Below, piece after piece: positions 1 to 64,000 of a stretch of DNA of 64,000 nucleotides. The translations under genes were made by a program, and so were the position numbers. Within the stretch, counting starts at the first letter, position 1. Each line of letters starts with the position of its first letter. The notes below the pieces were generated by a model. That model saw nothing but the letters and a program-made list of their open reading frames with translations, was not told the origin of the DNA and did no database searches. The DNA comes from a virus. The DNA lies in the IMG/VR virus record IMGVR_UViG_3300037200_000158, positions 1-64,000 of that record; one strand, given 5' to 3'.

Positions 1-542
1 GCCTTCGCAATCTTATCTTCCAGTCGCTCCGTAGCGTTAGCATCTCCCGCCATGATCGGACGCCATTCTGGATGCAGCGCTTTCAGAATGGCGTCTTTGG
101 CCCGCGGCAGAAACTCGATAAGCTCCGTTCGTCTCGCATCGACTACGCGGTTACGCTTTTCCATCCGGCGAGCCGGGAAGTTCGATGGTCCCGCGATCAT
201 CGTTGAGTACGTGCGGCTCTGGCTGCTGAGATAAGCCGCATACCGCTTACGATAGCCTGCGCGAAGCCGCGTAAACTCCTCATCGAGCGTTGCCAGTTTC
301 TCCGGTGTATCGGCGTGGCTCAGCAGTACATCATACAGGCCGGTCAACTCCAGCACGTAACCAGAGCGGACCTGTTCGCCGCGTTTCTCCGGGCTGAAAC
401 TGGTACCGGAGTGCGCGGAGATCGCAAGGCTGAGTGGAATATCCGCCATGAAGCCGTGCGGGTCTTCGACCGGCGATTCGTCGCGGGGATTGTCACGTGC
501 TCCCATGACCCCGCAGAAGGCGTTTACGATTCCGGTACTCAT
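1..542 (-). CDS. hypothetical protein (partial; 3' end lies beyond window start)
   Basis: Minus-strand frame is open from ATG 542-540 to the window edge (about 180 codons, MSTGIVNAFCGVMG...LEDKIAK). Its ATG shares a base with the TAA of the upstream gene (TAATG). It is absent from the ORF track only because no stop lies in the window. Confidence 0.6.
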   Translation of the reverse strand, partial: MSTGIVNAFCGVMGARDNPRDESPVEDPHGFMADIPLSLAISAHSGTSFSPEKRGEQVRSGYVLELTGLYDVLLSHADTPEKLATLDEEFTRLRAGYRKRYAAYLSSQSRTYSTMIAGPSNFPARRMEKRNRVVDARRTELIEFLPRAKDAILKALHPEWRPIMAGDANATERLEDKIAK

Positions 543-1057
543 TACAGATCCTCCCCGGTAAGCGGATCGTGTGTCTGCGCGATGCGAAAACCGCCGCGCT
601 CCGGCGTCACTTTACCGGCGGGATGCCGATCCATAGCCAAGCACCGCTCTAGGTGCGCGCCCTCGCGATCACCGGCCCCGATAGCCACCAGCCAGTTAAC
701 GCCGGCCGCTTCCGCCTTGTCTTCGAAGTCCGTCTCATATCGCGGATCGCAGGACGTGTATCGGGAAACCTTGCAGGTCATCCCCGGCGTGCTGCTCTCC
801 GAGGGGATCATCGACGGGTCCGGCTCGATGGCCTGCGCTTGCGGGCACACCCGGAGCCAGCGTGAAGCGCCGGAGAGAACGAAGCCGCGCAGTGTGCGCT
901 TGCCTTTCTCCATGTACTTCACCTGCACCGCGTCATTATACTGCGCGTACTTCACATCGAACGTAACTTCGATGCTCTTGCAGTCGAGCTTATGGATGCC
1001 GCCGAGGAACTCTCCGGTTCGGTACATCGTCACGTTTTCAAATGTCTTCGTTTCCAT
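542..1057 (-). CDS. hypothetical protein
   Basis: 171-aa track ORF (METKTFENVTMYRTGEF...). Its stop overlaps the next start and the composition is protein-like. No family recognised. Confidence 0.6.
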   Translation of the reverse strand: METKTFENVTMYRTGEFLGGIHKLDCKSIEVTFDVKYAQYNDAVQVKYMEKGKRTLRGFVLSGASRWLRVCPQAQAIEPDPSMIPSESSTPGMTCKVSRYTSCDPRYETDFEDKAEAAGVNWLVAIGAGDREGAHLERCLAMDRHPAGKVTPERGGFRIAQTHDPLTGEDL

Positions 1058-1507
1058 TTCGTTTTCTCCTATCGTTGGTACGATCCTGCAATCGTCAGCA
1101 TTACCCGGTGACGCGACGTGGACGCCGATTGCTTGTCACCATACCGGGAAGCTCCGTTTCCCGGCTTCGTTGTGGCCGTCTTTACCGGGCTGAGTGCATA
1201 GGCACCTCCTTGCTTCTCTTCGCTACGCCTGCCATTCGATTGTCGCTCCGGACACACCATGCGCATGACCGAAAGAAAACCCGCGACCCTGCGATTTCTT
1301 CCAGCCCGCCACGAACGCTTTCTCCGGTACACGCGGGCCGTTGGTTCATCCGGGAAGCGTTCGAAGAGTTGAAAGGTGGAAACGGTAGAGCGCGACATTT
1401 ATCGCGCTCCTTGTGGCAAAGGGGCCTCCGCTATTCGCGGAGGAAAGTTAAAGCTCGCCGTAATGTCCGGGGAAGAAACGTAGCTTTCATAGGGCCGCCG
1501 AACGAGA

Positions 1508-1732
1508 TCAGTATACATCTTTCTGCTTCTCTACCCACGCCGCAAGGCGATCAGAGGCAGCGCGAAAACGCTGTGGCGCATAGAACGCCTGGAGCGCGGC
1601 GTGAGGGGTGCGACACCACAGCCAGTAATTATCGTCTTTGGGTTGGACTCGGTACAGGGTCCTGCCTCCGATTTCGGTCTCCTGAATTTGCCTCCCGTTC
1701 GCGGTCAGAGCGTACACTACAAATTCGCTCAT
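1508..1732 (-). CDS. hypothetical small protein
   Basis: 74-aa track ORF. Its ATG overlaps the stop of the upstream gene (ATGA at 1729-1732). Confidence 0.55.
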   Translation of the reverse strand: MSEFVVYALTANGRQIQETEIGGRTLYRVQPKDDNYWLWCRTPHAALQAFYAPQRFRAASDRLAAWVEKQKDVY

Positions 1733-2112
1733 GCCTCACTCCGTTCCCAGCGCCGAAAAGCGGTCGCTGTAGCTCTCTTTGCCTTTGCCTCACGCGGCGA
1801 AATGTAGGTGGCCATAGCGTTCTCGCCGACGACCGTGGCGCTGGCATCCTGAATTTTTACGTCCTGATGACCGCTGATCTGGCTGTAGATTTCCAGCGCA
1901 CCCTGTTTGAGCGCCGCCGTCTCTGGCGTCTCATAGCCGCTATTTGACCGATTGTGGGCCACACGATAGTTTGTGGCGGCCACATTGTAGCGAGCTACCA
2001 AAACCTGAATCGCCGCACTCTTGCCGCGCAGCGCGAGCGCTTTATCCAGCGCCAAGCGCTGGAGCACTTGGCAGTGAATGAAGCCGTCTGCCAAGTATTT
2101 TTCATATGTCAT
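1729..2112 (-). CDS. hypothetical protein
   Basis: Track ORF 1729..2325 trimmed to ATG 2112, which has GGAGG about 8 nt upstream (MTYEKYLADGFIHCQ...). Confidence 0.55.
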   Translation of the reverse strand: MTYEKYLADGFIHCQVLQRLALDKALALRGKSAAIQVLVARYNVAATNYRVAHNRSNSGYETPETAALKQGALEIYSQISGHQDVKIQDASATVVGENAMATYISPREAKAKRATATAFRRWERSEA

Positions 2113-2313
2113 GTGTGTTGCCTCCATGATTTTTCGACCAGCCGCCCGAATCCCGCCGGAAACACTGCGCACTCGCTCTCGCAGAAGCCTCGGCTCGCCC
2201 TGAACGGCTGATCTGTTGTGATTATGAGCCTTGCGCTCGGGTCCGCACAATCGGGGAAATCCGAGATTCAACGCTTTTTTCATAGGATTTATACGGATGA
2301 TAACGCTATACGA

Positions 2314-2322
2314 TGTAATACG
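2314..2322. promoter_or_regulatory. TGTAWTACA-family palindrome (8/9 match; reads CGTATTACA on minus strand)
   Basis: Member of the recurrent motif family. Lies in the spacer upstream of minus-strand gene 1729..2112. Confidence 0.35.
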
Positions 2323-2385
2323 CAAGCGGTTTGACGGACGATGCGGAGGTCTAACTGCAAGTAGCTATCTTTATATAGCGTTAGC

Positions 2386-2880
2386 TTACGCAGTGCGGCG
2401 GCTGGAGCGTGGTGCGCTAACGGGTGCTTTTGTCATGAGGTCCCTGTACAGGTGGCCGTCTTGTAGCGCAACGTTCCTGACCTCTGGGTGTTCGAGGTCG
2501 GTCGCCGTGCCGAACACAGGCGAAAGGAGGATATATTTGCCGCGCTGGTGACCTTTACTGATCGCTTTGATGTGATCCGCTTTCGCGAGATCCTTCAGGC
2601 CGGATTGCACTGTTTCAACGCTCAAGCCCAGCGCTTCGGCGATCGCGCGAATACCCCGTTGCACCTGGTTGGACTTGCCGAATTGCCACTGGACAAGCTC
2701 TACGTAGACGAGCCGCGCGGCAGGACTCAGGCTCTTGTCGCGGGCTACCGAAGCCGGCACTTTGCCGTATTGGCGTGTTCGGAATTTCCGTACACCTTCG
2801 GGGGGTACCTGTGTTCGGAATTTCCGCTCACGTACAGACTTAAAACCTTCAGACGTGGATTTACGCTCTTTGCGCGTCAT
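2386..2880 (-). CDS. winged-helix/HTH DNA-binding protein (regulator or replication-initiator-like)
   Basis: Track ORF trimmed to MTRKERK (ATG 2880, ATGA overlap with upstream gene). SPAARLVYVELVQW...IRAIAEALGLSVETVQSGLKDL looks like a wHTH. Contains a 16-bp direct repeat. Confidence 0.65.
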   Translation of the reverse strand: MTRKERKSTSEGFKSVRERKFRTQVPPEGVRKFRTRQYGKVPASVARDKSLSPAARLVYVELVQWQFGKSNQVQRGIRAIAEALGLSVETVQSGLKDLAKADHIKAISKGHQRGKYILLSPVFGTATDLEHPEVRNVALQDGHLYRDLMTKAPVSAPRSSRRTA

Positions 2881-3242
2881 CCGCGGGTCCGCTCCAGCCG
2901 CTTCATTTGCGCGTCCCCGGCCCGTCGACAGGGCAGGCAGGTTGAACCTTGGTTCGTGATTCCCTCGCGCCAGCGCTTCGCGATGCACTCAACACCGAAC
3001 GGTGTGATCTCGTGCAGCCGCCCGCAGCATGAGCACTTTGCGCTCACGGTACCGTCTGGCCTGTGGAGTAAGAGCAACATCCTGTCCTGTATTGTACAGC
3101 ACGGATTATTGTCCTTGTCCTTCACGCACTCTTGGGACTTTGGGCCGAACAGCAAAGCCCTTCGTGTTCGCGCCCCACGGCACCGTCCGCCCTCACACAT
3201 TGCAATCTGTCGCGCACGCGCGATGTGTGGTTCAAAAGCCAC
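2877..3242 (-). CDS. Cys-rich small protein, start uncertain
   Basis: 121-aa track ORF with a GTG start (alternative ATG at 3200). KCSCCGRLHEITPFGVEC. Its stop overlaps the next ATG. Confidence 0.4.
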   Translation of the reverse strand: MAFEPHIARARQIAMCEGGRCRGARTRRALLFGPKSQECVKDKDNNPCCTIQDRMLLLLHRPDGTVSAKCSCCGRLHEITPFGVECIAKRWREGITNQGSTCLPCRRAGDAQMKRLERTRG

Positions 3243-3409
3243 ACTTTGAACACTTTCTGTATCGAATAAGCCACACCGGAACGAATTGACCCATTTGCAT
3301 AGTCCGAATCGGACGTGCTATGCTTCGTGCGTCAAAGCCGGACAGCAATTCCCCGTCCCCACGTGGACGCGGAGCCGGACTACCGCGAGGGTCTTTCAGT
3401 CCCGCGGCA

Positions 3410-3436
3410 ATAAAAAAGCCCGACCGAAGCCGGGCT
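3410..3436 (-). terminator. intrinsic terminator of recombinase operon
   Basis: On the minus strand AGCCCGGC-UUCG-GUCGGGCU is followed by a U run, immediately after the stop of 3453..3719. Confidence 0.75.
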
Positions 3437-3452
3437 GTCAATGTTATGGGTC

Positions 3453-3719
3453 TTACTTCTTCGGATCGTAGTGTTTCGCGAGATCATCGCCAGATAGCAC
3501 GAAGATATCGGTTTTCCAGTTGCCGGTCCAGGCGAGTAACAGAAGATCGTCCAGTTCGGCCCTCTTCACGATTGCATCCTTGCCTGTTCGGTCGTGCGCG
3601 TATTCCGCGTCACCGTTGACCGTGACGAGGATTAGTGTCATTTTGGCGTTGTTGCGGATGCCAGAAGGCGGTACGGAGTCGCCACCCAACACCCTGAAGT
3701 TCTTCGGATTGAAGATCAT
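3453..3719 (-). CDS. hypothetical protein
   Basis: Track ORF 3453..3725 trimmed to ATG 3719, which forms an ATGA overlap with the recombinase stop. Confidence 0.6.
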   Translation of the reverse strand: MIFNPKNFRVLGGDSVPPSGIRNNAKMTLILVTVNGDAEYAHDRTGKDAIVKRAELDDLLLLAWTGNWKTDIFVLSGDDLAKHYDPKK

Positions 3720-4291
3720 TTCCACCCCTTCAAGCGCTTGCCGGTGCTGTCGCGGCGCTTGTTCGTGATCTTCGCGTAGATCGCAGTATTGGCAATATTC
3801 GCGTGTCCAAGGTGATCCTGCACATCCGCAATGTCCTCGCCATGTTCGAGTAGCGAGGTTGCACAGCTGTGCCGCAGCGCGTGGAAGTGTGCCTTATCCG
3901 GCTGGATTCGAGCGGCCGCACAATACCGCTTCATCAGCACATCCAGCATTTGCTGGCTGATCGGCTGTCGGAAGCGAGACAGGAAGATCGGGCCCTCTGC
4001 TTCGCCACGCTCCCGCAACCAGGCGCGCAACGATTTCGTTTCGGCCTCGGTGAGGATATATTCCCCGCTGGTGTCAACGGCTCCGCACTTCAGCCGGTGG
4101 ACATACAGGCGCCCGACAGCCGGCCTATAGTCACCCATCTGTAGCAATCCAACCTCGGATGCACGCAACCCGCGGTGATAGGCCAGCCGGAAGATTGCGC
4201 GATCCCGCGGCGCTTCGATGACCGCGAAGAGCCGGTTAAGCTCCTCGTCGGTCAGATATTTGATGTTGCGCTTGCTTAATAGCCGAGCCAT
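3716..4291 (-). CDS. tyrosine recombinase, catalytic domain only (191 aa)
   Basis: Catalytic signature visible: AYHRGLRASE (Arg), HALRHSCAT (H-x-x-R), LGHANIANTAIYAKI (His...Tyr). No N-terminal core-binding domain; the size resembles FimB/FimE-type recombinases. Confidence 0.9.
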   Translation of the reverse strand: MARLLSKRNIKYLTDEELNRLFAVIEAPRDRAIFRLAYHRGLRASEVGLLQMGDYRPAVGRLYVHRLKCGAVDTSGEYILTEAETKSLRAWLRERGEAEGPIFLSRFRQPISQQMLDVLMKRYCAAARIQPDKAHFHALRHSCATSLLEHGEDIADVQDHLGHANIANTAIYAKITNKRRDSTGKRLKGWK

Positions 4292-4479
4292 TCGTACACC
4301 TCCTGAATGGTCGCGCCCGCGTTAAAGCGCTTCGCGTGCGTGTGGATCTTGCCGTTAGCGGCAATGACGACATCAGCCACTCCGATGCTATAGGGGCGTT
4401 CGCCTAGGATTCTAATGCCGTGGTCAGCTAAGATGCGCCGGATCAGCGCCTCATGTGCCCTGCTCTGCTGTGATCTCAT
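4276..4479 (-). CDS. hypothetical protein upstream of recombinase
   Basis: The track ORF starts at TTG 4548. The first ATG at 4479 has GAAAGGA upstream. Overlaps the recombinase start by 16 nt. Confidence 0.5.
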   Translation of the reverse strand: MRSQQSRAHEALIRRILADHGIRILGERPYSIGVADVVIAANGKIHTHAKRFNAGATIQEVYEWLGY

Positions 4480-4516
4480 CTCGGTTGCGGTCCTTTCCAC
4501 CGCATCCCGATCATAA

Positions 4517-4652
4517 CGCCAATTGGTTAATTTAGTCAATATCACCAATTGAGATTATCGAAAATAGTTTCTGTTGGTGCAAGTACATATAGTTAGTGCC
4601 AATCGGCGAAATCGGCTTCTGGCGCTGAATAGTGCTAATTTCACCAATTGGG
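4517..4652. promoter_or_regulatory. divergent control region with CCAATTGG-type operator candidates
   Basis: CCAATTGG at 4519-4526 and 4644-4651, CCAATTG at 4545-4551, CCAATCGG at 4599-4606. Direct repeat AAT(A/T)TCACCAATTG at 4538-4551 and 4637-4650. Lies between oppositely oriented gene sets. Confidence 0.5.
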
Positions 4653-4714
4653 AAGCGAATACAGCCCCGCCAACGCATCGCCGCGGCCTTCCTGAACCCT
4701 CAGCACCCCTCAAA

Positions 4715-4921
4715 ATGTCCGCTAACCGTCCTATTCTCAATCAGATCGAGTTGCGCCGCCTATCGGCCCTCTGCGACCTCGGCACAGCTTTGCAGCGCGG
4801 CAAAGCAGACAATGCGGCCGTCACTGTCGATGGCGTCGAGCTCGCCAGCCTGCCGGCTATCGAGCAATGGGCCGTTGGCCTCGGCCGCCGCGAGGCGCTC
4901 TACCGCACCGGCAGCAATTGA
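4715..4921 (+). CDS. hypothetical small protein (first plus-strand gene)
   Basis: Track ORF 4574..4921 trimmed to its first ATG (MSANRPILNQIELRRLS...). Confidence 0.5.
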   Translation: MSANRPILNQIELRRLSALCDLGTALQRGKADNAAVTVDGVELASLPAIEQWAVGLGRREALYRTGSN

Positions 4922-4941
4922 GCGAGCGAGAGTCCTCAGCG

Positions 4942-5112
4942 ATGCGACGCCAGCGGAGATCATATCGACCTGTCGACCTGCTCACGCTCGCCGCTATCAC
5001 CATCGGGTTCCTGCTGCTGCGTGGATGCAGCGCCGCGGTAGGTGATCGACCGCAGCGACCAGCAGCCGAGACGCCGGCCAACCTCGAGCGGCACCCTCGA
5101 GCGGTGGCCTGA
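4942..5112 (+). CDS. possible small membrane/lipoprotein-like peptide
   Basis: ATG-initiated part of track ORF 4867..5112: MRRQRRSYRPVDLLTLAAITIGFLLLRGCSAAV. Weak call. Confidence 0.3.
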   Translation: MRRQRRSYRPVDLLTLAAITIGFLLLRGCSAAVGDRPQRPAAETPANLERHPRAVA

Positions 5113-5228
5113 ACCCCAGCCGGGTCGACCCCACCCACTAGGGGGTATACCGGGCTTTGGCTGCGCGGTCTGGGAGTAGTCAGGCTCCGTTCAGGGCGGG
5201 AAAAACAAACCCGATAATTCTCGAACTT

Positions 5229-5237
5229 TGTATTACA
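5229..5237. promoter_or_regulatory. TGTATTACA palindrome
   Basis: Perfect 9-mer. Its last base lies 9 nt before ATG 5246. Confidence 0.55.
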
Positions 5238-5245
5238 CTGAGTTC

Positions 5246-5464
5246 ATGAAAATATTTGGCCGCACCACCGAACGAACGCAAATCGAACTCTCCGGTGTTC
5301 GCCTTGCGAGCGCGCTGCTCTGGCTGAAAGCAGGAGGGTGGTTCATCCAGATACGTGACGGCGTCGAGATTGAGATCTCCGAGGATCAGTACGACCGGCT
5401 CGCGGAGGAACTGAAGCATCTGACGCGGGAGGCCGGGACGAAGAAGAAGGCGGCGCAGCCGTGA
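5246..5464 (+). CDS. hypothetical small protein
   Basis: ATG 5246 within track ORF 5228..5464 (MKIFGRTTERTQ...). Confidence 0.6.
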   Translation: MKIFGRTTERTQIELSGVRLASALLWLKAGGWFIQIRDGVEIEISEDQYDRLAEELKHLTREAGTKKKAAQP

Positions 5465-5676
5465 ACCACACGCCGACACAGGCACAGCGGATAAATGCCG
5501 AGACGCTTTGGGTGATCTCGGATCCGTCCGGGCTCTATTCCATCGAAGATATCTACGGACTGCTCAAGCAGGCGGCCGGGCGTGGCATTAGTCTGGGATG
5601 CGATTCTCCACTTGAGCACCTTACGCTTGGCGAACTCGACACGATGCTGAACGGCAGGCCTCGATATGCGGTATGA
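5461..5676 (+). CDS. hypothetical small protein
   Basis: 71-aa track ORF. GTGA overlap with the preceding stop. Confidence 0.55.
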   Translation: MNHTPTQAQRINAETLWVISDPSGLYSIEDIYGLLKQAAGRGISLGCDSPLEHLTLGELDTMLNGRPRYAV

Positions 5677-5888
5677 GAATGTTCCGCCGCTTTCTGCACT
5701 CCCAGAGAACTTCCATGAGCGACGCTGAACTCGACGGGCGAATGCGGAAGATCGACGAGATGTCTCGCTTGCTCGCTGCCCACATCGAACATCTGCCGGC
5801 AGACGAGCGGGATTTTGTTCGTGCGCATGTTCTCGCTCTGCTGGCTCCGCCGCAGAAGGCGCTTACGAAGTCAGCTACTGCGGGGTAG
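5673..5888 (+). CDS. hypothetical small protein
   Basis: 71-aa track ORF. ATGA overlap with the preceding stop. Confidence 0.55.
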   Translation: MRMFRRFLHSQRTSMSDAELDGRMRKIDEMSRLLAAHIEHLPADERDFVRAHVLALLAPPQKALTKSATAG

Positions 5889-5897
5889 AATGCTTTT

Positions 5898-6089
5898 ATG
5901 GCGAACGCGGGCAAGTGGCTGGCGAGGGATCTGGGTTCGTTCGACCCGCCGGCGTTTCCGGCTGAACCGGAACCCGTCACTCCGAAGGTCTTCCCGCTTG
6001 CCGAGCGGCTGACTGCGCAGGAACTGATTCTGCTCTACGGCTTTCGTGCTTCGCTTCCGCCCGGAAAGGTAGTACAATTTCCGGCATGA
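5898..6089 (+). CDS. hypothetical small protein
   Basis: 63-aa track ORF. The next gene starts by ATGA overlap at 6086. Confidence 0.5.
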   Translation: MANAGKWLARDLGSFDPPAFPAEPEPVTPKVFPLAERLTAQELILLYGFRASLPPGKVVQFPA

Positions 6090-6751
6090 GCAATACGAAG
6101 AGCGTTCCGCTTCCTCCGATACAGGCGCCGACTCAGGATCAGCTCAACGCGGCAATCAACCTGATCAACGCGATGTGGCAAGGACATCTCGCGTTGCCCT
6201 CAAACTTCCCTGCCGCTCCAGGCTTCGCCCCGCCGGGCTCGAAGATCGGCCAGACGATCAATATCCGACGACCGATGCTGTTCAACTCGGCCCATTCGAC
6301 TCTCGCAATGGATTGTGCTCGCTACATCGCGCAGTACTTCGGCGAGATGCTGAATGAACTCGGCATTACTGTTCATCGTTCCTACCGCAAGATCGATCAC
6401 GTCCTAAATTTCCAGTACATCAACATCATCGACGAAACGATGTCGGAGCCTCACGTTATCGAGGCGGACCTGATTCTGGATTCCGCGGCCTGCCGTGAAA
6501 CCGCTGAGTTCTTCGTCGACTCAATTCTGCGCCGGATACGCGGACATGGGTCGCTGATAGCGCTGGTTCCAGTGAGACCGCGCGGTGGTGATCTGGCAGA
6601 ATCTCCCATCGGGGTCTGCGTTTACGTGCGCGTGACTGGACCGGGCCGGTATGCCGCCACTACGGCGTATCGACTGCAGGAGCGTGGTTGGCTTTCATTC
6701 GACGCAATCAGAGCAGCAGACTCGATAACCTTCACCCACGAGTACGTGTGA
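6086..6751 (+). CDS. hypothetical protein with coat-N-arm-like motif
   Basis: 221-aa track ORF. KIGQTINIRRPMLF resembles the G-D-T-x-T-I-R-K-P strand of P22-type coat proteins (consensus from memory). Confidence 0.65.
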   Translation: MSNTKSVPLPPIQAPTQDQLNAAINLINAMWQGHLALPSNFPAAPGFAPPGSKIGQTINIRRPMLFNSAHSTLAMDCARYIAQYFGEMLNELGITVHRSYRKIDHVLNFQYINIIDETMSEPHVIEADLILDSAACRETAEFFVDSILRRIRGHGSLIALVPVRPRGGDLAESPIGVCVYVRVTGPGRYAATTAYRLQERGWLSFDAIRAADSITFTHEYV

Positions 6752-6757
6752 GGCCGC

Positions 6758-7288
6758 GTGGCGAACAAGCTCATTGATGGCGCGATCATCGCGCAGGCTC
6801 TCACCTGGCTGATCCTGCAGGAACTCAAACTGCGCGGCGTCAGGATGTCGGCGGGCGCTCCGGATGGCGAGGCGCACCTCCTGCGCTGGGAGTTGCCGCC
6901 GATAGCCAATCAGGACCTGGCGCTCACCATCGATAACTTCATAGATAAATTCTGTGCCACATCGGCGAGGGAGATTGCTTCGGTTCTAGCCGAACGCATT
7001 GGAACCGGCGTGGCGTCGTTTGAAGAACTGGGGCTGCCCGGCGCTTACGACATTTCGGAACGCCAGCGCGATCAGGCGACCGGCTTCGTGATGAATGTCG
7101 AGCGCTATTACGACATCATGACGGACACGATGGTCTGGCAGGTGCGAATCGCTTACCGGGTGCGGAAGATGCGCGGCATGTTCGACCCGTTCATAGCGGA
7201 GCAGTGGAACCGCAGCCGCCCTTCCTTCGACGGAACCTTCAAATGGTTCTTCGACGATATTGTCCCGGTGACACCCGCTATTCCGTAG
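6758..7288 (+). CDS. hypothetical protein resembling the N terminus of this phage's coat protein
   Basis: 176-aa track ORF with a GTG start. MANKLIDGAIIAQALTWLILQELKL compares with coat MANELINPVAVAQDSLIRWENNLTA, and DLALTIDNFIDKF with DLTMTIDRFGERY. Confidence 0.65.
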   Translation: MANKLIDGAIIAQALTWLILQELKLRGVRMSAGAPDGEAHLLRWELPPIANQDLALTIDNFIDKFCATSAREIASVLAERIGTGVASFEELGLPGAYDISERQRDQATGFVMNVERYYDIMTDTMVWQVRIAYRVRKMRGMFDPFIAEQWNRSRPSFDGTFKWFFDDIVPVTPAIP

Positions 7289-7805
7289 GAATCCCGAACG
7301 CTCCGAGCACAGCCCTGCGGACCGACTCCATCAGATTCGGTGCCATCGTCAGGTTGCGCTTCGCGTCCCAGTTCTGGCCGGCGGAGTGGTAATTGGCGAC
7401 CAGTTCCCGAGTACGGCCGTTGTAGGTGATCTGGAACGAAGACTTATCGGGATCGCGCGCCAGATCGGCCTTGATCGCGGCGATTTGCTCTTTCGTCACT
7501 TCGACGATCACTCTCGCTTCCGTATCCGAACCCACGTTCTTCCCGATGTTGATCTCGCCCGAGGCAACGGCCTTCATCACTTCGGCGCGTACATCCTGCC
7601 GAATGCTTTCGATGTAGATGCGCTCCGCGTCGGCAACGGCATTGCGAGCGAGTTCCATGAACGCCTTCTGCTTCTCGGCGATGCCGAGGATGCCTTGCTG
7701 GGCGACTTTCTGCACGGTGTTATCGCGGGAAAGCAACTCGACAACGGCTTCGTCGAGCAGGTTGACGAGCTGATCGTCCGAGAGTTGGGAGAGGCCGAGG
7801 TCCAT
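7278..7805 (-). CDS. hypothetical protein (last gene of RHH-vWA operon)
   Basis: Track ORF 7278..7952 trimmed to MDLGLSQLSDDQ (ATG 7805, TAATG junction with the upstream gene). Confidence 0.6.
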   Translation of the reverse strand: MDLGLSQLSDDQLVNLLDEAVVELLSRDNTVQKVAQQGILGIAEKQKAFMELARNAVADAERIYIESIRQDVRAEVMKAVASGEINIGKNVGSDTEARVIVEVTKEQIAAIKADLARDPDKSSFQITYNGRTRELVANYHSAGQNWDAKRNLTMAPNLMESVRRAVLGAFGIPTE

Positions 7806-7996
7806 TAGCGCTTTCGGCTTACGATTGCCTCGTAAATCACCGCCATAAATCCGAAGAAGGGGCAGGCGAAGCTCAGGATTGCGGCGAACCACATCGGACA
7901 TGTCTTGCGGCCGAGTCGCGTCCGTTCGAGATATTGGCTGAAACAGCCGCACATAGCGCCGGAGACCAGGAAAGAGAGCGCCAGGAAGGTCTTCAT
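7805..7996 (-). CDS. small membrane protein
   Basis: 63-aa track ORF with two hydrophobic stretches (FLALSFLVSGAMCGCF; WFAAILSFACPFFGFMAVIY). ATGA overlap with the vWA gene stop. Confidence 0.55.
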   Translation of the reverse strand: MKTFLALSFLVSGAMCGCFSQYLERTRLGRKTCPMWFAAILSFACPFFGFMAVIYEAIVSRKR

Positions 7997-8580
7997 GCCA
8001 GCAGCCCCCGAATCATAGGACTGAGTTCTTTGCAGCCGTCGAACGTCATCTGTTCGCCGCCGCCCTTTCGCGCAAGGCTCTGCAGGTAGGCAACTGCCGG
8101 ATGTCCGTCGGGCCCGCAGTACACGCAGTCGATACGGCCTGTCATCTGTTCGACCATCTCTGCCGGAGTATCGGCGTTGTCCGGCAACCCGTCGGAGATA
8201 ATCACCGTTCGCCGCGGCTTCAACTTCGCGGCCTCTTCAAGAGCCGCCGTCAGGTTCGTGCTGCCCATCAGGTGGAACCAGTCCGGGATGTCTTCCGGCC
8301 CGCGCAGCGTCTTCGCGTAGGAACCGAACGCGATGATGATCGTCTTCGGGCGGAACTCGATCAGGTCCTTCAGCGCGATCCGCGCGTGTTCGATCTTGCG
8401 GATGTCGAGCGACCCGATTTCGTCCGCCATGGAGTGAGAGCAGTCCACCAGAACGACTTCGACATGCGAGGCGTTTTCGTAGCGCTTGCGCAGCCGGGCA
8501 ACCTCGCCTGAATCGCCGATCGGCACCCTCGCAGCTTTACCGACGATGTTCCGAAGGACAGAAGAGAGCTCAGCGGACAC
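7993..8580 (-). CDS. von Willebrand factor A (vWA) domain protein
   Basis: MIDAS-like VVLVDCSHSM, then GSTNL and VIISDG. GTG start with GGAGGG 7 nt upstream. Confidence 0.8.
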   Translation of the reverse strand: MSAELSSVLRNIVGKAARVPIGDSGEVARLRKRYENASHVEVVLVDCSHSMADEIGSLDIRKIEHARIALKDLIEFRPKTIIIAFGSYAKTLRGPEDIPDWFHLMGSTNLTAALEEAAKLKPRRTVIISDGLPDNADTPAEMVEQMTGRIDCVYCGPDGHPAVAYLQSLARKGGGEQMTFDGCKELSPMIRGLLA

Positions 8581-8733
8581 CTACTTGCCCTCCTTCAGGT
8601 GAAAGAAGCGCCGGAGGATGTTGCGGATTGCGAGCGACGCGTTGCCTTCGGTTTTCTCTGTCGCGTAGTTCAGCACTTTTTCGTGCAGCGCGTCTTCCAT
8701 GCGAAGGATTACCGTCGTGGAGTTCTTGGGCAT
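8581..8733 (-). CDS. ribbon-helix-helix (CopG/Arc-like) protein
   Basis: Track ORF trimmed to MPKNSTTVILRMEDALHEKVLNYATEK...: a beta-strand plus two helices. First gene of the operon. Confidence 0.6.
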   Translation of the reverse strand: MPKNSTTVILRMEDALHEKVLNYATEKTEGNASLAIRNILRRFFHLKEGK

Positions 8734-8763
8734 GAAATATTTGTACCATGAATCGGCCTGTTG

Positions 8764-8772
8764 TGTATTACA
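8764..8772. promoter_or_regulatory. TGTATTACA palindrome
   Basis: Perfect 9-mer in the divergent spacer, 9 nt before ATG 8781. Followed by CAATTG. Confidence 0.55.
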
Positions 8773-8780
8773 ATTGGCCA

Positions 8781-9722
8781 ATGTCGGTAAGTCACGAGTT
8801 CAGGCAGGGCGATGTAATCGAACGGCTTCGCGAGATGCCAGACGAGAGTATCTATTGCTGTGTGACCTCGCCGCCATATTGGGGACTGCGGGATTACGGC
8901 GTTGAAGGGCAGATCGGGCTCGAAGCGACGCCACAGGAATACGTCGCGAAGATGGTCGAGGTATTCAGCGAAGTGCGCCGGGTGCTCCGCAGCGACGGGA
9001 CACTGTGGCTGAACCTCGGCGACTCTTTCAGTGGTGGCAAGATGGGGCGCGCGGATGGCGACCGTAACGGGGTGGACGGCTTCACTGGGGGCCAGAAGTT
9101 CAAGGGCGAAGAGTTTCGGCAGCGCGGCGTACCTGATGGCCTGAAGCCAAAAGACCTCGTTGGAATTCCGTGGCGCGTTGCCTTCGCCCTTCAGGACTCT
9201 GGCTGGTGGCTGCGATCAGACATCATTTGGGCGAAGCCCGCGCCGATGCCCGAGAGCGTCACAGATCGGCCGACGCGGAGCCATGAATACATTTTTCTTC
9301 TGGCAAAGTCAGAGAAGTACCACTGCGACATGCAGGCAATCGCAGAGCCTGCCGTGCGCGGCGCTGCCGGTTCGCTTTTCAATGCAGGCAAGACCGCCAT
9401 TCGCCAACTTGGACGGTCGAGCGATAAAGAGCGCGTAGAATCAGAAACCCGCAACAGGCGCGACGTGTGGACCGTAAACGGCGATCCATTCCCCGAAGCC
9501 CACTTCGCCACCTTTCCGCCTGCGCTAATTCTGCCCTGTATTCTCGCGGGTTGCCCCGCTGGCGGCACAGTGCTCGATCCTTTCAGCGGTGCAGGCACAA
9601 CGGCGCTGGTGGCGACCGAGAATGGCCGCAACGCGGTGGGCATTGAGTTGAATCCGGATTACATTGCCATCGCCGAGCGCCGCCTGGCACAGCAACCGCT
9701 TCCGCTGGAGGCTTCCGCATGA
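8781..9722 (+). CDS. DNA methyltransferase (N6A/N4C family, SPPY motif)
   Basis: CVTSPPYWGLRDY (motif IV), then the C-terminal SAM motif VLDPFSGAGTT. Track ORF trimmed to MSVSHEF. Confidence 0.9.
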   Translation: MSVSHEFRQGDVIERLREMPDESIYCCVTSPPYWGLRDYGVEGQIGLEATPQEYVAKMVEVFSEVRRVLRSDGTLWLNLGDSFSGGKMGRADGDRNGVDGFTGGQKFKGEEFRQRGVPDGLKPKDLVGIPWRVAFALQDSGWWLRSDIIWAKPAPMPESVTDRPTRSHEYIFLLAKSEKYHCDMQAIAEPAVRGAAGSLFNAGKTAIRQLGRSSDKERVESETRNRRDVWTVNGDPFPEAHFATFPPALILPCILAGCPAGGTVLDPFSGAGTTALVATENGRNAVGIELNPDYIAIAERRLAQQPLPLEASA

Positions 9723-9871
9723 CCGGCGTCTCCCGCTCCACCGCGCACTTCACCTTCGACCCGCGCGTAGCCGCCCTGGCGCTCGCGGCATTGCGGCTGA
9801 ATCTTCACCTGCCCGCGCCGCGACCAAAGCCTGTGCAGCCGAAGCAGGCAGAACTTCTGGAGGCGGCATGA
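9719..9871 (+). CDS. hypothetical small protein (50 aa, below track cutoff)
   Basis: ATGA overlaps at both ends (9719 with the methylase stop, 9868 with the next start). MTGVSRSTAHFTFDPRVAALAL... Confidence 0.45.
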   Translation: MTGVSRSTAHFTFDPRVAALALAALRLNLHLPAPRPKPVQPKQAELLEAA

Positions 9872-10179
9872 AAAGACTTCCGGCTATCTTCTGCTTCGTA
9901 CTTGCGCTGGCCCTGTTCGCGCAGGAGCGTCAGGACGCGCCACCACCTGAAGCACCGGCCGACGGCCCGACGTGCAATAACTACGTAGGCAATGAGCACC
10001 CCTGCCACTGCAACGTGGCGATGAAGTGTAAGGGGCGTGTCGACGAGCCGCCGGACAAAGAGGCGATGTCGACATGGTGCGTGCGCGGTTATTGCCGGAA
10101 GGATAAATGCAAGTGCATCGGGCCGTGCGTCACACGGCTTACGCCCGCAAAAGCGTGCGATATCCACGCGGGCCTGTAA
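9868..10179 (+). CDS. secreted Cys-rich small protein
   Basis: ATG 9868 with GGAGG 5 nt upstream. Signal-like MKRLPAIFCFVLALALFAQE, then 12 Cys. Confidence 0.6.
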   Translation: MKRLPAIFCFVLALALFAQERQDAPPPEAPADGPTCNNYVGNEHPCHCNVAMKCKGRVDEPPDKEAMSTWCVRGYCRKDKCKCIGPCVTRLTPAKACDIHAGL

Positions 10180-10180
10180 G

Positions 10181-10366
10181 ATGCGTCCACATGCCATCTA
10201 CACCGCAACTTGCACATGCGGCGCACAGATTGAGTCCGAGACCCGTGAAGGCGTGTGCCGTTGCGGTATCTTCTTCGTCCTCGAATGGCCCTGCGTCGCC
10301 GGAGTTGATTCCGCCCCATCAGGTGTAATACAATCATCGGCATGCCTCGCACGACCCACATCATGA
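10181..10366 (+). CDS. possible zinc-ribbon peptide
   Basis: ATG-initiated part of track ORF 10037..10366 (MRPHAIYTATCTCG...CRCG). Overlaps the next gene start. Confidence 0.4.
   Translation: MRPHAIYTATCTCGAQIESETREGVCRCGIFFVLEWPCVAGVDSAPSGVIQSSACLARPTS
10324..10332. promoter_or_regulatory. TGTAATACA palindrome
   Basis: Perfect 9-mer, 10 nt before ATG 10342. Confidence 0.55.
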
Positions 10367-10719
10367 CCCACGGGCACCAGGCGGTCCCGAACCGACCGGA
10401 CTTCCCAATGCCGACGGCGTCACTTTATAGGGCTTCGGATGGAATGAAAATCGCCCAGGCGAATGACACGCTGGTCGGTTTCGGGGAAGACCCGCAGCAT
10501 TCGCCGATGCGGAACTTCATGGATCACTCCTACGCCATTAAGTTCCTGCGGACGCTGGCGGATCGGGATTGGGCCGTCGAAAACGGCGTCGACCCGACGC
10601 ACAAAGACTTCCTGAAGATCGTCGCCACTGGGTACTCTGCCGACATAGAGGAGCGTGACTCGGAATCACGTATTCTGAGAGCCAGCAACATGGCGCAGGC
10701 CGCGATTCTGAAGCACTAA
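10342..10719 (+). CDS. hypothetical protein
   Basis: 125-aa track ORF. Confidence 0.6.
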   Translation: MPRTTHIMTHGHQAVPNRPDFPMPTASLYRASDGMKIAQANDTLVGFGEDPQHSPMRNFMDHSYAIKFLRTLADRDWAVENGVDPTHKDFLKIVATGYSADIEERDSESRILRASNMAQAAILKH

Positions 10720-10729
10720 GGACACGAAC

Positions 10730-11167
10730 ATGGACAACGAAATCATCGGCGGCATGGCTGCCACGGACGCGCCGGCGACGAGCGGTAATCTCGATACAAC
10801 CCAGCAGTTGGACCCGATGGCACAGGCCGAAGCGATGCTCCGGCGTATTGAGACGAACGTCGTTGACACGACAGCCGAAGCGCCTGCAGGTGCGGTCGTC
10901 GTAAACGATCCCTTCGCTTTGCAGCCCATTCCGGCGCAGGAAGCCGTGACGAAGTCCGCAGAACCAGTAATCACCGCCGGAATCCCCGATACTCCGACCG
11001 ATCCCGCTCCCGACGTGATCGAGCAGGGCTTCGACTGGAAAGCCCTCTACCATGCCGAGCGCCTCGCGCATCTCGCTACACAAGCGAAACTGAAGGGCTC
11101 CGAAGCGTTCGAAAAGAGCGCGCGAGCAATGGGATTCTCTGGCGCCGGGATTCATACCGGAGCGTAA
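10730..11167 (+). CDS. hypothetical protein
   Basis: 145-aa track ORF. Confidence 0.6.
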   Translation: MDNEIIGGMAATDAPATSGNLDTTQQLDPMAQAEAMLRRIETNVVDTTAEAPAGAVVVNDPFALQPIPAQEAVTKSAEPVITAGIPDTPTDPAPDVIEQGFDWKALYHAERLAHLATQAKLKGSEAFEKSARAMGFSGAGIHTGA

Positions 11168-11326
11168 ATGGAGCAATTCTTCGTCCCGGAGTCAATCTGG
11201 CGCAAGCGGAGACGGTTCTTTATGAGTTTCTGGGGCGGCGACGAGAAATTCGTTACATTCTCCGAAATGGTCGCCATGCTCTACGCGCATAGCGGACGCG
11301 GCCACTACATCGTTCGAGGTATATGA
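11168..11326 (+). CDS. hypothetical small protein (52 aa)
   Basis: ATG directly after the previous stop, and an ATGA overlap with the next gene. MEQFFVPESIWRKRRRFF... Confidence 0.45.
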   Translation: MEQFFVPESIWRKRRRFFMSFWGGDEKFVTFSEMVAMLYAHSGRGHYIVRGI

Positions 11327-11541
11327 ATCACCTGCTCGGCCTCGCGAAGACGCAGCAGGAACTCCTGTTCATCGCCAGCCTGCTGGCCGCTTCGCCCTTC
11401 GGTAACAAGGGCGGTCCCGAGACTGCGCGCCTGATTCGCGAGCAACTCGCTCACTTCCGCGCTCTGCCGCGGCATGTCGATTCCTACGAAGACGAAGAAG
11501 ACGAATGTCTCAGGCCCACTGGAGCGACCCCGCCGCTGTAA
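11323..11541 (+). CDS. hypothetical small protein upstream of terminase
   Basis: 72-aa track ORF. Its position suggests a possible small-terminase-like role, but no motif supports this. Confidence 0.5.
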   Translation: MNHLLGLAKTQQELLFIASLLAASPFGNKGGPETARLIREQLAHFRALPRHVDSYEDEEDECLRPTGATPPL

Positions 11542-12338
11542 TTAGTCCCGTCGATGCGCTAGCTGAGATCGATCGGGAATTGAAGGGGGTTGAGGATGAG
11601 CGGAAGCGGCGGAGCCTAAACCGGATAGAGACATTCTTCAATGCGACGGGACCGCACCGTCGGGAACTCTACCCGCGCCATATGGCGTTCTTCCGCGCGG
11701 GGAAGTATTACCGTGCCCGCTGCTTCTCGGCCGGCAATCGCACGGGGAAAACTATTGCCGGTAGTTTTGAACTCACGTTACACCTCACGGGCCGGTACCC
11801 GGATTGGTGGCCCGGTAGAAGGTTCGACACCGCTGGACTCTACTGGGCATGCGGCACCACCAATGAGACCACCAAGAACATTCTCCAGGCTGAATTGCTC
11901 GGTCGTCTTGAAAAGGATACATCGGTCGGCGAGGACGTAATCGGAATGGGGACAGGGATGATCCCGGCTGCCGATATCGCGGGCGTTGAGTTCCACGCGC
12001 AGATCAGGGGCGCAATTAAGACGGCCTGGATAAGGCATGTGAGCGGCAAGCGCAGCGAGTTGGGGTTTCGCTCCTTCGAAGCTGGCCAGCCCGCCTTCGA
12101 GGGCGTTGCGAGGCAGGGAATACTTTTGGACGAGGAGCCGCCCCTTGATGTCTACACTGAGTGCCTCATGAGGCTTATGACGACCGGGGGCTGTCTCATG
12201 TTGACTTCCACCCCGCTCAAGGGACTCACTGATGTCGTAGCTCAGTTCATGCCCGATGGCGTTGTGCCAGAGTGGCAGACATGCAAAGTCTGCGGTAAGC
12301 AACTGATGGACTTTGATCACGCCTGCCCCGTGGAATGA
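11505..12338 (+). CDS. terL: terminase large subunit, N-terminal ATPase part only
   Basis: Walker A FSAGNRTGKT, Walker B GILLDEEPP, coupling motif LTSTPL. Ends after a CxxC...C tail with no nuclease domain. Confidence 0.85.
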   Translation: MSQAHWSDPAAVISPVDALAEIDRELKGVEDERKRRSLNRIETFFNATGPHRRELYPRHMAFFRAGKYYRARCFSAGNRTGKTIAGSFELTLHLTGRYPDWWPGRRFDTAGLYWACGTTNETTKNILQAELLGRLEKDTSVGEDVIGMGTGMIPAADIAGVEFHAQIRGAIKTAWIRHVSGKRSELGFRSFEAGQPAFEGVARQGILLDEEPPLDVYTECLMRLMTTGGCLMLTSTPLKGLTDVVAQFMPDGVVPEWQTCKVCGKQLMDFDHACPVE

Positions 12339-12680
12339 GGTAAAAGGGTGTCCTACCCCTTCTCATCTGGCTCGCCAAGCGCGCGGCCCGCGAGCGCAAG
12401 AACCCCTGGAAGCCCGACGGCGCAGTCCCCGAAACCCAAATCCCGGTTTAACCCGAAAGCAGGCCCACCACGAAGAGACTCCTTCTTCTCGGTGCCCTGC
12501 TGGTCCCCCTGTCGCGCCCGGCAGCAGCGCCCGAGCAATTCACCTTTATCGACCACTGGAACCGTTTCGTCGATCCGATGAACGAATACATGGACGGCGT
12601 TAACCGCGGCGTGTTTCGCGCGGACAAACTGAAGCAGGCGCTGCAAGCATGGCGCCGCCTCGAAAAAGAGCAGAACTGGA

Positions 12681-13226
12681 ATGACCTCCGTTAGAACAAT
12701 CCTTGCCGCTTTCGCCTTCACCGCGATCGCAGCCGCTCAAGCCGTCTTCCCGACCACCACGCTCAAGGTGGCCCTGACCGGCTGGCCGTCCGCAACGCAG
12801 CCGCAGTTGGTCGTCTACCTGACCTCGACTGCGGCCTATGTGCCCGGGCAACTTCCGGTCTCGAACTCCGGCATCGGGGATCCATCCGGCCATACTTCGC
12901 AGATCCTCATGGTGGACCGCGAGGCGATGTGCATCGACGGCCCAATCCAGCCCGACGGCGGATTGCCCGTAGAGCGCGGCTGTCAGGGTTCGTACATGCA
13001 GGGGCATGCGGCCGGCGCAACGGTCTACGTCGGTTTCCCGAGTTACTACGCATGGACAGTGCCTTCGGGGGCCTGCAATGCTCCGACGCTGCCGGTGCTG
13101 CCGACGGTCTACATCCAGAATGCGGGCGTGTACAACTGCATCGGCGGGACGTGGGTCTATACCGGGCAGGTATCTGGCGCTGGGCCGTGGTATTCGCGGT
13201 TCGGGCATTGGGTCGTAGGTCATTAA
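12681..13226 (+). CDS. secreted protein (cassette inside split terL)
   Basis: 181-aa track ORF. Signal-like MTSVRTILAAFAFTAIAAAQA. Confidence 0.65.
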   Translation: MTSVRTILAAFAFTAIAAAQAVFPTTTLKVALTGWPSATQPQLVVYLTSTAAYVPGQLPVSNSGIGDPSGHTSQILMVDREAMCIDGPIQPDGGLPVERGCQGSYMQGHAAGATVYVGFPSYYAWTVPSGACNAPTLPVLPTVYIQNAGVYNCIGGTWVYTGQVSGAGPWYSRFGHWVVGH

Positions 13227-13227
13227 T

Positions 13228-13473
13228 ATGAGAGATCACGCGAACATCATCGCTTCACTGGTTGCCCTGAGCCTCGTCATCGCGACGATTCTGGCGCTGA
13301 CCTACCACGGACTCAAGGACGAAACGCTGGTCGCTATTCTGGCCACCGGCGCGGTCGGAATCGCGAACAGCATCGCAGGCGTGAAATCCGGCGCACCGCC
13401 TCCGCCCGCGAATGGCAACGGCAACTCCCCGGGTCAGTACGCGGTTTCCCAGCAGAATCAACCACCGGCGTAG
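13228..13473 (+). CDS. small membrane protein (two TM segments, holin-like topology)
   Basis: 81-aa track ORF. IIASLVALSLVIATILAL and LVAILATGAVGIANSIAGV. Confidence 0.55.
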   Translation: MRDHANIIASLVALSLVIATILALTYHGLKDETLVAILATGAVGIANSIAGVKSGAPPPPANGNGNSPGQYAVSQQNQPPA

Positions 13474-13501
13474 GCCGCATCCCAATTTCAAAGGAAAAGC
13501 A

Positions 13502-13894
13502 ATGGCAGAACGCGAGAGCAAATCGAAATCGGCCGCCGGAATGGTGACGGCCTCAGCAACGAAGATGGGACCGATGAAGCATAACTTCGCCCGCATCGAG
13601 ATCCATCCTGCGGCGAACGGCTTCACGGTCATGCACCACAAGCCGGCGCCCGAAGGCAAGAAGGGCGAGATGGGCTGGATGCCACCGCCCGAACCCGAAC
13701 AGAGCGTCTTCGGCGGCGAAGATGCGCAGGGGCAGATGCTGAAGCACATCGGGATGCTCGTCGGTAACGGCAAAGCACCCGGCAACAAGGACGACAAGAC
13801 CAAGTCCGGTAAGATGGAAGGCGCGGACAAGAAGGACATGGGCAAGAACGACTCGCCCAAAGCCGATGACGAAGGCGACGAGGAAGACGAATAG
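13502..13894 (+). CDS. hypothetical charged protein
   Basis: ATG 13502 with AAGGAAAAG upstream (MAERESKSKS...). Acidic C terminus. Confidence 0.55.
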   Translation: MAERESKSKSAAGMVTASATKMGPMKHNFARIEIHPAANGFTVMHHKPAPEGKKGEMGWMPPPEPEQSVFGGEDAQGQMLKHIGMLVGNGKAPGNKDDKTKSGKMEGADKKDMGKNDSPKADDEGDEEDE

Positions 13895-13995
13895 CCTTCT
13901 GACGATTCAGGTGCCGAGGTAAGTCGCCGGTAATCGGCGCATCGGTGCCGGGCGCTCGCAGCATCCGGGTTTCCCTCCTTACCTCGGATTCCTTC

Positions 13996-14037
13996 GGCTG
14001 TCGGCCGAACGGTTCGCCGCGAGCGCCTTTTTTCTCT
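13996..14037 (+). terminator. probable intrinsic terminator
   Basis: Imperfect GC-rich hairpin (GGCTGTCGGCCGAAC/GGTTCGCCGCGAGCGCC) followed by TTTTTTCTCT. Confidence 0.45.
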
Positions 14038-14128
14038 GAATCTGCGCGGTATAGAGCGGCGGGAAATCCGCCGACGGGGCTCTGACGATTCTTCCCTTCA
14101 TTGATTCCGCGCGGATTTGGAGGTAGAG

Positions 14129-14137
14129 TGTATTACA
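14129..14137. promoter_or_regulatory. TGTATTACA palindrome
   Basis: Perfect 9-mer, 12 nt before ATG 14149. Also overlaps the alternative ATG at 14137. Confidence 0.55.
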
Positions 14138-14148
14138 TGGAAAACACG

Positions 14149-14706
14149 ATGAAGCGCCGCGCATTCTTCAGCTTGTTCGGGGCCGCACCGCTGGCCGTTG
14201 CCGCGGTGCCGGAGTCTGTGCCGGCAAAGCCGCTGTCCACTCGCCGCGCTCTGCTGCCCGAGGAGATCGTCCAGGCTGCGCTCGTTCGCATGGGTTCACT
14301 CCAAATTGGTCGTTATCCGGCTCCGGAAGAGGTGACGTTCGCCCTTATGCGCCTTATGCCGGGCATGGACGATGCCGACCTGGCCAAGGTGCTTGCGCCG
14401 TACTATCCGACTACCGCGGATTTGGCCGTGACCCAGCCGGTACAGTACGGCACCACGATCCCGCAGATGTGCGTGAAGTGCGGCGGCGCGCTGATGGCCA
14501 TGTCATTCCGCTTTCCTGATGCCCGCCGGATCATGCAGTGCTCTGGTCCAGGATGCGAAAATCATCATCCATGGGTTCAGAACGGATATGCTCTATCTGG
14601 TCCCGCGTGCAAGCCTGTCGGCCAGGTAATAGTCAATAGCCGTGGCGAATTCTGGGTGTGCGCTATCGCGGATAGCTGGAAAGTCAACGCCCCGGTGGCG
14701 CGATGA
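14149..14706 (+). CDS. exported protein with twin-arginine-like signal
   Basis: MKRRAFFSLFGAAPLAVAA..., with Cys pairs later in the sequence. Track ORF trimmed (alternative start 14137). Confidence 0.6.
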   Translation: MKRRAFFSLFGAAPLAVAAVPESVPAKPLSTRRALLPEEIVQAALVRMGSLQIGRYPAPEEVTFALMRLMPGMDDADLAKVLAPYYPTTADLAVTQPVQYGTTIPQMCVKCGGALMAMSFRFPDARRIMQCSGPGCENHHPWVQNGYALSGPACKPVGQVIVNSRGEFWVCAIADSWKVNAPVAR

Positions 14707-14921
14707 CCCGGACCCCGCTCGATAGTTCCCTGGTGCAGGCCGTTTCGCACGATCCCGCGACGAACACCGCGCAGGTAGAGCTCCTGCACAAAGGCACCTA
14801 TGCCTACCACGACGTACCGCCCGAGGACGTACAGGCGCTGATCGGCGCTAAATCAGCGGGCGCGCACTTTAACGGCGTGTTTAAGGCCGCGCACGGGCAT
14901 AAGGCGAGGAAAGTCGCATGA
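14703..14921 (+). CDS. KTSC domain protein
   Basis: 72 aa. SSLVQAVSHDPATNTAQVELLHKGTYAYHDVPPEDVQALIGAKSAGAHF matches the KTSC pattern. ATGA overlap. Confidence 0.65.
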   Translation: MTRTPLDSSLVQAVSHDPATNTAQVELLHKGTYAYHDVPPEDVQALIGAKSAGAHFNGVFKAAHGHKARKVA

Positions 14922-15157
14922 AATATCAGGGAAATCCCGTCATCGTCGATGCGGAAGTAATCGAAAAGGTTGACTCGCCAGATGGATCTGGGTACCGACT
15001 CATCCTGCACACCGGAGGGTCAATGTTCGCGTCCGCCGGGATGTGCGCCAGAATGGTGCCGGTTCCCGGCGATTATGTAGTCACGCAGGCGGATGGATAC
15101 GTCTACCTGAACCCGAAGGATGTCTTCGAGCGCAAGTACAGCCCGGTGACCGAATGA
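14918..15157 (+). CDS. hypothetical small protein
   Basis: 79-aa track ORF. ATGA overlap. Confidence 0.55.
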   Translation: MKYQGNPVIVDAEVIEKVDSPDGSGYRLILHTGGSMFASAGMCARMVPVPGDYVVTQADGYVYLNPKDVFERKYSPVTE

Positions 15158-15408
15158 GATCAACGCATACCTACGTCGTCATGGAACTCAGCCCGGCGGC
15201 GCATGCCGAGATTAAGGCGAAGATGCTGGCGGCTGGGTACCAGCACGCGATTGACGGCGATACGATTGACATGCACGGGATCGCGGTTGAGCCCAAGAAA
15301 AAGATCTTCAGTCGCCGAGAGCAGTTAGTCGCCGTTGTTATTGCCGCTCCGCTCTCGCTTATGGCCGCTTACATACTTCTCCACTTAACGAAAATCCCAC
15401 TCTGGTAG
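15154..15408 (+). CDS. hypothetical protein with C-terminal TM segment
   Basis: ATG 15154 (ATGA overlap) within track ORF 15043..15408. LVAVVIAAPLSLMAAYILLHL. Confidence 0.55.
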   Translation: MRSTHTYVVMELSPAAHAEIKAKMLAAGYQHAIDGDTIDMHGIAVEPKKKIFSRREQLVAVVIAAPLSLMAAYILLHLTKIPLW

Positions 15409-15504
15409 TCGTCAGTCAGGCGGTAAGGCTCCGGAACCTCTCAGGCCTGAAACTCTCGGTCAGATGATGACCGCTTATGGGCCCGGCGCACGACTAAAAC
15501 TCAC

Positions 15505-16266
15505 ATGGCTTACAGTTATCTCGGGCAACGCTACGTCGTCCAGGCTTCGTGGGAGGACGCCGCTGCCCACTTGACCCAGGAAGCGCGAGAGGAATTGTGG
15601 TCCTCGATCCCCGAATACCAGCGTGATGCTCGCTCAAAGGGTATTCCGCAGTTGGGCGCAGGTGCCATTTTTGCAATTCCGGAATCTGAGATCGTCGTCG
15701 AGCCGCTAAAGGGCGGCATCCCGGCGCACTGGCCGCGCGGGTTCGGCATGGACCCTCACTGGTCGTTCACTTCGGTCACCTGGTGGGCGCAGGACCCTGA
15801 GTCCCTGACCTGCTACATGTACGACGAATACCAGCGCGAGAAGCAGCCTGTCGGCGTCCATGCGGCTTCGATCAAAGCCCGCGGCGACTGGATCGTCGGC
15901 GTGATCGACAAGGCAGCCGATCAGACCGAAGGCGACGGCGAGAAGTTGCTCGAAATGTATCTGCGCGCAGGACTGCATGTCGTGAAGTCTTCGGCCAGCA
16001 AGGGCGTTGACGCCGGGCTACAGGACATGCTCGACGCGATGCACGAAGGGCGCTTCAAAGTCTTCAGCACCTGTCAGAAGTGGATCAAGGAATTCAGGAT
16101 CTACCGGCGCAACGACAAGGGCGTGATCGTTAAGAAGGCTGATCATCTTTTAGACTCGTCACGCTATTTCTGGAACGATGGTCGCGCGTTGATGCGCGTC
16201 AAGCCGAAGCAGGCGAACTTCCGTCCTTCCGCCCCAATCGCATCTCCCCGCGCATGGATGGCCTGA
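15505..16266 (+). CDS. terL: terminase large subunit, C-terminal nuclease part only
   Basis: YVVQASWEDAAAHL...DARSKGIPQLGAGAIF...GFGMDPHW...VIDKAAD...DHLLDSSRYF is collinear with the post-ATPase linker and RNase-H-like nuclease of TerL proteins. Confidence 0.85.
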   Translation: MAYSYLGQRYVVQASWEDAAAHLTQEAREELWSSIPEYQRDARSKGIPQLGAGAIFAIPESEIVVEPLKGGIPAHWPRGFGMDPHWSFTSVTWWAQDPESLTCYMYDEYQREKQPVGVHAASIKARGDWIVGVIDKAADQTEGDGEKLLEMYLRAGLHVVKSSASKGVDAGLQDMLDAMHEGRFKVFSTCQKWIKEFRIYRRNDKGVIVKKADHLLDSSRYFWNDGRALMRVKPKQANFRPSAPIASPRAWMA

Positions 16267-16268
16267 CC

Positions 16269-16277
16269 TGTATTACA
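16269..16277. promoter_or_regulatory. TGTATTACA palindrome
   Basis: Perfect 9-mer, 10 nt before ATG 16287. Confidence 0.55.
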
Positions 16278-16286
16278 ATGGACGGC

Positions 16287-16799
16287 ATGAGAATTTCCGA
16301 CATCCGCTTGCTCGGCGACCAGGTTTTAGTTAAATGCCTCGGCACGGCCAACATGCAGGGCCGCATCCACATTCCGATGTCCGCCCAGCAAGCCCGGCAG
16401 ATCCATCAGTCAGGCGGCGACTACGTTCATCGAGGCGAAGTGCTGGCGGTTGGCCCCGGCGACCGCATGGACTGGTTCTGGTGCCGCGCCAGCGAGGAAG
16501 TCACGCCGCGCCTCGTCGATTCCATCTTCAAGATCGTCGGCGGCGACACGAAGCAGGTTGTCGCAAGCAATCCGAAGTGCCACACATGTGGCGGAAAGTT
16601 GACCCGGCGCAATCTGGCTCCGAGCCGTTCGCCGATGCCGGTCAAGGTCGGCGACGTGGTGCTGTACGAGCGGCGGCGCGATGCAGTGCTTCAGATTCAG
16701 CGGTTCCCATCGCTCGATCTGGAGGACGATATGCTCGTGATTCTGCTCGCTGAGCAGCACGTATTGGCCGTCCTGGAGTCCGAAGCTAAAGCTGCATGA
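16287..16799 (+). CDS. GroES-like co-chaperonin with internal insertion
   Basis: MRISDIRLLGDQVLVK...GEVLAVGPGDR...VKVGDVVLYE...MLVILLAEQHVLAVLE follows the GroES pattern. A ~55-aa Cys/His-containing insert sits in the middle. Confidence 0.6.
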   Translation: MRISDIRLLGDQVLVKCLGTANMQGRIHIPMSAQQARQIHQSGGDYVHRGEVLAVGPGDRMDWFWCRASEEVTPRLVDSIFKIVGGDTKQVVASNPKCHTCGGKLTRRNLAPSRSPMPVKVGDVVLYERRRDAVLQIQRFPSLDLEDDMLVILLAEQHVLAVLESEAKAA

Positions 16800-17056
16800 C
16801 CCGCACGCTCGACAAGACGATCTTCATCCTGGCCTACTGGCCGATGCTTCTCTGGCTGATGGCGATCCCCCACGAATCCGCGCGTCAGTTCTGGGCGAAC
16901 GTCAGCATGGCTTTTAACGAGCACATGCCGGGCTTCCGATCTCCGCGGCTGTGCAAGATTAGGATGGCGATCTGGCTTATGGGCGTCAGCGGGTGCGTGG
17001 CGACTGGCGCTATCTTTGGCGCGCTGGTACGGCTGGCCTGGCACATCGCCAGGTAG
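16796..17056 (+). CDS. small membrane protein
   Basis: 86-aa track ORF with an ATGA overlap and hydrophobic segments. Confidence 0.55.
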   Translation: MTRTLDKTIFILAYWPMLLWLMAIPHESARQFWANVSMAFNEHMPGFRSPRLCKIRMAIWLMGVSGCVATGAIFGALVRLAWHIAR

Positions 17057-17062
17057 GGACCG

Positions 17063-17407
17063 ATGGACCTCATCCGACGCCTGTTCGCGGTTCTTCGCAT
17101 CCTCTGGTTGCGGTGGCGCAACCCTCCGCCGACGCTTGAAGAATTACAACGTGAGCGAGAGGCGCGGCTGCGGCGGATCGATCAGGAGCACAAGGCCGCA
17201 CTCGCGGAGTTCGATGCGGAACTTGAGCCGATCACCACCCGTCAGGAAGTCAAGCAGGCCTGGGCGGTGCTGAGTCAGGCCCAACGCGCCATCGAGCGCG
17301 CGGATTTGATCGTATCCGGGCAGCCGTATGTAGACCGCTGGGCCGACCATGTTCGCGTGTACGCCGACGGAACCAGAACGCCAATTCCCGGCGACCGGCA
17401 ATTCTAA
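17063..17407 (+). CDS. hypothetical protein
   Basis: 114-aa track ORF. Confidence 0.55.
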   Translation: MDLIRRLFAVLRILWLRWRNPPPTLEELQREREARLRRIDQEHKAALAEFDAELEPITTRQEVKQAWAVLSQAQRAIERADLIVSGQPYVDRWADHVRVYADGTRTPIPGDRQF

Positions 17408-17410
17408 GTC

Positions 17411-17845
17411 ATGAAAATCAACCTTACGCCCCGCTGGCTTCACGATCTTCTGACCAGGAACACCCGGGCCGAACTCGTTGCAGAAATCGCCCTCCTTAAC
17501 AAGCAGTACGGCAAACTCACGGCCGCCTACGAGAGACTCTTTACAGACCTTGAAGTGTCCGAGAAGAACGTCGAGCAACTGCGCGAGCTTTGCACCCAGC
17601 AGCGCGAGGAAATCGCAATGCTTGAACCGCGCCGGGCTGAAGCCGAGAAAGAGCGCCGCGCTACTGAGGCGACGATTCGCCAGGAATTCCTCAACGATAC
17701 CGTGGTGCGCGGCACCCGCTGGGGAGATATGACAGAGGAGCAGCGAGCCGAGGTCGCCAAGCCCACGGAGACATCCCTGCGCGCCGCCATACGACTTCTG
17801 GAATCGCGTATATTAGCACTCGAATCCACGCAAGTGGAAGCGTAA
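17411..17845 (+). CDS. coiled-coil protein
   Basis: 144-aa track ORF with heptad-like charged repeats. Confidence 0.55.
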   Translation: MKINLTPRWLHDLLTRNTRAELVAEIALLNKQYGKLTAAYERLFTDLEVSEKNVEQLRELCTQQREEIAMLEPRRAEAEKERRATEATIRQEFLNDTVVRGTRWGDMTEEQRAEVAKPTETSLRAAIRLLESRILALESTQVEA

Positions 17846-17852
17846 TCGAAGC

Positions 17853-18149
17853 ATGGCTCTCTCGGTAACGCACCTCGGTAAAAACACCAATCGCGACCAC
17901 CACCTCGGACTCAATTCCCTGGATGTTGTGAATGAGATGGGTCGCGAGTTCGGAACCTACATCGTGGACAGTCCGGCGCATGGCAGCGGGGCGGGGCGTT
18001 TCTGGAATGTCCGCTGCAAGGTGTGCGGCGCGCTGACCACGATGCGTGGCGTGCAAATCCGCCGTGATATTGCAAAGCGTGGCGCAAAGCCGTGCAAGTC
18101 CTGCCTGGGAGAACCTACCATGTCTACCATGGTAGAGAATTCGACGTAA
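17853..18149 (+). CDS. zinc-ribbon protein
   Basis: 98-aa track ORF. CKVCG...CKSC. Confidence 0.55.
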   Translation: MALSVTHLGKNTNRDHHLGLNSLDVVNEMGREFGTYIVDSPAHGSGAGRFWNVRCKVCGALTTMRGVQIRRDIAKRGAKPCKSCLGEPTMSTMVENST

Positions 18150-18204
18150 TCACCACGCTATCTAACATTTACAGTAAAGTGCAGCGTCGCGACGACACAG
18201 CACA

Positions 18205-20478
18205 ATGGCACAACCCCTTTCGTCGGGACCGAACCGACACTCCACGAAGGCCACGGGCAAGGATCGTCCCGTCCATGACGCCAGTATTGCGCCGGTAATC
18301 CGAGACGGCGAATCCTCTTCTGTCCGCACCAGCCGCACGAACGATAAAGGACTGGTCATTGTTTCTGCGACCCGCCAGCCGGAAGTTATCGCCGATCCCG
18401 AAGAGGAATTCCTTTCGAAAGCCCGCGAGCGCTTCGCCCGGGTAGTTTCCTCTGAGAACGACTGGCGCCGGGACGCAAAAGAAGAACTCGACTTCACCGA
18501 CGGCCTGAAGCACTGGGACGAAACAATGCGCGCCGAGCGCACTGGCCGCCCCTGCCTCACCTTCGACCGCATCACCCCCGCCGTAAAGCAGGTCGTCAAC
18601 GAAGCGCGGCAGTCTCCGCCAGAACCGGAAGTAGCACCGGTCGGCGGCGGAGCGGATAAGGAAACCGCCCAGGTCATTCAGGGCCTGTTCCGCAACATCG
18701 ACAACGATTCAGGCTCCGACACTGTCTTCATGACGGCGTACGAGCACGCCTGCAAAATCGGGCGCGGCTGGTGGAGAATCCTGTTCGACTGGGAGACTGA
18801 CGATCCCACTTCGCAGGAAGCCTTCCTGCAGAAGCTGATGCTGAAGCGGATTCCGAATCCGTTTTCGATCTACGTCGACCCGGCCTGCCTCGAATTCGAC
18901 TACTCGGACATGGACTTCCTGTTCCATACCGAGGACATTGACCGCGACACGTTCAAGGAACTCTACGGCGAAGATGCCGAGCGCACGCTCGAATACTTCG
19001 GTGCCGGCGTCACCTTCGAGGCCACGGGAGACCGGATACGCAGCGACTGGTTCCCGAATGGGGCCATCCGCGTCGCCGAGTATTGGTACAAAGAACGCAC
19101 GAAGCGGACGATTCATCTTCTCGAGGGCGGCCGCGTCGTCGAGGATGCCGAGCTCTACGATGCCACGCCGGTAGCAACCCGCGAACTCTTCGAAACGAAG
19201 ATCTTCTGCTGCAAGATGACCGGCGGGGATGTAATCCGCCGGTGGGAGTGGCCCGGTAAGTGGATTCCGTTCGTTCCGGTCATCGGCGACGAGATCTGGA
19301 AGAACGGCAAGCGCACCGTCCGCGGCATGATTCGCCCGGCGATGGACGCCAACCTGTCTTACGACTTCATGCGGTCGAAGCAGGCGGAATCTATCGCGCT
19401 TGCTCCGATTTCCCCGGTAATGGCCGCAATCGGCTCCCTCGGGCAGTTCGAGAGCATGTGGGCAGATGCCAACCGCAAGGCCTATGCGGTGCTTCCGTAC
19501 CTTACTGAGGTCAACGGGAAGCCGGTACCTCCTCCGCAGCGCCTGAACACGGCTGACGCGCAAGTACAGGCCATTACGCTCGCGATCGCTCATGCCGAAA
19601 ACGACATCGAGGCGATGACGCAGACGTACAAGCCCGATCTCGGAGCTCCACAGGCCGAAGCGTCAGGACGGGCGATTCTTGCGCGACAGCGAGAGGGCGA
19701 CAACGCCCACTTCAACTACCACGACAACCTGGCGCGGTCGATTCGCCGTACTGGGCTGATCGAACTGGACCTCATTCCGGTCGTCTACAGCGAAGAGCGG
19801 GCGATTACGATCTTCGACCCGGACCAGAGCGTTCGTTCGGTAACGATCAACGCTATGACGCTCCACAAAGGCGCTCAGCGTATCTTCGACCTCGCGCAAA
19901 CGCACGGCGCGGCGCGGTACGACGTTGTCATGAAGTCGGGACCATCGTATGCAACCCGCCGGCAGGAAGGCGCGGCGGCCTTGATGGACCTCATCAAGTT
20001 CATCCCGGGTCCAATGTCACGAGCGCTGGACCTGCTCGTCGGCTACCTGGACATCCCGGATCAGGACGCACTCGCGGCGCGGTTGCGGCCTGCGGACATC
20101 CCGACCGATGATGGCCCGACCATCCAGCAGTTGACGCAGCAGAATCACCAGATGCAGCAGTTGATTCAACAACTGACGCAATCGGTGAACGCGCTAAGCG
20201 ACAAGACGGCGGCAGAGCGGCTGAAACTGGCATCGCAGGAGCGCACTGCGATCCACGGAGACTTTGCGGGTATCCTCGAAGCTCTCATCAAGGCGAAATC
20301 CAGTGGGGCGGAAGCGTTACTGTCCGAAGTGGCAGAGACGCTCCGCCAGCGAGAAGCGCAACTCGCGGCAAGCCAGGAAACGGCCAATCCAGACGCAGCG
20401 GGAAGTCAGCCGCAGGGGCAGCCAGCGGCACAACCGCAGGCCGCGCCGGGTCCGGCGGCACCTTCAGCCTCTTCGTAG
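18205..20478 (+). CDS. portal protein
   Basis: 757 aa, positioned after the terminase. WRRDAKEELDFTDGLKHWDE...RTGRPCLTFDRI...VVNEARQS...IQGLFRNI matches the conserved portal N-terminal pattern of P22/T7-like phages. Confidence 0.85.
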   Translation: MAQPLSSGPNRHSTKATGKDRPVHDASIAPVIRDGESSSVRTSRTNDKGLVIVSATRQPEVIADPEEEFLSKARERFARVVSSENDWRRDAKEELDFTDGLKHWDETMRAERTGRPCLTFDRITPAVKQVVNEARQSPPEPEVAPVGGGADKETAQVIQGLFRNIDNDSGSDTVFMTAYEHACKIGRGWWRILFDWETDDPTSQEAFLQKLMLKRIPNPFSIYVDPACLEFDYSDMDFLFHTEDIDRDTFKELYGEDAERTLEYFGAGVTFEATGDRIRSDWFPNGAIRVAEYWYKERTKRTIHLLEGGRVVEDAELYDATPVATRELFETKIFCCKMTGGDVIRRWEWPGKWIPFVPVIGDEIWKNGKRTVRGMIRPAMDANLSYDFMRSKQAESIALAPISPVMAAIGSLGQFESMWADANRKAYAVLPYLTEVNGKPVPPPQRLNTADAQVQAITLAIAHAENDIEAMTQTYKPDLGAPQAEASGRAILARQREGDNAHFNYHDNLARSIRRTGLIELDLIPVVYSEERAITIFDPDQSVRSVTINAMTLHKGAQRIFDLAQTHGAARYDVVMKSGPSYATRRQEGAAALMDLIKFIPGPMSRALDLLVGYLDIPDQDALAARLRPADIPTDDGPTIQQLTQQNHQMQQLIQQLTQSVNALSDKTAAERLKLASQERTAIHGDFAGILEALIKAKSSGAEALLSEVAETLRQREAQLAASQETANPDAAGSQPQGQPAAQPQAAPGPAAPSASS

Positions 20479-20693
20479 TCGGAATCAGTCACATACGACA
20501 GATCGCCGAAGCCGCATAGGCTGTAGCCAATCAGTTGAGCGAACTGGACCCTGTCTTCGCGAGTGAAGGGCAACACGGCCAGATGGTTCATGTCGAACTT
20601 GCCGTTGTCAAGAAGAAACTTCACGATGGCGTTTTGCTTAAATCTCTGGATGCCATCTACCGTCACGAGCGGTTGATGCGGATGCTTTGTCAT
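20406..20693 (-). CDS. conserved hypothetical protein, antisense to portal 3' end
   Basis: Track ORF trimmed to MTKHPHQPLVTVDGIQRFKQNAIVKFLLDN...FAQLIGYSLCGFGDLSYV. Its ATG lies 9 nt from the palindrome. Its last 72 nt overlap the portal gene. Confidence 0.55.
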   Translation of the reverse strand: MTKHPHQPLVTVDGIQRFKQNAIVKFLLDNGKFDMNHLAVLPFTREDRVQFAQLIGYSLCGFGDLSYVTDSDYEEAEGAAGPGAACGCAAGCPCG

Positions 20694-20701
20694 CCCACGA
20701 T

Positions 20702-20710
20702 TGTAATACA
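20702..20710. promoter_or_regulatory. TGTAATACA palindrome between divergent starts
   Basis: Perfect 9-mer, 11 nt before plus-strand ATG 20721 and 9 nt before minus-strand ATG 20693. Confidence 0.6.
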
Positions 20711-20720
20711 GATTAAACCT

Positions 20721-21185
20721 ATGAGAGTATCCCATCTGCCGGAAGTGACGCCCCTGAGTTTCGCTCAGAGCGCACTGCTCCGCCTAGAAGACGAACTATC
20801 GCGCAGGGGGATTGGCTCCCATAACGTATGCTTCCCGAATCTGGACGATGGTGGTTCCTCCCCAAAAGGCGTCGTTGCCGTAGATCTCGAAATCAGGGAA
20901 GCCGACCGCAGGTTGCCACTTAGCGATATCGAGGCCCGCTTCCTCGCGCCATGCGTAGCTGTGCTGGCAAATGAAATCGAGTCTAGGTATGATCCCCGCA
21001 AGGGACCATTCCGATGCCAGCCTATCGAATTACCGCCCGGCACGCTACCGTGGTCTGAGCTCGTGACCAGCAAAAGGCTCGCGGTACGTGTTTTGGCGCA
21101 GATCAAGTTGACGAAGCGCGGCACGGCACGCAAGCGTCGTCCGTTCCCATACCAGATCCGTATCGAAGTAGCGCAAGCCCAATGA
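20721..21185 (+). CDS. hypothetical protein
   Basis: Track ORF 20535..21185 trimmed to MRVSHLPEV. Confidence 0.55.
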   Translation: MRVSHLPEVTPLSFAQSALLRLEDELSRRGIGSHNVCFPNLDDGGSSPKGVVAVDLEIREADRRLPLSDIEARFLAPCVAVLANEIESRYDPRKGPFRCQPIELPPGTLPWSELVTSKRLAVRVLAQIKLTKRGTARKRRPFPYQIRIEVAQAQ

Positions 21186-21240
21186 ATTCAGTAACAAACC
21201 TCTGAGGCTGTCCTGACGGGCGGCGAGAGATGGAGAATAA

Positions 21241-21507
21241 ATGCACGCAGTAACGAATCTTCCGCTATTCGTGGGAGACATGGTTGAGATCGGCCGAGAA
21301 ACCTTTACGGTCAAGCAGATCATTGCCGATCCCGGTGCCTCGATGGCAATGGCTGGAAGCGCTGGCCCTGTCACCGCGGATCGTGGTGCCTATCTGGTCC
21401 ACGGCATCCTGGAAAAGGTATCCCCAAAACCGGACGACTATACCTGGCTCCCGGAGGCATCTGGCTGGCGCAAGGTTTCGCTGATGGAAGGTGAACCATG
21501 CCAGTAG
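21241..21507 (+). CDS. hypothetical small protein
   Basis: 88-aa track ORF. Confidence 0.55.
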   Translation: MHAVTNLPLFVGDMVEIGRETFTVKQIIADPGASMAMAGSAGPVTADRGAYLVHGILEKVSPKPDDYTWLPEASGWRKVSLMEGEPCQ

Positions 21508-22727
21508 CAGAATTGCCCGAGATCGTGGTTAACTCGAAATCGCCGGGTAACACGCCAGAGGTGGTCGCGGGAGTCATGCGCGACCTTGGGTACAACGTAG
21601 GTTCGGTGGAAGTGCAGGAAGCGCAGCCAACCCCCGAAGAAGAGGCGAACGCTGCCGCAACCGAACAGGCGGAAACTGAAGCCGCCGAGGCCGCTCTCGA
21701 AACCGAGCGCGTCGAAAAGGAAGAAAAGGAAAAGAAGTCCCGCAATGACCGCCGCCGCGAAGCTAAAGAGCGCGACCAGCAGGCCATCAAAGACGCGACC
21801 GAGCGCGCTGAACGGGTAGAGCGGGAATTCGCCGACTTCAAGGCTAAAACAACCTCCGAATTCGAAGATCTCCGCAAGAATCCTCCGAAGGCCGAAGTCG
21901 CCGCCCCCGAACTCGTTGCTCCGAAGCGCCCCACTCGCGCCGAGTTCTTCGAAGCAGCCGATCCCGAAGCGGCATACGAAGATGCGTTGCTCGATTACGG
22001 CGACGCCCGCCGCACCTACCAGCAGAAGCTCGAAGAGAGCAAGAAGCCGAAGGCATCGGAACCGGAAAAGCCCGCAGCCGCCGCGAAGCCCGACACTCAG
22101 GTCGCCACGCAGTCCTTCGACGACGTTCTGGCGACAACCAAAGATCCGACGTTGAAACGCTTCCTGACGAACGTCAAGGAAGTGTCTGGCAAGCATCCCG
22201 ATGCCGCGAAAGCCATCGAAGAGAACCTGCCGAACGTCAACCCAGCTATGATCTCCGCCATTCATCAGTTCGATGAACCGGCGCGAATCGCACTGTATCT
22301 CGCGAAGCATCCCGACGACTCGAAACGAATCAAGGGCCTCACGGACGGAAACGTCGCAGAGGATCCCCGCAAGATTCGCAACGCCCTGACGGAACTCGCG
22401 AAAATCGAGCAACTGGCAGCAGAAGAAGACGCAGCCAGCGGAGCCGCATCCGGCAGCGAAGAAGACGACGAGCAGCAGACGACACAGCCCGATCCCGAGG
22501 TTGACGCTGCGGCCGCCCGTATTTCCCCGCAGCCACAACGCCCCGCAGCAGCCCAGAAGCCGCCAGTCGCTCAAACCCCGCAACCTACAGGCAAGAAGAA
22601 AGCGACTCCGATCGATCCCATCGGCGCGCGCGGCGCACAGCACGAAAAGCGTTATGAAGATATGACGCCCGACGAGCAGCGCAAGCTCAGCCCCGATGAA
22701 GTTCGCAAGATGCGCGGGATGCTCTAG
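21498..22727 (+). CDS. scaffolding protein (putative)
   Basis: 409 aa, strongly charged, Ala/Glu/Lys-rich and helical. Lies between the portal and coat genes. Confidence 0.6.
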   Translation: MPVAELPEIVVNSKSPGNTPEVVAGVMRDLGYNVGSVEVQEAQPTPEEEANAAATEQAETEAAEAALETERVEKEEKEKKSRNDRRREAKERDQQAIKDATERAERVEREFADFKAKTTSEFEDLRKNPPKAEVAAPELVAPKRPTRAEFFEAADPEAAYEDALLDYGDARRTYQQKLEESKKPKASEPEKPAAAAKPDTQVATQSFDDVLATTKDPTLKRFLTNVKEVSGKHPDAAKAIEENLPNVNPAMISAIHQFDEPARIALYLAKHPDDSKRIKGLTDGNVAEDPRKIRNALTELAKIEQLAAEEDAASGAASGSEEDDEQQTTQPDPEVDAAAARISPQPQRPAAAQKPPVAQTPQPTGKKKATPIDPIGARGAQHEKRYEDMTPDEQRKLSPDEVRKMRGML

Positions 22728-22856
22728 CAGCGTCCGTTCTGCCTATTCAGCGCCTGATCAGCGCACGGTCCCGCTTTAGCTGTGAAGCGTCGGCGGGCCA
22801 ACCCTTAATCAAAACACGACCGCTGAGATAGCTGGTCGAAAGGAAAATTTACAGCA

Positions 22857-22953
22857 ATGGCGAACGAACTCATTAACCCGGTCGCGGTTGCACAGGATTC
22901 ATTAATACGCTGGGAGAACAATCTCACTGCCGCAAAGTACGTGAATCGCGAGT
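22857..22953 (+). CDS. major capsid (P22-type coat) protein, exon 1
   Basis: ATG with GAAAGGAAA upstream. MANELINPVAVAQDSLIRWENNLTAAKYVNRE is a typical coat N arm. Unspliced, it hits TAA at 22959-61. Confidence 0.7.
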
Positions 22954-23234
22954 CGGCGTAAGCCGGGCTCCTCGGTTGAGCAATCAGCCGCAGCAAACGG
23001 TGTGAAACGGGGAACCCCTAAAGCCGCAAGGCCATGGCAATCCCGTAGGAAGTCAGTTGTCCGCTCAAATCGGACAACTGGATGCCTCTAACGACCATTC
23101 CGCAAGGAAGTAGGCTCAAGCGAGCCGAAGCGCACCGCGCCCCATGAGGGCGATGATATGGTCTAACCTCACGACGAAAGCGTGAGCAGCCCGCAAGGGC
23201 GGATTCCGGCGGCGGTCGGAATCGAATATAAGTG
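22954..23234 (+). mobile_element. group I-like intron 1 (no ORF)
   Basis: P1-like hairpin GAGU|CGGC-GUAA-GCCG-G-GCUC with a U.G wobble. GNRA-capped helices and CCUAAAG/CAUGG receptor-like motifs. Homologous to intron 2. The 3' boundary is uncertain by 3 nt. Confidence 0.6.
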
Positions 23235-23273
23235 TCGATCCACAGTTTGCGCTGCCAGGTGACAAGATTGGGT
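23235..23273 (+). CDS. major capsid protein, micro-exon 2
   Basis: Encodes (F)DPQFALPGDKIG, the F-x3-G-D-x-I motif expected after the coat N arm. Flanked by intron-like RNA. Confidence 0.55.
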
Positions 23274-24339
23274 TCCCCTAACGGGGCAAGCCCCAGCGGA
23301 GAGAGATCTCCGTTTGCAAATCGGGTGAATTGCTGGAAACTCCTAAAGCCGCATACTGCGGATATCATGGACAATCAGCAGCCGAGCCTGATGTAATGGT
23401 TCAGTGGAAACCGAAGAAAGATCCTGTGTTCTTTGCGGCAGCAGCGGCCCGTTCTATCCGGGAGGCGGCATGCGTAAAGAGCGCTGCAAAAAGTGCATGT
23501 CGAAGTACGCTATTGAGCGCCGCGAAGCGAGAATCGCAGCGAATCCCAGCTTGTACGATGAGCACTTGGCATACGAGAAGGCGCGGAACGCGCGGCACGT
23601 CAAAATGGTCCTGGACTATTATGGCGCCGAGTGCGAGTGTTGCGGCGAAACCGAGCCGAAGTTCTTGACGGTTGACCACATAGAACCGATTGGCAGTTAC
23701 AAGAAAAGAGTCGAGAGGGGCCACAACCGGATGTACTCATGGCTCGTCTTGAATAGCTTTCCGCCGGGCTACCGGCTTCTCTGTTCAAACTGCAATCATG
23801 GACGCGCCCGCAATGGCGGGATATGTCCGCATCAGGAAGGTTCACAGGCCAGAGCGAAAGCTCGTAGCCGCAAGCGCGGCGAAGTCCCCGAGGTCCACCA
23901 GCAACATGTGGATCGTGATATGGTCGATCCTGCACTGAAAGGTGCAGCAGTTCCCGTAGGAAGCTGGGCGGATAATCCGTACTGGCCTTTCGACGGGCCG
24001 CGCTGAGTCCAGCGAACTCAGTGGAATACAAGAGACACGTTTAATGCCCGTCATTCTAAAGGAATAGCGGCCTGACCGAGTAATCGGCCAGTGAAGAACA
24101 TCGAGTAATCGGCGAATCCCGAAGGGCCGCAAGGCACCCGGCAACGCCGAGGTATTTCCGTTATGAGCGGAAGGACCGTAGAGGCCATCCCGCAAGGGAG
24201 TAGGAAGTAAGCGCTTCCGAAGTACGATGCAGCCGGGCAACCGGCTGGTGACATGGTCCGAACTCATGCGACAAGTATGAGCAGCCCGCAAGGGCGCGCG
24301 CAGGCATAAGCAGCCGGCGCGGAACACAATTGATTCCTG
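23274..24339 (+). mobile_element. group I-like intron 2 carrying an HNH ORF
   Basis: P1-like GGGU|U-CCCC-UAAC-GGGG-CAA-GCCC co-varies with intron 1. The 5' (23274-23400) and 3' (24180-24332) parts are homologous to intron 1. An alternative 3' end at G24332 is possible. Confidence 0.6.
23404..24006 (+). CDS. HNH homing endonuclease (intron-encoded)
   Basis: CECCG...LTVDHIEP...LLCSNCNHGR, with an N-terminal CxxC...CxxC. GTG start (alternative ATG 23470 with GGGAGG upstream). Confidence 0.85.
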   Translation: METEERSCVLCGSSGPFYPGGGMRKERCKKCMSKYAIERREARIAANPSLYDEHLAYEKARNARHVKMVLDYYGAECECCGETEPKFLTVDHIEPIGSYKKRVERGHNRMYSWLVLNSFPPGYRLLCSNCNHGRARNGGICPHQEGSQARAKARSRKRGEVPEVHQQHVDRDMVDPALKGAAVPVGSWADNPYWPFDGPR

Positions 24340-25421
24340 TGCGTTTCCGCGGTCGCATCGGCGACCAAATGCAGCCCGAGAGCATCCGCGAAACGGTTGT
24401 TCCGGTAACTGTCAACCAACTCTGGGGCCAGGATCTTCAGATCTCGGACCAGGACCTCACCATGACAATCGACCGCTTCGGCGAGCGATATGTCGAACCC
24501 GCCGTTCAGATCATTGCAAACATGATCGACACGGCGATCCTCAACCTCTACACCTCCGTCTACAACTTCTCGGGCACTCCCGGGGTGTTGCCGACTTCGC
24601 TGTCGACCTATACGGACGCCGGCGTAGTTCTGGCGGACAGCGCCATGCCGAAGGGCCGGATGACCTCGCTTCTGGTCAACCCGCGTTCCGAAGCGGCCGT
24701 GCTGGGCTTCGTCAACAACATCTTCAACCCGCCCAAAACTATCGGCGAGCAGTACCTGACCGGTAAGATGGGCGAGGCTGTTGGATTCAAGTGGTCGATG
24801 GACCAGAACATCCAGCGGCAGACGGTTGGACTCTGCACTGCCTCTCAGCCCGTCGTTAACGCGGCGAATCAGAGCGGTAACAGCATCACCACCTCCGGCT
24901 GGGCGAACAGCGTCCAGGTGCTGAATACCGGCGACATCGTGCAGTTCGGCGGATGCGATTCGGTCAACCCGATCAGCTACAACGATACGGGTTCGCTGCG
25001 CAGCTTCGTCGTTACGGCGCCTGTCGTGTCGAGCAATGCCGGTCTTGCGACGATTCCGATCTCTCCCGATCTGAATGCCGACGTTACCAGTTGCTTCCAG
25101 ACCGTTACTGCACTGCCCGCGAACAACGCGCAGGTGTATGTGTACGGCGTTGGATACCCCAACCTCGGCAACATCTCCGGCGTCAGTTCGGCGCAGAATC
25201 TGGCGTTCCACCGCGACGCGTTCACTCTCGTGATCGTGAAGCTCGAACTACCGGGCGGCATGGAGTGGTCGGAAGAAGTCTCGAACCCGCGAGTCGGAAT
25301 CTCGATTCGCCTGGTGCGCGGCTACTCGATCAAGGACAACCAGAAGTACACGCGGCTCGACGTTCTCGGCGGGGTCAAGACGATCCGTCCGGAATTTGCG
25401 GCACGCATCTGCTCGAACTAA
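24340..25421 (+). CDS. major capsid (P22-type coat) protein, exon 3
   Basis: Track ORF 24330..25421 has no credible start. RFRGRIGDQ...DLTMTIDRFGERYVEPAV...NLAFHRDAFTLVIVKLELP is collinear with P22 gp5-family coats. Exons 1-3 total 1218 nt, in frame. Confidence 0.8.
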
Positions 25422-25460
25422 CGAGCGCTGCACGCACAAAAGAAAACCACTTTAGGAGAA

Positions 25461-26474
25461 ATGACTACAAACATGATTACCCACAGCAAACTGGGCCGTC
25501 TCCTGTCGGTTCTTCTGATGGCGGCGGCGCTCAGCGCTTCCGCCTTCGGGGCCGCTCTTACGACCACAACTCTCACGGCCGCGATTCCCGCGGCCAACGG
25601 GAACCAGCAAACGGTTACCGTCATCAGCGTCGCAAGCAACAGCGGCATGGTGGCGCAGCCGACGCAACCGCAGTCGCAGGGCGGTCTCGGCGGGCCCTTC
25701 AGCGGGTCCGTCGCCACGTTCCTGTACGTCGACCACGAACTGATGTCGATCAATAACATCAACAGCACGTTCATCTCGGTCGGACGCGGCGTTCAGGGCA
25801 CTGTTGCCACTTCGCACAATTCTGGCGCAGTGGTCTATATCGCCACTGGCCGGCAGCTTGTGCCATCGAACAACAACGGCAACCCGCCGCTGTCCGGTTC
25901 CTGCAACTCGGCCTTCCAGCCGCCCGCTACCCCGTACATCGACATCTACACGGGAAACACGTGGGATTGCCCGAGTGTTGGGCCCTACGCCAGCACCTGG
26001 GTTATCAGCGGCAGCACCACCGGTTACCAGGGGTCGACCACGAATCTGAATCCCAATACGATTCAGTTCGTCTCGATTCCGCTGACGGCAGCTCAGATCA
26101 ATACGATCTACACCACGCCCATCCAGATCCTTCCGGCTCAGGGCGCCGGTACGCTGATCGAGGTTCAGTCCTGTACGCTCGATCTGAAGTACGGCTCTGC
26201 GGCCTTCACCAGCGGCGGAACTGTAACTATCGGGTACGGCACCACGCAGTCCACGGTCGCGGCCTCACCGGGCGCAGCCACTATCGCTTCTACGGTGCTG
26301 ACCACCTTCTCGGCCAGTCAGGCGATTAGCGTGGCCGGCGCGCTGGCGGTCACGGCCAACAGCCTCACCCTCAACAAGGCGCTGTCCATCACAAATGGTA
26401 CCGGCGTCTTCGCAACCGGCACCGGCGCTACTGCGGTGCTCGACTGCGCGTATCGCGTCCACAACGGATTCTAA
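25461..26474 (+). CDS. capsid-associated (decoration-like) protein, paralog A
   Basis: 337-aa track ORF directly after the coat gene. Signal-like N terminus. The C-terminal ~150 aa are similar to 26542..27357. Confidence 0.6.
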   Translation: MTTNMITHSKLGRLLSVLLMAAALSASAFGAALTTTTLTAAIPAANGNQQTVTVISVASNSGMVAQPTQPQSQGGLGGPFSGSVATFLYVDHELMSINNINSTFISVGRGVQGTVATSHNSGAVVYIATGRQLVPSNNNGNPPLSGSCNSAFQPPATPYIDIYTGNTWDCPSVGPYASTWVISGSTTGYQGSTTNLNPNTIQFVSIPLTAAQINTIYTTPIQILPAQGAGTLIEVQSCTLDLKYGSAAFTSGGTVTIGYGTTQSTVAASPGAATIASTVLTTFSASQAISVAGALAVTANSLTLNKALSITNGTGVFATGTGATAVLDCAYRVHNGF

Positions 26475-26486
26475 TCCGGGAGACTC

Positions 26487-26519
26487 AGGGCGGGGCTTCG
26501 GCTTCGCCCTTCGTTTCTC
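26487..26519 (+). terminator. intrinsic terminator
   Basis: AGGGCG-GGC-UUCG-GCU-CGCCCU hairpin followed by UCGUUUCUC. Confidence 0.65.
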
Positions 26520-26541
26520 ACTCAGGAGACCATTTCACGAA

Positions 26542-27357
26542 ATGACAAAACACAAATCTCTTTTGGCCGCCGTACTTATCGTCTGCCTCACGATGTCGAT
26601 GTCGTGGGCGCAGATCCAGACGCCCTACACCTACTCGAACAAGAACCCGTCGCCGAACGCGCCGGGCGGCAACTGCTTCACCAATACGCAGCCGGTCTAC
26701 AACTACCTGCTGAGCACGTACTGGTATTGCGTGCCGAACACATCACCTCCGACCAACCTTGGGACGTGGACCAGCTATTCGCTGCCGACCGGCATCCTGG
26801 CTATCAACTCGCTGGGGCAGCCAATCTCAGCGACCCTGAGCGGCACAGGAACCACGATCCCGACCGTCACGGGTCCTACTATTACGTCCGCTACGCTTGT
26901 CAGTCCCACGATCAGCGGTACGCCAACCGGGACAGCACAGTCCATCGTCATTCCGCTGACCCTCAGCCAACTGCAGACGCTGTTTACGGTAGGGGTTCAG
27001 ATTCTTCCGGTTCCCGCCGCGACGAGTATGTATGTGATGGGGCCATGCGTCCTTAACCTTACCTACGGTTCCGCAGCCTTCACCGGCGGCGGCGCTGTCT
27101 CAATAGGTTATGGGAACACTTACGCATCGACAACCCCAAGTCCGCTTACGCACGGGACTATTGCGGCGACGGTCTTCACGACCTTCTCGGCGAGTCACGG
27201 CGTTGTAGTAATACCAGCCGCAGTGGCCGTTACGGCAACCACCGGACTGGCCGGGAAGGCTGTCTTTATGAGCGCCGCCACGCAGGACTTCGCTGCCGGC
27301 ACTGGCGGCACCGGCCAGGTGTCCTGCCAGTACAGCGTCGTCACTGGCGTGTCGTAA
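26542..27357 (+). CDS. capsid-associated protein, paralog B
   Basis: ATG 26542 with GGAGA upstream. MTKHKSLLAAVLIVCLTMSMSWAQ. IVIPLTLSQLQTLFTVGVQILP...LTYGSAAFTGGGAVSIGYG parallels paralog A. Confidence 0.6.
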   Translation: MTKHKSLLAAVLIVCLTMSMSWAQIQTPYTYSNKNPSPNAPGGNCFTNTQPVYNYLLSTYWYCVPNTSPPTNLGTWTSYSLPTGILAINSLGQPISATLSGTGTTIPTVTGPTITSATLVSPTISGTPTGTAQSIVIPLTLSQLQTLFTVGVQILPVPAATSMYVMGPCVLNLTYGSAAFTGGGAVSIGYGNTYASTTPSPLTHGTIAATVFTTFSASHGVVVIPAAVAVTATTGLAGKAVFMSAATQDFAAGTGGTGQVSCQYSVVTGVS

Positions 27358-27369
27358 GAAGAAGGATCG

Positions 27370-27786
27370 ATGCGCGTAAACAAAACAATCACCGGAACGG
27401 CCTCCACGCCTGTCAATGCCGCCACTGGCCTCACCGCCGCTGGCGGCATGACCGGCTACGGGCGACTCGCACCTGTCTGGGTGCGGTCGATCTTCATCCA
27501 GATGCTGGTCGGCAGCCAATCATATGGGATCGTCATGGATGGCATTTACGGCGTACAGGCCGACGGCGTGTCGCCGCGCATCCCAAGCGCTCTCGGTGCG
27601 ACCAATGGCGACCTGACAGCGCAATTGGCACCCGCCGGGGTCAACAGCCCAGGCGGCACCTACGGCGACCAGTACGCCCTGGACAACCAACAGGCGTCTA
27701 TCGACGCTACGAAGATTTGGGTTGACTTCGCCCGAACGGGTGACCAGATGGTCATCTCCTACGATGTCGTCGAGTCCAAACTGTAG
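27370..27786 (+). CDS. hypothetical structural protein
   Basis: 138-aa track ORF. Confidence 0.55.
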   Translation: MRVNKTITGTASTPVNAATGLTAAGGMTGYGRLAPVWVRSIFIQMLVGSQSYGIVMDGIYGVQADGVSPRIPSALGATNGDLTAQLAPAGVNSPGGTYGDQYALDNQQASIDATKIWVDFARTGDQMVISYDVVESKL

Positions 27787-27821
27787 CCGCAGCGCAGCAC
27801 ATTACGAAAATCGAATCACCT

Positions 27822-28316
27822 ATGACAAAACCAGGACTTTCCACCGAACATCCCAAATGGCTGCACAAAGCAGGCCATCGCTCGATGCTGGCCCAGGGCC
27901 CCGAGCACGAAACCGAACTCCGCGATCAGGGCTTCAGCCACGAACAGCCAATCGTAGCGCCGTCGCCCAACTGGCAGAACCAGCAACTGACGGCGAACGC
28001 AGGCCTGGACTCGAAGCCCGCGCCCGGCACCGTGCCTACCTCCGTCATGGATGCGGAGATCGAGAATCTGAAGACGCGCTTCGATGCCGCATGGGACCGG
28101 AAGTGCAAGGAACTCGACGGCGTCACCGAGCAGTTGAAGGACGCAAACGACGCGCTTCACAATCTGAAGATCGACCACGATAAGCTCGTCTCGGACCACG
28201 CCACGCTCATCGGCGAGCACGCGAAGCTCCTGACCGAGCAGAACGCCCTGCTGGCCGCACAGAAGGATTCCGCGAAGCCCGCGCCGGTTAAACCGCCGGT
28301 TGCCGCGAAGGCGTAA
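27822..28316 (+). CDS. coiled-coil protein
   Basis: 164-aa track ORF. Confidence 0.55.
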   Translation: MTKPGLSTEHPKWLHKAGHRSMLAQGPEHETELRDQGFSHEQPIVAPSPNWQNQQLTANAGLDSKPAPGTVPTSVMDAEIENLKTRFDAAWDRKCKELDGVTEQLKDANDALHNLKIDHDKLVSDHATLIGEHAKLLTEQNALLAAQKDSAKPAPVKPPVAAKA

Positions 28317-28317
28317 C

Positions 28318-28782
28318 GTGTTCCGTCTTGCCTTCCACGATTCTTCCTTCGATCAGACCTCTGCCAACGGCGCGCTATTCGACCGGCTCATCGCCTGGCG
28401 AACCGGCTCGCCGCTGGTCCACGTTGAGTTCGTGATGTCCGAAGGTAACGACAAGGCCGCGACGACCTACTCATCCGTCCCCGGTGCCGGAGTGCGCTAC
28501 GCGCAGATCGACATCACGCAGCCATGGTGGAAGGTTGTGCCGCTCCCGCCGCTCAAGGATGGCGTCAGCGCGGCAGCAGCGCGCTATCTCGGGCAGAAGT
28601 ACGACTGGATGGGGATCATCGGCTTCGTCGCCCCGTTCGGCGAGCACGACGATAACGACAAGTTCTGCTCGGAAGTCTGCACGGATCTTTTGCAGGCGGC
28701 TGGGCTGTTCCCGTTCGTGAAGCCGTGGTGCGTGTCGCCGGGCGACCTGTTCAGGATGGTCAGCAGTCTAAAAACGGCATAA
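28318..28782 (+). CDS. papain-like (YiiX/NlpC-P60-type) cysteine peptidase, putative
   Basis: GTG 28318 right after the previous stop. KYDWMGIIGF...DNDKFCSEVCTDLL...VSPGDL resembles the permuted papain fold. Confidence 0.5.
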   Translation: MFRLAFHDSSFDQTSANGALFDRLIAWRTGSPLVHVEFVMSEGNDKAATTYSSVPGAGVRYAQIDITQPWWKVVPLPPLKDGVSAAAARYLGQKYDWMGIIGFVAPFGEHDDNDKFCSEVCTDLLQAAGLFPFVKPWCVSPGDLFRMVSSLKTA

Positions 28783-28795
28783 CTAAGGCATTCTT

Positions 28796-28978
28796 ATGGC
28801 ATTCCCAAAGGGTCTTTTCACTCCTAACATCGTCCGCGTGCAGAACCCAAAGCCGGCGACACGCCCGTTCTCCCAGGAAGCAGTACGCGTTTCCGGCATG
28901 CAGGGACCGCGCGGTTACTTCCGTGCGCCGCGGGAACCGGAGATCCCGAAGCCGCAGACGCTGAAGCCGACAGGGTAG
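28796..28978 (+). CDS. hypothetical small protein
   Basis: 60-aa track ORF. Confidence 0.4.
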   Translation: MAFPKGLFTPNIVRVQNPKPATRPFSQEAVRVSGMQGPRGYFRAPREPEIPKPQTLKPTG

Positions 28979-28982
28979 TTCT

Positions 28983-29198
28983 ATGCCGCGCACCGTTCCC
29001 GAACTCGAAGCTGCCGCGCGATCACTCAAGCACGGCGAGAAGTTCGTCCTTTCGACGGCGGAAGCGCAGGCGCTCGTCACGCACCATCAGAATGCGGCCG
29101 TAGCGCGCGGCAAGAAGCGGCCTGACACGCAGTACCTGATGAAGAAGGCGGCCTCCGGGAAGGCGAGTATGTTCGGGCATTTGCTGGAGGTAAAGTAG
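28983..29198 (+). CDS. hypothetical small protein
   Basis: 71-aa track ORF. Confidence 0.5.
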   Translation: MPRTVPELEAAARSLKHGEKFVLSTAEAQALVTHHQNAAVARGKKRPDTQYLMKKAASGKASMFGHLLEVK

Positions 29199-29199
29199 T

Positions 29200-29406
29200 A
29201 TGCCGTGGGAGCCGAAAGAAGCTAAAGCACACACCGTTAAGGCGAATACCGCACCGAAGCAGAAGCAGTGGGCCGACGTGGCGGACAAGGTACTCGCGCA
29301 GTCCGGCGACGAGAAGAAGGCCATCGTCATTGCGAACGGAGTGGTAAAGAATCACCCGGCGCGGCGCATGCACGGGGATGGCGTCGGCCATTTCTCGGGC
29401 CATTGA
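29200..29406 (+). CDS. hypothetical small protein
   Basis: 68-aa track ORF. Confidence 0.5.
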   Translation: MPWEPKEAKAHTVKANTAPKQKQWADVADKVLAQSGDEKKAIVIANGVVKNHPARRMHGDGVGHFSGH

Positions 29407-29417
29407 AGGAGAAAGCC

Positions 29418-29648
29418 GTGAAGTTAAGCAAAGAGAAGCGCGCATCCCTGCCGAAGTCGGATTTCCTCGGGCCCGGACGCTCATTCCCAGGTAACGACGC
29501 GGAGCATTTACGCAAGGCGATCCAGCTCGCGCCACGCTCCGAGCACGCCGGCAACATCTCGAAGGCAACCGAAGAACGAATTGTGTCGGCAGCGAAACGC
29601 CGGCTCTATCACGGAGACGGCGACGGCAGTCATTGGTCAGGAAAGTAG
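29418..29648 (+). CDS. hypothetical small protein
   Basis: GTG 29418 with GAAGGAGAAAG upstream, within track ORF 29268..29648. Confidence 0.5.
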   Translation: MKLSKEKRASLPKSDFLGPGRSFPGNDAEHLRKAIQLAPRSEHAGNISKATEERIVSAAKRRLYHGDGDGSHWSGK

Positions 29649-29660
29649 AAGGAGAAAACG

Positions 29661-29864
29661 ATGAAACAGATGCTCAAAGACGCGATGGACAAGATGTTGC
29701 CGCACAGCACCTCCGACGGCAAAATGATGGAGCATGAAATGCCCATGCACGCCGAAGACAACGTGATGGGGATGCACAACTTCAAGAAGGGCAAGATGCA
29801 CGAAGATTCGAAGGCGACCGGGCATCAGCACGGCGACGGCAAAGGGAATTGGACCGGGCACTAA
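29661..29864 (+). CDS. His/Met-rich small protein
   Basis: 67 aa with GAAGGAGAAAA upstream. About 11 Met and 8 His (MMEHEMPMHAEDNVMGMH). Confidence 0.55.
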   Translation: MKQMLKDAMDKMLPHSTSDGKMMEHEMPMHAEDNVMGMHNFKKGKMHEDSKATGHQHGDGKGNWTGH

Positions 29865-30002
29865 AGCGGCGCCTCCACGACTGGCTCTGGCTGGCGCTCC
29901 TGCTGCTGGCCTCCGGCTGGTACGTGAACTGGCGGGTCTCGGCGCATGCTCACTGCGCCTGTCCGTACTGCACGTGTGCGCGGGATGGCCGCTCTTGCGG
30001 TT

Positions 30003-30061
30003 GCGGGATGCGGTAGATTCTAAATCGGTACACGGCGGTTCGAATCCGGATTCCCGCACCA
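30003..30061 (+). ncRNA. tRNA-like mini-element (acceptor helix + T-loop + CCA), imperfect
   Basis: GCGGGA(30003-08)/UCCCGC(30052-57) helix, GGTTCGAATCC T-loop motif at 30037-47 with only a 3-bp stem, then A-CCA. No D or anticodon arm could be drawn. Confidence 0.35.
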
Positions 30062-30091
30062 TTCTTTTCCGGTTGCAAAGTTGATCCGAGC

Positions 30092-30100
30092 CGTATTACA
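30092..30100. promoter_or_regulatory. CGTATTACA (8/9 palindrome family)
   Basis: Ends 8 nt before the 5' end of the tRNA-like gene. Confidence 0.45.
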
Positions 30101-30107
30101 CTGTGGC

Positions 30108-30180
30108 TTCGGTGTGGCGCAGCGGTCAGCGCGTCGGCCTCATAAGCCGAAGGTCGTGGGTTCGAGTCCCTCCACCGTTA
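30108..30180 (+). tRNA. tRNA-Met-like (CAU anticodon), imperfect stems
   Basis: Hand fold: D arm GCGC-AGCGGTCA-GCGC, anticodon arm TCGGC-CTCATAA-GCCGA, variable loop AGGTC, T arm GTGGG-TTCGAGT-CCCTC (one U.U mismatch). The acceptor pairs only 5 of 7 positions. No encoded CCA. Confidence 0.55.
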
Positions 30181-30387
30181 TAGTTTCAGCAAAGATCGGC
30201 GCGGCTGGTAAGGCGACAGCGACCTCACTGAGCGAGGTTCCGAAAGTTCGGGTGAGCCAGTCAATCCCCGGCGCAAACGACATACCCACAACCATGAGAG
30301 CGAGAGCCGGTAACCGTCAGCAGTCCGCGAGGTCCTTCGGGAAGAGCGGGGCGGTGAAGGGTGAAGAAGTGGCAATCGCGTAGAAAG
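30181..30387 (+). ncRNA. ORF-poor structured region downstream of tRNA (candidate ncRNA)
   Basis: No credible CDS. Hairpins GACCUC-ACUGAGC-GAGGUU, GGCUGG...CCAGUC and UCC-UUCG-GGA. Bounded by the tRNA-like gene and a terminator. Confidence 0.35.
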
Positions 30388-30428
30388 CGCCGGAAGTCCG
30401 AAATGGCCTCCGGCGTTTCTATTTCACT
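30388..30428 (+). terminator. intrinsic terminator
   Basis: CGCCGGA(A)G...CUCCGGCG stem followed by UUUCUAUUU. Confidence 0.65.
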
Positions 30429-30615
30429 CCGACTTGTGATACAGTCTTAATACTTTCCGTTTGCTCCGTACCCATGAGCATGCGGCACCCAAGAACTTTA
30501 CCTCTCCTGATGCGGCCGCTTCTTTAGGCGGGGGCGGCCGCAACGGTTTCTTCGCTTGCGAGACTCCCGCAAAATATGGATCGACTCGACGCACGGCGAG
30601 GTTCCTCACGTCGGA

Positions 30616-30822
30616 ATGTACCTCGTCACCCTTGGCAAGCGTAGCGTCGGCACGGTCTACCTCATCACGTCCTGGAGGCAGATCAAACGCCGCGATCCGC
30701 TGGCTTCCCCTCGATTCGGCCTGACCGTTCAGCCCGGCCATACGTTCGACGACGCCCGCGCTTCCGGCGATTACTGGCACATGCGTTGGAATCCACGTAA
30801 CAAGAAAAGTCAACACCCATGA
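30616..30822 (+). CDS. hypothetical small protein
   Basis: ATG 30616 within track ORF 30556..30822 (TTG 30556 is also possible). Its stop forms an ATGA overlap with the next gene. Confidence 0.5.
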   Translation: MYLVTLGKRSVGTVYLITSWRQIKRRDPLASPRFGLTVQPGHTFDDARASGDYWHMRWNPRNKKSQHP

Positions 30823-31265
30823 AAATCCTCTTCACGCTCGCGCTTCTCTGCGCCCCCGCATCCTTCGCTCAGGGTCTGTCCGTAGACCTCCTGAAGACCG
30901 GCCACGCCATTAAGGCGCTGCACGGGCATGTCACGTCTGCCGTCGCATGGCGGCGCGCTACAGGGCTTATGCTGGCCTCTGCCGATATCATCGACTGGCG
31001 TACAACCTACATCGGAGTCGTAAACGGCCCGAACTGCGAAGAGAATCCGGTCTTCCAGAACGCCGGCGGCTGCAAAATCAACAAGCCGAGGTTCAACGTT
31101 GTCAAAGGCGCGATCCTTGGGGTCGTTCTGGCCGAGGAACTCACACCGAAGCTGCCGCATCAGGATTTCTGGAACCGCACGTTCATCATTGGGAACGTGG
31201 CAGGCTCGATTGCCCTCGGGATTGTCGATGGCAGCAACATCCATGTGTTGGTGACCCAGAAATGA
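30819..31265 (+). CDS. secreted protein
   Basis: 148-aa track ORF. MKILFTLALLCAPASFAQG. Confidence 0.6.
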   Translation: MKILFTLALLCAPASFAQGLSVDLLKTGHAIKALHGHVTSAVAWRRATGLMLASADIIDWRTTYIGVVNGPNCEENPVFQNAGGCKINKPRFNVVKGAILGVVLAEELTPKLPHQDFWNRTFIIGNVAGSIALGIVDGSNIHVLVTQK

Positions 31266-31636
31266 GCACCGTTTTTGCGAGTCCGATCGCTGGATTACTC
31301 CCGGGATGCGAGTTCGTTCGGATCGGGCAGGCAGATCCTACCGAGTTCGAACAGGTGGGCGACAGGATCTATAAAGGCGAGCGCGGCATGTCTCAGGTGG
31401 TGGTCAAGCCTGCGGCTGGCTACCGCTTCCTGTTCGACATCCTGAACAATTGCTATGCGCCGGTGAGGGATCTCCCGGCGAAGAAGTCGTTTGTCATCCG
31501 CTTCGAAGCTGAAGACGAATGGGGCCTGAAGAGGCTCTATCAGATCGGGCAGGTGCTGGGCGTGGTCAGCATCACGGAAGAAGAAGCATCTGCTCCCGTT
31601 GTGCCAATTCCCGACGCGCCAGCGCCCGCCGCTTAG
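31262..31636 (+). CDS. hypothetical protein
   Basis: ATG 31262 (ATGA overlap) within track ORF 30947..31636. Confidence 0.55.
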   Translation: MSTVFASPIAGLLPGCEFVRIGQADPTEFEQVGDRIYKGERGMSQVVVKPAAGYRFLFDILNNCYAPVRDLPAKKSFVIRFEAEDEWGLKRLYQIGQVLGVVSITEEEASAPVVPIPDAPAPAA

Positions 31637-31763
31637 CGAGCGCCGCAGTCTCCTTCAGGTGGCAGGCGTGGCACAAAGCCCGTAGGTTGCTTCGGTCGCC
31701 TGTGCCGCCCTCGACTACCGGAACGATGTGATCGACCTCGCAGGCATGATTATTTTCGCACGG
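31572..31763 (-). pseudogene. HNH endonuclease core without a start codon (remnant?)
   Basis: Minus-strand open frame PCENNHACEVDHIVPVVEGGTGDRSNLRALCHACHLKET.... It is in the same frame as 31791..32057 but separated from it by TGA, TGA and TAA. No ATG/GTG/TTG start. Confidence 0.5.
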
Positions 31764-31790
31764 TTACCTTCATGGCGGTCTGTAGGTTCT

Positions 31791-32057
31791 TCACTTGCCT
31801 GCTGGCTCGCCAATCAGACCTTCCGATTCGAGTTGGTTACATACCTCTACTGCTTGCCGAAGCGGAATACCAAGGCGATCCGAGATATCATCGTAAAATA
31901 ACGGAGAAGCGCCGGACTCACCGAACAAGGCGACGATTCGATCACGCGCCGCCTCATTGCTGATCTCCTCGATTTCAATATCAGCACCTGCGTCTGGGCT
32001 ATGCGAAATACACGACAGGATCTTTTCAAGCATTTCCTGCTGATCGCTCATGGCCAT
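31791..32057 (-). CDS. winged-helix-like small protein
   Basis: 88-aa track ORF. DISDRLGIPLRQAVEVCNQLESEGLI. Confidence 0.55.
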   Translation of the reverse strand: MAMSDQQEMLEKILSCISHSPDAGADIEIEEISNEAARDRIVALFGESGASPLFYDDISDRLGIPLRQAVEVCNQLESEGLIGEPAGK

Positions 32058-32081
32058 CCTGATCTTCTGTCATTCCGTCAT

Positions 32082-32090
32082 TGTAATACA
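32082..32090. promoter_or_regulatory. TGTAATACA palindrome
   Basis: Perfect 9-mer, 15 nt before ATG 32105 and 25 nt from minus-strand ATG 32057. Confidence 0.5.
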
Positions 32091-32104
32091 AACCACAACC
32101 CAAA

Positions 32105-32836
32105 ATGGCAACCTGTTTAGATCTCTGCACCGACGCGATGATTCTCTGCGGAGAATTGGCTCAAGGTCAGACTCCTTCTCCTGAAGACGCGCAATTCCTG
32201 TTCACCCGCATTAACTCCGTCCTCGATAACCTAAGCCAGGACGAGGCCTGGATCTTCTCGCGCACGATCCAGACCTACCAACTGACGTCCGGCATCGCCA
32301 GTTACGCCATTGGCCCCACAGCGCCAGCGCCCTTCAACACGCCGCGCCCGAACAAGATCGACTTCGCCCGCATCCTGATCCAGATCGCCGGAGCGTACGT
32401 CGGCGTGAAGGACCTGGACATCATCGACTATGCGCGGTACGTCGAGTACTCGGACAAGACGACTTCGGGGCGAACGGCTGAAAGCCTCTACTACGACAAT
32501 TCCGTTCTGACTGGGAACGTTATCCTGTACCCTGTCCCGACGTGCGCCGCGCCCACGCAGTTGGAACTCACTTTCTGGACGCAGTTGCCGCAATTCGCCT
32601 CGCTGGTCTCGGTGTTCAACTTCCCGCCCGGCTACTACGAAGCGCTTGTGCTCCTGCTCGCGGTCGCGATCATGCCTGCGTACAACAAGCCGCTCGATCA
32701 GGTGACTATCGGTCGCGCCGAACAGTGCGTGCAGCGCATCAAGACCATCAACAAGATGATCCTTATGCCCGGCTTACCGCCCGCGGCGTATCTCCCGCCG
32801 CAAGCTCCACCAGCACCACAGCAGGCCCAGCAGTAA
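32105..32836 (+). CDS. virion structural protein (tail adaptor/tubular-like), paralog 1
   Basis: 243-aa track ORF. Shares an architecture with 34622..35500 (LN...L...E; RP..I; LYPVP/LWPVP; PPGYYEAL/PPAYQELL). Confidence 0.6.
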   Translation: MATCLDLCTDAMILCGELAQGQTPSPEDAQFLFTRINSVLDNLSQDEAWIFSRTIQTYQLTSGIASYAIGPTAPAPFNTPRPNKIDFARILIQIAGAYVGVKDLDIIDYARYVEYSDKTTSGRTAESLYYDNSVLTGNVILYPVPTCAAPTQLELTFWTQLPQFASLVSVFNFPPGYYEALVLLLAVAIMPAYNKPLDQVTIGRAEQCVQRIKTINKMILMPGLPPAAYLPPQAPPAPQQAQQ

Positions 32837-32842
32837 AACTCC

Positions 32843-33151
32843 ATGTCACAGGGACGAACAGACACGATGCCTGACGCCGCGCACTCTAACCCGCTCGAAT
32901 TCACGCTGGGCGACCACGACCGAATCCTGAAATGCGCCTCGGGCGTAGATCAGATTATTGAGAAACTGACCGCCTTCGACAAGCGCATCGACGTGATCGA
33001 GACTTCATTCGCCACGCGAGTCCTCGCTCTTGAAGACCGCGTCAAAAGCGTGGAGGACTGGAAGCTCCGCGTTATGGCGATTGTCTCGCTCGCGGCCTTC
33101 GTAGTAGGCGCAATGGCGCACTCGGCAACGGCTTCATTCTTCGGAAAGTAA
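32843..33151 (+). CDS. hypothetical protein with C-terminal TM segment
   Basis: 102-aa track ORF. VMAIVSLAAFVVGAMAH. Confidence 0.55.
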   Translation: MSQGRTDTMPDAAHSNPLEFTLGDHDRILKCASGVDQIIEKLTAFDKRIDVIETSFATRVLALEDRVKSVEDWKLRVMAIVSLAAFVVGAMAHSATASFFGK

Positions 33152-33162
33152 CAACGACCCTG

Positions 33163-34617
33163 ATGAAACGCTATCTTCTCAATCTCGCCTCCGTTCTCGC
33201 CATAGGCGCGCTGTCCTGCGCGGCCCAGACCGCCGTCTACCCGTCTTCGATATCTACGCTCGCCAATCTGAAGTACGCGGTGAACGGCGTTTCGACGCTG
33301 TTGACCGCGAACATCAACTCCAGCCAGACCACGTTCGGGATCTCTGCATGCGCCGGCATCGTAGCGAATGTGCTCATCACGATTGATTCCGAGATCATGC
33401 CGGTAACTGGCTGCAGCGGCACGGTGCTGGTGGTTGGCTCCCGCGGCTTCGACGGAACGACAGCGGCGGCTCACACGGCGCCCGACACAATCTACGCCTT
33501 CGTGGACGCGTGGAACATCAACTCCCCGAATGCGGAGATCATAGCCATCGAGACCGCTCTCGGCGCGAATCTTTCGAACGTGCTCGCAAACGGATCCAGT
33601 CCGTCGCTGGTTAATCTGACGCTCAGCGGCACGCTCGCGGTAACCAGCGGCACGCTTAGCGGAACCCACCTGCAGAACGTCGGCAGCGGCGATAGTCCGA
33701 CGTTCACGGGCCTGACGCTCAGCGGTATACCGACGCTCCCGACGCAGACCGCGAACTACTTCTTTGCCGGGCCAGCCTCGGGTTCTGCCGCTGCTCCGGC
33801 ATTCCGCGCTATAGTGGCGGCCGATATTCCGGTACCGCTCGCGCTGAGCGGCTCGGTAGCGTCCGCGCTCGTCTCGCTTACGCAATCGAACGCCTCGAAT
33901 TACGCCTTGACGCTTTCGGCGGTAGGACCCGGCCTCGGCATCACAACGTCCGGCAATGGTACAGCGCTCTCGGTCTCTATGGGCGGCTCAACAGGGCATG
34001 CTCTGAGTTTGGCGCAGACAAGTTCCGCCGGTACGGCCACTGCGATCATTGGCAACAACGGCAGCGACAATGCTCTGACGGTAACCGGCAACACGACGGT
34101 AACTGGCAACTTCACCGTAACTGGCACTTGCACCGGATGCAGTTCCGTCAGCACCGAGACGGCAAACTACGTCTATGCGGGACCAGTCTCCGGCGGCGCT
34201 TCCGATCCGACCTTCCGTGCGCTGGTCTCAGCAGACCTCCCAGCACCCTTCAGCATCACGCAGTCATCCTCGACAGCAACGGCCACAATCGCAAACGGAT
34301 CCATCTCCGGCTATGCCGCGATCTTCAACGGTGTCGGGCCGACGGTAGATATCGCGAGCTCGGGGAACGGCACTGTCCTCAACGTGACAATGGGCGGGAG
34401 CACTGGCCACGCTTTGAACGTTAGTCAGACGAGTTCGGCTGGAACAGCTACGGCTATTATCGGGAACGGCGGATCGGACAACGCCCTGCGTGTCGCGGGC
34501 ACCAGCACCTTCACCGGCAATATCGTCTTCGACGGCACGCTGACCAGCGGTTCGAGCGTAGGCGTTACCTCGACGACCTGCACCGTCTGGACGAACGGTC
34601 TCTGCACGCACAACTAA
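33163..34617 (+). CDS. tail fibre protein
   Basis: 484 aa, Gly/Thr/Ser/Ala-rich. Repeated ANY(F/V)(F/Y)AGP.SG....P.FRA(I/L)V.AD(I/L)P motif and SPTFTGLTLSG. Signal-like N terminus. Confidence 0.65.
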   Translation: MKRYLLNLASVLAIGALSCAAQTAVYPSSISTLANLKYAVNGVSTLLTANINSSQTTFGISACAGIVANVLITIDSEIMPVTGCSGTVLVVGSRGFDGTTAAAHTAPDTIYAFVDAWNINSPNAEIIAIETALGANLSNVLANGSSPSLVNLTLSGTLAVTSGTLSGTHLQNVGSGDSPTFTGLTLSGIPTLPTQTANYFFAGPASGSAAAPAFRAIVAADIPVPLALSGSVASALVSLTQSNASNYALTLSAVGPGLGITTSGNGTALSVSMGGSTGHALSLAQTSSAGTATAIIGNNGSDNALTVTGNTTVTGNFTVTGTCTGCSSVSTETANYVYAGPVSGGASDPTFRALVSADLPAPFSITQSSSTATATIANGSISGYAAIFNGVGPTVDIASSGNGTVLNVTMGGSTGHALNVSQTSSAGTATAIIGNGGSDNALRVAGTSTFTGNIVFDGTLTSGSSVGVTSTTCTVWTNGLCTHN

Positions 34618-34621
34618 TCCT

Positions 34622-35500
34622 ATGGGTGCTCTCGGCGCGCAATTCAATCAGGCACAATTCGGACAGGCTCAACCGGGCTACGGGCCTGCTCTGCCCGGCG
34701 CGCTGTTCGCGGCAAACCTCGCCTATACGGCGTACCGGATCGCGGGCATTTTGCCGGAGCCTGGGCGCGGGTATAGTCAGTCCGAAGGCTGGGATGCGCT
34801 CAATGTTCTGAATTCGATTCTGAACAGCTTCCAGGCGGAACGCTTACTCGTTTATGCGTTTCTGCGCAGCGTCTTTGAGATCACGCCGAACCAGCAGGAA
34901 TACAAGATCGGGAACACGCCGATAATCGTCAATGGCGTCGCAACGATGCCGGACTGGACAGGCATTCCGAGGCCGGAAACCCTTCAACTCGCTGGATATA
35001 TCTTCTCGAATTCTTACCCCAACGTTGAAAATCCCATGCGGATTCTCAGCTATCAGGAATGGGCCGCGCTCTCTCCAAAAGATCTGACGAGCCCGATTGA
35101 GTACTACCTCTACTTTCAGCCCGATATCCCCAACGCCACGGCCTTTCTGTGGCCTGTCCCGACCGATCCTTCGGTTCTCGTGGCTCTCTACACCTGGCAG
35201 AACATCCAGACCGTTCCGTCGCTCGGTACCGCCATGATCCTGCCTCCGGCCTACCAGGAACTGCTGGAATACGGACTAGCGATCAGACTAGCCGGAATGT
35301 TCCCGCGCCGTTCGAAACTCGATCCGAACGCCGGGGCGACGTACTACACCGCGAAGACGAAGGTTATGGCCGCGAACACCGACATGCTGGCGCTAAAAGC
35401 CCAGTGTGAGTTGGGAAGCGGCGGTGCCCGGCAGGCCAAGGGGATCTTCAATATCATTTCTGGGACCTATGTTGGCGGTATCGGCGGCACGATGCCCTGA
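34622..35500 (+). CDS. virion structural protein, paralog 2
   Basis: 292-aa track ORF. See 32105..32836. Confidence 0.6.
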   Translation: MGALGAQFNQAQFGQAQPGYGPALPGALFAANLAYTAYRIAGILPEPGRGYSQSEGWDALNVLNSILNSFQAERLLVYAFLRSVFEITPNQQEYKIGNTPIIVNGVATMPDWTGIPRPETLQLAGYIFSNSYPNVENPMRILSYQEWAALSPKDLTSPIEYYLYFQPDIPNATAFLWPVPTDPSVLVALYTWQNIQTVPSLGTAMILPPAYQELLEYGLAIRLAGMFPRRSKLDPNAGATYYTAKTKVMAANTDMLALKAQCELGSGGARQAKGIFNIISGTYVGGIGGTMP

Positions 35501-36247
35501 TGGTGGCGTAAGCGGGGCAATCTCAACCCTACGCCAACTTCTACCGAGAACAATGCTTGATATCGTTCCCTGGTCGATCCCCAAGGAGCGACCGACTGCT
35601 ACCTGTCTCTCTCCAGCGGAGACCCGGCGCTTGACTTCGGCAGCAATCGCATCGTTCAATTTTGCGTTCCAATGCTGCTCTCCGAACTGGGTTCTATCCT
35701 TTTCCATCGCGTCGCGCATGTTGTCTGTATGGCTGCCAGCGAATAGGTGGACGGGGCGAACGCAAATCCTTGTATCGCAACGATGGCAGACGAACAGCCC
35801 CTCGGGGACGGGCCCTTTCGCAATTTCGTAGGATTTTCGGTGAGCATAAACCAATCCGTCACCTTCGTTGACAAATCCGTATCCAGCCTTTCCTGGAGGG
35901 TACGGGAAAATCAGGCAGGGGTATTTCGACCATAGTTGAGACAGGTCGTCCGTCAGCGTTGCCAGTGTTGATTGGAGCCAATACATTCGATTCATCCTCG
36001 GACGGATATGAATCGGCCTAAAGCAGAGCGGCCTTCGGCAGTGCGAAGACAGGTCATGATGCGCCGGGATCTCCCCGAAAACATGGCGGAATGCGGTGAT
36101 TCTGAAGTGCTGCTTGAAGCCGACATACCGCGCGTTTGGGTGCGGCCACTCCAAGCACGGGTAGTCGCTCCACGGGCGCGAAAGATCGTCGTCCAGCGCG
36201 GTCACTTGCTGAATCAGCCACTGAAGTCTGGTAATCTTGTTCTGCAT
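35393..36247 (-). CDS. free-standing HNH (HNH_3-type) homing endonuclease with HTH
   Basis: ATG 36247 with GGAAAGGA upstream. GYGFVNEGDGLVYAHRKSYEIAKGPVPEGLFVCHRCDTRICVRPVHLFAGSHTDNMRD, plus a degenerate first copy and the HTH GRSLGIDQGTISSIV. Its 3' end overlaps 34622..35500. Confidence 0.8.
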   Translation of the reverse strand: MQNKITRLQWLIQQVTALDDDLSRPWSDYPCLEWPHPNARYVGFKQHFRITAFRHVFGEIPAHHDLSSHCRRPLCFRPIHIRPRMNRMYWLQSTLATLTDDLSQLWSKYPCLIFPYPPGKAGYGFVNEGDGLVYAHRKSYEIAKGPVPEGLFVCHRCDTRICVRPVHLFAGSHTDNMRDAMEKDRTQFGEQHWNAKLNDAIAAEVKRRVSAGERQVAVGRSLGIDQGTISSIVLGRSWRRVEIAPLTPPSGHRAADTANIGPRNDIEDPLGLPGTAASQLTLGF

Positions 36248-36324
36248 CTGGTGTCCTTTCCACCTCTTGCGGAGCCTCACGTTTAGCCGTTAGAGCGGCT
36301 GTGAGGCTCTTTCTATTTTAACCC

Positions 36325-36828
36325 ATGCCCAACTTCTACACCACGGTTATTCAGGCCGATCCACGCTTCACATCAACCGCCGACTGCCGAGACATCGCGC
36401 TTCTCGAACCAAACTTCCGCGCAGCCGTCCAGTCCGTCATCGCCGATGCCGCCGCGCAGGGCATCACGCTTCAGGTCACCGAAACTTTCCGCAGTGCAGC
36501 GCGCCAGCAGATGCTATTCGCGCAGGGCGCAACACAACTCGACGGCCAGACGCCCGCGACTATCGGCGTCCACCACTTCGGTCTGGCGGTCGATCTTGTC
36601 CGCGTGCAGAACGGTAAAGCAGATTGGGCCACGGCGGATTATACCTTCCTCCAAGCACTCGCGGAAAAGTACGGCTTGACGTGGGGTGGTGACTGGGGCA
36701 TCCCAGCCAAACTGCACCAGCCGGGTTTTCACGATTGGGACCACCTGCAGGGTTGCACGGTCGCACAGCAGGATGCGCTTTTCGCGGGCGACTGGTACCC
36801 GGATGATTCGCCCGCCGTCGCCACATGA
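36325..36828 (+). CDS. peptidase M15 (VanY/L-Ala-D-Glu endopeptidase-type) endolysin
   Basis: ETFRSAARQQMLF...IGVHHFGLAVDL...GLTWGGDWG...HDWDHLQ shows the zinc ligands H, D, H in the M15 arrangement. Confidence 0.85.
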   Translation: MPNFYTTVIQADPRFTSTADCRDIALLEPNFRAAVQSVIADAAAQGITLQVTETFRSAARQQMLFAQGATQLDGQTPATIGVHHFGLAVDLVRVQNGKADWATADYTFLQALAEKYGLTWGGDWGIPAKLHQPGFHDWDHLQGCTVAQQDALFAGDWYPDDSPAVAT

Positions 36829-37385
36829 CCCCCGCCGATCTCAACAACGTCGATCCGCCGCCGTGGCAAAGCCCCTTCGTCGATATCCGCCTCAAGGACG
36901 GTTCGCTCGTGCAGGGGGTCGTGTCGGAAGCCTGGCTCTGGTACTTCCTGCAACTACGCTCGGTTGTGCCGGACGGGCAGGGCACCGATACGCTGGCAGT
37001 CGCGCTCTCAGGACTCCCGAACCGCGTAGCAAGATCCGATTCCGAACTCGGCGCTGTCCTTGGCCTTATGCAATTGCTTCAGGGCGCGACTTCCCGGATT
37101 CTCCGTCTTGAATCGGAACTGGGCAGCGCGCTCGCACTCCTGCTTAGTGTGGCGACAAGGCGGCAGCCCGCGGTGTTGCCGGCGAACTCGATCTTTACCG
37201 CATCGTGGACGGCGCAGACGAACTTCGTCGCGATTCACAACCTCGGCACCACAGCAGTGCTTGTGCAGGTCTACGACGCGAACGGCATACTTCGAAACAT
37301 CCCCAGCATCGTGATAACGAATTCAAACGAAGTGACGCTCGGCTTTGGCGCGGCATTCACCGGATCGGTGGTGATCTTTGGGTAG
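36825..37385 (+). CDS. hypothetical tail-region protein
   Basis: 186-aa track ORF. ATGA overlap. Confidence 0.55.
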   Translation: MTPADLNNVDPPPWQSPFVDIRLKDGSLVQGVVSEAWLWYFLQLRSVVPDGQGTDTLAVALSGLPNRVARSDSELGAVLGLMQLLQGATSRILRLESELGSALALLLSVATRRQPAVLPANSIFTASWTAQTNFVAIHNLGTTAVLVQVYDANGILRNIPSIVITNSNEVTLGFGAAFTGSVVIFG

Positions 37386-37983
37386 AATCGCCCGCCGAGT
37401 CGGAATGCTCGCAGTCCTTTGCGCTCTGCTTCTCTTCGGTCAGGTTGTTCTGAACTACGAGGACTGGAACACGGCGTCGGCACCCGGCAGTGATCCAGCC
37501 AGCGGCTTTGTGCGCGTCTGGGCCGATACTTCCTCCGGCCTGTTCAAGTGCATCACCAGTTCCGGTGCGGCCTGTTATTTTGCCTCTTCGCCAAGCGCCG
37601 GATCTCAGCATGCGCTCGCATTTCCTATAGGGTCCCCGGGCAGCGGGACGGCCCTGACGACTTCCTCAGTCAGCGGCGCGCTTGTTGTTCCGTTCGGCTG
37701 CACGATTGGCTCCTACGGGAGTTGGTCGCTTGCTCTCGGAACTGGCGACTCCGGCACGCTGACGGTCAAGTACTGGAAGATCGCAACCGGCACGGCGATC
37801 CCGACCTCTGCCAACTCGATCAGTACGAGCGGCCTTTCGCTCTCCACCGGGACCCTGGTAGAATCCTCCACCTTTACCGACTTCACGACCACGACCGTCA
37901 CGGCGGGAGACGCGATTATTATGGCGGTGACAGCCATCAGCGGGACGATTGACAGCGTTACAGGGATATTGCCGTGCCAGTGA
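37378..37983 (+). CDS. secreted/tail-region protein
   Basis: 201-aa track ORF (TTG start; alternative ATG 37405). MLAVLCALLLFGQV. Confidence 0.55.
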   Translation: MGRIARRVGMLAVLCALLLFGQVVLNYEDWNTASAPGSDPASGFVRVWADTSSGLFKCITSSGAACYFASSPSAGSQHALAFPIGSPGSGTALTTSSVSGALVVPFGCTIGSYGSWSLALGTGDSGTLTVKYWKIATGTAIPTSANSISTSGLSLSTGTLVESSTFTDFTTTTVTAGDAIIMAVTAISGTIDSVTGILPCQ

Positions 37984-38918
37984 TCGCTCGCGCGTTACTG
38001 TTCGCTTCCCTCGCTCCTATCCTAGTCGCACAGTCGATTTACATTCGTACGAGTCCGGACATCATCTACGGGTACGCGTTGCCGTACGGAACGCTTCCGG
38101 TTGCAGCAACCTCGACCTGGACCAATTCCAGTCTGGTGAGCGGGAACTTTGGCGTAGCGGAGGACTCGTCGGGCAATGCTTATGCGATAGGAACCACAAC
38201 CTCAACGGGAGACACAATCCTCAAGTTCGCCGCCGGCACTGGAACGGGTACGGGCAGTCCCACATCCTTTGCGGTGCTCAGCAGCGGAACGTCCTTTACC
38301 GGACCCATGGCGATAGATTCCTCCGGGAATGTTTACGCCGCAGTGGATGTGGCCGGAACTGGCGACTTCATTTACGCTTACACTTCGAGCGGCGGCGGAC
38401 CGACTACGATACCCGGCTCGGGAAGTCTGGTGCCGGGTGCGTTGGCGGTGGACGGATCTGGCAATCTATGGGAGGGGGAGGTCGGCAGTCCCTACCACAT
38501 CAACAAAATCATCCCATCGAGCGGCGCTGTCACCTTGTTCGCCAGCCTCGGCGGCTCCCACAGCCCGAAGGGTATAACATTCGATAACTCCGGCAATCTG
38601 TACATATCGGCGGTTTCGTTCAGCAGCACGCTGATCTACAAACTGGCGGCTTGCGGCGGGGCGATCAGCACCTTCTCCACAATTTCCACGAATGTCCTCG
38701 GCTGGGTTGCCTTTGATCCGGTTGCCAGTAATGTGTACTACTCAGGGCAAGGAGCCTCCAGCGCCGTTAATCATTCCTACATTTACAACCTGGGTGGAAC
38801 GCAGAGTACATTCGCCTCAACGGTTTCCACCGGCGTCTTCGATCAGGTCGCAGGTCCGGTTCCAACCGGAACACCCGCCTGCCATGCGGTGGTGGGCCAC
38901 GGTCCTTTCATCTTCTGA
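37974..38918 (+). CDS. beta-propeller (NHL-like repeat) protein
   Basis: 314 aa. Recurrent SSGN(A/V)Y.., GSGNLW, NSGNLYIS blades. Signal-like MPVIARALLFASLAPILVAQS. Confidence 0.6.
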   Translation: MPVIARALLFASLAPILVAQSIYIRTSPDIIYGYALPYGTLPVAATSTWTNSSLVSGNFGVAEDSSGNAYAIGTTTSTGDTILKFAAGTGTGTGSPTSFAVLSSGTSFTGPMAIDSSGNVYAAVDVAGTGDFIYAYTSSGGGPTTIPGSGSLVPGALAVDGSGNLWEGEVGSPYHINKIIPSSGAVTLFASLGGSHSPKGITFDNSGNLYISAVSFSSTLIYKLAACGGAISTFSTISTNVLGWVAFDPVASNVYYSGQGASSAVNHSYIYNLGGTQSTFASTVSTGVFDQVAGPVPTGTPACHAVVGHGPFIF

Positions 38919-38919
38919 C

Positions 38920-40134
38920 ATGCTTAAAACCAGTCTTCTAGCCGCGCTTCTGGCGCTTCCGCTCGGCGCACAAACCGCCAACACGGCAAACGCAATGCCG
39001 AACCCGCTGTTCGTCGGTCTCGATCAGAACGGGAATGTGGTTAGCCTCGGTAAGCTCTGCCAATACCAGGCCGGGACTACGGCTCTTGCCACGACATACT
39101 CGAACGCGCAAGGCACGGTCGCCAACTCGAACCCGCTGTTCCTGAACGGTGGAGGCCAGGCGATCATTTACGGCAGCGGCAACTACAAGTTCGTGTTGCA
39201 GGCGGCTGGCGGTGACTCGAACTGCCCCGGCACCGGCGCTGTTATCTGGACGTTCGATAACTATCAGGCTCCGCCCTCGCAAACGCCGACGTTCTCCACG
39301 GTTACGGCGACTACCTTCAACTCCACGGCCACAGGCAGCACAGCGGCCTTCCAGCAGTACCAGGGCGCGTTCTACATCGACGGCAACGGTGACGCGGGCT
39401 TCCAACTCATGACGGCGAATACCATCACGCTGTCGGGCACCGGCGTAACGAACGTCATTGGCGACACGGGCGGGAACTTCTCGATCACTGGCGCCGGAAA
39501 CGCGACCTTTCTTTCGGCGACCGGCAACACGCTCGGATTGAGCGGACTCGCCTCCGCACCATCCACAGTTGCGGCCGGCACGGCGGTCCTCTACTACGAC
39601 ACGACGCTCGGGCAGCTGCTCTACAATATCGCCGGAAACGGCTGGGTGCCTTTCTCGGTACCGGGCGCAAGCAGTCAGGTCATCTACAACCAGAGCGGCG
39701 GCTTCGCGGCAAGCCCGAACATGATCTTCGACGGCTCTAACCTTACGCTGGGCGGCGGTGTAGGAACCGGCGTTGTCGCGTCGACGTTCAACTCGCTGAA
39801 CACCGGGACGAACAATGCGTTCCAGACGAACAGCGGAGACTTCTACGTACAGGGGAATGGGAACCTTGCGGCGCAGCAGGTCACTGTGGGGCCTGCGGGC
39901 TTCGGGATCGGGACGAACTCGAACACGGATACATCGGGCACTATCACGCTGAGCGGCGGAACCTACACGCTGGGGTGGCCATCAGGGCACGTCTATACGA
40001 CAGCGCCGCGGTGCTTCACGAACGACGTGACGGGGCTGCACGCGTCTATCGCCGGAGCGACGAGTACGAACATCGTTTTCCTCGGCAATGGATCAGACAT
40101 GATCCAATATCTCTGCGTGTTCGCCACTTACTGA
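38920..40134 (+). CDS. tail fibre/spike-like protein
   Basis: Track ORF 38692..40134 trimmed to MLKTSLLAALLALPLGAQTA. LCQYQAGTTALATTYSNAQGTVANSNPLFLNGGGQAIIYGSGNYKFVL resembles fibre N-terminal domains. Confidence 0.6.
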   Translation: MLKTSLLAALLALPLGAQTANTANAMPNPLFVGLDQNGNVVSLGKLCQYQAGTTALATTYSNAQGTVANSNPLFLNGGGQAIIYGSGNYKFVLQAAGGDSNCPGTGAVIWTFDNYQAPPSQTPTFSTVTATTFNSTATGSTAAFQQYQGAFYIDGNGDAGFQLMTANTITLSGTGVTNVIGDTGGNFSITGAGNATFLSATGNTLGLSGLASAPSTVAAGTAVLYYDTTLGQLLYNIAGNGWVPFSVPGASSQVIYNQSGGFAASPNMIFDGSNLTLGGGVGTGVVASTFNSLNTGTNNAFQTNSGDFYVQGNGNLAAQQVTVGPAGFGIGTNSNTDTSGTITLSGGTYTLGWPSGHVYTTAPRCFTNDVTGLHASIAGATSTNIVFLGNGSDMIQYLCVFATY

Positions 40135-40139
40135 CATCC

Positions 40140-40148
40140 CGTATTACA
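40140..40148. promoter_or_regulatory. CGTATTACA (8/9 palindrome family)
   Basis: 12 nt before ATG 40160. Confidence 0.45.
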
Positions 40149-40159
40149 CTCAGGAATAT

Positions 40160-40519
40160 ATGAGAACACTACTTCTCGCAACGCTTCTCGCGGTCTCGGC
40201 GCTCGCTTCGCCGCCGCACACTCAAATCTGGCCCTCTGGCCCATGGCCGCTCTGCGAAGCTGTCCCTGAACTTCCGATGTGCGCTGACTTCGCGCCCGGC
40301 AACGAGCAATACATGCTCGGCCTCGAAGGGACCGAACCGACGGTCGTCGGATATCAGTGGACGGCGACTGCCACTATGAAGGACGGCACGACGAAAGTGC
40401 TCTCCGGCCTCGCGCAGCGGGCGGATAACGCCAATGGCTGGACATGGCTGACGGTCGGCTTCGGCGGCGTGCCGGCAGCGATCGCGCTCAGCGTGCAGAA
40501 CGTGGGGGTGATCGAATAA
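40160..40519 (+). CDS. secreted small protein
   Basis: 119-aa track ORF. MRTLLLATLLAVSALASP. Confidence 0.6.
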   Translation: MRTLLLATLLAVSALASPPHTQIWPSGPWPLCEAVPELPMCADFAPGNEQYMLGLEGTEPTVVGYQWTATATMKDGTTKVLSGLAQRADNANGWTWLTVGFGGVPAAIALSVQNVGVIE

Positions 40520-40873
40520 ATGGTGAGATCACTCATGCGTCTTGCGGCGGTCGCGTCCCTCGTATTGGCGAACGCGGCACAGGAACTTCCCAAGCCGGAG
40601 AAACCGCCGGAACTCAGTAAGGACCAGAAACTTCTGATCCGCGATGCCCAACTCAGCTACGTGCAGACGATGGCGGAGAAAACCGCCCTCGAATCGCGGC
40701 TGAAGGACATCAACGCCGCTGTCCCGGTCGCGCAGAAGCAACTCGAAGAGGTCATGAAGAACGCCTCGCCGCCGGGCTACACCGCGCAGCCTGACCTGAC
40801 GCTAAAGAAGAACCCGGAACCGCCGCCAGCACCGAAGGCTGAAGCACCGGCAGCACCCGCCCCCGCCAAATGA
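40520..40873 (+). CDS. secreted small protein, Pro/Ala-rich tail
   Basis: 117-aa track ORF. MVRSLMRLAAVASLVLANAAQ. Confidence 0.6.
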   Translation: MVRSLMRLAAVASLVLANAAQELPKPEKPPELSKDQKLLIRDAQLSYVQTMAEKTALESRLKDINAAVPVAQKQLEEVMKNASPPGYTAQPDLTLKKNPEPPPAPKAEAPAAPAPAK

Positions 40874-41223
40874 ACATCTCCCTCCAGACCCTGCTTGAAC
40901 CGTCGTACGTGCCAGCTGCCAACGCGGCGATCTTCACGAATACCACGGGGCAGTCTGTATTGCTGCAAAAGGTCACGTTCACGAACAACTCGAATGCTGC
41001 CGTCACGCTCTCGCTGAACTGGGTTCCTTCCGGCGGAGCGGCAGGCGCGGCGAACCTGATCGTCAACGCTACTTCGGTTTCCCCGAAGGGCCCGACGAAC
41101 GACGGGATCTACGAGTGCATCGGGCTGGAGGGGCATATTCTTGCGCCGGGAGATTCGCTTTGGGCGGTCGCAGGCACGGCGGATACGCTTGTTGCGGCGA
41201 TCTCAGGGTCGCTTATCAGTTAG
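40870..41223 (+). CDS. hypothetical protein
   Basis: 117-aa track ORF. ATGA overlap. Confidence 0.55.
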   Translation: MNISLQTLLEPSYVPAANAAIFTNTTGQSVLLQKVTFTNNSNAAVTLSLNWVPSGGAAGAANLIVNATSVSPKGPTNDGIYECIGLEGHILAPGDSLWAVAGTADTLVAAISGSLIS

Positions 41224-41874
41224 GCGTCGAAAATCGATCACCCAGACCCAAGGATTTTCTGCCCACGAGCTTGTGCCGTTGATCTGGTTCCACAGGCATT
41301 CGTAGCACTGCTTGGCCGTGTCGAACCCACCGCCTTCTATCTTATCCGGACTACCCCAGTAATAGACCGAACCAGCGGGTAATCCATATTGAGCTTCGTA
41401 CGTCTTTCCGAAGATTCCTTCCGATATTGCGTCCGTTTCATTGATATCCTGCAATCGCTCCACGCGCACGCCGGTTACCTCAAGATTGATGCGGCTGGCC
41501 CAGCGGGGCATGTGGATGGAGGTACGCCATGCTCCGTCGTAATCATCGTTGCGGCCAAGGTATCCAGCCCGATACTGAACCGCAAATGACCACGGATTCG
41601 CGACGTGGTAATATCCCCTGGAAAGGGACCCCGTAATCGCCTCGTACGATCCGTGAACCGCAGCCGCCCACGTTTCGCGCACCCATAGCCGATCACCAGG
41701 CGCTCCGTAGGGGCAGCAATCCCGCGCAAACTGCGTTTTGTTCCGCCAAAGATCGCATTTCGAGTCTCGCCACGAAGCGTCATTCGGCGTAGTGATCGAA
41801 GGTTGCGGCTTCACGATGCGCCGCGTCTGAGTCTTGCGCCCGTCCAGAATCGCGCGGACCATCGGGCCGCTCAT
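41203..41874 (-). CDS. ASCH/PUA-like domain protein (long form)
   Basis: Track ORF trimmed to MSGPMVRAILDGRKTQTRR...GAPGDRLWVRETW...SIHMPRWASRINLEVTGVRVERLQDI. Confidence 0.6.
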   Translation of the reverse strand: MSGPMVRAILDGRKTQTRRIVKPQPSITTPNDASWRDSKCDLWRNKTQFARDCCPYGAPGDRLWVRETWAAAVHGSYEAITGSLSRGYYHVANPWSFAVQYRAGYLGRNDDYDGAWRTSIHMPRWASRINLEVTGVRVERLQDINETDAISEGIFGKTYEAQYGLPAGSVYYWGSPDKIEGGGFDTAKQCYECLWNQINGTSSWAENPWVWVIDFRRLTDKRP

Positions 41875-41891
41875 TAAAATCGGTCGCTCTT

Positions 41892-42317
41892 TCACTTCAG
41901 CCCATCTGGCAACGGCATATTGACTTCGAACAGACCCTGTGCGCCCTTGAACGGAATCGGCTCCGGGAAGTAGATGACAGTGCCGCTCCGCTGCCACGCA
42001 TAGCGCGTAGGATGCCAGTCTCCCCATCGCCGCTCCGTTTCAGATGGCTCCGGCATGCGGCTCATTTGCGAACAGCCGATCACGTCAACAATCCCGATCA
42101 GTGCGCCGAACGGGAGCGCATTGAGAAGCCCGGCGTGATTGAGATCCTGCACGAGTTCCTCGTTCATCAAAGCTGCGCGCACGTCGCCGTCCCTCTTCTT
42201 CGCGGCGTGAATGAGTAGGGGTCCCCGATGGGCGGTATACCAACTTCTGGTCTCGAACTCCTTTAACGTCGTCATCCACGCACTCGCCCACGGCTGCCAC
42301 AGCGATATCGCTTTCAT
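41892..42317 (-). CDS. ASCH domain protein
   Basis: Track ORF trimmed to MKAISLWQPWASAWMTTLKEFETRSW.... ATG lies 10 nt from the palindrome. Confidence 0.65.
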   Translation of the reverse strand: MKAISLWQPWASAWMTTLKEFETRSWYTAHRGPLLIHAAKKRDGDVRAALMNEELVQDLNHAGLLNALPFGALIGIVDVIGCSQMSRMPEPSETERRWGDWHPTRYAWQRSGTVIYFPEPIPFKGAQGLFEVNMPLPDGLK

Positions 42318-42326
42318 ACAAAGGAT

Positions 42327-42335
42327 TGTAATACA
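42327..42335. promoter_or_regulatory. TGTAATACA palindrome between divergent starts
   Basis: Perfect 9-mer centred in a 27-nt spacer, 10 nt from ATG 42345 (+) and 10 nt from ATG 42317 (-). Confidence 0.6.
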
Positions 42336-42344
42336 AAACCACCT

Positions 42345-43796
42345 ATGCCCCTGTGGGAAAGTTTCTGCGGACCCTCGTACCAAAGCAGGTCCCGAACAGT
42401 TTCTACGGACCAACTCCGTAACATGTACCCGGAATCCGTGGAGAGCGGAACCGGTAAGGGCCGCTATGCCCTTTACGGCCGCCCCGGCAACGCGCTCTTC
42501 TCCACGCTATCGCTCGCCAATTCCGGCGCAGGCTCCGGCCAGGGACTTCTCGAGGTCCAAAACCGCTGCTTCGCGGTCGCGGGCGGGAACGTCTACGAGG
42601 TCGCGGCATCCGGCGACTTCTCCCTCATCGGCCCGGTAGGCACCCTGAACCCTGTTTCGATGGCGTGCAGCGCCACACAGGTCATCATCGTGTCGCCCGA
42701 CGGCGGCGGCTGGATCATTCCGCTTGCGAACACGGCAGGCTACGCCCAGATTAATTCGGCCGGCTTCCCGCTCAATCCGACGTACGTCACCTATCAGGAC
42801 ACGTACTTTCTGGTCGCGGCGGGCGGCACGCAGGAATTCTTCATCTCGGCGAACAACGACGGCACAAGTTGGAACGCGCTCGACTTCGGATCGAAGGAAG
42901 GCGCATCGGACTTCATCCTTGCGGTTCAGATGGTCCGGCGCCAGCTCTGGGTGTTCGGGACCGAGACCTCGGAAATCTGGTGGAACAGCGGCGCGGCGAA
43001 CTTCCCGTTCCAGCCTATTCAGGGCGCGCTGGTGGAAGTGGGACTTGCGGCGGTGCTGTCCCCTGCCGTTGTAGGAAATGGTCTGTTCTGGCTCGGAAGA
43101 AACAGCCGCGGCGAAGCTGTAGCATTTGCGGAGCAGAACTTCGCTCCGATCCGAGTCTCGAACCACGCAGTGGAGTCGGCGTGGGGGCAATATCCGAAGA
43201 TCTCGGACGCAATCGGCTACGGCTACGAAGAGAACGGGCATACGTTCTACGTGCTGAGTTTCCCGTCGGCCAATGCAACATGGGTGCTCGACACGAAGAC
43301 GGGCTTCTGGCATGAATGGGACTGGTGGAATACCGATCTCGGTGTATCGGAGGCGGCGCTTGCCCGCTTCCACTGCTTCTGCTTCGGCCAGCACCTGACG
43401 CTCGACTGGAAGATCGGGAATGTCTTCGCTCAGTCGCTGAACACCTATACCGATAACGGTGGAATCATTCGGCGGGTCCGGCGTTCGCCTCATGTGGATC
43501 AGGCGAAGCATCGCAATCGGCATGTACGCCTCCAACTCGATATGGAGGTGGGCGCTGTTCCGGCCGGGACGAACCCGGCTTATTCCATGCGGTTCTCGGA
43601 CGACGGCGGATTCACCTGGTCGAACGAACTCATCCGCTACATCGGAAAAACCGGCAAGTACGCGAATCAGGTTGTGTGGCGGCAACTCGGCAGTTCGCGA
43701 GACCGCGTTTACGAAGTGGTGGATACGAATTCTGACTTCAGCGTCGCATGGGCGGCGGCATATTTAGAAATCGCTCCCGGCACGGAACTCCAATAA
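42345..43796 (+). CDS. P22 gp10-like tail hub / packaged-DNA stabilisation protein
   Basis: 483 aa. LWVFGTETSEIWWNSG and the C-terminal RFSDDGGFTWSNE...VVWRQLGSSRDRVYEV parallel P22 gp10 (from memory). Confidence 0.65.
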   Translation: MPLWESFCGPSYQSRSRTVSTDQLRNMYPESVESGTGKGRYALYGRPGNALFSTLSLANSGAGSGQGLLEVQNRCFAVAGGNVYEVAASGDFSLIGPVGTLNPVSMACSATQVIIVSPDGGGWIIPLANTAGYAQINSAGFPLNPTYVTYQDTYFLVAAGGTQEFFISANNDGTSWNALDFGSKEGASDFILAVQMVRRQLWVFGTETSEIWWNSGAANFPFQPIQGALVEVGLAAVLSPAVVGNGLFWLGRNSRGEAVAFAEQNFAPIRVSNHAVESAWGQYPKISDAIGYGYEENGHTFYVLSFPSANATWVLDTKTGFWHEWDWWNTDLGVSEAALARFHCFCFGQHLTLDWKIGNVFAQSLNTYTDNGGIIRRVRRSPHVDQAKHRNRHVRLQLDMEVGAVPAGTNPAYSMRFSDDGGFTWSNELIRYIGKTGKYANQVVWRQLGSSRDRVYEVVDTNSDFSVAWAAAYLEIAPGTELQ

Positions 43797-43802
43797 ACCC
43801 CT

Positions 43803-45122
43803 ATGCAGAAACAACTCTTTATCCTCGCGGCCCTTCTTTCGGGCGCGGCCTTAAACGCGCAGGTCGTCAATCCGCCGTTGCCTGGTCTCCAGATCCAGAC
43901 TGTTCTCGTCGCCCCGTCCGGGTCCTGCACGAACCCAACTATCGCTTATCTGACGCCAGCGGGTTCGCTCTATACCTGCGTGAACGGGACATGGGCGCTT
44001 ACGGCTGGTGGCGGCGCGGCCTTCCCCTCCGGTACCGGCATAGTCGAGGTAACCAGCGGAGTGCCAGGGCTTTGCTCCAGCACAGTACCATGCACCATCA
44101 CCGGCTCAGGCAGTACGACGCCCTTTACGGTAGCCAATGGAACCAATACAGCACCAGGGATTTCTATTACCGGGACGGGGCCAAGTCTGTCAGCTTCATC
44201 AACTATCTCTACGGCAGGAACGATTACATCGGGAGTTGGCTCTGGTATCGCGGGCGCTCTCGACCTCGCGCAGGGAACGCTTCCGTCACTCGGCAACACA
44301 GCCGTTACACTGATGGCCCCGACGAGCGTGACTAGCTACGGGCTACTTTATCCGGGCGTGGCCCCATCGGCGGGACAGGCTCTGGTGTGGGGTACGCCTT
44401 CGAGTGGGGTATCGACAGGCGCGTTTACGGCAGTCCTGACAAGCGTGGCGACTGCCAGTCCGATCACCGGAGGTCCAATCACGGGCACCGGTACCATCTC
44501 CTGTGCGACGTGCGTAACAAGCGCAGCATCTCTAACAAGCCTGGGGGCAATGGTTGGAGCAGGCGGGCAAGCCGCGCAGGTGTCTGCGCAAATGATTGTA
44601 GCCAACCTGGGGACGGCAGGAACGGAGACCTGGACGCTGGTTAACACGGGACTGGCTACAACGCCCGCTGGTGGCTTCGGTCTATCAAACACAACAGCAT
44701 CGACGGCAGGCACAACGGTGCAGGTCAGCCCCCCGGAAACTTTGTGCGGGACTGCGTATAACTCTGTTAGCGTCCTTTCGGAGACGAACTGTTGGAAATT
44801 TTACGTGAGTCCGAGTAGTCAGGCAGGAACAACCAACGGGGCGCTGATCATCCAAAAAAGCAATGGTGGCGGGGCTTACTCAACCGCCGCTACTTTTACC
44901 AGCGGCGGTTCTCTCGTTCTTGGAAACAATATCACCGCCAACACCGGAACATTTACGGGCACGATCCTGACCAGTGCCGCGCCCACTGTGGCAGCGGCCC
45001 AAGTTGGATTTGGCTCAACAACAGCCGCGCTATCCAATTGCGGAGCTGCGATTCTTACGACCGCAACGGCCTGTTTGGTATTTAATGTGGCTGGCACGAC
45101 CCGCTACATTCCTTATTTCTAA
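43803..45122 (+). CDS. tail fibre-like protein
   Basis: 439 aa, Gly/Thr/Ser/Ala-rich. MQKQLFILAALLSGAALNAQV. Confidence 0.6.
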   Translation: MQKQLFILAALLSGAALNAQVVNPPLPGLQIQTVLVAPSGSCTNPTIAYLTPAGSLYTCVNGTWALTAGGGAAFPSGTGIVEVTSGVPGLCSSTVPCTITGSGSTTPFTVANGTNTAPGISITGTGPSLSASSTISTAGTITSGVGSGIAGALDLAQGTLPSLGNTAVTLMAPTSVTSYGLLYPGVAPSAGQALVWGTPSSGVSTGAFTAVLTSVATASPITGGPITGTGTISCATCVTSAASLTSLGAMVGAGGQAAQVSAQMIVANLGTAGTETWTLVNTGLATTPAGGFGLSNTTASTAGTTVQVSPPETLCGTAYNSVSVLSETNCWKFYVSPSSQAGTTNGALIIQKSNGGGAYSTAATFTSGGSLVLGNNITANTGTFTGTILTSAAPTVAAAQVGFGSTTAALSNCGAAILTTATACLVFNVAGTTRYIPYF

Positions 45123-45126
45123 CCTC

Positions 45127-46614
45127 ATGCTCAAGATATTCATCATTGTTTTGTTTCCTGTGCTCTTGGCAAGTGCTGTCATCACTACCGCCCACTACGA
45201 CAACACTCAGCAGGGCGTAAATAATACAGAAACCACGCTCACTCCCACGAATGTGGCGATGAGCGGCTTTGGTTTTCTCTGGAAGTCAAACCTTAACAAT
45301 TCCCCCACGACCCAACCTCTTTATGTTCCTTCAAGTCTTAACGGGACAAGTCATGATCTGATGTTTGAGGGAACCGCGTCAGGTTATCTTTATGGTTTGG
45401 ACGCCCACTCTGGTTCAATTGTCTGGAGCGGCAATTTCGGAGCAACGCCATGCTCCGGCTCCTACGCGCCGATCATCCTCGGAACTCCTGTCATAGACGT
45501 GCCAAATGGGTGGATCTTCTTCGTTTCGACGGCCTCCATCACGGGCACGTGTACGGCAACAATTTACAAGGTTAACCTGTCAACGGGGGCCGCAATAGCT
45601 TCGACGGTAATCGGTGGCTCCTACCCAGGCACCGGAGCCGGAACGATTGGCGGCTGCACGGATGTTGTGAGTGGCGGAAATGTGATCTTTGATCTGTCTC
45701 AGGCCAGCCAATACCAACATACCCCTATCAAAATCATCAACGGAAACATCTATTTTGGCTTCGGCTCCGGCGCTGCAAGTGAGACATCCTGCACTTTTCA
45801 TGGTTGGGTGTTCGGCTACGATGAGGCCACATTGACCCAGCAGGCTATCCTGAACACGAGCCCAAACAGCAATGGTTCCGGGGTGTGGGGCTCGGCCAGT
45901 GGAACGGGATCAGACGGAACGTACTTGTATTTCGCAACCGGCAACGGAACTGCGGCTAGTTCCACTGACCTTCCTATGTCGATGATAAAAACTGACCTCA
46001 GCCTGAACGTGCTAGCCTCTTACACGTTGTCAAACTGGAGCACCCTATCAGCTTCCGATTCAGATTTCAATTCGGGCCGGGTAATGCTGCTTGGGAATGG
46101 TTCGCTTGTGATCGGCAGTAAGGATGGATATGTGAGAGTGTTTGCGGACTCAACGCTGACCTTGACACAATCATTCGCAGCTTACTCAGTTACCCCTGGC
46201 GGCTCAACCGGGATATTCGGGGGGTTGATATTCCAGGGGGCTGGGTACTTCCCGAACCATGCAAATCCTACGTGCAGTTTCGCGCTTACCGGCTCTACTT
46301 TCGCAACATCTTCGAGTGCTTGCACATCTGGAAATTTTTCACAAAACGGACTCGCTGGTACGAGTAATGATGGGGCTAATCGAATCGTGTGGTCCCTGAG
46401 CAGCGCGGGCGTTGCGGCGGCGTATAATGCGTCCACCCTTGGAATTTTATGGAGCTACGCGACCGGGCAAGTTGCGTCCCCTCTTATATCTCCATCCATC
46501 GTTGATGGGCTGGTGTTTATGCCAACCAAGGGCGGGGTATTTGCATTCGGACTCTTGCCTTCAGGAGGCATTCGAGGGGCTGTCGCAATGAGAGGGAGCG
46601 CCACGCTGAGATGA
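45127..46614 (+). CDS. PQQ-like beta-propeller protein
   Basis: Track ORF trimmed to MLKIFIIVLFPVLLASAV. GYLYGLDAHSGSIVWS-type repeats. Visibly lower GC than the flanks. Confidence 0.6.
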   Translation: MLKIFIIVLFPVLLASAVITTAHYDNTQQGVNNTETTLTPTNVAMSGFGFLWKSNLNNSPTTQPLYVPSSLNGTSHDLMFEGTASGYLYGLDAHSGSIVWSGNFGATPCSGSYAPIILGTPVIDVPNGWIFFVSTASITGTCTATIYKVNLSTGAAIASTVIGGSYPGTGAGTIGGCTDVVSGGNVIFDLSQASQYQHTPIKIINGNIYFGFGSGAASETSCTFHGWVFGYDEATLTQQAILNTSPNSNGSGVWGSASGTGSDGTYLYFATGNGTAASSTDLPMSMIKTDLSLNVLASYTLSNWSTLSASDSDFNSGRVMLLGNGSLVIGSKDGYVRVFADSTLTLTQSFAAYSVTPGGSTGIFGGLIFQGAGYFPNHANPTCSFALTGSTFATSSSACTSGNFSQNGLAGTSNDGANRIVWSLSSAGVAAAYNASTLGILWSYATGQVASPLISPSIVDGLVFMPTKGGVFAFGLLPSGGIRGAVAMRGSATLR

Positions 46615-46696
46615 CCCACGCAATAAGTTACAATCAGGATCGGGACCGGGGCTTGTCTCCCGGCCCGCGATCCACACCAGCCCGTAAGGAGGGCCA

Positions 46697-47335
46697 ATGC
46701 TACGAACGATTATCGCAACTCTTCTCTTTGGCGCGGCTTTGAGCGCGCAAATTATCACCAGCTATCAGATTCCCTGTCCAGCGCCAAAGGGCGGCACGGA
46801 TGGCTTCGCGTGCGTCAATGGCGCAGCAATCCAGACCACGGACCCGATCCTGACGAATGGACTCAAGGAATCGGCAGCAATGGATGAATCCGCGGCGGTC
46901 ACTCCTAAACCTATTGACAACCCAGCGAAGACGAGCGCAACGGCATTCCTCGCTTTCAACTTGCTGGATAAAACCTGTGATCCTAACTGCTCACCTTTCG
47001 CTGTTCAAAATTCTCCTTGCGTTCAGTTCTCGTGGTTAGCGTGGAATTCCAGCAGTGTAGCAGCAGAAGCGGATTCTGTGAAAGCATGTTTTGTCCCCGC
47101 GATCACCAGCGTGGCCGACAATCTGCGGCTAATCGATTTGACGCCCGCCATCACCAACTCCCGTTTCGAGGTCAGTGAGAACAGCAGAGTCTTCTTCACC
47201 ATCGAGGGCAACGGCTCGATCACGGACGGCAAAGGCCACGATCTGATCGACAAAGACGGACACATGCTATGCAGGCCAGACGAGTTTAAGGCGATCATGC
47301 AGCGCGTGGCTAAGGGCACAGGGGCAAGCAAATGA
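46697..47335 (+). CDS. secreted protein
   Basis: 212-aa track ORF. MLRTIIATLLFGAALSAQ. Confidence 0.6.
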   Translation: MLRTIIATLLFGAALSAQIITSYQIPCPAPKGGTDGFACVNGAAIQTTDPILTNGLKESAAMDESAAVTPKPIDNPAKTSATAFLAFNLLDKTCDPNCSPFAVQNSPCVQFSWLAWNSSSVAAEADSVKACFVPAITSVADNLRLIDLTPAITNSRFEVSENSRVFFTIEGNGSITDGKGHDLIDKDGHMLCRPDEFKAIMQRVAKGTGASK

Positions 47336-47466
47336 CCAACCCGTACCGCCCCCACTGGGCCGCTACCTTTGCGTTGTACGCGATGCTGGCTATCTCCGTG
47401 ACATCTCTCGCGTTGCACGCCGCCGATCCGCCGAAGGTTCCAACGCTGACCGTCACGCTCCGCTAG
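47332..47466 (+). CDS. small membrane peptide (44 aa, below track cutoff)
   Basis: ATGA overlap. MTNPYRPHWAATFALYAMLAISVTSLAL.... Confidence 0.45.
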   Translation: MTNPYRPHWAATFALYAMLAISVTSLALHAADPPKVPTLTVTLR

Positions 47467-47471
47467 CCCTA

Positions 47472-47927
47472 ATGCCCATTACCTACGCTGTAGAGCGCCT
47501 TCCCGCCGTCAAAGCCGAAATCGAAGCCTGGGCACCCGCGCACTGGTGGGAGATCGCGATCTTCAAAGACAAAATCAAGCTCGATGTGGACTGGCCGCGT
47601 TACCAGGCAATCGACGACTCCGGCATCCTTCGCATTATCACCGCTCGCGACGACGGCAAACTGATCGGCTATTTCGTCGGCTTCCTTGCCGAGAATCCGC
47701 GCTACAAGGGCTTGCTCCGCATGCAGGCCGACATCTACTACGTTGCGCGGCAGTACCGCGGCAAGCACGTCGGTAGCGGCATGTTCCGCTTTATGGAGCA
47801 GGTCTCGCGCGATCTCGGCGCGGTGGAGATCGTGGTTGGCCACAAAGCCCATAGCGACAATAGCAAGTTCCTCGAACATCTCGGGTACGAACTGATCGAA
47901 CGAACGCACGGCAAGTTGCTCATCTAA
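47472..47927 (+). CDS. GNAT family N-acetyltransferase
   Basis: LIGYFVGF...ARQYRGKHVGSGMFRFMEQ matches the (Q/R)-x-x-G-x-(G/A) acetyl-CoA motif and its context. Confidence 0.75.
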   Translation: MPITYAVERLPAVKAEIEAWAPAHWWEIAIFKDKIKLDVDWPRYQAIDDSGILRIITARDDGKLIGYFVGFLAENPRYKGLLRMQADIYYVARQYRGKHVGSGMFRFMEQVSRDLGAVEIVVGHKAHSDNSKFLEHLGYELIERTHGKLLI

Positions 47928-47942
47928 CCGGCACCATCCCAA

Positions 47943-48938
47943 ATGCCTATTTCCATACCAACAGCCCTCCTGATCGGAGCGGGCGTATCGGGCGGAGCCT
48001 CGCTCGCCTCCGGCATCATTGGCTCGTCTGCCGCCAGTTCTGCAGCCAATAAAGAAGTCACCGCCGCCCAGCAGGCCGAGCAGACTCTCCAGACTGCCGG
48101 GCAGACGGCGAATTCCACGCTTCAGGGCGTCGAACAGTCGCAACTCGCCGGATACTCGCCCTACGTACAGGCCGGGACCGCCGGACTTACGAACCTGACA
48201 GCGGCGCTGGCGCCGGGCGGTTCGCTCTCTCAGCAGTTTTCGTTCAATCCCTCGACGGTTTCGCAGGACCCGGCGTATCAGTTCCAGCTCCAGCAAGGCT
48301 TGCAGGCTGTACAGCGCGCCGCGGCTGCTGGCGGCACTCTTAACTCCGGCGGCACGCTGAAGGCCCTCACGCAGTACGGGCAAGGCGTAGCGGCGTCGTA
48401 CGAGAACCAGGACTACACGCAGGCGCTGAACACCTACAACACGAATCGCTCGACCAACCTCGGGAATATCCAGACGCAGTTGAACGCGGGAACCTACGGC
48501 CAGAACGGGACTTCCTCGGCGCTCCAGAACTACGGCAACCTGTTCTCGTCGAACACGCTGGGGGTTGGAAGTGCTATCGCAAACCAGCAGACCAATATCG
48601 GCAATGAGCAGGCGGCGGGAATTATCGGCGGAGCAAACGCGTGGTCCGGCGCGCTGGGAGGCATCGCCGGCGCCGCAAACGCATACGTCGGAGGCACCGC
48701 TCAGTTGCAGCAACTACAGCAGTTACTCGGCGCGCTCAACGGTGGCTCAGGTGGCGCGGGGAACAGCACAAATGTACCGGCCGGAGCAAGTGGACCATAC
48801 TCCGGTAACAATCCCGGTGGATATCTGCCGTCTGCGGCACCGTCGGTCGTGCAGACCGCCCCGAGCGCTTTCAATCTCGCTGGCTATGGCGGTTCGCCGG
48901 TGAATACGTCCTACGGGGCACCGGGGGTTGGATACTAG
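47943..48938 (+). CDS. internal virion/ejection protein (putative)
   Basis: 331 aa, Gly/Ala/Gln/Ser-rich. DPAYQFQLQQGLQAVQRAAAAGGTLNSGGTLKAL is a motif seen in podovirus internal proteins (from memory). Confidence 0.55.
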   Translation: MPISIPTALLIGAGVSGGASLASGIIGSSAASSAANKEVTAAQQAEQTLQTAGQTANSTLQGVEQSQLAGYSPYVQAGTAGLTNLTAALAPGGSLSQQFSFNPSTVSQDPAYQFQLQQGLQAVQRAAAAGGTLNSGGTLKALTQYGQGVAASYENQDYTQALNTYNTNRSTNLGNIQTQLNAGTYGQNGTSSALQNYGNLFSSNTLGVGSAIANQQTNIGNEQAAGIIGGANAWSGALGGIAGAANAYVGGTAQLQQLQQLLGALNGGSGGAGNSTNVPAGASGPYSGNNPGGYLPSAAPSVVQTAPSAFNLAGYGGSPVNTSYGAPGVGY

Positions 48939-48941
48939 ATC

Positions 48942-50567
48942 ATGGCCGCAGATCCCAACATCATCCTCGACTACAAGCCCGCGCAGATCGCCCCGCCGGA
49001 ATCTCCCCTGGCTGCCTACGGGCAGGTGCTCGGCGTCGCAAATGCCGCGCAGAATCTTCAGGCTGGCCAGCAGAAACTACAATCGAACGCGCTCGAACTC
49101 CAGCAGCAGCAGCGGGCGGTTGATTACCAGAAGGCGTTTACCGGGTCCGTTCAAAAGCACACGACCCAGAACGCCGACGGTTCGCTGTCAACCGACTGGA
49201 GCGGAATCCAGGGCGACATCACCAACGCCGGGTACGGGCCGGAAGCGCTCGCGCTCAACAAGAACATCCTCGAAGCTAAGGAGGCTGGGCTCAAACTCAT
49301 TGAAACGCAGCATCTGGCGGATCAGGCCAAAGTCGCAGGCTTCGCGAGCGCATTGAATTCACTCCCACCGGTGGATCCGAAAGCGCCCGGTGCCAGCGAC
49401 CAGATTGCGGCATTCAACGGCGCATTTCCGAACGTTCTTGCCAACTCAGTCCAGAAGGGCGTCATCACGCCCCAGCAAGCACAGCAGTACGGCGCGATGT
49501 TCCAGCAGGGCGGCAATACCTGGACGCCGCAACTCCAGATGCAGATCGATGGCGCGAAGAACGGCGCGCTGACAGCCCAACAGGCGATTGAGCATGGCTC
49601 TAAGTTAATCGACCAGGCGCGGGAGCAGACGCAGGTTGATTCGGTAGTGACCCATAACAAAGCCGAAACGGCTAAGATCAACGCCGAGATGGCAGATAAG
49701 GCGAAGTCTGACGCCGCGGCGCTCCTGTCTAATGCGACCTCCGCCGCAGACTACGATGCGAAGAAGGCGACGGTCGACCCGAAGGTGGCCGCGCAGTTGC
49801 CGGATTCGAAGGGGCTCGATTTCTCTGATGACGGAATTGAAGGCACGCGCGACAAAATCCTCAAGTCCGGCATGAACGCCGAACAGGTCGCCAACTACGA
49901 GCAGAAGAAAATCAGCGTAGCATCCCTCGCAGCGGCTCGCGAAGCGAATTCGATTGCGCGGCAGACCTCAAATGATATCCGCCTTCAGATGCTTCAGGGG
50001 AAGCCGAATCCCGCGCAGGTTCAGGCCTCGAAAGAAATCGACAAACTACAAACGCAAGAAAACCCGCTTTGGAGCAAACTCGCTCAACTGAACTCCGCGC
50101 TGGGCGACGGTTCGAAGTCCGCGGATCTGTTCATCCCTGAAAAGGGAGAGCAGCCGGTAAAGATGTCCGTGAAGTCCGGCGGCGATGACGACACAGCTAA
50201 ACAATTGACGGCGGACATGGTCGCTCGCCGGAACGCGATTGCCAGCCAACTGAAGGGCTTTGTGAAGCAGAAGTATGACCTCGGCGCGAAGAACGGCGCT
50301 GAGCCCACCGTGCCGCTTCAGGACGTGCTGGATAAGATCGATGCAGCGGTGCCGGGCCAGAAAGCCGATCCGGTTGACGGGCAGACGCAGGAGCCGAATC
50401 CGGGCCCAGCGAAAACACCAAGGACACTTAATCCGGCGGCGAATCCGGCGGATGCTGTAACGCTTCAGGGATATCTCAAGCAGGCAGGCTGGACTGGTGG
50501 CGCACCGACCGCGCAGCAGAAGGCAAAAGCAGCACAACTGGCAAAAGCTGATAACTATCAGTTCTGA
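48942..50567 (+). CDS. internal virion/ejection protein (putative)
   Basis: 541 aa, Gln/Ala/Lys-rich and helical. Assigned by position. Confidence 0.55.
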   Translation: MAADPNIILDYKPAQIAPPESPLAAYGQVLGVANAAQNLQAGQQKLQSNALELQQQQRAVDYQKAFTGSVQKHTTQNADGSLSTDWSGIQGDITNAGYGPEALALNKNILEAKEAGLKLIETQHLADQAKVAGFASALNSLPPVDPKAPGASDQIAAFNGAFPNVLANSVQKGVITPQQAQQYGAMFQQGGNTWTPQLQMQIDGAKNGALTAQQAIEHGSKLIDQAREQTQVDSVVTHNKAETAKINAEMADKAKSDAAALLSNATSAADYDAKKATVDPKVAAQLPDSKGLDFSDDGIEGTRDKILKSGMNAEQVANYEQKKISVASLAAAREANSIARQTSNDIRLQMLQGKPNPAQVQASKEIDKLQTQENPLWSKLAQLNSALGDGSKSADLFIPEKGEQPVKMSVKSGGDDDTAKQLTADMVARRNAIASQLKGFVKQKYDLGAKNGAEPTVPLQDVLDKIDAAVPGQKADPVDGQTQEPNPGPAKTPRTLNPAANPADAVTLQGYLKQAGWTGGAPTAQQKAKAAQLAKADNYQF

Positions 50568-50934
50568 CTTTCAGACAATACCCCTCCTTTGGTCTTTCAG
50601 ACCACGCTGCTCTATTAGCAGTTCTTTGAAAGAGAGAATGGTGACCATCTTCCTGCCTTTGCCCGGACCATTTTCGGGAAGGCCGCAGCTCTTTAACCTG
50701 AGTCGCTATCTCAGGTGACTGCCCGCGCCGTCTCCGCGCGTACGATGAAAGTCTGCCGGTGAACCGAAGTGTCCCGGATTCCATCTGGGTTGATGACCGC
50801 CCATAAACTCAACTGGCAGTGGGATTTTTAGCTCCTGCATCTACTCGTATTAGTCCCCACCAAACGCCCCGAGGATCTCCGTGAGGCGCAACTTCAGCGC
50901 AGGTTTGCCGCCTGCCCGGCTGAAGTGTGGGCTT

Positions 50935-50943
50935 TGTAATACA
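50935..50943. promoter_or_regulatory. TGTAATACA palindrome
   Basis: Perfect 9-mer, 8 nt before ATG 50951 of a 26-codon ORF. Confidence 0.55.
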
Positions 50944-50950
50944 ATTGCGG

Positions 50951-51031
50951 ATGAAGTTCCGCCATCAATCACTTCGTCAGTATGATACCATGGGTTCGTC
51001 AATCACTATTCCGCCCGCCAGTCCGGCCTGA
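50951..51031 (+). CDS. possible 26-codon leader peptide
   Basis: MKFRHQSLRQYDTMGSSITIPPASPA. Its 3' end lies inside the terminator stem. Very tentative. Confidence 0.25.
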   Translation: MKFRHQSLRQYDTMGSSITIPPASPA

Positions 51032-51066
51032 AGAACCGGAGTCCACTGGCGGGCTTTTTCGTTTTT
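51014..51066 (+). terminator. intrinsic terminator/attenuator directly upstream of the giant ORF
   Basis: CCCGCCAGU...ACUGGCGGG (9 bp, with inner CCGG/CCGG) followed by CUUUUUCGUUUUUCG. It ends 5 nt before ATG 51071. Confidence 0.6.
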
Positions 51067-51070
51067 CGAA

Positions 51071-54000
51071 ATGCCCGACACTGATATTTGGGATATAGCG
51101 GCAGCCGCGAAGAGCGCGCCGCCCCCCTCCGCTGACATCTGGGATATTGCCGCGTCTACGCCAGGGTACCGCTCGCCCTACAGTCGTGAGGCGATGGAGG
51201 CTAACGCGCCCGGCGTGCCGAAAGCACCGTTGCCATATGAACTGCAGAAGCCGGATGAGCAGGCGGAAACAAATCGCGCCGGCGGGTCCACGTTCCAAAA
51301 TCCACGAACTGGGAGAATCTATCCGCGCCAGCAGCCCGGCAGTGAGAGTGGCCCATTGTCGGCGTTGGATCTCCCGATTCAGGCACCGGGCCACGCAGCG
51401 GAAGCTGTCGAGGCACTGGCGACACCAGCCGAAGACGCCGCGATGCAGATTGCTGCCGGTGTTCCACCTGCGCAGGTCGCCCTAAGTCCCGAATCTCTCA
51501 AGGCCGGAGCTCGCGGTGTCGCAAAGGGCATTCAGGCGGGATTAGAGGCCGCAACGCCATTACTCGCTGGTGGAGCTGCAGCCGCGCCGCTCGAAACAGC
51601 CGCCACGCTCGCGTCCGCCGCATTTGCCCAAGCGAAGACCGAAGATCTCCTGAAGCAGGTCGGGGTAGCGCCGGAGTACTCGGAACTCGCCGGAAGTGTC
51701 GCCGGGCTGCTCGCTGGTTACGCCGCCGGGAAGATTCGGCTGAGCCCCGAACAGGCATCGCTGATCGAGACTCTGCAAGGCAAGGATGCGCAGACACCGG
51801 AAGGGCAAGCCGCGCGAGTCCATAAACTTCAGGCTATGGCCAGCGACCCCGGAGCATCGCAGGGAGAGCGCGATGTAGCGTCGGCACTCCTGAAGCGAAA
51901 CCACGGCATCGAGTTCGAGCCGTTTCGGCCTGCGGAAGCGCCCGCTGCGCCCGAGAGCGCCGCTAGTACCCCAGCGACCGCTGAAACGCCACAGGCCGCG
52001 CCTGAGACGCCAGCGGCCCAACCTGAAGCGAACGCCGCTCCGGCTGAGACGAACGTTCCCGGTTTCGAGACGCGCGAGATCCTTCCCGAAGACGTGAAGC
52101 CCGGCGCAATCCTTCGGGACGCCAACGGACGAACAGGCGTTGTCACCGAACTTCGGCAGGGGAAGAATGTCAAATGGACGGACGATACCGGCGCCGAACG
52201 CACGACTACGCTGCCGAAGTTTCTCCAGCGGATGACAGCGATCGCGCAGACTCCCGCAGCGTCGGCACAGCCAGAAGCGCCCGTTAGCCCGCCGGTCGGC
52301 ACCGCCCCTCCGACTGAGCAGAATCAGCAACCCGCAGCGCCGCAGGTACAGGAAACGCCCACTTTAGGCGCCAACCTCCCGCCGGAGCAAATGCCCGGCC
52401 CGGCAGTCACGCAGGCTGGCGCGGAGAATACGGAGCACGTCGAGAAAGAGGTTCAGGCTGCGGAAGCGGTCGCGCCGCCTGCAACGGCGGTTGAAGCGCC
52501 AGCAACTCCGGTTGTAGCCGCACCGCCGCCCGAGCTCCCGCACACGGTCGAAGCACTCCCTCCCAACGAGGAACCGAAGGAAGCCGAAGCGCCCTACAAG
52601 TTCTCGTCCGCGCAAGTCAATCTGCCGACAGCCTATCACCGCGCGTTCACGGATGCGGTTGCCGGGATTCCAGACTCCGAACTCGCCGAGGACGGACGTG
52701 AAGACGATCCCCACATTACCGCTCTCTACGGGATTCATTCCACGTCAGCCGAACCCGTCAAGAAGCTCCTGAAGGATCAGGGGCCTATCACGGCGACCAT
52801 TGGCCCGATCTCGATCTTCAAAGGCGAAGACGGAAAGCCGGATGTCGTCAAACTCGATATCGACTCGCCCGCACTCCACGATCTGAATGGAAAACTCCGC
52901 ACGTTGGAGCACACGAATAACGTCCCGGACTACACGCCACATCTGACCTTGGCCTATTTGAAGCCGGGCGAAGGCGCAAAGTACGTCGGGAAGGTCGTGC
53001 CGGGGCTTACCGGGCAGCAGGTTACGTTCAACCGTCTGATGTTCAGCGGCAAGGACCAGGCACGCACGGATATCCCGCTCGCAGGCCAAACGAAGCCGGA
53101 GCGTCCGCGCGCCATCGAAGAGTCCGCGCCCGAAGCGCCCTCCGGTGAATTCGGCAAGTCCTCCCTTTCCCGCCTGAGCGACAAGGAAATCCGCGCAGCC
53201 GCAGCGAAAGACGGTATCGACCCGGAACCATACCTCGCGGAGCGCGCCGGCCCCGGCGGCAACCGCACCGGGCGGAACAAGTTAGAGCACGCGATTTTTG
53301 AAGCGGGAGAAGCCCGCAAGGCGAAGGGGGTGATCCAGCCGAACGCAGAAGCGCCGGCAGCCGCGCCAGTGGAGGCGGCTCCGGGGAAGACGAAGGCAGA
53401 GCAGATTGCGGCGAATGAGGCGCGCATCCGCGAACTGGAGTCGAAACTCGGCGCATCCGGCACCGTTCCGGCCACGAAGCCAAATCCGACGACAACGAAG
53501 ACGGTCCAGCAGTTGCGCGGCATCGCCGACACGCTCGACAAGCAAATCGAGGCGAAGCGGAATCCCGCGATAGCGCAGCAGAACCCGACGAGGCGACGCG
53601 CAGACATCGCCGCCGGTATGGCGAAAGAGGCCGACGCGATGGAGTTGGTCCAGTCCACGCTCCGCAATCTCGCCGACGCCCACGAGAACGGCTCTATTCC
53701 ATCGGTTCTGACGAACGTAAAGACGCGACCGCTTCTCGAGGACCTTCTCAGCCGCGACAAATTCCCGCAGGCGTGGCTGCACAGCGCGACCGTTACTCAC
53801 ATCACCACCGCGCTGAAGGGCAAGCCGAACACCAAGGAAGCAGTTGATCTCTTGACGCGCCGAAATGGTGGCGATGGCGTGCGCCTGACGGGCATGAAAG
53901 AGATAACGCTCGTCAGAGACCTGCTGGATAAGGCTGACGCCGCCGGGATCGGCCCAGCGAAGTACGCGAAGGAGGAACTCGCTCGGGCGACACGCGCATA

Positions 54001-57000
54001 CGGCGCAGGGTTGACGCCAGAGAATTGGCTCCAGGCTCATCAGGCGCTGAAGCCGTACGCAACCACAAAATCCGTTATACCTCCGAAAGAGCGCCAGATC
54101 GCAGAACTTGAACGTGGTCTGATCGGACGCAAGATCGAAGGTTTCTTCCCGACACCGAAAGCGCTCGCCGACAGAATGGTCGAGGAAGCGGACATCAAGC
54201 CCGGTATGCGAGTACTCGAACCGAGCGCCGGAAATGGAAGGCTTGCCGACGCTATCGCGAAAAAGACGGATGAACTCACCGCCATAGAGCCGGTGTCCGA
54301 CCTGCGCGCCATCCTCGACCTGAAGGGACACGCAGTTTCTGAGGACCGCGACTTTCTTGCGCACCGCGGCGAATACGACCGTGTCGTGATGAACCCGCCG
54401 TTCGAGAACGGGCAGGATATGGACCACGTCCGCCACGCTTTCGACCTCCTGAAGCCGGGCGGGAAGTTGGTCGCCATCATGGGCGAAGGTGGTTTCTTTC
54501 GCGGCGACAAGAAGGCGACGGCGTTCCGTGAATGGCTCCAGGCTCACGGGGGCACGAGTGAAAAACTGCCAGAAGGCACGTTCAAAGAGAGCGGCACTGG
54601 CGTAGCCACGCGTCTGGTAACGGTCACGAAAGCGGCCGCCACGAAGGAAGCGCCCGCAATAGCCCGAGCGCCGGCCGAAACGCCGAAGCCGAAAACCGCG
54701 CCGCTTCCCGAGGCGGACTACGCCGAAGTTGAGACCAAACTGGCGAATTCCGAAGCGGACCTCCGGGCCGCACGCCAGAACTACGAACGCCTGGACGATC
54801 TCTTCCGCGTCGTCAAAGATGCCACGGAGCGCGAACTCTCCGGCATCGACCTTCAGGAGTTCTCACGCGTTAAAAACTTAGACGAGGTAGAGGAAGATGT
54901 CCGCAAGCAACTGATTCTCGCGGGCCGCAAGTACGAGGCGGCAATGACGGCGCACGACCAAGCCCTTAATGCGGCCGCTGCGGTAAATCCGCTCCTGACG
55001 CCGCAGGCAAAGCCGATAGGTCCCGGCGTGCCGGTGCCCGAGGCTAAGGAAGCGAATAGCTCGCTTGGCGGAACAATCGACGAGGTGTCCGACCAGATCA
55101 AACTCATGGCGCGGCGTGGCGCTGATGATGCCGAGTATGACCCGCGCGACGATGTCCCTGATCTGAAAAGCAGCCTGAAGTTCCTCGATGAAGATATCCG
55201 CGATCTGGAGCACGCCGATCCTGCCTTGATGGCAACTGCGAAAGAGACTGCCGCGACCGCACGCAAGGTCATCGAGAGCGCGGAATCGTATACCGTTCCG
55301 CCGCCGAAGCCGGAACCGTCAGCCGACAGATACCGCGAACTCGACGCGCAGGTTAAGGCGATGCACAAGAACCCGGCGTATGCCGAGGACACGCCCGAAG
55401 GGCGACGGTTGCGCAATCAGGCGCTGGAGCTCAGCGACGAAAAGGAAATCCACCGTCCGGCATTCGTTGAAGAAGTGAATGCGGAGAGTATTGCCAAAGC
55501 CAAAGCGGAGCCGAAGGGACTTCCCGCGCCAGCACAGCGCGCCGTTGACGAGTTGAAGGACCTGGAGGCGGACGCACAGAAACTTCGCTCCACTGACTTC
55601 TCAAAGATTGACGCCAAAGACCCGGTAGCGAAAGAGGTTTCTGAAGACGCGCTGAAGACTGCCAAGCTCAAGGTCGATATGCGGAAGTTGCCCGGCTCCG
55701 CGCCGAATGCGCCGGAGCGAGTGGGCGAGTTCGATGCCTATCCGAAAACTGGGACCGTCACGATTCCCGCTGCGACCGCGAAGCAGATTGTCCCGCCTCT
55801 AAAGAAGGTAATCGAGGCCAAATCGACCATCCCGATCCTGAAGAACGTCTCCGTCATCAGCCAGAAAGGCAAGACGAAGATCACGGCGACCGATCTGGAG
55901 CAGGCAGTCACGTTCACGATCCCGACGAAGGCCCCGAACAGCGCAGTCACCATCCCGGTATCGGCTCTCGACCAGGCGATGAAGGCGAAGAACAAGGGCG
56001 ACCTGAAGATTGACTTCCAGCCCGGTACGGTCCCATCGCAAAACGGAAAGGCATCACTATCGGTCGGCCCGGCAGAGTCCAGCGCGGCTACGCTCGACAT
56101 CTCGAATTACCCCGAGATCCCCACGGCCACTGAGAAGGTGGGTAAGATTCCGGCGGAGAAGCTGCTGGACGCCATCAAAAAGACGTTCTACGCAATCTCC
56201 GCAGAAGAATCACGGTTCACCCTCAACGGCGCATTGTTAGAGGTTAAGGGCGGCAAAGCGAACATGGTGGCAACTGACGGCCATCGGCTCTCGGCTCAAT
56301 CGTTCGACGTTCCTGGTATTGAAGGTGACCATCGCTTCCTACTGCCGCGCCGGACACTCGACACGATGACAAAGTTGTACGCGAAGCATGCGGGAGACCT
56401 GACGGTTAACGCTGGCACTGGCGCAAGTAAGAAGTTCCTGACATTCGACACGCCCGACGGCACAACCTCGCTCTACACGATGCAGTTGGATGGGAACTTC
56501 CCCGACTACCAGCGCGTACTGCCGAACCCGCGCAACTACACGCATACGGCCACGGTGGACCGCGAAGAACTGCTCGACCTCATGAAGCGTATTATCGCCA
56601 TGAAGGAGCGCAGCAACAACGTTCTCCTGTCGTTCCGCCCCGATCAGGTGATTGGGTTCAAGTCGGCAGACGGCGCGGAAGTCAGGGGATCGGCACCGGC
56701 CACGCTGAAGACGCTTCCTGTGCCTAAACCTGAAAAGGACGAGGTTCAGCAAAATACCGAGCGCCGCCCGAACCCGCGCGAGAACTTCAACGCAAAGTAC
56801 ATCGCTGACGCCATTGCGCCGCTCGAAGGCAAGAACGTCGAGATCAACCTTCAGGATTCCAGCACCGCGCGCAATATGGGCGCGATGACCATCAGAGATC
56901 CACAAGACCCGAACCACACGGCAATCATTATGCCGATGCGGGACGACGTGGGGAACTGGGACGACGGGCTACCGCCGGTGAATCCGGTAAAAGAAGAGGG

Positions 57001-59509
57001 TAAGAAACTCGGCCCCGAAGCCGGAACCGCGCCTGCCCTCAGCGACGTAATCGCGCACGCCGCAACCCGTATCGACCAGGTCCGCGACTTCTTCGACGAC
57101 AAAGGAGCATCTGCCGACAGGCTCACGCGCAACCTGAACTTCGTCAGCCGCATTTCGCCGGAACTCGACACCGCCGCGCTCAAGGCCTCCGGCTGGAAGG
57201 GACTCGCGGCGGCCATCATGTACACAACGACGCCCGCTATGGACAAGGCGCTCGAAGGTTCGATGTCGCATGCCACGGTCGAGGAAGTCTTCAAGATCTT
57301 ACAGGAAGGACGCCTGCGCGGCATCCGTACCGGACTCTGGCTGCGCAACGCGGCGGAAGTGGCCGACGCTACCGACGAGGAGATCGTTAACGCTTTCCCC
57401 GGTTACAGCCGACTGCTCGACGCGGTTCAGGGGCGTCAGGGTCTACCGGGTGATCTGTCGCAGGCGGCTGCCGCGCGCCTCGAACGCAACGAGATCGACG
57501 AACTGCGGGACTTCCTGATTGACACCTTCGACACGACCGCCGATCTGGTAGCCCATGTCATGCTGCCGGGGCGATTCAACGAGATGCTTTCGGATCCATC
57601 AGTCCGCCGCGCAATCGACATCTACAAGCAGAATGCCGAACCGGCCATGCGCGACCTGCACGAAGAGCACGAAGGCATCCTGTCCCAGCATCTCGGGCCG
57701 GTTATGGGCGGAACTTACTTTCCGCTGATTCCGCTGGCCGATGAAGAGCAACACCCGGGCGGACCCGGGATCAAGACCCCGTACATCAAGCCGCGCAACG
57801 CGAATAAGCTCGCGACCGGCCTGTCGAGTGACTACGATCCGACGCTGAAGACATTCCGGTCTACGTTGGAACGCCGCGTCCATGCCAGCGTTAAGTTCGA
57901 TCTGCTGCGCGCTGCCGAAGCAACCGGCTGGCTCACGCCCGTTGGCGCCGATGACGATCCGCGTGTGTTTGTGGACCCGAATGGCAACGAATGGCCCGCA
58001 GCCGTTCGCGAGATGGCACCCGGCAAGACGCTGATTCGTCCCGGCCAGAAGCCGATTCCTGTCGGCAAACGCTTCGGTGTGATGCCCAAGGTACTCGCGA
58101 ACGAACTCGATATCATCCTCGAGGGCCCGAACTACGACGAAGCGCCGAACGCCCTGAACGGAATTCTGCACTTGCTGAATCGCTCCGCGCTGGCCGGCGC
58201 GGCCGTTATGGAATCCGTCTTCCACGGCAAGAACCTCGCGGGCGGCATCGTCCAGAACATGCCGGCGGTTCTGGCCACGCTCGGAAAGGGAGGGTATGCG
58301 GGCTTCCTGAAGGACTCAAACGGCATTGCGGCCGTCCTGAATGCCGCGCCATCGCCTACTGAGTTCGCCGCCGACCTTATCAAAATGGGACGGCTGGGAA
58401 TCCTTGGAGATCGCTTTGGGCAGTCGAGCTACAGCAAGAGAATGTCCGAACTGCTCGGAGAAGACGGCTCGCTCGCGCACCGGATCTCGCTCGCACCGCT
58501 TCTGTTCGGGCCGCAAGGTCTCGACGTATTGGCGCGCTGGATGCTTTTCAAAGCGAAAGAGACGCTCGATCCCGGCTATACGCCGCGCGAGATGGTGGAT
58601 TTCGTCAACCAACTGGGCATCTACGTCAACGGCCAGCAGAGCCGGATGGTGCGGTTTCTCCGCGCGCAGGGCCTAAATCCGTTCGCAGTTGCCGGAGTCG
58701 CCGGACTGGGGCGCGGCTTACGCTCGCTGACGGGAGGCGTTTCGCCGGTCGCCGGGTCTCTCGGTTGGAAGCTCGCGAACTGGCTGACCATCGGTATCGG
58801 TGGCTCGCTGCTCATGTGGTACCTGACCCACAAGGCCGTTACCGGCAAATCCCCGCTGGGGGACCCGACCGCGAAGCCGGGCAAAATTCCCCTCCCGTCG
58901 AAGTTCCGGCGGTCTACGTTCGCGCAAGCCCTTGCGCCGGGCGGGGGAACGCTCTATCTCGACATGCAGTACGGAAATCCCGATGTGGCCCGCGGGCTAC
59001 GCGCCACCGGCCTCGATGCTGCCTTCAGGACCGCCAACGCAGGCGGGAGCACCCAGCAGACGGCTGAAGCGGCACTGGCGCAGATGCTCGATTCCTGGAG
59101 CACCCCTCTCACCGGTCCAGCCACGCGGGCTATGATCGCCGGCCTCGGCGGGGTAGAGCCGCATGTGAACAGTCTGATCGACTCGCATGGAAAGAACGCC
59201 GTTAGCCTGCTCGGCTCGTTACCCGAGAAGCAAACGCCATTCACCACGTTCGGCCAGAAGTTGACCGGCCTGCCAGCGAACGCCGGATGGCGAACCCGCG
59301 CCGCTGTGATGGAGTTGAATCAGATGTTCGGGATAGGCCTTGAGGACATCGGCGTTATGCCGAAGCTGCCGCAAGCCACCGGACAGCAGCCGGAGACGCT
59401 GCCGCGCGGCGCTGTCGATATCCTGCTGCCGAGCCTGGTCTCGGGACCGTCCAATCCATACGGAGCCGCTGCGCACGTCCGCCAGCAGCGCGCCGCTATG
59501 GGTCAGTAA
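51071..59509 (+). CDS. 2,812-aa polyvalent (multi-domain) virion/ejection protein
   Basis: A single uninterrupted track ORF at the end of the ejection-gene block. Domains are listed as separate features. N-terminal DIWDIAA repeat, long Pro/Ala/Glu linkers, and a C-terminal TM-like segment WKLANWLTIGIGGSLLMWYL. Confidence 0.9.
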   Translation: MPDTDIWDIAAAAKSAPPPSADIWDIAASTPGYRSPYSREAMEANAPGVPKAPLPYELQKPDEQAETNRAGGSTFQNPRTGRIYPRQQPGSESGPLSALDLPIQAPGHAAEAVEALATPAEDAAMQIAAGVPPAQVALSPESLKAGARGVAKGIQAGLEAATPLLAGGAAAAPLETAATLASAAFAQAKTEDLLKQVGVAPEYSELAGSVAGLLAGYAAGKIRLSPEQASLIETLQGKDAQTPEGQAARVHKLQAMASDPGASQGERDVASALLKRNHGIEFEPFRPAEAPAAPESAASTPATAETPQAAPETPAAQPEANAAPAETNVPGFETREILPEDVKPGAILRDANGRTGVVTELRQGKNVKWTDDTGAERTTTLPKFLQRMTAIAQTPAASAQPEAPVSPPVGTAPPTEQNQQPAAPQVQETPTLGANLPPEQMPGPAVTQAGAENTEHVEKEVQAAEAVAPPATAVEAPATPVVAAPPPELPHTVEALPPNEEPKEAEAPYKFSSAQVNLPTAYHRAFTDAVAGIPDSELAEDGREDDPHITALYGIHSTSAEPVKKLLKDQGPITATIGPISIFKGEDGKPDVVKLDIDSPALHDLNGKLRTLEHTNNVPDYTPHLTLAYLKPGEGAKYVGKVVPGLTGQQVTFNRLMFSGKDQARTDIPLAGQTKPERPRAIEESAPEAPSGEFGKSSLSRLSDKEIRAAAAKDGIDPEPYLAERAGPGGNRTGRNKLEHAIFEAGEARKAKGVIQPNAEAPAAAPVEAAPGKTKAEQIAANEARIRELESKLGASGTVPATKPNPTTTKTVQQLRGIADTLDKQIEAKRNPAIAQQNPTRRRADIAAGMAKEADAMELVQSTLRNLADAHENGSIPSVLTNVKTRPLLEDLLSRDKFPQAWLHSATVTHITTALKGKPNTKEAVDLLTRRNGGDGVRLTGMKEITLVRDLLDKADAAGIGPAKYAKEELARATRAYGAGLTPENWLQAHQALKPYATTKSVIPPKERQIAELERGLIGRKIEGFFPTPKALADRMVEEADIKPGMRVLEPSAGNGRLADAIAKKTDELTAIEPVSDLRAILDLKGHAVSEDRDFLAHRGEYDRVVMNPPFENGQDMDHVRHAFDLLKPGGKLVAIMGEGGFFRGDKKATAFREWLQAHGGTSEKLPEGTFKESGTGVATRLVTVTKAAATKEAPAIARAPAETPKPKTAPLPEADYAEVETKLANSEADLRAARQNYERLDDLFRVVKDATERELSGIDLQEFSRVKNLDEVEEDVRKQLILAGRKYEAAMTAHDQALNAAAAVNPLLTPQAKPIGPGVPVPEAKEANSSLGGTIDEVSDQIKLMARRGADDAEYDPRDDVPDLKSSLKFLDEDIRDLEHADPALMATAKETAATARKVIESAESYTVPPPKPEPSADRYRELDAQVKAMHKNPAYAEDTPEGRRLRNQALELSDEKEIHRPAFVEEVNAESIAKAKAEPKGLPAPAQRAVDELKDLEADAQKLRSTDFSKIDAKDPVAKEVSEDALKTAKLKVDMRKLPGSAPNAPERVGEFDAYPKTGTVTIPAATAKQIVPPLKKVIEAKSTIPILKNVSVISQKGKTKITATDLEQAVTFTIPTKAPNSAVTIPVSALDQAMKAKNKGDLKIDFQPGTVPSQNGKASLSVGPAESSAATLDISNYPEIPTATEKVGKIPAEKLLDAIKKTFYAISAEESRFTLNGALLEVKGGKANMVATDGHRLSAQSFDVPGIEGDHRFLLPRRTLDTMTKLYAKHAGDLTVNAGTGASKKFLTFDTPDGTTSLYTMQLDGNFPDYQRVLPNPRNYTHTATVDREELLDLMKRIIAMKERSNNVLLSFRPDQVIGFKSADGAEVRGSAPATLKTLPVPKPEKDEVQQNTERRPNPRENFNAKYIADAIAPLEGKNVEINLQDSSTARNMGAMTIRDPQDPNHTAIIMPMRDDVGNWDDGLPPVNPVKEEGKKLGPEAGTAPALSDVIAHAATRIDQVRDFFDDKGASADRLTRNLNFVSRISPELDTAALKASGWKGLAAAIMYTTTPAMDKALEGSMSHATVEEVFKILQEGRLRGIRTGLWLRNAAEVADATDEEIVNAFPGYSRLLDAVQGRQGLPGDLSQAAAARLERNEIDELRDFLIDTFDTTADLVAHVMLPGRFNEMLSDPSVRRAIDIYKQNAEPAMRDLHEEHEGILSQHLGPVMGGTYFPLIPLADEEQHPGGPGIKTPYIKPRNANKLATGLSSDYDPTLKTFRSTLERRVHASVKFDLLRAAEATGWLTPVGADDDPRVFVDPNGNEWPAAVREMAPGKTLIRPGQKPIPVGKRFGVMPKVLANELDIILEGPNYDEAPNALNGILHLLNRSALAGAAVMESVFHGKNLAGGIVQNMPAVLATLGKGGYAGFLKDSNGIAAVLNAAPSPTEFAADLIKMGRLGILGDRFGQSSYSKRMSELLGEDGSLAHRISLAPLLFGPQGLDVLARWMLFKAKETLDPGYTPREMVDFVNQLGIYVNGQQSRMVRFLRAQGLNPFAVAGVAGLGRGLRSLTGGVSPVAGSLGWKLANWLTIGIGGSLLMWYLTHKAVTGKSPLGDPTAKPGKIPLPSKFRRSTFAQALAPGGGTLYLDMQYGNPDVARGLRATGLDAAFRTANAGGSTQQTAEAALAQMLDSWSTPLTGPATRAMIAGLGGVEPHVNSLIDSHGKNAVSLLGSLPEKQTPFTTFGQKLTGLPANAGWRTRAAVMELNQMFGIGLEDIGVMPKLPQATGQQPETLPRGAVDILLPSLVSGPSNPYGAAAHVRQQRAAMGQ
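52583..53080 (+). other. 2H phosphoesterase (LigT-like) domain of giant protein (aa ~505-670)
   Basis: Two H-x-T/S motifs with the usual spacing: DPHITALYG and TPHLTLAYL. Confidence 0.65.
54098..54640 (+). other. SAM-dependent N6-adenine methyltransferase domain (aa ~1010-1190)
   Basis: FFPTPKALADRM, VLEPSAGNGRL (motif I), VVMNPPF (motif IV). Confidence 0.8.
55754..56944 (+). other. DNA polymerase III beta sliding clamp (DnaN)-like module (aa ~1562-1958)
   Basis: Collinear with full-length DnaN: STIPILKNVSV..KITATDLE; VTIPVSAL; EESRFTLNGALLEVKGG.ANMVATDGHRLS; FLLPRRTL; LDGNFPDYQRVLP; NFNAKYIADAI; AIIMPMRD. Confidence 0.75.
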
Positions 59510-59688
59510 TGTTCCTGCTCGATGAAAACGGTCGCGTATGGGCGCATGTTACGCCGCGCCGGGACACCGGATTCCCAACCGACTCCGACATCGAAGAGAT
59601 GCTCCGCGCCTACAAGCCAGAAAACGACCCGCAGGTACGAGCCATTCTGGCGGCAATCGGGCAGGCCGAGAAAGAAGAAAAACCATGA
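59509..59688 (+). CDS. hypothetical small protein (59 aa, below track cutoff)
   Basis: TAATG junction with the giant ORF and an ATGA junction with the next gene. MFLLDENGRVWAHVTPRRD.... Confidence 0.55.
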   Translation: MFLLDENGRVWAHVTPRRDTGFPTDSDIEEMLRAYKPENDPQVRAILAAIGQAEKEEKP

Positions 59689-60296
59689 AAATCATCGCCA
59701 CTATCCTCTGCCTCTCCGCCGCCCTGCACGGTCAGTCCCTGCACATAACGGCTTCCACGCTCAGTCCCGCCGACGTTCACGCCCTATTCGGCCCCCTGCG
59801 CAAGAACTACGGCGCCGCCCGCGTCGACATCTGCTCGTCCTCGCCCGATGCCGTCACGATCCCGCTCGGGAAGATCCGCCAGCAGGTCAAACTGACGAAC
59901 GGCGTCGCTATCCTGTCGAACACCGAAGCGCTATCGGTCATCGCCCGCGCCCAGAGCACGACGAAGGTCGCAATTGGACTTCGTTACGGACTCGCGGCTG
60001 TGCAGCTCGCAGCAATCGCGTCGACATGGAGCGGACTGAGTGCGACGATCAAGAACACGCTCACATCCTCGGCTGTCGCAGGCGGCGGACTACTGACGGT
60101 CGTCGGCAATGCGGCTACCGTGAACTCCATGGTGTCGTATTCTTCCGTAGCGCTGCCGGAGACGCTGCAAATTCTGCCGCAAGGCTGCGCGCCAACCGCC
60201 ATCGAACTGTTAGAATTCTCCAAAAGTGGGATAATGGAGCCTGCATCTATCGACTTTCTGTACCCGCTTCAATCCTCGAAAGGAACAACCCCATGA
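59685..60296 (+). CDS. secreted protein
   Basis: Track ORF 59538..60296 trimmed to MKIIATILCLSAALHGQS. Confidence 0.6.
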   Translation: MKIIATILCLSAALHGQSLHITASTLSPADVHALFGPLRKNYGAARVDICSSSPDAVTIPLGKIRQQVKLTNGVAILSNTEALSVIARAQSTTKVAIGLRYGLAAVQLAAIASTWSGLSATIKNTLTSSAVAGGGLLTVVGNAATVNSMVSYSSVALPETLQILPQGCAPTAIELLEFSKSGIMEPASIDFLYPLQSSKGTTP

Positions 60297-60460
60297 ACCA
60301 AACCGAACTGTTTCTGATTACGATGGGCCTCACTTATGCCCAGATGGTACTCGCAACGAACAAAACGCTCCCAGCCGCGCAGGTCGCGGCGCTTCAGGCA
60401 TTCGTAGCCGCCGGCGAAGGCGTTTCGGCCGCATTCACGACAAGCCCCGCTGTGGCGTAA
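60293..60460 (+). CDS. hypothetical small protein (55 aa)
   Basis: ATGA overlap. MNQTELFLITMGLTYAQMVLA.... This is the tail of the spurious 312-aa track ORF. Confidence 0.5.
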   Translation: MNQTELFLITMGLTYAQMVLATNKTLPAAQVAALQAFVAAGEGVSAAFTTSPAVA

Positions 60461-60493
60461 AACACTTCGGCAGTACCCGACAATTCGAACCCC

Positions 60494-60544
60494 GCGCCCT
60501 GCGGATGAGGCTTCTGCCTTGTCTTCAGGGCGCTTTTTTATTTT
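60494..60544 (+). terminator. intrinsic terminator ending the late/ejection operon
   Basis: GCGCCCUG...CAGGGCGC stem with an inner AGGC-UUCU-GCCU, followed by UUUUUUAUUUU. Confidence 0.8.
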
Positions 60545-60559
60545 GTGTGTAAATATGCA

Positions 60560-60587
60560 TTGACAGCAATGTGCCGCATCGGATAAT
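60560..60587 (+). promoter_or_regulatory. sigma70-type promoter
   Basis: TTGACA (60560-65), a 16-nt spacer, then GATAAT (60582-87). AT-rich upstream region. Confidence 0.65.
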
Positions 60588-60659
60588 CTGAATCAGTCAC
60601 GCCGCCTGAAAGGACAACCGAGTAAGGCGGCTCCATGAAAATTCAGAGTCAGGATAACT

Positions 60660-61424
60660 ATGCCCAAGTTACACAAGTTACACGAATTGCTTGCCGTCGA
60701 TGGGAATCTCAAAGCCCAGGCCGACAAGACGCGAACCGAACTCATGGGAACGTTCGAGAAGAAGACGCACCTATTCTCGGAAAAGACCGTTTCCTACAAA
60801 CCCTACGAAGAGAACTCACAAACAACCGTTGAGAGCCAGCTCGACATCCAGACCACAGTTCCGAAGGAACTGAAATGGCTGTCGGAATTCATCGTCAAGT
60901 CGCTGGACGTGTCCTATCAGGTAGCCGAGGCGAATACAATCGCCCGTGCCGACGTGGTGCTGGAGAACGGAACCGTCCTGCTTTCCCAACTGCCTGCCAC
61001 GTCCCTGCTCGAACTCGAAAAGCGTGCCAAGGAGATGCACGACTTCGTGGCCTCCATCCCGACGCTGGACCCGGCGAAAGGCTTCCGGCTCGATCCCGAC
61101 AAAGGCAGCGACGGAATTTTCAAGGCGCGCGAAGACCGAAAGACGCGCACGAAGAAGATGAATAAGGTTCTGACTCTCGCGCCGCCGACCGACAAGCACC
61201 CGGCGCAAGTTCAGGTGGTTGTGGAAGACGTTCCAGTCGGCGACATTCTTACACTGGAATGGTCTGGACTCATCACTACGGCCGCCAAGGGAGACATGCT
61301 GTCCCGCGTTGAGGACTTCGCTCGTGCGGTTAAGAAGGCCCGCGCCAGGGCCAACGAAGCGGAGATCGCAAAGAACGACACCAGGATCGGAGCCGTAATC
61401 GTCGGCTACGTCTTCGGCCTGTAA
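60660..61424 (+). CDS. conserved hypothetical protein (first gene after sigma70-type promoter)
   Basis: 254-aa track ORF with AGGA upstream. MPKLHKLHELLAVDGNLKAQ...LPATSLLELEKR...IPTLDP...HPAQVQ. I recall similar uncharacterised phage/actinobacterial proteins but cannot name a family. Confidence 0.7.
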   Translation: MPKLHKLHELLAVDGNLKAQADKTRTELMGTFEKKTHLFSEKTVSYKPYEENSQTTVESQLDIQTTVPKELKWLSEFIVKSLDVSYQVAEANTIARADVVLENGTVLLSQLPATSLLELEKRAKEMHDFVASIPTLDPAKGFRLDPDKGSDGIFKAREDRKTRTKKMNKVLTLAPPTDKHPAQVQVVVEDVPVGDILTLEWSGLITTAAKGDMLSRVEDFARAVKKARARANEAEIAKNDTRIGAVIVGYVFGL

Positions 61425-61430
61425 CAAAAG

Positions 61431-61750
61431 TTCGGGTAGGCGGGAAACCGTCGATCCAGGCTCAAGGTCAGAATCAGGATCATTTAACAGATTCAGGTTT
61501 TAACCCGAAGGCTCACACTCAGAAAGGAAGATGCACAATGGACGCGACAAACAAACCGGGAACGCTGGTTCAAATCCAGCCGGGCTCTCCAATAAAACAT
61601 ACGAGCCCGTGGTCTAGCGGTAAGGCATCGGGATTAGGCTCAAGGTCGCGGGCGCGGAGTGCGGAAGGCTCACTGAGTACAGTCGCTGACTTCAAATCAG
61701 CACCAGACTGCTAATCTGGACGCCCCCGGCATAGGATACTTGCCGGGGGC
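61431..61750 (+). ncRNA. tandem tRNA-like units with circularly permuted acceptor/T-arm/D-arm module
   Basis: T arm GCTGG-TTCAAAT-CCAGC + CGGGCTC-T-CCA (61564-91), then after 11 nt GAGCCCG-TG-GTC-TAGCGGTAA-GGC (61603-26). Repeated blocks AGGCTCAAGGTC (61458-69, 61636-47) and GAAGGCTCAC (61507-16, 61664-73). No ORF. Confidence 0.45.
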
Positions 61751-61763
61751 ACTAAAAAACACA

Positions 61764-61916
61764 ATGGCTAAAAACCAGACACATTCCGACCTTCACCGAG
61801 CGACGATCAGGGTACCCCATTCGCTCTGGAAGCGCATCAAGCAAGCCGCGCTGAATGCAGACAAAACGATCCAGGAGTACGTGACTCTTGTGATGGACAA
61901 GGCGACGCCGAAATGA
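61764..61916 (+). CDS. ribbon-helix-helix protein (50 aa, below track cutoff)
   Basis: MAKNQTHSDLHRATIRVPHSLWKRIKQAALNADKTIQEYVTLVMDKATPK. ATGA overlap with the nuclease gene. Confidence 0.6.
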   Translation: MAKNQTHSDLHRATIRVPHSLWKRIKQAALNADKTIQEYVTLVMDKATPK

Positions 61917-62554
61917 GTCCCGATTTCAACGCCGAAACGCATACCTACGCCGAACCGGGAACCGGGCGGCGGATTGAGAGCGTCACGCAGGTTTTAGAGA
62001 GGGCCGGGATCTCTGATTGGTCCAATGTGCCGGACGAGGTCCTCTGGGAAGCGCAACAGCGCGGAACGATGGTGCATCGCGCGATCCACTTCGCAAACCA
62101 GCGCAATCTCGACCCCGAGAGTGTAGACGAACGCATTAGCGGCTACCTGGAGGCGTGGAAGGCCTTCGCTTCGGATCACCAATTGATCGTCCGGCGTAGC
62201 GAGATGCTCCTTTATAGGCGCATCACGATTACGGATCAGGAAGTCATTGTGCCGGCAGAGAGTGACCTTGAGATTGTCGGAACGGGCGACGCCGAAGGAA
62301 ATATTATCAGGCAGGGAGAAATCGTCCTCGACGTGAAGACTGGCGACCCTACTGACGCTTGGGCGCCGCAGTTGGCCGCATACGTGAGAGCACTCAGCCC
62401 GACCGCGCGGCACACGCACAAGCGCGTGAATGTGCAGTTGTCCAGAGATGGAAAATACCGCCTTTGGTGGTGGCCGATCAGAACCTTCGATGAGCACTGG
62501 GGCGTCTTCCGCAACGCTTTGATCGAAGGTAAGCGAAAGCAGGTAGCGGCGTGA
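61913..62554 (+). CDS. PD-(D/E)XK (RecB/Cas4-like) nuclease
   Basis: ETHTY...SVTQVL...RGTMVHRAI...GTGDAEG...IVLDVKTG...QLAAY follows the nuclease motif order. Confidence 0.75.
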   Translation: MSPDFNAETHTYAEPGTGRRIESVTQVLERAGISDWSNVPDEVLWEAQQRGTMVHRAIHFANQRNLDPESVDERISGYLEAWKAFASDHQLIVRRSEMLLYRRITITDQEVIVPAESDLEIVGTGDAEGNIIRQGEIVLDVKTGDPTDAWAPQLAAYVRALSPTARHTHKRVNVQLSRDGKYRLWWWPIRTFDEHWGVFRNALIEGKRKQVAA

Positions 62555-62772
62555 ATTTCCTCAAGCGTCTGTTCTGCTGGCACCGAGGACCACTCCGCTT
62601 CGAGCGCAGCATCTACGGCGACGAGATCAACTACTCGGGCGGCAGTCGCTCGCTCTGGACATGCGTGCGCTGTCAGGGTCTGGTGGCGAAGAAGCATTTG
62701 CGGACGCCCACGGAGCCGGTGTTAGTTTGTGGAAATAGAGAGCTTTGGGCGCGGGAAGTAACATCCCCATGA
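62551..62772 (+). CDS. zinc-ribbon-like small protein
   Basis: 73-aa track ORF. GTGA overlap. CWH...CVRC. Confidence 0.5.
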   Translation: MNFLKRLFCWHRGPLRFERSIYGDEINYSGGSRSLWTCVRCQGLVAKKHLRTPTEPVLVCGNRELWAREVTSP

Positions 62773-62852
62773 AGCGTTACTCGAAGAACAGATGGCGGTC
62801 GGGGCCGTGGTCGCGGTCGCGGTCGCGGTCGGGGTCGCGGTCGTGGTCTTAA
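62769..62852 (+). CDS. 27-aa Arg/Ser/Trp repeat peptide (tentative)
   Basis: ATGA overlap with the previous stop. MKRYSKNRWRSGPWSRSRSRSGSRSWS is encoded by the hexamer repeat. Confidence 0.35.
   Translation: MKRYSKNRWRSGPWSRSRSRSGSRSWS
62797..62848. repeat. GGTCGN hexanucleotide tandem repeat (about 8.7 copies)
   Basis: ggtcgg ggccgt ggtcgc ggtcgc ggtcgc ggtcgg ggtcgc ggtcgt ggtc. Confidence 0.9.
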
Positions 62853-62868
62853 ATAACAGGAGCGGAAT

Positions 62869-63123
62869 ATGGGGAAAATCATCGCAGTTATCGAAGATAC
62901 GGGAGAGCGGCGCTTGCCGGTCGACAAGGAATATTGGACTCACGACTTCCAGGTACGCAGGGCACTGGAGAAGGGGGAATATCCGGTAAAAATATCGCTA
63001 CTGCGTCCATGTGGTAGGATTGCGGAATGGCTTGGCTCGGCGAACTATGGAAAGACATCAGAGGAAACGTCAAGTACGATATTCTCAAAACCGCCCTTTA
63101 GACCGTCGGGAGTGCAGGTATGA
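62869..63123 (+). CDS. hypothetical small protein
   Basis: 84-aa track ORF with AGGAG 7 nt upstream. Confidence 0.6.
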   Translation: MGKIIAVIEDTGERRLPVDKEYWTHDFQVRRALEKGEYPVKISLLRPCGRIAEWLGSANYGKTSEETSSTIFSKPPFRPSGVQV

Positions 63124-63881
63124 TCGGTGCGGCGGGCGCTTTCGTGCATCTCATCAGTGGCGTCAATCTTGTTTGGGTTGAGTTCGGTGGCATCTTTTCG
63201 TTTTCCGCTGTCTTATTCTTCATAGGTACGAGAAAACCATCAAGGTATGACCAACTTCTAGGCTCCGCTAGACACTGGGAGTCACGATCTAACGTAGTCG
63301 AGCAGATGCTAGAGCGGGAACGAGAGGAAAAGAAGAGTCTAATTAACCATCTGATCGAGAATTCTGACACAGGTAATAAACTTCTGCCTCTTCCCATTTC
63401 AGTATCGGCTATGACTAGCTCTGGCCTCCTGACGCTCAAGGAGCGGATCGAACTGATTCAGCTTCGGAAATTTCACTCCGCCGTCACAAAAGCGCAGAAG
63501 GACTGCCCGGCACCAAGTGAAGATCCTGCCGCCGTGCTCGTTGATCTCGAACGCATGTCGGAGCGGCTGATCTTCATGCAAAGCGAGATCGAAGGTGCCA
63601 TCGGGCTGCTGAACATGCCGAGCGAGCATTTCGATGCCGCCTTGGTCGCGCTATCTGAGCGTGACGCCACGGAGGCGACGGGCGACGTGGCGACTCAGGC
63701 GGAAGCCGAACAGGCGGTTGCTTTTGCTGCGGGACCGCAGGTGGTTAAGGAGTTCGCTCCATCCGACCTGCGTTTCCAGCCTCCCGCAGACTACCTGTCT
63801 CGCGAAGTTGCAGCGACCGCGGGCTGCGGCGCGGCTCCGATCCCGGTTCCCCAACCGTTCGAGACGGAGGAAGAAGCGTGA
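63120..63881 (+). CDS. membrane-anchored coiled-coil protein
   Basis: 253-aa track ORF with an ATGA overlap. N-terminal TM segments. Lower GC in the 5' half. Confidence 0.6.
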   Translation: MIGAAGAFVHLISGVNLVWVEFGGIFSFSAVLFFIGTRKPSRYDQLLGSARHWESRSNVVEQMLEREREEKKSLINHLIENSDTGNKLLPLPISVSAMTSSGLLTLKERIELIQLRKFHSAVTKAQKDCPAPSEDPAAVLVDLERMSERLIFMQSEIEGAIGLLNMPSEHFDAALVALSERDATEATGDVATQAEAEQAVAFAAGPQVVKEFAPSDLRFQPPADYLSREVAATAGCGAAPIPVPQPFETEEEA

Positions 63882-64000
63882 GGTTCACTTTCAAAGGCGC
63901 TACTTATCGAGTGGTCTTTCGCCACGAGCGAAGCCGCCTGCTCGCGGACCACATCGGCCATCCGGTCAGCGTCGTGCTGACGAAGACGCGCCGGCCCGAC
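63878..64000 (+). CDS. hypothetical protein (partial, continues beyond window)
   Basis: GTG 63878 with GGAGG 7 nt upstream and a GTGA overlap. VRFTFKGATYRVVFRHERSR... is open to the window end. Confidence 0.5.
   Translation, partial: MRFTFKGATYRVVFRHERSRLLADHIGHPVSVVLTKTRRPD

Follow-up and report, generated by a model that had tools for sequence, protein, structure and literature searches.

Sliding clamps are parts of the replisome and are put on DNA by an ATP-driven loader. What, then, is the role of a clamp that forms one segment of a giant phage protein encoded among head and ejection genes? The question is raised by a window of 64,000 nucleotides (the whole stretch of viral DNA analysed here, which belongs to a 94,480-bp contig), in which an earlier note, relying on motifs seen by eye, had described one very long gene that fuses a 2H phosphoesterase, an N6-adenine methylase and a full-length DnaN. 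Our analysis bears out this three-module architecture, and all of the motifs were recovered at the positions claimed. What is new here is that the embedded clamp is not a one-off: sequence comparisons show that it recurs in other giant proteins of phages, at least five of them.

An intact giant gene in a late-gene cassette

The giant gene and its flanks comprise the following features.

42345..43796, + strand: P22 gp10-like head-closure gene, which opens the cassette (phrog_578, E 8e-91)
47943..48938, + strand: ejection-like protein of 331 aa (phrog_598 'DNA ejection', E 3e-11)
48942..50567, + strand: 541-aa protein immediately upstream of the giant, in the gp20 position (by synteny with locus L103)
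51013..51068, + strand: hairpin plus U-run, terminator- or attenuator-like (-29.8 kcal/mol, z -4.1)
51071..59509, + strand: giant ORF, putative polyvalent protein (ATG start, 2,812 aa, no stops inside)
59522..60460, + strand: 312-aa ORF, function unassigned, the last gene ahead of a terminator-like site

The single intact ORF of 8,439 nt reported earlier was confirmed, with 2,812 aa read from the ATG at 51071 and no interruption. The GC3 of the ORF is 0.72, similar to that of the adjoining genes. An identical protein (P0001) is encoded on the 94,480-bp JGI contig, where the public gene call begins 41 aa later; ATG 51071 is the true start, as supported by a twin D-I-[WF]-D motif that is conserved at the N-terminus. 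The upstream hairpin stops 3 nt short of this start codon and closes a 500-nt gap, and no Shine-Dalgarno sequence was found ahead of the start. A possible internal start lies a short way upstream of the clamp (ATG 55680) and is preceded by a weak AAGG only.

The portal is P22-like. Upstream of the giant lie the genes for the portal and the major capsid protein as well as the gp10-like and the ejection-like gene; the giant itself comes after the head-completion genes and is the final large gene in the ejection cassette. Related loci are syntenic. The gp10-like gene shows 33-36% identity to PF11134 genes upstream of giants in L103 and L105, the 331-aa ejection-like gene is kept upstream of the giants in the same two loci, and the 541-aa protein is 25% identical to the gene adjoining the upstream side of the giant in L103. 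An N-terminal SLT domain is present in two relatives. The P22-like portal, phrog_578, phrog_598, the synteny and the SLT domains give contextual support to the virion or ejection status that had been claimed. The further claim that the ORF closes the ejection block stands insofar as it is the last large gene, but one more ORF (59522-60460) precedes the terminator-like site at 60515-60532, which is followed by a promoter-like site at 60560-60587. By its context, the giant gene occupies the slot of P22 gp16 in the ejection cassette of a P22-like podophage, and we infer both the virion delivery and the function of its product.

Like the podophage ejection proteins (P22 gp7/gp20/gp16; T7 gp14/15/16), the giant comes last in a gp10-led cassette and has a conserved hydrophobic helix in its tail, and the SLT domain at the N-terminus of its relatives is also a feature of T7 gp16. 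Unlike these proteins, it is four to five times larger, and no similarity to them is detectable in sequence or fold. In concept it also resembles the virion RNA polymerase of coliphage N4, a giant nucleic-acid machine that is packaged in the capsid of a podophage and injected to work on the incoming DNA, as the protein described here would be; the two differ in that a non-catalytic clamp, a methylase and a 2H module take the place of a polymerase, and they show no homology.

A chassis with different cargo modules

The protein can be divided into the following segments.

51071..52240, + strand: N-terminal chassis region, aa 1-390, common to clamp-less giants
52583..53140, + strand: 2H phosphoesterase module, aa ~505-690 (PF13563, phrog_755, both HxT motifs)
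53741..54670, + strand: predicted gamma-class N6-adenine DNA methyltransferase module, aa ~890-1200 (motifs, phrog_15406, profiles)
54716..55690, + strand: linker, aa 1216-1540, also kept in P0055, P0056 and P0060
55754..56944, + strand: complete three-domain beta sliding clamp, aa 1562-1958 (Pfam, PHROG, AF2/Foldseek)
56957..56968, + strand: post-clamp W-D-D-G motif, aa 1963-1966; [WFY]DD(G/E) in all six embedded clamps
57002..59506, + strand: C-terminal alpha-helical chassis tail, aa 1978-2812 (~840 aa), assigned by sequence sharing

The N-terminal region begins with twin D-I-W-D motifs (aa 5-8 and 22-25) followed by Ala/Gly-rich hydrophobic stretches, and it is also found in the clamp-less giants P0002, P0005, P0011, P0052 and P0053. 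The conserved features of the tail are FVNQLGxY and a hydrophobic helix that precedes TGK(W/S)P; the tail is common to P0002, P0004, P0005, P0006, P0010, P0012, P0054, P0055 and P0057. Together, the N-terminal region and the tail constitute a chassis that carries swappable cargo. As this chassis is also present in giants that have no clamp, the clamp is optional cargo, and the notion that the tail is a clamp-specific appendage did not hold. The tail has no match in Pfam, NCBIfam, PHROG or the PDB, its AF2 model is poor (pLDDT 53), Foldseek with the tail gave no match below E 0.8, and tblastn searches against phages with the tail and with the 331-aa neighbour returned no match. Two candidate assignments of the tail are rejected for now, namely a PLxRFG domain (hhalign against a PLxRFG protein gave a probability of 0.3%) and a gp16-like protein by homology (no similarity is detectable to P22 or T7 gp16).

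The 2H module contains both HxT motifs, HIT at aa 548 (H548) and HLT at aa 624 (H624), and it matches 2_5_RNA_ligase2 (PF13563) with 30.0 bits, above the Pfam cut-off of 27, and phrog_755 with an E value of 5.4e-9, so that this assignment of the earlier note is upheld. In its predicted 2H fold with two HxT motifs it is like Acb1 and other viral 2H phosphodiesterases. Unlike Acb1, it stays under the curated cut-off of the Acb1 model (PF23474; 23.9 bits vs 27), and the generic 2_5_RNA_ligase2 model scores higher. The destruction of immune signals by this module, and the counter-defence role suggested earlier for the whole protein, are thus candidate functions.

The next module is predicted to be a gamma-class N6-adenine DNA methyltransferase. 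Its motifs run in the order X (FFPTP, 1025), I (VLEPSAGNG, 1048) and IV (NPPF, 1108), and it matches Methyltransf_23 with 28.5 bits (Pfam cut-off 27) and phrog_15406 with E 2.5e-80, as well as the giant PHROGs 11358 and 10691. Profile searches of the PDB retrieved adenine-specific DNA methyltransferases, including 7vru (5e-11), M.TaqI (1e-8) and the type I HsdM (1e-8). The motifs and these matches to M.TaqI and HsdM agree with the adenine methylase that had been proposed. The module is 38-43% identical to giant late proteins of cultured podophages and 40-47% identical to proteins bearing PF18798, PF18838, PF18763 and SNF2 domains.

With a 2H module, an N6A methylase and a clamp in one chain among late or virion genes, the protein is best regarded as a polyvalent protein of the phage type in which the clamp is a new kind of cargo, and the classification suggested before is supported. 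The polyvalent proteins of Iyer et al. 2017 include P1 DarB, Pseudomonas prophage 'PLxRFG domain' proteins and Aeromonas phage phiARM81mr p69, the last annotated as a 'putative virion structural protein'. Like these, the giant is a late-gene product with disparate domains and predicted delivery with the DNA; its methylase is 38-47% identical to theirs, and 2H is among the phage-type cargo listed by Iyer et al. 2017. It differs from them in carrying a DnaN clamp, in having neither an SNF2 helicase partner for its methylase nor a zincin peptidase, and in having no PLxRFG or LPD Pfam domains, its tail being a separate unannotated family. A zincin-like metallopeptidase is common but not obligatory in polyvalent proteins; the giant gave no peptidase Pfam match and has no HExxH motif. 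Iyer et al. 2017 do not use the terms clamp, DnaN, PCNA or processivity in their main text, and full-text literature searches found no paper that connects a sliding clamp with polyvalent proteins, so that the earlier statement that no clamp is known in such proteins stands with no published precedent found.

The embedded clamp is complete, with replaced residues at the canonical dimer interface

All three DNA_pol3_beta domains scored above their Pfam cut-offs: the N-terminal domain (PF00712) at aa 1578-1683 with 36.4 bits (cut-off 24.4), the central domain (PF02767) at aa 1693-1812 with 60.1 bits (cut-off 27), and the C-terminal domain (PF02768), with its best stretch at aa 1906-1957, with 35.2 bits (cut-off 27). 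Of the 368 positions in the profile of phrog_947 (DNA polymerase processivity factor), 5-365 are matched with E 1.8e-48, and phmmer of the clamp against the PDB gave 7rzm at 1e-28. The clamp motifs STIPILKNV, TDGHRL, GNFPDYQRVLP and IIMPMRD lie at 1585, 1735, 1808 and 1952. An AlphaFold2 model of aa 1541-1980 (pLDDT 81.5, pTM 0.81) matched DnaN crystal structures in Foldseek with E ~1e-30 and a target TM of 0.83-0.88. The Pfam domains and the fold match establish the full-length DnaN module that had been read from the motifs.

The peptide-binding cleft is strictly conserved. In E. coli numbering, the residues L155, T172, G174, H175, R176, L177, P242, R246, V247, N320, Y323 and M362-R365 are identical or conservatively replaced throughout the six embedded clamps apart from isolated exceptions, such as D in place of N320 in three of them. 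The DNA-facing residues K24, K80, K96, R197 and K205 are retained along with all three domains, and the six inner helices carry a net charge of +7 in this protein and of +3 to +8 in the clade, against a mean of 4.6 (sd 1.9) in stand-alone clamps. The canonical interface, which joins two protomers head to tail in a homodimeric ring, consists of salt bridges between K74/R103/R105 and E298/E300/E301/E303/E304, plus I272/L273 (PMC12269063). In the embedded clamps the basic triad is replaced, with K/R74 changed to A/S, R103 to P/S/G and R/K105 to E in five of six, and the hydrophobic residues I272/L273 have not been kept either. The acidic strand is likewise replaced, and position 303 is K/R in all six in the L-INS-i alignment, domain III being aligned differently in two MAFFT runs. 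The combination of 105E and 303K/R looks like a charge-swapped R105-E303 bridge; from the same residues, the clamp module could also be monomeric and never encircle DNA. Neither a conserved internal clamp-binding motif in the giant protein nor a clamp loader was found.

The embedded clamp shares with stand-alone DnaN (PHROG 947) the three-domain fold, the cleft for peptide binding and inner helices that are basic. It differs in lying mid-chain in 2,812 aa, in being encoded in a late structural operon and not in a replication module, in having replaced or charge-swapped interface salt-bridge residues, and in belonging to a clade with its own insertions and a [WFY]DDG extension. In the identity matrix, the embedded clamp is 30-37% identical to any stand-alone clamp.

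Recurrence of the embedded clamp

An exhaustive search with the clamp against 1.84 billion representatives gave, as its top matches, clamps that also lie inside giant proteins, namely P0054 (2,831 aa, E 1e-146), P0055 (3,384 aa), P0056 (5,019 aa), P0057 (2,153 aa) and P0060 (2,293 aa), whereas the best stand-alone DnaN followed at E 1e-39. These five giants (2,153-5,019 aa) come from independent assemblies, and identity within the clamp clade is 37-68%. Where the contexts of clamp giants were fetched, three of the four are in similar late-gene blocks. Between relatives the clamp is the most conserved module (59% for this protein vs P0054, compared with 42% for the tail), and it precedes the chassis tail in this protein, P0054, P0055 and P0057. 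The embedded clamp is of phage origin, derived from phage-type stand-alone DnaNs; the closest stand-alone clamp, P0061, lies in a phage early region. In one further relative, L001, a +1 frameshift falls within the clamp and the protein is called as four genes.

The methylase is absent from the clamp-bearing P0054, P0055, P0057 and P0060. Methylase tethering is therefore not the general role of the clamp, and the specific partnership between methylase and clamp that had been envisaged is not upheld. An SNF2-type helicase is present in the clamp-less chassis giants P0004, P0006 and P0011, whereas the seven proteins or loci with a clamp all lack one, a distribution that fits the clamp being an alternative DNA-engaging module.

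Other searches did not extend this set. The ORF had no match by megablast among 50,697 phage records, INPHARED contains no cultured relative, a scan of IMG/VR with the embedded-clamp alignment returned stand-alone DnaNs only (at most 34% identity), and the giants of the exhaustive search were missed by word-index protein searches with the clamp. In a scan of JGI metagenomes, the matches listed were dominated by cellular dnaN and included no embedded clamps, and this contig was also missing among them.

Possible roles of the embedded clamp

Several readings were weighed against the observed architecture, fold, recurrence, conserved sites and gene context. The one that we favor, with a confidence somewhat short of even, is that an orthogonal clamp assembling on the entering genome would act as a tether and recruiting platform. 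The giant protein would be packaged in the virion and ejected together with the DNA, and two copies would pair their clamp modules via a re-engineered, host-incompatible interface to give a ring on the entering linear genome. Loading would proceed without the host clamp loader, either by threading of a free DNA end or by closure of the weakened interface. The ring would hold the protein and its effectors on phage DNA, where they could, for instance, methylate it protectively, and the intact cleft could be a landing pad for clamp-binding enzymes of the host or phage (polymerase, ligase, repair factors). We infer packaging, dimerisation, DNA loading and partners. The complete version of this proposal, in which a loader-free, host-beta-incompatible ring made from two ejected copies would be a private tool-belt that tethers the methylase and phosphoesterase and recruits host enzymes from the first seconds of infection, without mixing with the host clamp pool, is judged a little less likely still.

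Clamps are known to keep DNA-modifying or transcription factors on DNA, as in DNMT1-PCNA and T4 gp45, and phage Mu reportedly uses the host beta clamp in late-gene transcription (PMC12867686). By functional analogy, the embedded clamp would likewise be a tether on DNA; unlike these systems, which are non-covalent and use the clamp of the replisome, it is fused to its effectors and would be delivered by the virion. Against the proposed ring stand the canonical salt bridges and I272/L273, which are not conserved, and a clamp loader and an internal clamp-binding motif, neither of which was found. The tail, for which no similarity to gp16 or to a solved structure could be detected, also counts against the mechanism, as does the argument of Iyer et al. 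2017 that replication does not start as soon as a phage enters the cell.

The main rival, which we consider rather unlikely, is that the clamp does not encircle DNA and is a decoy, whether as a monomer or an orthogonal dimer, with a cleft that would sequester host clamp-binding proteins at entry. Its candidate targets are the delta subunit of the clamp loader, Pol III alpha, Hda, MutL, translesion polymerases and clamp-dependent nucleases, and the outcome would be a shutdown of host replication or the disarming of repair or defence functions. A fully conserved cleft next to a canonical dimer interface that is not conserved favors a decoy, as does a clamp that behaves as optional cargo beside other host-directed effectors, and delta prefers monomeric beta, binding the I272A/L273A form far more tightly than the dimer (PMC12269063). 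However, the basic lining of the inner helices, which is retained or increased, would be superfluous in a mere sponge for peptides, and all three domains are retained together with the DNA-facing K24, K80, K96, R197 and K205; the 105E with 303K/R resembles compensatory upkeep of a dimer contact, and the few copies brought in by a virion would face abundant host partners that they would have to titrate.

Replication could instead be jump-started, with a processed or separately made clamp-tail serving a clamp-dependent polymerase as the phage's own processivity factor that is only incidentally fused. This we judge improbable. The derivation of the clamp from phage-type stand-alone DnaNs favors it, as does the lack of a second dnaN within the 64-kb window of the 94,480-bp contig, though a normal dnaN may exist in the other 30 kb of the genome, of which 2.6 kb next to the window end has no annotated genes; replication jump-starting was also proposed by Iyer et al. 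2017 as a theme for the polyvalent proteins of conjugative elements. The giant has no peptidase domain or HExxH motif, however, its gene belongs to the late structural operon, a clamp is missing from most of the chassis relatives, and the changed interface speaks against use of a standard loader. Still less probable, and about equally so, are two further roles. A delivered clamp that tracks along DNA could activate phage transcription (compare T4 gp45 and the Mu late genes), for which there is precedent in phage transcription as well as a conserved cleft and inner lining, but no activator or sigma-like partner was identified within the 64-kb window, and no observation points specifically to this role. 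Alternatively, the ring could be structural, holding or capping the end of the genome inside the channel of the portal or tail as a DNA-end retainer with no cytoplasmic function. The late-gene context, the basic inner lining and the position of the clamp, always N-terminal to the chassis tail in this protein, P0054, P0055 and P0057, would suit such a role, which would nevertheless leave the strict conservation of the cleft unexplained, and the majority of phages that have this chassis do well with no clamp. The last reading, an artefact in the form of a chimeric assembly or of a fusion that is decaying into a pseudogene, has in its favor only the frameshifted L001 relative with its four gene calls; it is effectively refuted because the embedded clamp recurs, with five more intact in-frame cases from independent assemblies, conserved functional sites and a GC3 across the ORF in line with that of the neighbouring genes.

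If the tether and recruiting platform that we favor is correct, an injected multi-effector with a built-in clamp would let a virus handle its own genome during entry in a manner not described before, and a replication-type non-catalytic domain would join the polyvalent-protein repertoire, the phage-type part of which is described by Iyer et al. 2017 as aimed at transcription and host take-over and not at replication. An engineerable, host-independent clamp could be one outcome. The hosts are likely Acidobacteriota, whose phages are poorly studied.

The giant ORF encodes 2H, adenine methylase and sliding clamp modules

The ORF at 51071-59509 (+) runs without interruption from an ATG start and encodes 2,812 aa, as the earlier note had claimed, and its GC3 of 0.72 is similar to that of the neighbouring genes. 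The note described a fusion of a 2H phosphoesterase, an adenine methylase and a DnaN clamp, and on direct check of the protein its motif positions were all borne out.

Motifs of the three modules (aa positions in the giant protein)
2H module: HIT, 548; HLT, 624
Methylase: FFPTP, 1025; VLEPSAGNG, 1048; NPPF, 1108
Clamp: STIPILKNV, 1585; TDGHRL, 1735; GNFPDYQRVLP, 1808; IIMPMRD, 1952

All three DnaN domains score above the curated Pfam cut-offs (36.4, 60.1 and 35.2 bits), and PHROG 947 (DNA polymerase processivity factor) is matched over profile positions 5-365 of 368 (E 1.8e-48). The AlphaFold2 model of aa 1541-1980 (pLDDT 81.5, pTM 0.81) superposes on DnaN crystal structures with E ~1e-30 and a target TM of 0.83-0.88. 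The 2H module is recognized by the generic PF13563 model (30.0 bits, cut-off 27); the Acb1 model reaches 23.9 bits on the giant protein, under its cut-off of 27. Searching the PDB with a profile of the methylase module plus homologues gave adenine-specific DNA methyltransferases (7vru, 5e-11; M.TaqI and type I HsdM, ~1e-8), and the motif order X-I-IV assigns the module to the gamma class. The three-module observation is thereby confirmed, and the anatomy is both solid and surprising.

Position and start of the giant gene

The phage has no close cultured relative: megablast against 50,697 phage records gave no match, and its portal shares 31-35% identity with P22-like portals. The following genes lie upstream of the giant ORF.

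Genes upstream of the giant ORF
Portal: phrog_156
Major capsid protein: phrog_283
42345-43796: P22 gp10-like head-closure gene (phrog_578, E 8e-91)
331-aa protein: matches phrog_598 'DNA ejection'
541-aa protein

Given these genes, the giant ORF sits, by position alone, where P22 encodes its final ejection protein, gp16; homology between its C-terminal tail and known ejection proteins could not be detected.

A 500-nt non-coding gap (50568-51070) precedes the giant ORF and ends in a hairpin (51013-51054; -29.8 kcal/mol, z -4.1) and a U-run, 3 nt before ATG 51071, which has no Shine-Dalgarno sequence before it. The gap is missing from three loci of related giants (L103-L105). This arrangement suggests that expression of the giant gene involves read-through of a terminator, or attenuation. 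In the public gene call (P0001, 2,771 aa) the protein begins 41 codons downstream. The protein carries a twin N-terminal motif, D-I-[WF]-D-x-I-A (51083-51094 and 51134-51145; aa 5-8 and 22-25), which is kept at the extreme N-termini of the relatives P0002 and P0005. This conservation identifies ATG 51071 as the real start and shows P0001 to be 41 aa too short. The twin motif may be a packaging or targeting signal. P0055 and P0053 contain similar repeated motifs, D-x-x-D-A-[IL]-A-x-K-[YF]-G.

The giant ORF had been placed at the end of its gene block. It is indeed large and unbroken, but a further ORF follows it.

Features downstream of the giant ORF
59522-60460: further ORF
60515-60532: terminator-like hairpin
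60560-60587: near-consensus promoter-like site (TTGACA-16-GATAAT, 11/12)

The sites at 60515-60587 mark the end of the late operon, and the next genes are a DUF7873 gene (60660-61424, E 2e-66) and an exonuclease-like gene (61913-62554).

The embedded clamp recurs in other giant proteins

An exhaustive phmmer search with aa 1541-1980 against 1.84 billion cluster representatives gave as its best matches clamps within other giant proteins, together with two fragments; the top stand-alone DnaN reached only E 1e-39. The embedded clamps share 37-68% identity among themselves against 30-37% to any stand-alone clamp, with P0060 borderline.

Clamp-bearing giants (length; clamp position; identity to the clamp studied here; other cargo)
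P0054: 2,831 aa; 1213-1636; 63%, E 1e-146; none detectable
P0055: 3,384 aa; 1654-2075; 58%; His_Phos_1
P0056: 5,019 aa; 2863-3276; 45%; SLT and 2H
P0057: 2,153 aa; 894-1302; 44%; 2H
P0060: 2,293 aa; 1880-2268; 40%; 2H
L001 (locus): other cargo SLT, 2H and methylase

These giants come from independent assemblies, and matching contexts, in which a run of mid-sized genes is followed by the giant, were found in three of the four fetched. A PF11134 (P22 gp10-like) gene lies upstream of the giant in L103 and L105, with an SU10 adaptor gene also in L105, and tblastn showed that the gp10-like, 331-aa and 541-aa proteins of the window are conserved upstream of the giants in both loci. The upstream region of L104, the phage of P0055, has no informative Pfam marker. 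Unusually for a phage, L104 has a gene (2742-3386, -) ~7 kb upstream of P0055 whose 214-aa product contains an RNA polymerase alpha C-terminal domain (PF03118).

L001, a further locus on a 98.5-kb ENA contig, keeps the module order, here SLT, 2H, methylase, linker and clamp. Its giant is called as four genes, with a +1 frameshift in the clamp at 11331-11335 (residue 1817/1818 of the giant protein) that probably reflects assembly error or decay; it may also be a sequencing error or programmed frameshifting. Because the embedded clamp recurs, a chimeric assembly is ruled out.

The clamp is optional cargo on a shared chassis

BLAST comparison of the whole protein with its homologous giants revealed two stretches, one N-terminal (aa ~6-390) and one spanning the C-terminal ~840 aa (aa ~1950-2810), that also occur in giants lacking a clamp.

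Clamp-less giants sharing this chassis
P0002: 1,587 aa; essentially N-terminal region, 2H region and tail
P0004: SNF2 helicase and tail
P0005, P0006, P0010, P0012: chassis sharers

Since the chassis occurs in clamp-less giants and the cargo of clamp-bearers varies, the clamp is optional cargo. Nor is the clamp a dedicated methylase partner. An SNF2-type helicase is absent from all seven clamp-bearing proteins or loci and is present in several clamp-less chassis sharers. In this small sample, the pattern is consistent with a clamp that engages DNA in place of the 'methylase-helicase dyad' of Iyer et al. 2017. Compared with P0054, the clamp is the best-conserved module (59% against 42% for the tail).

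The chassis tail was also found on contigs (L109-L113) binned with Acidobacteriota MAGs (Solibacteraceae, Bryobacteraceae, Pyrinomonadaceae, 'Acidobacteria bacterium') and one Parafilimonas. No clamp is present on these contigs, making it a rare cargo. Bryobacterales are likewise the source of the cellular DnaNs nearest to the embedded clamp. These observations hint at an acidobacterial host.

The cleft is retained and the dimer interface is altered

Residues are numbered by E. coli DnaN. Across six embedded clamps the cleft residues L155, T172, G174, H175, R176, L177, P242, R246, V247, N320, Y323, M362, P363, M364 and R365 are identical or conservatively replaced; exceptions are single only, and N320 is D in three of the six. 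The six inner helices are net positive (+7 in the giant protein, +3 to +8 in the clade; mean 4.6, sd 1.9, in 251 stand-alone clamps).

The DnaN dimer is held by salt bridges K74-E298/E300, R105-E301/E303 and R103-E304/D307 and by hydrophobic I272/L273 (PMC12269063). These canonical interface residues are not conserved in the embedded clamps. On the domain I side, position 74 is A/S, 103 is P/S/G and 105 is E in five of six, whereas K/R occupies positions 74, 103 and 105 in 191, 207 and 204 of the 251 stand-alone clamps, respectively. On the domain III side other residues take the place of the acidic E-x-E-E strand, with K/R at position 303 in all six (L-INS-i alignment, which is less stable here). 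From these substitutions, either the R105-E303 bridge would be charge-swapped or the module would be monomeric. With a swapped bridge, the dimer interface would be unable to pair with host beta. The giant protein has no conserved internal clamp-binding motif. All six embedded clamps have a [WFY]-D-D-(G/E) motif 5-10 residues past the MPMR C-terminus (here 56957-56968, aa 1963-1966).

Origin of the clamp and relation to polyvalent proteins

P0061, the stand-alone clamp closest to the module, is encoded in a phage-like early region together with MazG, Mom and DNA methylases. The clamp module matched 104 phage-database records, all <60% identical; among the matches listed, identities were 22-28%, under ordinary stand-alone DnaN genes. 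Based on the P0061 context and these matches, the module was probably captured from a phage replication gene. The 64-kb window holds no second dnaN; about 30 kb of the contig lies outside it.

The giant protein is a member of the polyvalent class of Iyer et al. 2017, with which it shares disparate domains, late-gene context and methylase and 2H modules. It lacks the peptidase and helicase common in that class, and its chassis is unannotated. [quoted passage not shown] Full-text literature searches linked sliding clamps to neither polyvalent nor ejection proteins, in agreement with the view that the embedded clamp has no known precedent.

A tentative model for clamp function

We tentatively favour a model, somewhat short of an even chance, in which the ejected giant protein forms a loader-free, host-incompatible clamp ring on the entering genome. 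The protein would be packaged and ejected like other phage-type polyvalent proteins, and two copies would form the ring around the entering linear DNA, either by threading of a free end or by closure of a weakened interface. The ring would tether the cargo to phage DNA and could offer its cleft to clamp-binding enzymes.

The main rival, which we consider unlikely though worth serious weight, is a decoy that presents the cleft. The clamp-loader delta subunit has a far higher affinity for monomeric than for dimeric beta (PMC12269063), so a monomeric module could trap delta and block host replication. That the module is instead a replicative clamp released from the giant protein seems improbable to us, and we give still less credence, equally, to a gp45- or Mu-like transcription co-activator and to a holder of the DNA end inside the particle. 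An artefact is scarcely credible.

Other features of the window

Similarity to the large terminase is split over two plus-strand ORFs ~3.2 kb apart, with minus-strand ORFs between them; this may reflect an insertion, a mobile element or a split gene.

Further features
3716-4291 (-): 191-aa ORF whose similarity to tyrosine integrase families is confined to their C-terminal part (phrog_1, E 1e-28)
8748-9722 (+): stand-alone DNA methyltransferase gene (phrog_67, E 1e-74)
11505-12338 (+): N-terminal part of phrog_2
12600-13223 and 13255-13860 (-): intervening ORFs
15505-16266 (+): phrog_5653 and C-terminal part of phrog_2
30108-30180 (+): a single tRNA-Met (CAT) gene, mid structural region (Rfam 59.9 bits; ARAGORN)

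The ORF at 3716-4291 may represent a shortened integrase or a relic of a temperate lifestyle. The stand-alone methyltransferase gives the phage a second methylase beside that of the giant protein.

What the first reader, a model, noticed from the sequence alone, without database searches (positions are those of the whole stretch)
61431..61750. Tandem tRNA-like units in which the 3' half (T arm-acceptor-CCA) precedes its matching 5' half (acceptor-D arm): an apparently permuted RNA gene
Seen directly: 340 nt without any ORF longer than about 30 codons. GCTGG-TTCAAAT-CCAGC (61564-80) is a canonical T arm. It abuts CGGGCTC-T-CCA (61581-91), which reads as acceptor 3' strand, discriminator and CCA. 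Eleven nt later GAGCCCG (61603-09) is the perfect complement of that strand. It is followed by TG and a D arm GTC-TAGCGGTAA-GGC, which from memory resembles the bacterial tRNA-Gln type. Each half sits in one of two homologous tandem units. Each unit reads AGGCTCAAGGTC, a variable hairpin, GAAGGCTCAC, then a T-arm(-like) hairpin. The second T-arm-like hairpin is GCTGA-CTTCAAA-TCAGC at 61685-701. The outer halves look decayed. Unit 2 ends with an anticodon-arm-like hairpin CCAGA-CTGCTAA-TCTGG and a 9-bp GC hairpin. Established knowledge: this gene order is the hallmark of two-piece (permuted) tmRNA genes and of permuted tRNA genes, which are thought to arise by duplication followed by decay. Inference: this may be a phage-borne intermediate or a new tRNA-like RNA. 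A scar of tandem integrations into a tRNA gene is the alternative.
Basis: partly seen in the sequence, partly recalled or inferred. Interest (0 to 1): 0.7.

Follow-up and report, generated by a model that had tools for sequence, protein, structure and literature searches.

The report
Permuted tRNA mimic in phage RNA
The gap after a phage gene of unknown function encodes a roughly 320-base folded RNA whose core is a tRNA look-alike with its two halves in swapped order; this RNA-plus-protein pair recurs in many phages and soil bacteria and appears not to have been described.

Summary
The core observation is real. At 61556-61631 (+) lie a canonical T arm and a 7-bp acceptor stem closed by a 15-nt loop that begins U-CCA. 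U8-G9 and a canonical D arm follow, and a 4-bp stem in the anticodon-stem position closes the module.

It is not an att scar, a tmRNA or a decaying tandem tRNA. It is the central domain of a ~320-nt structured RNA (61431-61750) that starts 7 nt after the stop codon of a DUF7873 gene.

The same gene-plus-RNA pair occurs widely:
- 131 of 145 related metagenomic, viral and actinobacterial loci have at least one such module.
- All five cultured phages examined have it: Gordonia GodonK, Klebsiella FBKp24, Ralstonia phiRSL1, Rhizobium RHph_TM30 and Vibrio K481. There the gene often sits inside tRNA arrays and the RNA is unannotated or mis-annotated.

Every helix of the module covaries.

The topology is that of the tRNA-like domain of bacterial Y RNAs (YrlA). 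Rfam's YrlA model scores related loci at only 26-38 bits against a threshold of 69. The window has no Ro60 gene and no Ro60-binding motif.

Most likely this is a new Y-RNA-like RNA that partners with DUF7873. It is probably cut by RNase P and trimmed to a CCA end. Its function is unknown.

The parts
60560..60587 (+). sigma-70-like promoter (TTGACA-16-GATAAT) upstream of the DUF7873 gene; probable start of the transcription unit that carries the RNA
   Evidence: a consensus match only; it is preceded by a terminator-like hairpin at 60515-60532
60660..61424 (+). DUF7873 gene (254 aa), the conserved protein partner or neighbour of the RNA
   Evidence: Pfam PF25283, E 1.8e-66. 1306 homologues. The AF2 model has pLDDT 89.9 and no significant fold match
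61431..61750 (+). whole structured noncoding RNA (~320 nt), starting 7 nt after the stop codon
   Evidence: alignment A1 of 14 relatives. Fold z-score -4.4. Covariation exceeds all 500 shuffles. ORFs are not conserved
61431..61437 (+). P1, 5' strand (UUCGGGU); pairs with 61503-61509
   Evidence: 87% of cells paired. Compensatory variants seen: UUGGGU/ACCCAA, UCGGGC/GCCCGA, UUCGGGAU/AUCCCGAA. An alternative pairing of GGGU with AUCC at 61454-57 is also possible
61439..61452 (+). P2 hairpin GGCGG-GAAA-CCGUC
   Evidence: all 5 pairs show changes on both sides
61458..61502 (+). purine-rich hexamer repeats (AGGCUC AAGGUC AGAAUC AGGAUC ... AGAUUC AGGUUU) enclosed by P1. In relatives a hairpin, or a further tRNA-like module, is inserted in the middle of this region
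   Evidence: The 6-nt phase is seen across relatives (AGACUC AGACUG AGACUG ... in L097)
61503..61509 (+). P1, 3' strand (ACCCGAA)
   Evidence: conserved word AUCACCCGAAGGCU in alignment A1
61509..61515 (+). AGGCUCA motif, copy 2 of 4 (the others are at 61458-64, 61636-42 and 61666-72)
   Evidence: 4 of the 11 occurrences in the 64-kb window fall within 215 nt here, all on the + strand
61517..61522 (+). P3, 5' strand (ACUCAG); pairs with 61673-61678
   Evidence: nested stem recovered in most of 17 relatives. Weak in the MAFFT alignment
61533..61536 (+). P4, 5' strand (GCAC); pairs with 61659-61662
61543..61548 (+). P5, 5' strand (CGCGAC); pairs with 61645-61650
   Evidence: Compensatory variants: CGCAAC/GUUGCG (L074), CGCGGAG/CUCUGCG (L001), CGACUGGC/GCCGGUCG (L094)
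61556..61559 (+). P6, 5' strand (CCGG): takes the place of the 3' strand of a tRNA anticodon stem and closes the tRNA-like module
   Evidence: 100% paired in 14 relatives, and all 4 pairs show compensatory changes
61560..61563 (+). variable-loop equivalent (GAAC); C61563 is the C48 partner of G15
   Evidence: read directly from the sequence
61564..61580 (+). T arm GCUGG-UUCAAAU-CCAGC
61581..61587 (+). acceptor stem, 3' strand (CGGGCUC)
   Evidence: 98% paired; all 7 pairs covary
61588..61602 (+). loop closing the acceptor stem: discriminator U61588, CCA 61589-91, then the A-rich AUAAAACAUAC. The predicted RNase P cut lies between 61602 and 61603
   Evidence: NCCA in 16 of 19 close-clade modules and U at position -1 in 14 of 19. 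Processing is inferred, not shown
61603..61609 (+). acceptor stem, 5' strand (GAGCCCG)
61610..61626 (+). U8-G9, then the D arm GUCU-AGCGGUA-AGGC
   Evidence: 96% paired. T at position 8 in 19 of 19 close-clade modules
61628..61631 (+). P6, 3' strand (UCGG)
61632..61644 (+). conserved internal-loop word GAUUAGGCUCAAG (contains AGGCUCA copy 3)
   Evidence: alignment A1: GGAUUAGRCU is nearly invariant
61645..61678 (+). 3' strands of P5 (61645-50), P4 (61659-62) and P3 (61673-78), with the internal loop GGAAGGCUCA between them
61685..61719 (+). 3' domain: hairpin 61685-701, A, then an anticodon-arm-like hairpin 61703-19 (loop CUGCUAA). Probably the remnant of a co-transcribed tRNA
   Evidence: At this position relatives carry a full tRNA: Thr-CGU in L079, Ser-UGA in L097, Thr-UGU in L144. 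29 of 99 viral or metagenomic loci do so
61722..61750 (+). 10-bp GC-rich terminal hairpin (no U tract in the window); the 3' end or terminator of the RNA
   Evidence: 73% paired, 7 of 10 pairs with changes on both sides. Some relatives have a U tract after it

Best explanation
Identity (the well-supported part). 61431-61750 (+) encodes a ~320-nt structured noncoding RNA. It is probably transcribed together with the upstream DUF7873 gene, as its 3' extension. Its central domain (61556-61631) is a circularly permuted tRNA mimic. In order it contains the variable loop, the T arm, a 7-bp acceptor stem closed by a loop, U8-G9 and the D arm. It is closed by a 4-bp stem in the anticodon-stem position and sits on top of a long irregular stem (P3-P5). 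A 5' domain carries hexamer repeats and AGGCUCA motifs. A 3' domain is a tRNA remnant. The gene-plus-RNA pair is a conserved two-part module in phages, often inside their tRNA arrays. It also occurs in actinobacterial chromosomes.

Mechanism (inferred, not shown). The RNA works like a bacterial Y RNA.
- The single-stranded AGRCUNA repeats and loops bind the co-encoded DUF7873 protein.
- The L-shaped tRNA mimic presents a tRNA elbow and acceptor end to the host's tRNA machinery.
- The module has the 12-bp acceptor/T stack and the NCCA of a good RNase P substrate. RNase P most likely cuts between 61602 and 61603.
- The upstream piece would then be trimmed to CCA at 61591. The result would be a two-piece RNA held together by about 27 bp (acceptor stem plus P3-P6), as reported for Mycobacterium smegmatis YrlA.
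For: Structure:
- RNAalifold and pair counts on 14 relatives give P6 100%, T arm 100%, acceptor stem 98% and D arm 96% of cells paired. 18 of the 20 pairs show compensatory changes. 0 of 500 shuffles reach the observed values.
- 111 modules show the same picture.
- P3-P5 emerge as a nested stem in most of 17 relatives folded independently, from unrelated sequences.

Linkage to DUF7873:
- 131 of 145 loci have at least one strict module within 700 nt downstream of a DUF7873 stop codon.
- That is 1.96 modules per kb, against 0.013 per kb elsewhere in the same loci.
- All 5 cultured phages examined have it.
- In Nonomuraea and Nocardia genomes the pair is flanked by housekeeping genes, so it behaves as a self-contained module.

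tRNA context:
- The gene lies inside tRNA arrays in GodonK, RHph_TM30 and K481.
- A real tRNA follows the RNA in 29 of 99 viral or metagenomic loci.

Y-RNA likeness:
- The order of elements is the same as in the YrlA crystal structure: anticodon-stem strand, T stem-loop, acceptor-like stem-loop, D stem-loop, anticodon-stem strand (bioRxiv 10.1101/312249).
- Rfam's YrlA model gives sub-threshold but non-random hits on relatives (26-38 bits, E 7e-5 to 0.12).
- My module model R1 hits Ro60-adjacent YrlA-like elements at 47-56 bits.
- Ro60 (TROVE) genes lie 1-6 kb from DUF7873 in L154, L079 and the Rhizobium phages.

Processing:
- NCCA follows the stem in 16 of 19 close-clade modules, where 1/64 is expected by chance. 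The acceptor stems are 7 bp by the search criterion. U is at position -1 in 14 of 19. The loops are A/U-rich and unstructured.
- M. smegmatis YrlA, which has a 7-bp stem, is cut by RNase P and receives CCA in vivo (PMC4201824).
Against: - There are no expression data for any member. The transcript ends, the RNase P cut and the CCA end are all inferred.
- No evidence shows that DUF7873 binds RNA. Its predicted fold has no significant match. The only hints are weak: Pur-alpha/Whirly-like at E about 0.2, and YicC_C at 19.8 bits against a cut-off of 27 in one homologue.
- The hexamer repeats could instead form an imperfect helix or act at the DNA level.
- In Actinobacteria, first modules often have 4-8-nt loops without CCA. 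Cleavage is therefore probably not universal in the family.
- The terminal hairpin in the window lacks a U tract.
- The T-arm and acceptor pairing was partly imposed by the search pattern. Only P6, the D arm and the diversity of pair types are independent evidence there.
Confidence: 0.6

Rival explanations
1. A true Ro60 Y RNA (a YrlA family member). Its Ro60 partner would be encoded elsewhere in the phage or by the host, and DUF7873 would be only a neighbour.
For: The module topology is the same. YrlA sub-threshold hits occur on relatives. R1 cross-detects Ro60-adjacent modules. TROVE genes lie near DUF7873 in L154, L079 and the Rhizobium phages.
Against: The window has no TROVE gene (tblastn). 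Rfam's YrlA model finds nothing on the window RNA at E up to 10. The GNCGAAN0-1G motif is absent: the nearest word is CCCGAAGG at 61504-11, and it is not conserved across the family. Most DUF7873 phages (Klebsiella, Gordonia GodonK-like, the 78-kb Vibrio phages) are not among the TROVE-encoding phages. The Rhizobium phage has separate module hits just upstream of its TROVE gene. The tight linkage is to DUF7873, not to Ro60.
Confidence: 0.1
2. A tRNA decoy. The tRNA mimic and the anticodon-arm remnant would soak up host tRNA-targeting defence nucleases or toxins, protecting the phage's and host's tRNA pool.
For: The element lies within phage tRNA arrays. Anticodon-loop-like hairpins with covarying stems and conserved CUUGANA loops occur in several relatives. 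Neighbours in L154 include Thg1, RF-1-like and TROVE genes, which are RNA-repair themed.
Against: The module itself has no anticodon loop. The identity of the 3' tRNA or anticodon varies widely. The pair also sits in actinobacterial chromosomes next to housekeeping genes. DUF7873 matches no PADLOC defence model. This reading does not explain the conserved protein partner or the hexamer domain.
Confidence: 0.12
3. A cis-acting processing and stability element. The tRNA-like module would be an RNase P entry site. It would separate the DUF7873 mRNA from the downstream tRNA and protect the mRNA's 3' end. There would be no trans-acting RNA function.
For: The RNA starts 2-7 nt after the stop codon. 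A tRNA often follows it. The module has features of an RNase P substrate.
Against: About 250 nt of additional conserved, covarying structure (P1-P5, the conserved loops, the hexamer array) is far more than a cleavage signal needs. Many first modules in Actinobacteria have 4-nt loops that are unlikely to be cut.
Confidence: 0.12
4. A two-piece (permuted) tmRNA-like RNA, charged and used on ribosomes.
For: The order is T arm, acceptor strand, CCA, A-rich intervening segment, acceptor strand. Weak local hits to the tmRNA_permuted and beta_tmRNA models cover exactly that segment.
Against: ARAGORN is negative. The tmRNA_permuted score is 10.3 bits against a threshold of 47. G3:U70 is absent in 19 of 19 close-clade modules, and the discriminator varies. 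A full D arm is present, which tmRNA lacks. No reading frame is conserved. GodonK already encodes a normal tmRNA.
Confidence: 0.03
5. An att scar, or decaying tandem tRNA genes; or a DNA-level element in which the hexamers act as iterons or operators.
For: Phage attP sites often contain the 3' end of a tRNA gene. The region has short direct repeats. An RHH-like gene lies downstream at 61764-61916.
Against: The acceptor strands are complementary to each other, with compensatory changes at every position across 111 modules. The architecture is kept across phyla. No integrase domain was found in the flanking ORFs. Junctions of real tandem tRNAs score only 15-36 bits with R1, against 50-74 for the modules. 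All repeats are on one strand, and their position is fixed relative to the RNA helices.
Confidence: 0.02

Closest known systems
YrlA (Y RNA-like A; Rfam RF02553), the tRNA-like domain of bacterial and phage Ro60-associated Y RNAs
   Same: The module is the same circularly permuted tRNA: anticodon-stem strand, variable loop, T stem-loop, acceptor-like stem-loop, UA/UG, D stem-loop, anticodon-stem strand. The nucleotides for tertiary contacts are conserved. The module sits on a long stem formed by the RNA's 5' and 3' parts. The RNA is paired with a co-encoded protein, and it occurs in phages. M. smegmatis YrlA has a 7-bp acceptor stem, is cut by RNase P and receives CCA (PMC4201824). The models cross-detect each other.
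   Different: No Ro60/TROVE gene in the window. No GNCGAAN0-1G Ro60-binding motif. Below the Rfam threshold: nothing on the window, 26-38 bits against 69 on relatives. About three times longer (about 320 versus about 110 nt). It has an extra hexamer-repeat domain, sometimes two modules, and a 3' tRNA or remnant. The neighbour is DUF7873. NCCA is encoded and conserved in the close clade, whereas most YrlA RNAs have short closed acceptor stems.
Two-piece (permuted) tmRNA genes of Alphaproteobacteria, Betaproteobacteria and cyanobacteria
   Same: The 3' acceptor strand with CCA precedes the 5' acceptor strand. An A/U-rich intervening segment is presumably excised. The two pieces are held together by base pairing.
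   Different: No G3:U70, no tag reading frame and no SmpB-type D-loop; a full D arm is present. Not detected by ARAGORN or at Rfam's thresholds.
Permuted tRNA genes (Cyanidioschyzon merolae type)
   Same: The 3' half lies upstream of the 5' half, and the acceptor strands are joined by a short linker.
   Different: Those genes encode a complete cloverleaf with an anticodon arm, matured through a circular intermediate in eukaryotes. Here there is no anticodon arm. The closing stem continues into a larger RNA.
tRNA-like processing modules such as mascRNA (MALAT1) or the tRNA-like structures of plant RNA viruses
   Same: tRNA mimicry that recruits RNase P or the CCA-adding enzyme.
   Different: Those have the normal 5'-to-3' tRNA order, lie at RNA 3' ends, and belong to eukaryotic or RNA-virus systems.

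Membership tests
YrlA / Ro60 Y RNA | tRNA-like module with the order T stem-loop, acceptor-like stem-loop, D stem-loop, closed by an anticodon-like stem | tested here: met
   compared with the description
YrlA / Ro60 Y RNA | score at or above the Rfam RF02553 gathering threshold (69 bits) | tested here: not met
   No hit on window 61300-61900 at E up to 10. Relatives score 26-38 bits
YrlA / Ro60 Y RNA | Ro60 (TROVE) gene within about 4 kb on the same strand (the criterion of Chen et al. 2014) | tested here: not met
   tblastn with a phage TROVE protein finds nothing in the 64-kb window. Pfam scans of the neighbouring ORFs are negative. It is met in only a few relatives: L154, L079 and the Rhizobium phages
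YrlA / Ro60 Y RNA | GNCGAAN0-1G motif near the 5' end (putative Ro60 contact) | tested here: not met
   The only CGAA in the RNA is in CCCGAAGG (61504-11). It has C, not G, at the first position. It lies on the 3' strand of P1 and varies in relatives
YrlA / Ro60 Y RNA | binding by Ro60 protein | not testable with these tools
   needs an immunoprecipitation or EMSA experiment
two-piece tmRNA | detection by ARAGORN or by Rfam tmRNA_permuted / beta_tmRNA at threshold | tested here: not met
   (10.3 bits against 47)
two-piece tmRNA | G3:U70 alanine identity pair in the acceptor stem | tested here: not met
   The window has G3-C70. The 19 close-clade modules have GC or CG at 3-70
two-piece tmRNA | conserved tag reading frame with a stop codon downstream of the 5' acceptor strand | tested here: not met
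   ORFs in the RNA differ in strand, position and length among 17 relatives
permuted tRNA gene | the two halves reconstitute a full cloverleaf including an anticodon arm | tested here: not met
   The 4-bp closing stem opens into conserved internal loops and P5-P3, not into an anticodon loop
phage attP / tRNA integration scar | a segment identical to a host tRNA 3' end, next to an integrase, with no selection on pairing | tested here: not met
   Compensatory changes occur at all 7 acceptor pairs. The flanking ORFs have no integrase domain. The host's tRNA set is unknown, so identity could not be tested
bacterial RNase P substrate (pre-tRNA-like) | 7-bp acceptor stem stacked on a 5-bp T stem, a T loop, and NCCA 3' of the stem | tested here: met
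   (sequence features only). Cleavage itself is not testable here
DUF7873-associated RNA (the family proposed here) | lies within 700 nt downstream of a DUF7873 gene on the same strand and contains at least one permuted tRNA-like module plus AGRCUNA hexamer repeats | tested here: met

The most novel reading that the evidence does not exclude
DUF7873 and this RNA form a previously unrecognised ribonucleoprotein class, in phage tRNA islands and in Actinobacteria. RNase P and 3' trimming turn its RNA into a two-piece molecule with a genuine free CCA acceptor end. That end is then used: it might be aminoacylated or otherwise handled by translation or tRNA-repair factors. This would make it a third kind of functional permuted tRNA-like RNA, besides two-piece tmRNA and Y RNA.
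Probability: 0.12. Interest if true: 0.9.

Novelty: new variant of a known kind. Interest (0 to 1): 0.72.

Why it matters
Bacterial Y RNAs are so far the only described cellular RNAs built around a circularly permuted tRNA, and what that module binds is still unknown. This finding shows the same module in a different, larger RNA tied to a different protein of unknown function.

- **Spread.** The protein has 1306 homologues and occurs in 75 cultured phages of Klebsiella, Vibrio, Ralstonia, Rhizobium, Gordonia and others. It also occurs in actinobacterial chromosomes.
- **Tractable systems.** These cultured phages offer a way to ask what permuted tRNA mimics are for. They also let one ask why phages place such a mimic in the middle of their tRNA arrays.
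- **Annotation.** It assigns a likely role to an orphan Pfam family. It also corrects annotations: the stretches are currently empty, carry spurious small ORFs, or are called an odd 'suppressor tRNA'.

Tried and rejected
- **ARAGORN and Rfam on the window**: nothing at the locus except weak local T-arm hits.
- **blastn of the locus against INPHARED phages**: no match; the relatives are too diverged at the DNA level.
- **Fold search of the DUF7873 model against PDB and BFVD**, and profile or sequence searches of PDB: no significant match. I do not rely on the weak Pur-alpha/Whirly-like hints or the sub-threshold YicC_C hint.
- **PHROGs, NCBIfam and PADLOC for DUF7873**: nothing.
- **JGI's name 'GatC' for some homologues**: treated as an unreliable automatic label.
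- **CsrA/RsmA sponge idea.** GGA motifs are present in the window, but the conserved word across the family is AGRCU, not GGA. Rejected.
- **Serine-specific anticodon idea** for the 3' hairpin (GCU, UGA and CGA in several relatives). Across all loci the tRNA at that position has many identities. Rejected.
- **Domain-swapped chain of tRNAs** (the D arm of module 1 pairing towards the T arm of module 2). The strand after each D arm pairs with the strand before its own T arm, for example CAGCG/CGCUG in module 2 of L020 and P6. Rejected.
- **Block A and block B of the hexamer region as a helix.** Single-sequence folds give two mutually exclusive solutions around P1. Left open.
- **Literature searches** for DUF7873, for phage tRNA mimics and for new Y-RNA work found no description of this RNA.
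Full report
**1. What is in the sequence**

- T arm GCTGG-TTCAAAT-CCAGC at 61564-80.
- CGGGCTC (61581-87), then T and CCA (61588-91).
- An 11-nt A-rich spacer.
- The perfect complement GAGCCCG (61603-09).
- TG, then a D arm. The D arm is a regular 4-bp stem, GTCT/AGGC, with loop AGCGGTA (61612-26).

The nucleotides that hold a tRNA in its L shape are all present: U8, A14, G15 with C48 (C61563), G18G19, A21, G53-C61 and T54-A58.

ARAGORN finds only a tRNA-Met at 30108. Rfam finds nothing at the locus at its gathering thresholds. At permissive E-values it reports only a T-arm fragment (tRNA model, 13.8 bits) and a local tmRNA_permuted match (10.3 bits against a threshold of 47).

A 58-codon ATG ORF spans 61538-61714, but it is not conserved in relatives. 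The 'second T arm' at 61685-701 is not a T arm in relatives.

**2. It is a conserved element tied to a protein gene**

The upstream gene (60660-61424) belongs to Pfam DUF7873 (E 1.8e-66). I fetched loci that encode relatives of this protein:
- IMG/VR: 19 loci.
- GTDB genomes: 52 loci, mostly Streptosporangiales, Nocardia and Propionibacteriaceae.
- Metagenomes: 80 loci.

A strict pattern was then applied to the 700 nt after the stop codon. It required a 5-bp T stem, a T loop of the form N-T-N-R-A-N-N, and an abutting 7-bp stem closed by a loop of 3-60 nt (the D arm that follows was inspected in the output but not required). It finds at least one module in 131 of the 145 loci that have enough downstream sequence.

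With a simple D-arm-like requirement added to the pattern, the density is 1.96 modules per kb there, against 0.013 per kb in the rest of the same loci on both strands. The pattern alone is not rare: it occurs about 0.5 times per shuffled window. The argument therefore rests on position, conservation and covariation, not on the single match.

**3. Structure**

Evidence from the 14 closest relatives (alignment A1):
- RNAalifold predicts the module.
- Counting pairs on a structure I specified gives 100% of cells paired for P6, the closing stem in the anticodon-stem position (61556-59 with 61628-31).
- The T arm is 100% paired, the acceptor stem 98% and the D arm 96%.
- 18 of these 20 pairs show compensatory changes. 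None of 500 shuffles, and no slid register, reaches the observed values.

Evidence from 111 modules across the whole family (A3):
- The T and acceptor stems show 4-6 pair types per position.
- Their pairing was imposed by the search pattern, so only the diversity of pair types counts as evidence there.
- P6 was not imposed. It is 62% paired in a fixed register, against 36-50% for slid controls.

Below the module, single-sequence folds were constrained only at P6. In most of the 17 relatives tested they give the same nested stem from unrelated sequences:
- P5: 61543-48 with 61645-50.
- P4: 61533-36 with 61659-62.
- P3: 61517-22 with 61673-78.

At the 5' end, UUCGGGU (61431-37) pairs with ACCCGAA (61503-09). 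Compensatory variants occur in relatives. This helix, P1, encloses a GNRA hairpin (P2, 61439-52) and an array of purine-rich hexamers in 6-nt phase. An alternative pairing of GGGU with AUCC after P2 cannot be excluded.

The word AGGCUCA occurs four times in 215 nt here, against 11 times in the whole 64-kb window.

The 3' domain (61685-719) is a hairpin followed by an anticodon-arm-like hairpin. Several relatives carry a complete tRNA at that position. A GC hairpin (61722-50) ends the element.

**4. Context**

The window is a tailed phage with a P22-type portal and coat, a terminase and a 2812-aa polyvalent protein.

DUF7873 homologues occur in 75 cultured phages. I examined five of them:
- In Gordonia phage GodonK, Rhizobium phage RHph_TM30 and Vibrio phage K481, the gene lies among tRNA genes; in the first two it sits in the middle of a long tRNA array.
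- In all five, including Klebsiella FBKp24 and Ralstonia phiRSL1, the 300-500-nt gap after the gene contains one or two permuted modules. In the proteobacterial phages most begin with ACCA or CCCA after the stem.
- These gaps are unannotated, carry a small antisense ORF, or carry a 'tRNA-Sup-TTA' call that overlaps a module in FBKp24.

In Nonomuraea and Nocardia chromosomes the pair is flanked by a sigma factor, an oxidoreductase and 2-oxoglutarate dehydrogenase. It is therefore a self-contained two-part module, not only phage cargo.

**5. Comparison with known systems**

The order anticodon-stem strand, T stem-loop, acceptor-like stem-loop, UA/UG, D stem-loop, anticodon-stem strand is exactly that of the tRNA-like domain of bacterial Y RNAs. 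[quoted passage not shown] The M. smegmatis YrlA, which has a 7-bp stem, is cut by RNase P and receives CCA in vivo (PMC4201824 and bioRxiv 10.1101/312249).

The models confirm the resemblance in both directions:
- Rfam's YrlA model gives sub-threshold hits on the DUF7873-linked RNAs of relatives (26-38 bits against a threshold of 69, E 7e-5 to 0.12). It gives none on the window.
- A covariance model of my 111 modules (R1) hits the window only at 61552-61636 (65.4 bits; next best 15.8). The window was one of the training sequences.
- R1 also hits elements next to Ro60 (TROVE) genes in L154, L079 and RHph_TM30 at 47-56 bits.
- Junctions of real tandem tRNAs score 15-36 bits with R1.

Ro60 genes lie 1-6 kb from DUF7873 in those few genomes. 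They are absent from the window and from most DUF7873 phages.

The defining YrlA features fail here. There is no linked Ro60, no GNCGAAN0-1G motif and no score at the family threshold. I therefore do not file the RNA as YrlA, although it most likely works like one.

It is also not a tmRNA. There is no G3:U70, no conserved reading frame, and a full D arm is present.

It is not a permuted tRNA gene, because it has no anticodon arm.

**6. Mechanism**

Shown:
- A conserved, covarying RNA fold with a tRNA-mimic core.
- Obligate linkage to DUF7873.
- Association with tRNA genes.
- Conservation of NCCA (16 of 19), U8 (19 of 19), G1-C72 (16 of 19), U at -1 (14 of 19) and A/U-rich loops in the window's clade.

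Inferred:
- The RNA is co-transcribed with DUF7873 from the promoter-like site at 60560.
- DUF7873 binds the single-stranded repeats.
- RNase P cuts 5' of G61603 and the upstream piece is trimmed to CCA61591. This would give a two-piece RNA held together by about 27 bp.
- The exposed tRNA elbow and acceptor end engage tRNA-binding factors.

The DUF7873 model is confident (pLDDT 89.9) but has no significant structural relative. The protein side of the mechanism is therefore open.

The rival readings are set out separately with their evidence: a genuine Ro60 Y RNA, a decoy for tRNA-targeting nucleases, a purely cis-acting processing signal, a tmRNA-like RNA, and an att scar or DNA element.

**7. 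Verdict**

The 'permuted' reading is right in topology but wrong in family. The element is a member of an apparently undescribed RNA family with a known type of tRNA-mimic core and a new protein partner. No paper in the searchable library mentions DUF7873 or such an RNA.

Noticed in passing
window 51071-59509 (+): A single 2812-aa ORF combines a 2H phosphoesterase / Acb1-like domain (about residues 545-640), a methyltransferase domain (about 1035-1137) and a complete DNA polymerase III beta-clamp (DnaN) module (about 1578-1957). It looks like a polyvalent phage protein.
   Followed up: partly
L154 10073-11431 and 11624-11733; L079 165-1496; L161 (Rhizobium phage RHph_TM30) 4896-5719 and 5807-7375: Ro60 (TROVE) genes with their own permuted tRNA-like elements (YrlA-like; R1 scores 32-56 bits) lie 1-6 kb from the DUF7873-RNA pair in a few phages. 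In L154 the neighbours also include Thg1-like, RF-1-like and SSB genes.
   Followed up: partly
L158 (Klebsiella phage vB_KpM_FBKp24) 3518-3597: The record's 'tRNA-OTHER / tRNA-Sup-TTA' overlaps the T arm and 3' acceptor strand of the second permuted module (module model hit at 3558-3657). It is probably a mis-call of the tRNA-like RNA rather than a suppressor tRNA.
   Followed up: partly
L156 (Gordonia phage GodonK) 3494-3622 (-); Gordonia phages Ziko, Fryberger, Ronaldo: A 129-nt CDS (gp151) is annotated antisense within the RNA region and is probably spurious. In the Ziko-type phages the DUF7873 match runs under two annotated CDSs.
   Followed up: no
window 62795-62848: Nine tandem copies of the hexamer GCGGTC (83% matches) lie downstream of the exonuclease-like gene. 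They read as (RP)n on the minus strand and (VA)n on the plus strand.
   Followed up: no
window 30108-30180 (+): The only canonical tRNA in the window is tRNA-Met(CAU) at 59.9 bits. The first two acceptor pairs are flagged as non-standard in the Rfam alignment.
   Followed up: no
window 61764-61916 and 61913-62554 (+): Directly downstream of the RNA lie a 50-aa ORF and a 213-aa exonuclease-like gene. The 50-aa ORF looks like a ribbon-helix-helix protein (by eye; no Pfam hit) and has no obvious Shine-Dalgarno sequence. The exonuclease-like gene matches phrog_298 (E 9e-11) and overlaps the small ORF's stop codon.
   Followed up: partly
L092 3545-3615; L158; several metagenomic loci: The tRNA that follows the RNA in some relatives has an unusual anticodon loop or a stop-codon-reading anticodon: a CUA-type loop in L092, and ARAGORN 'tRNA-???' calls elsewhere. 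Phage suppressor-like tRNAs may be co-transcribed with this RNA.
   Followed up: no
module D arms across loci: The D arms of the modules resemble different tRNA classes in different lineages. They are Leu/Tyr-like (GCGGAAUUGGUAGACGC) in the Klebsiella and Ralstonia phages, Gln/Glu-like in the window, and Ala/Thr-like (GCUCAGCGGUAGAGC) elsewhere. This suggests repeated exchange with neighbouring tRNA genes.
   Followed up: no
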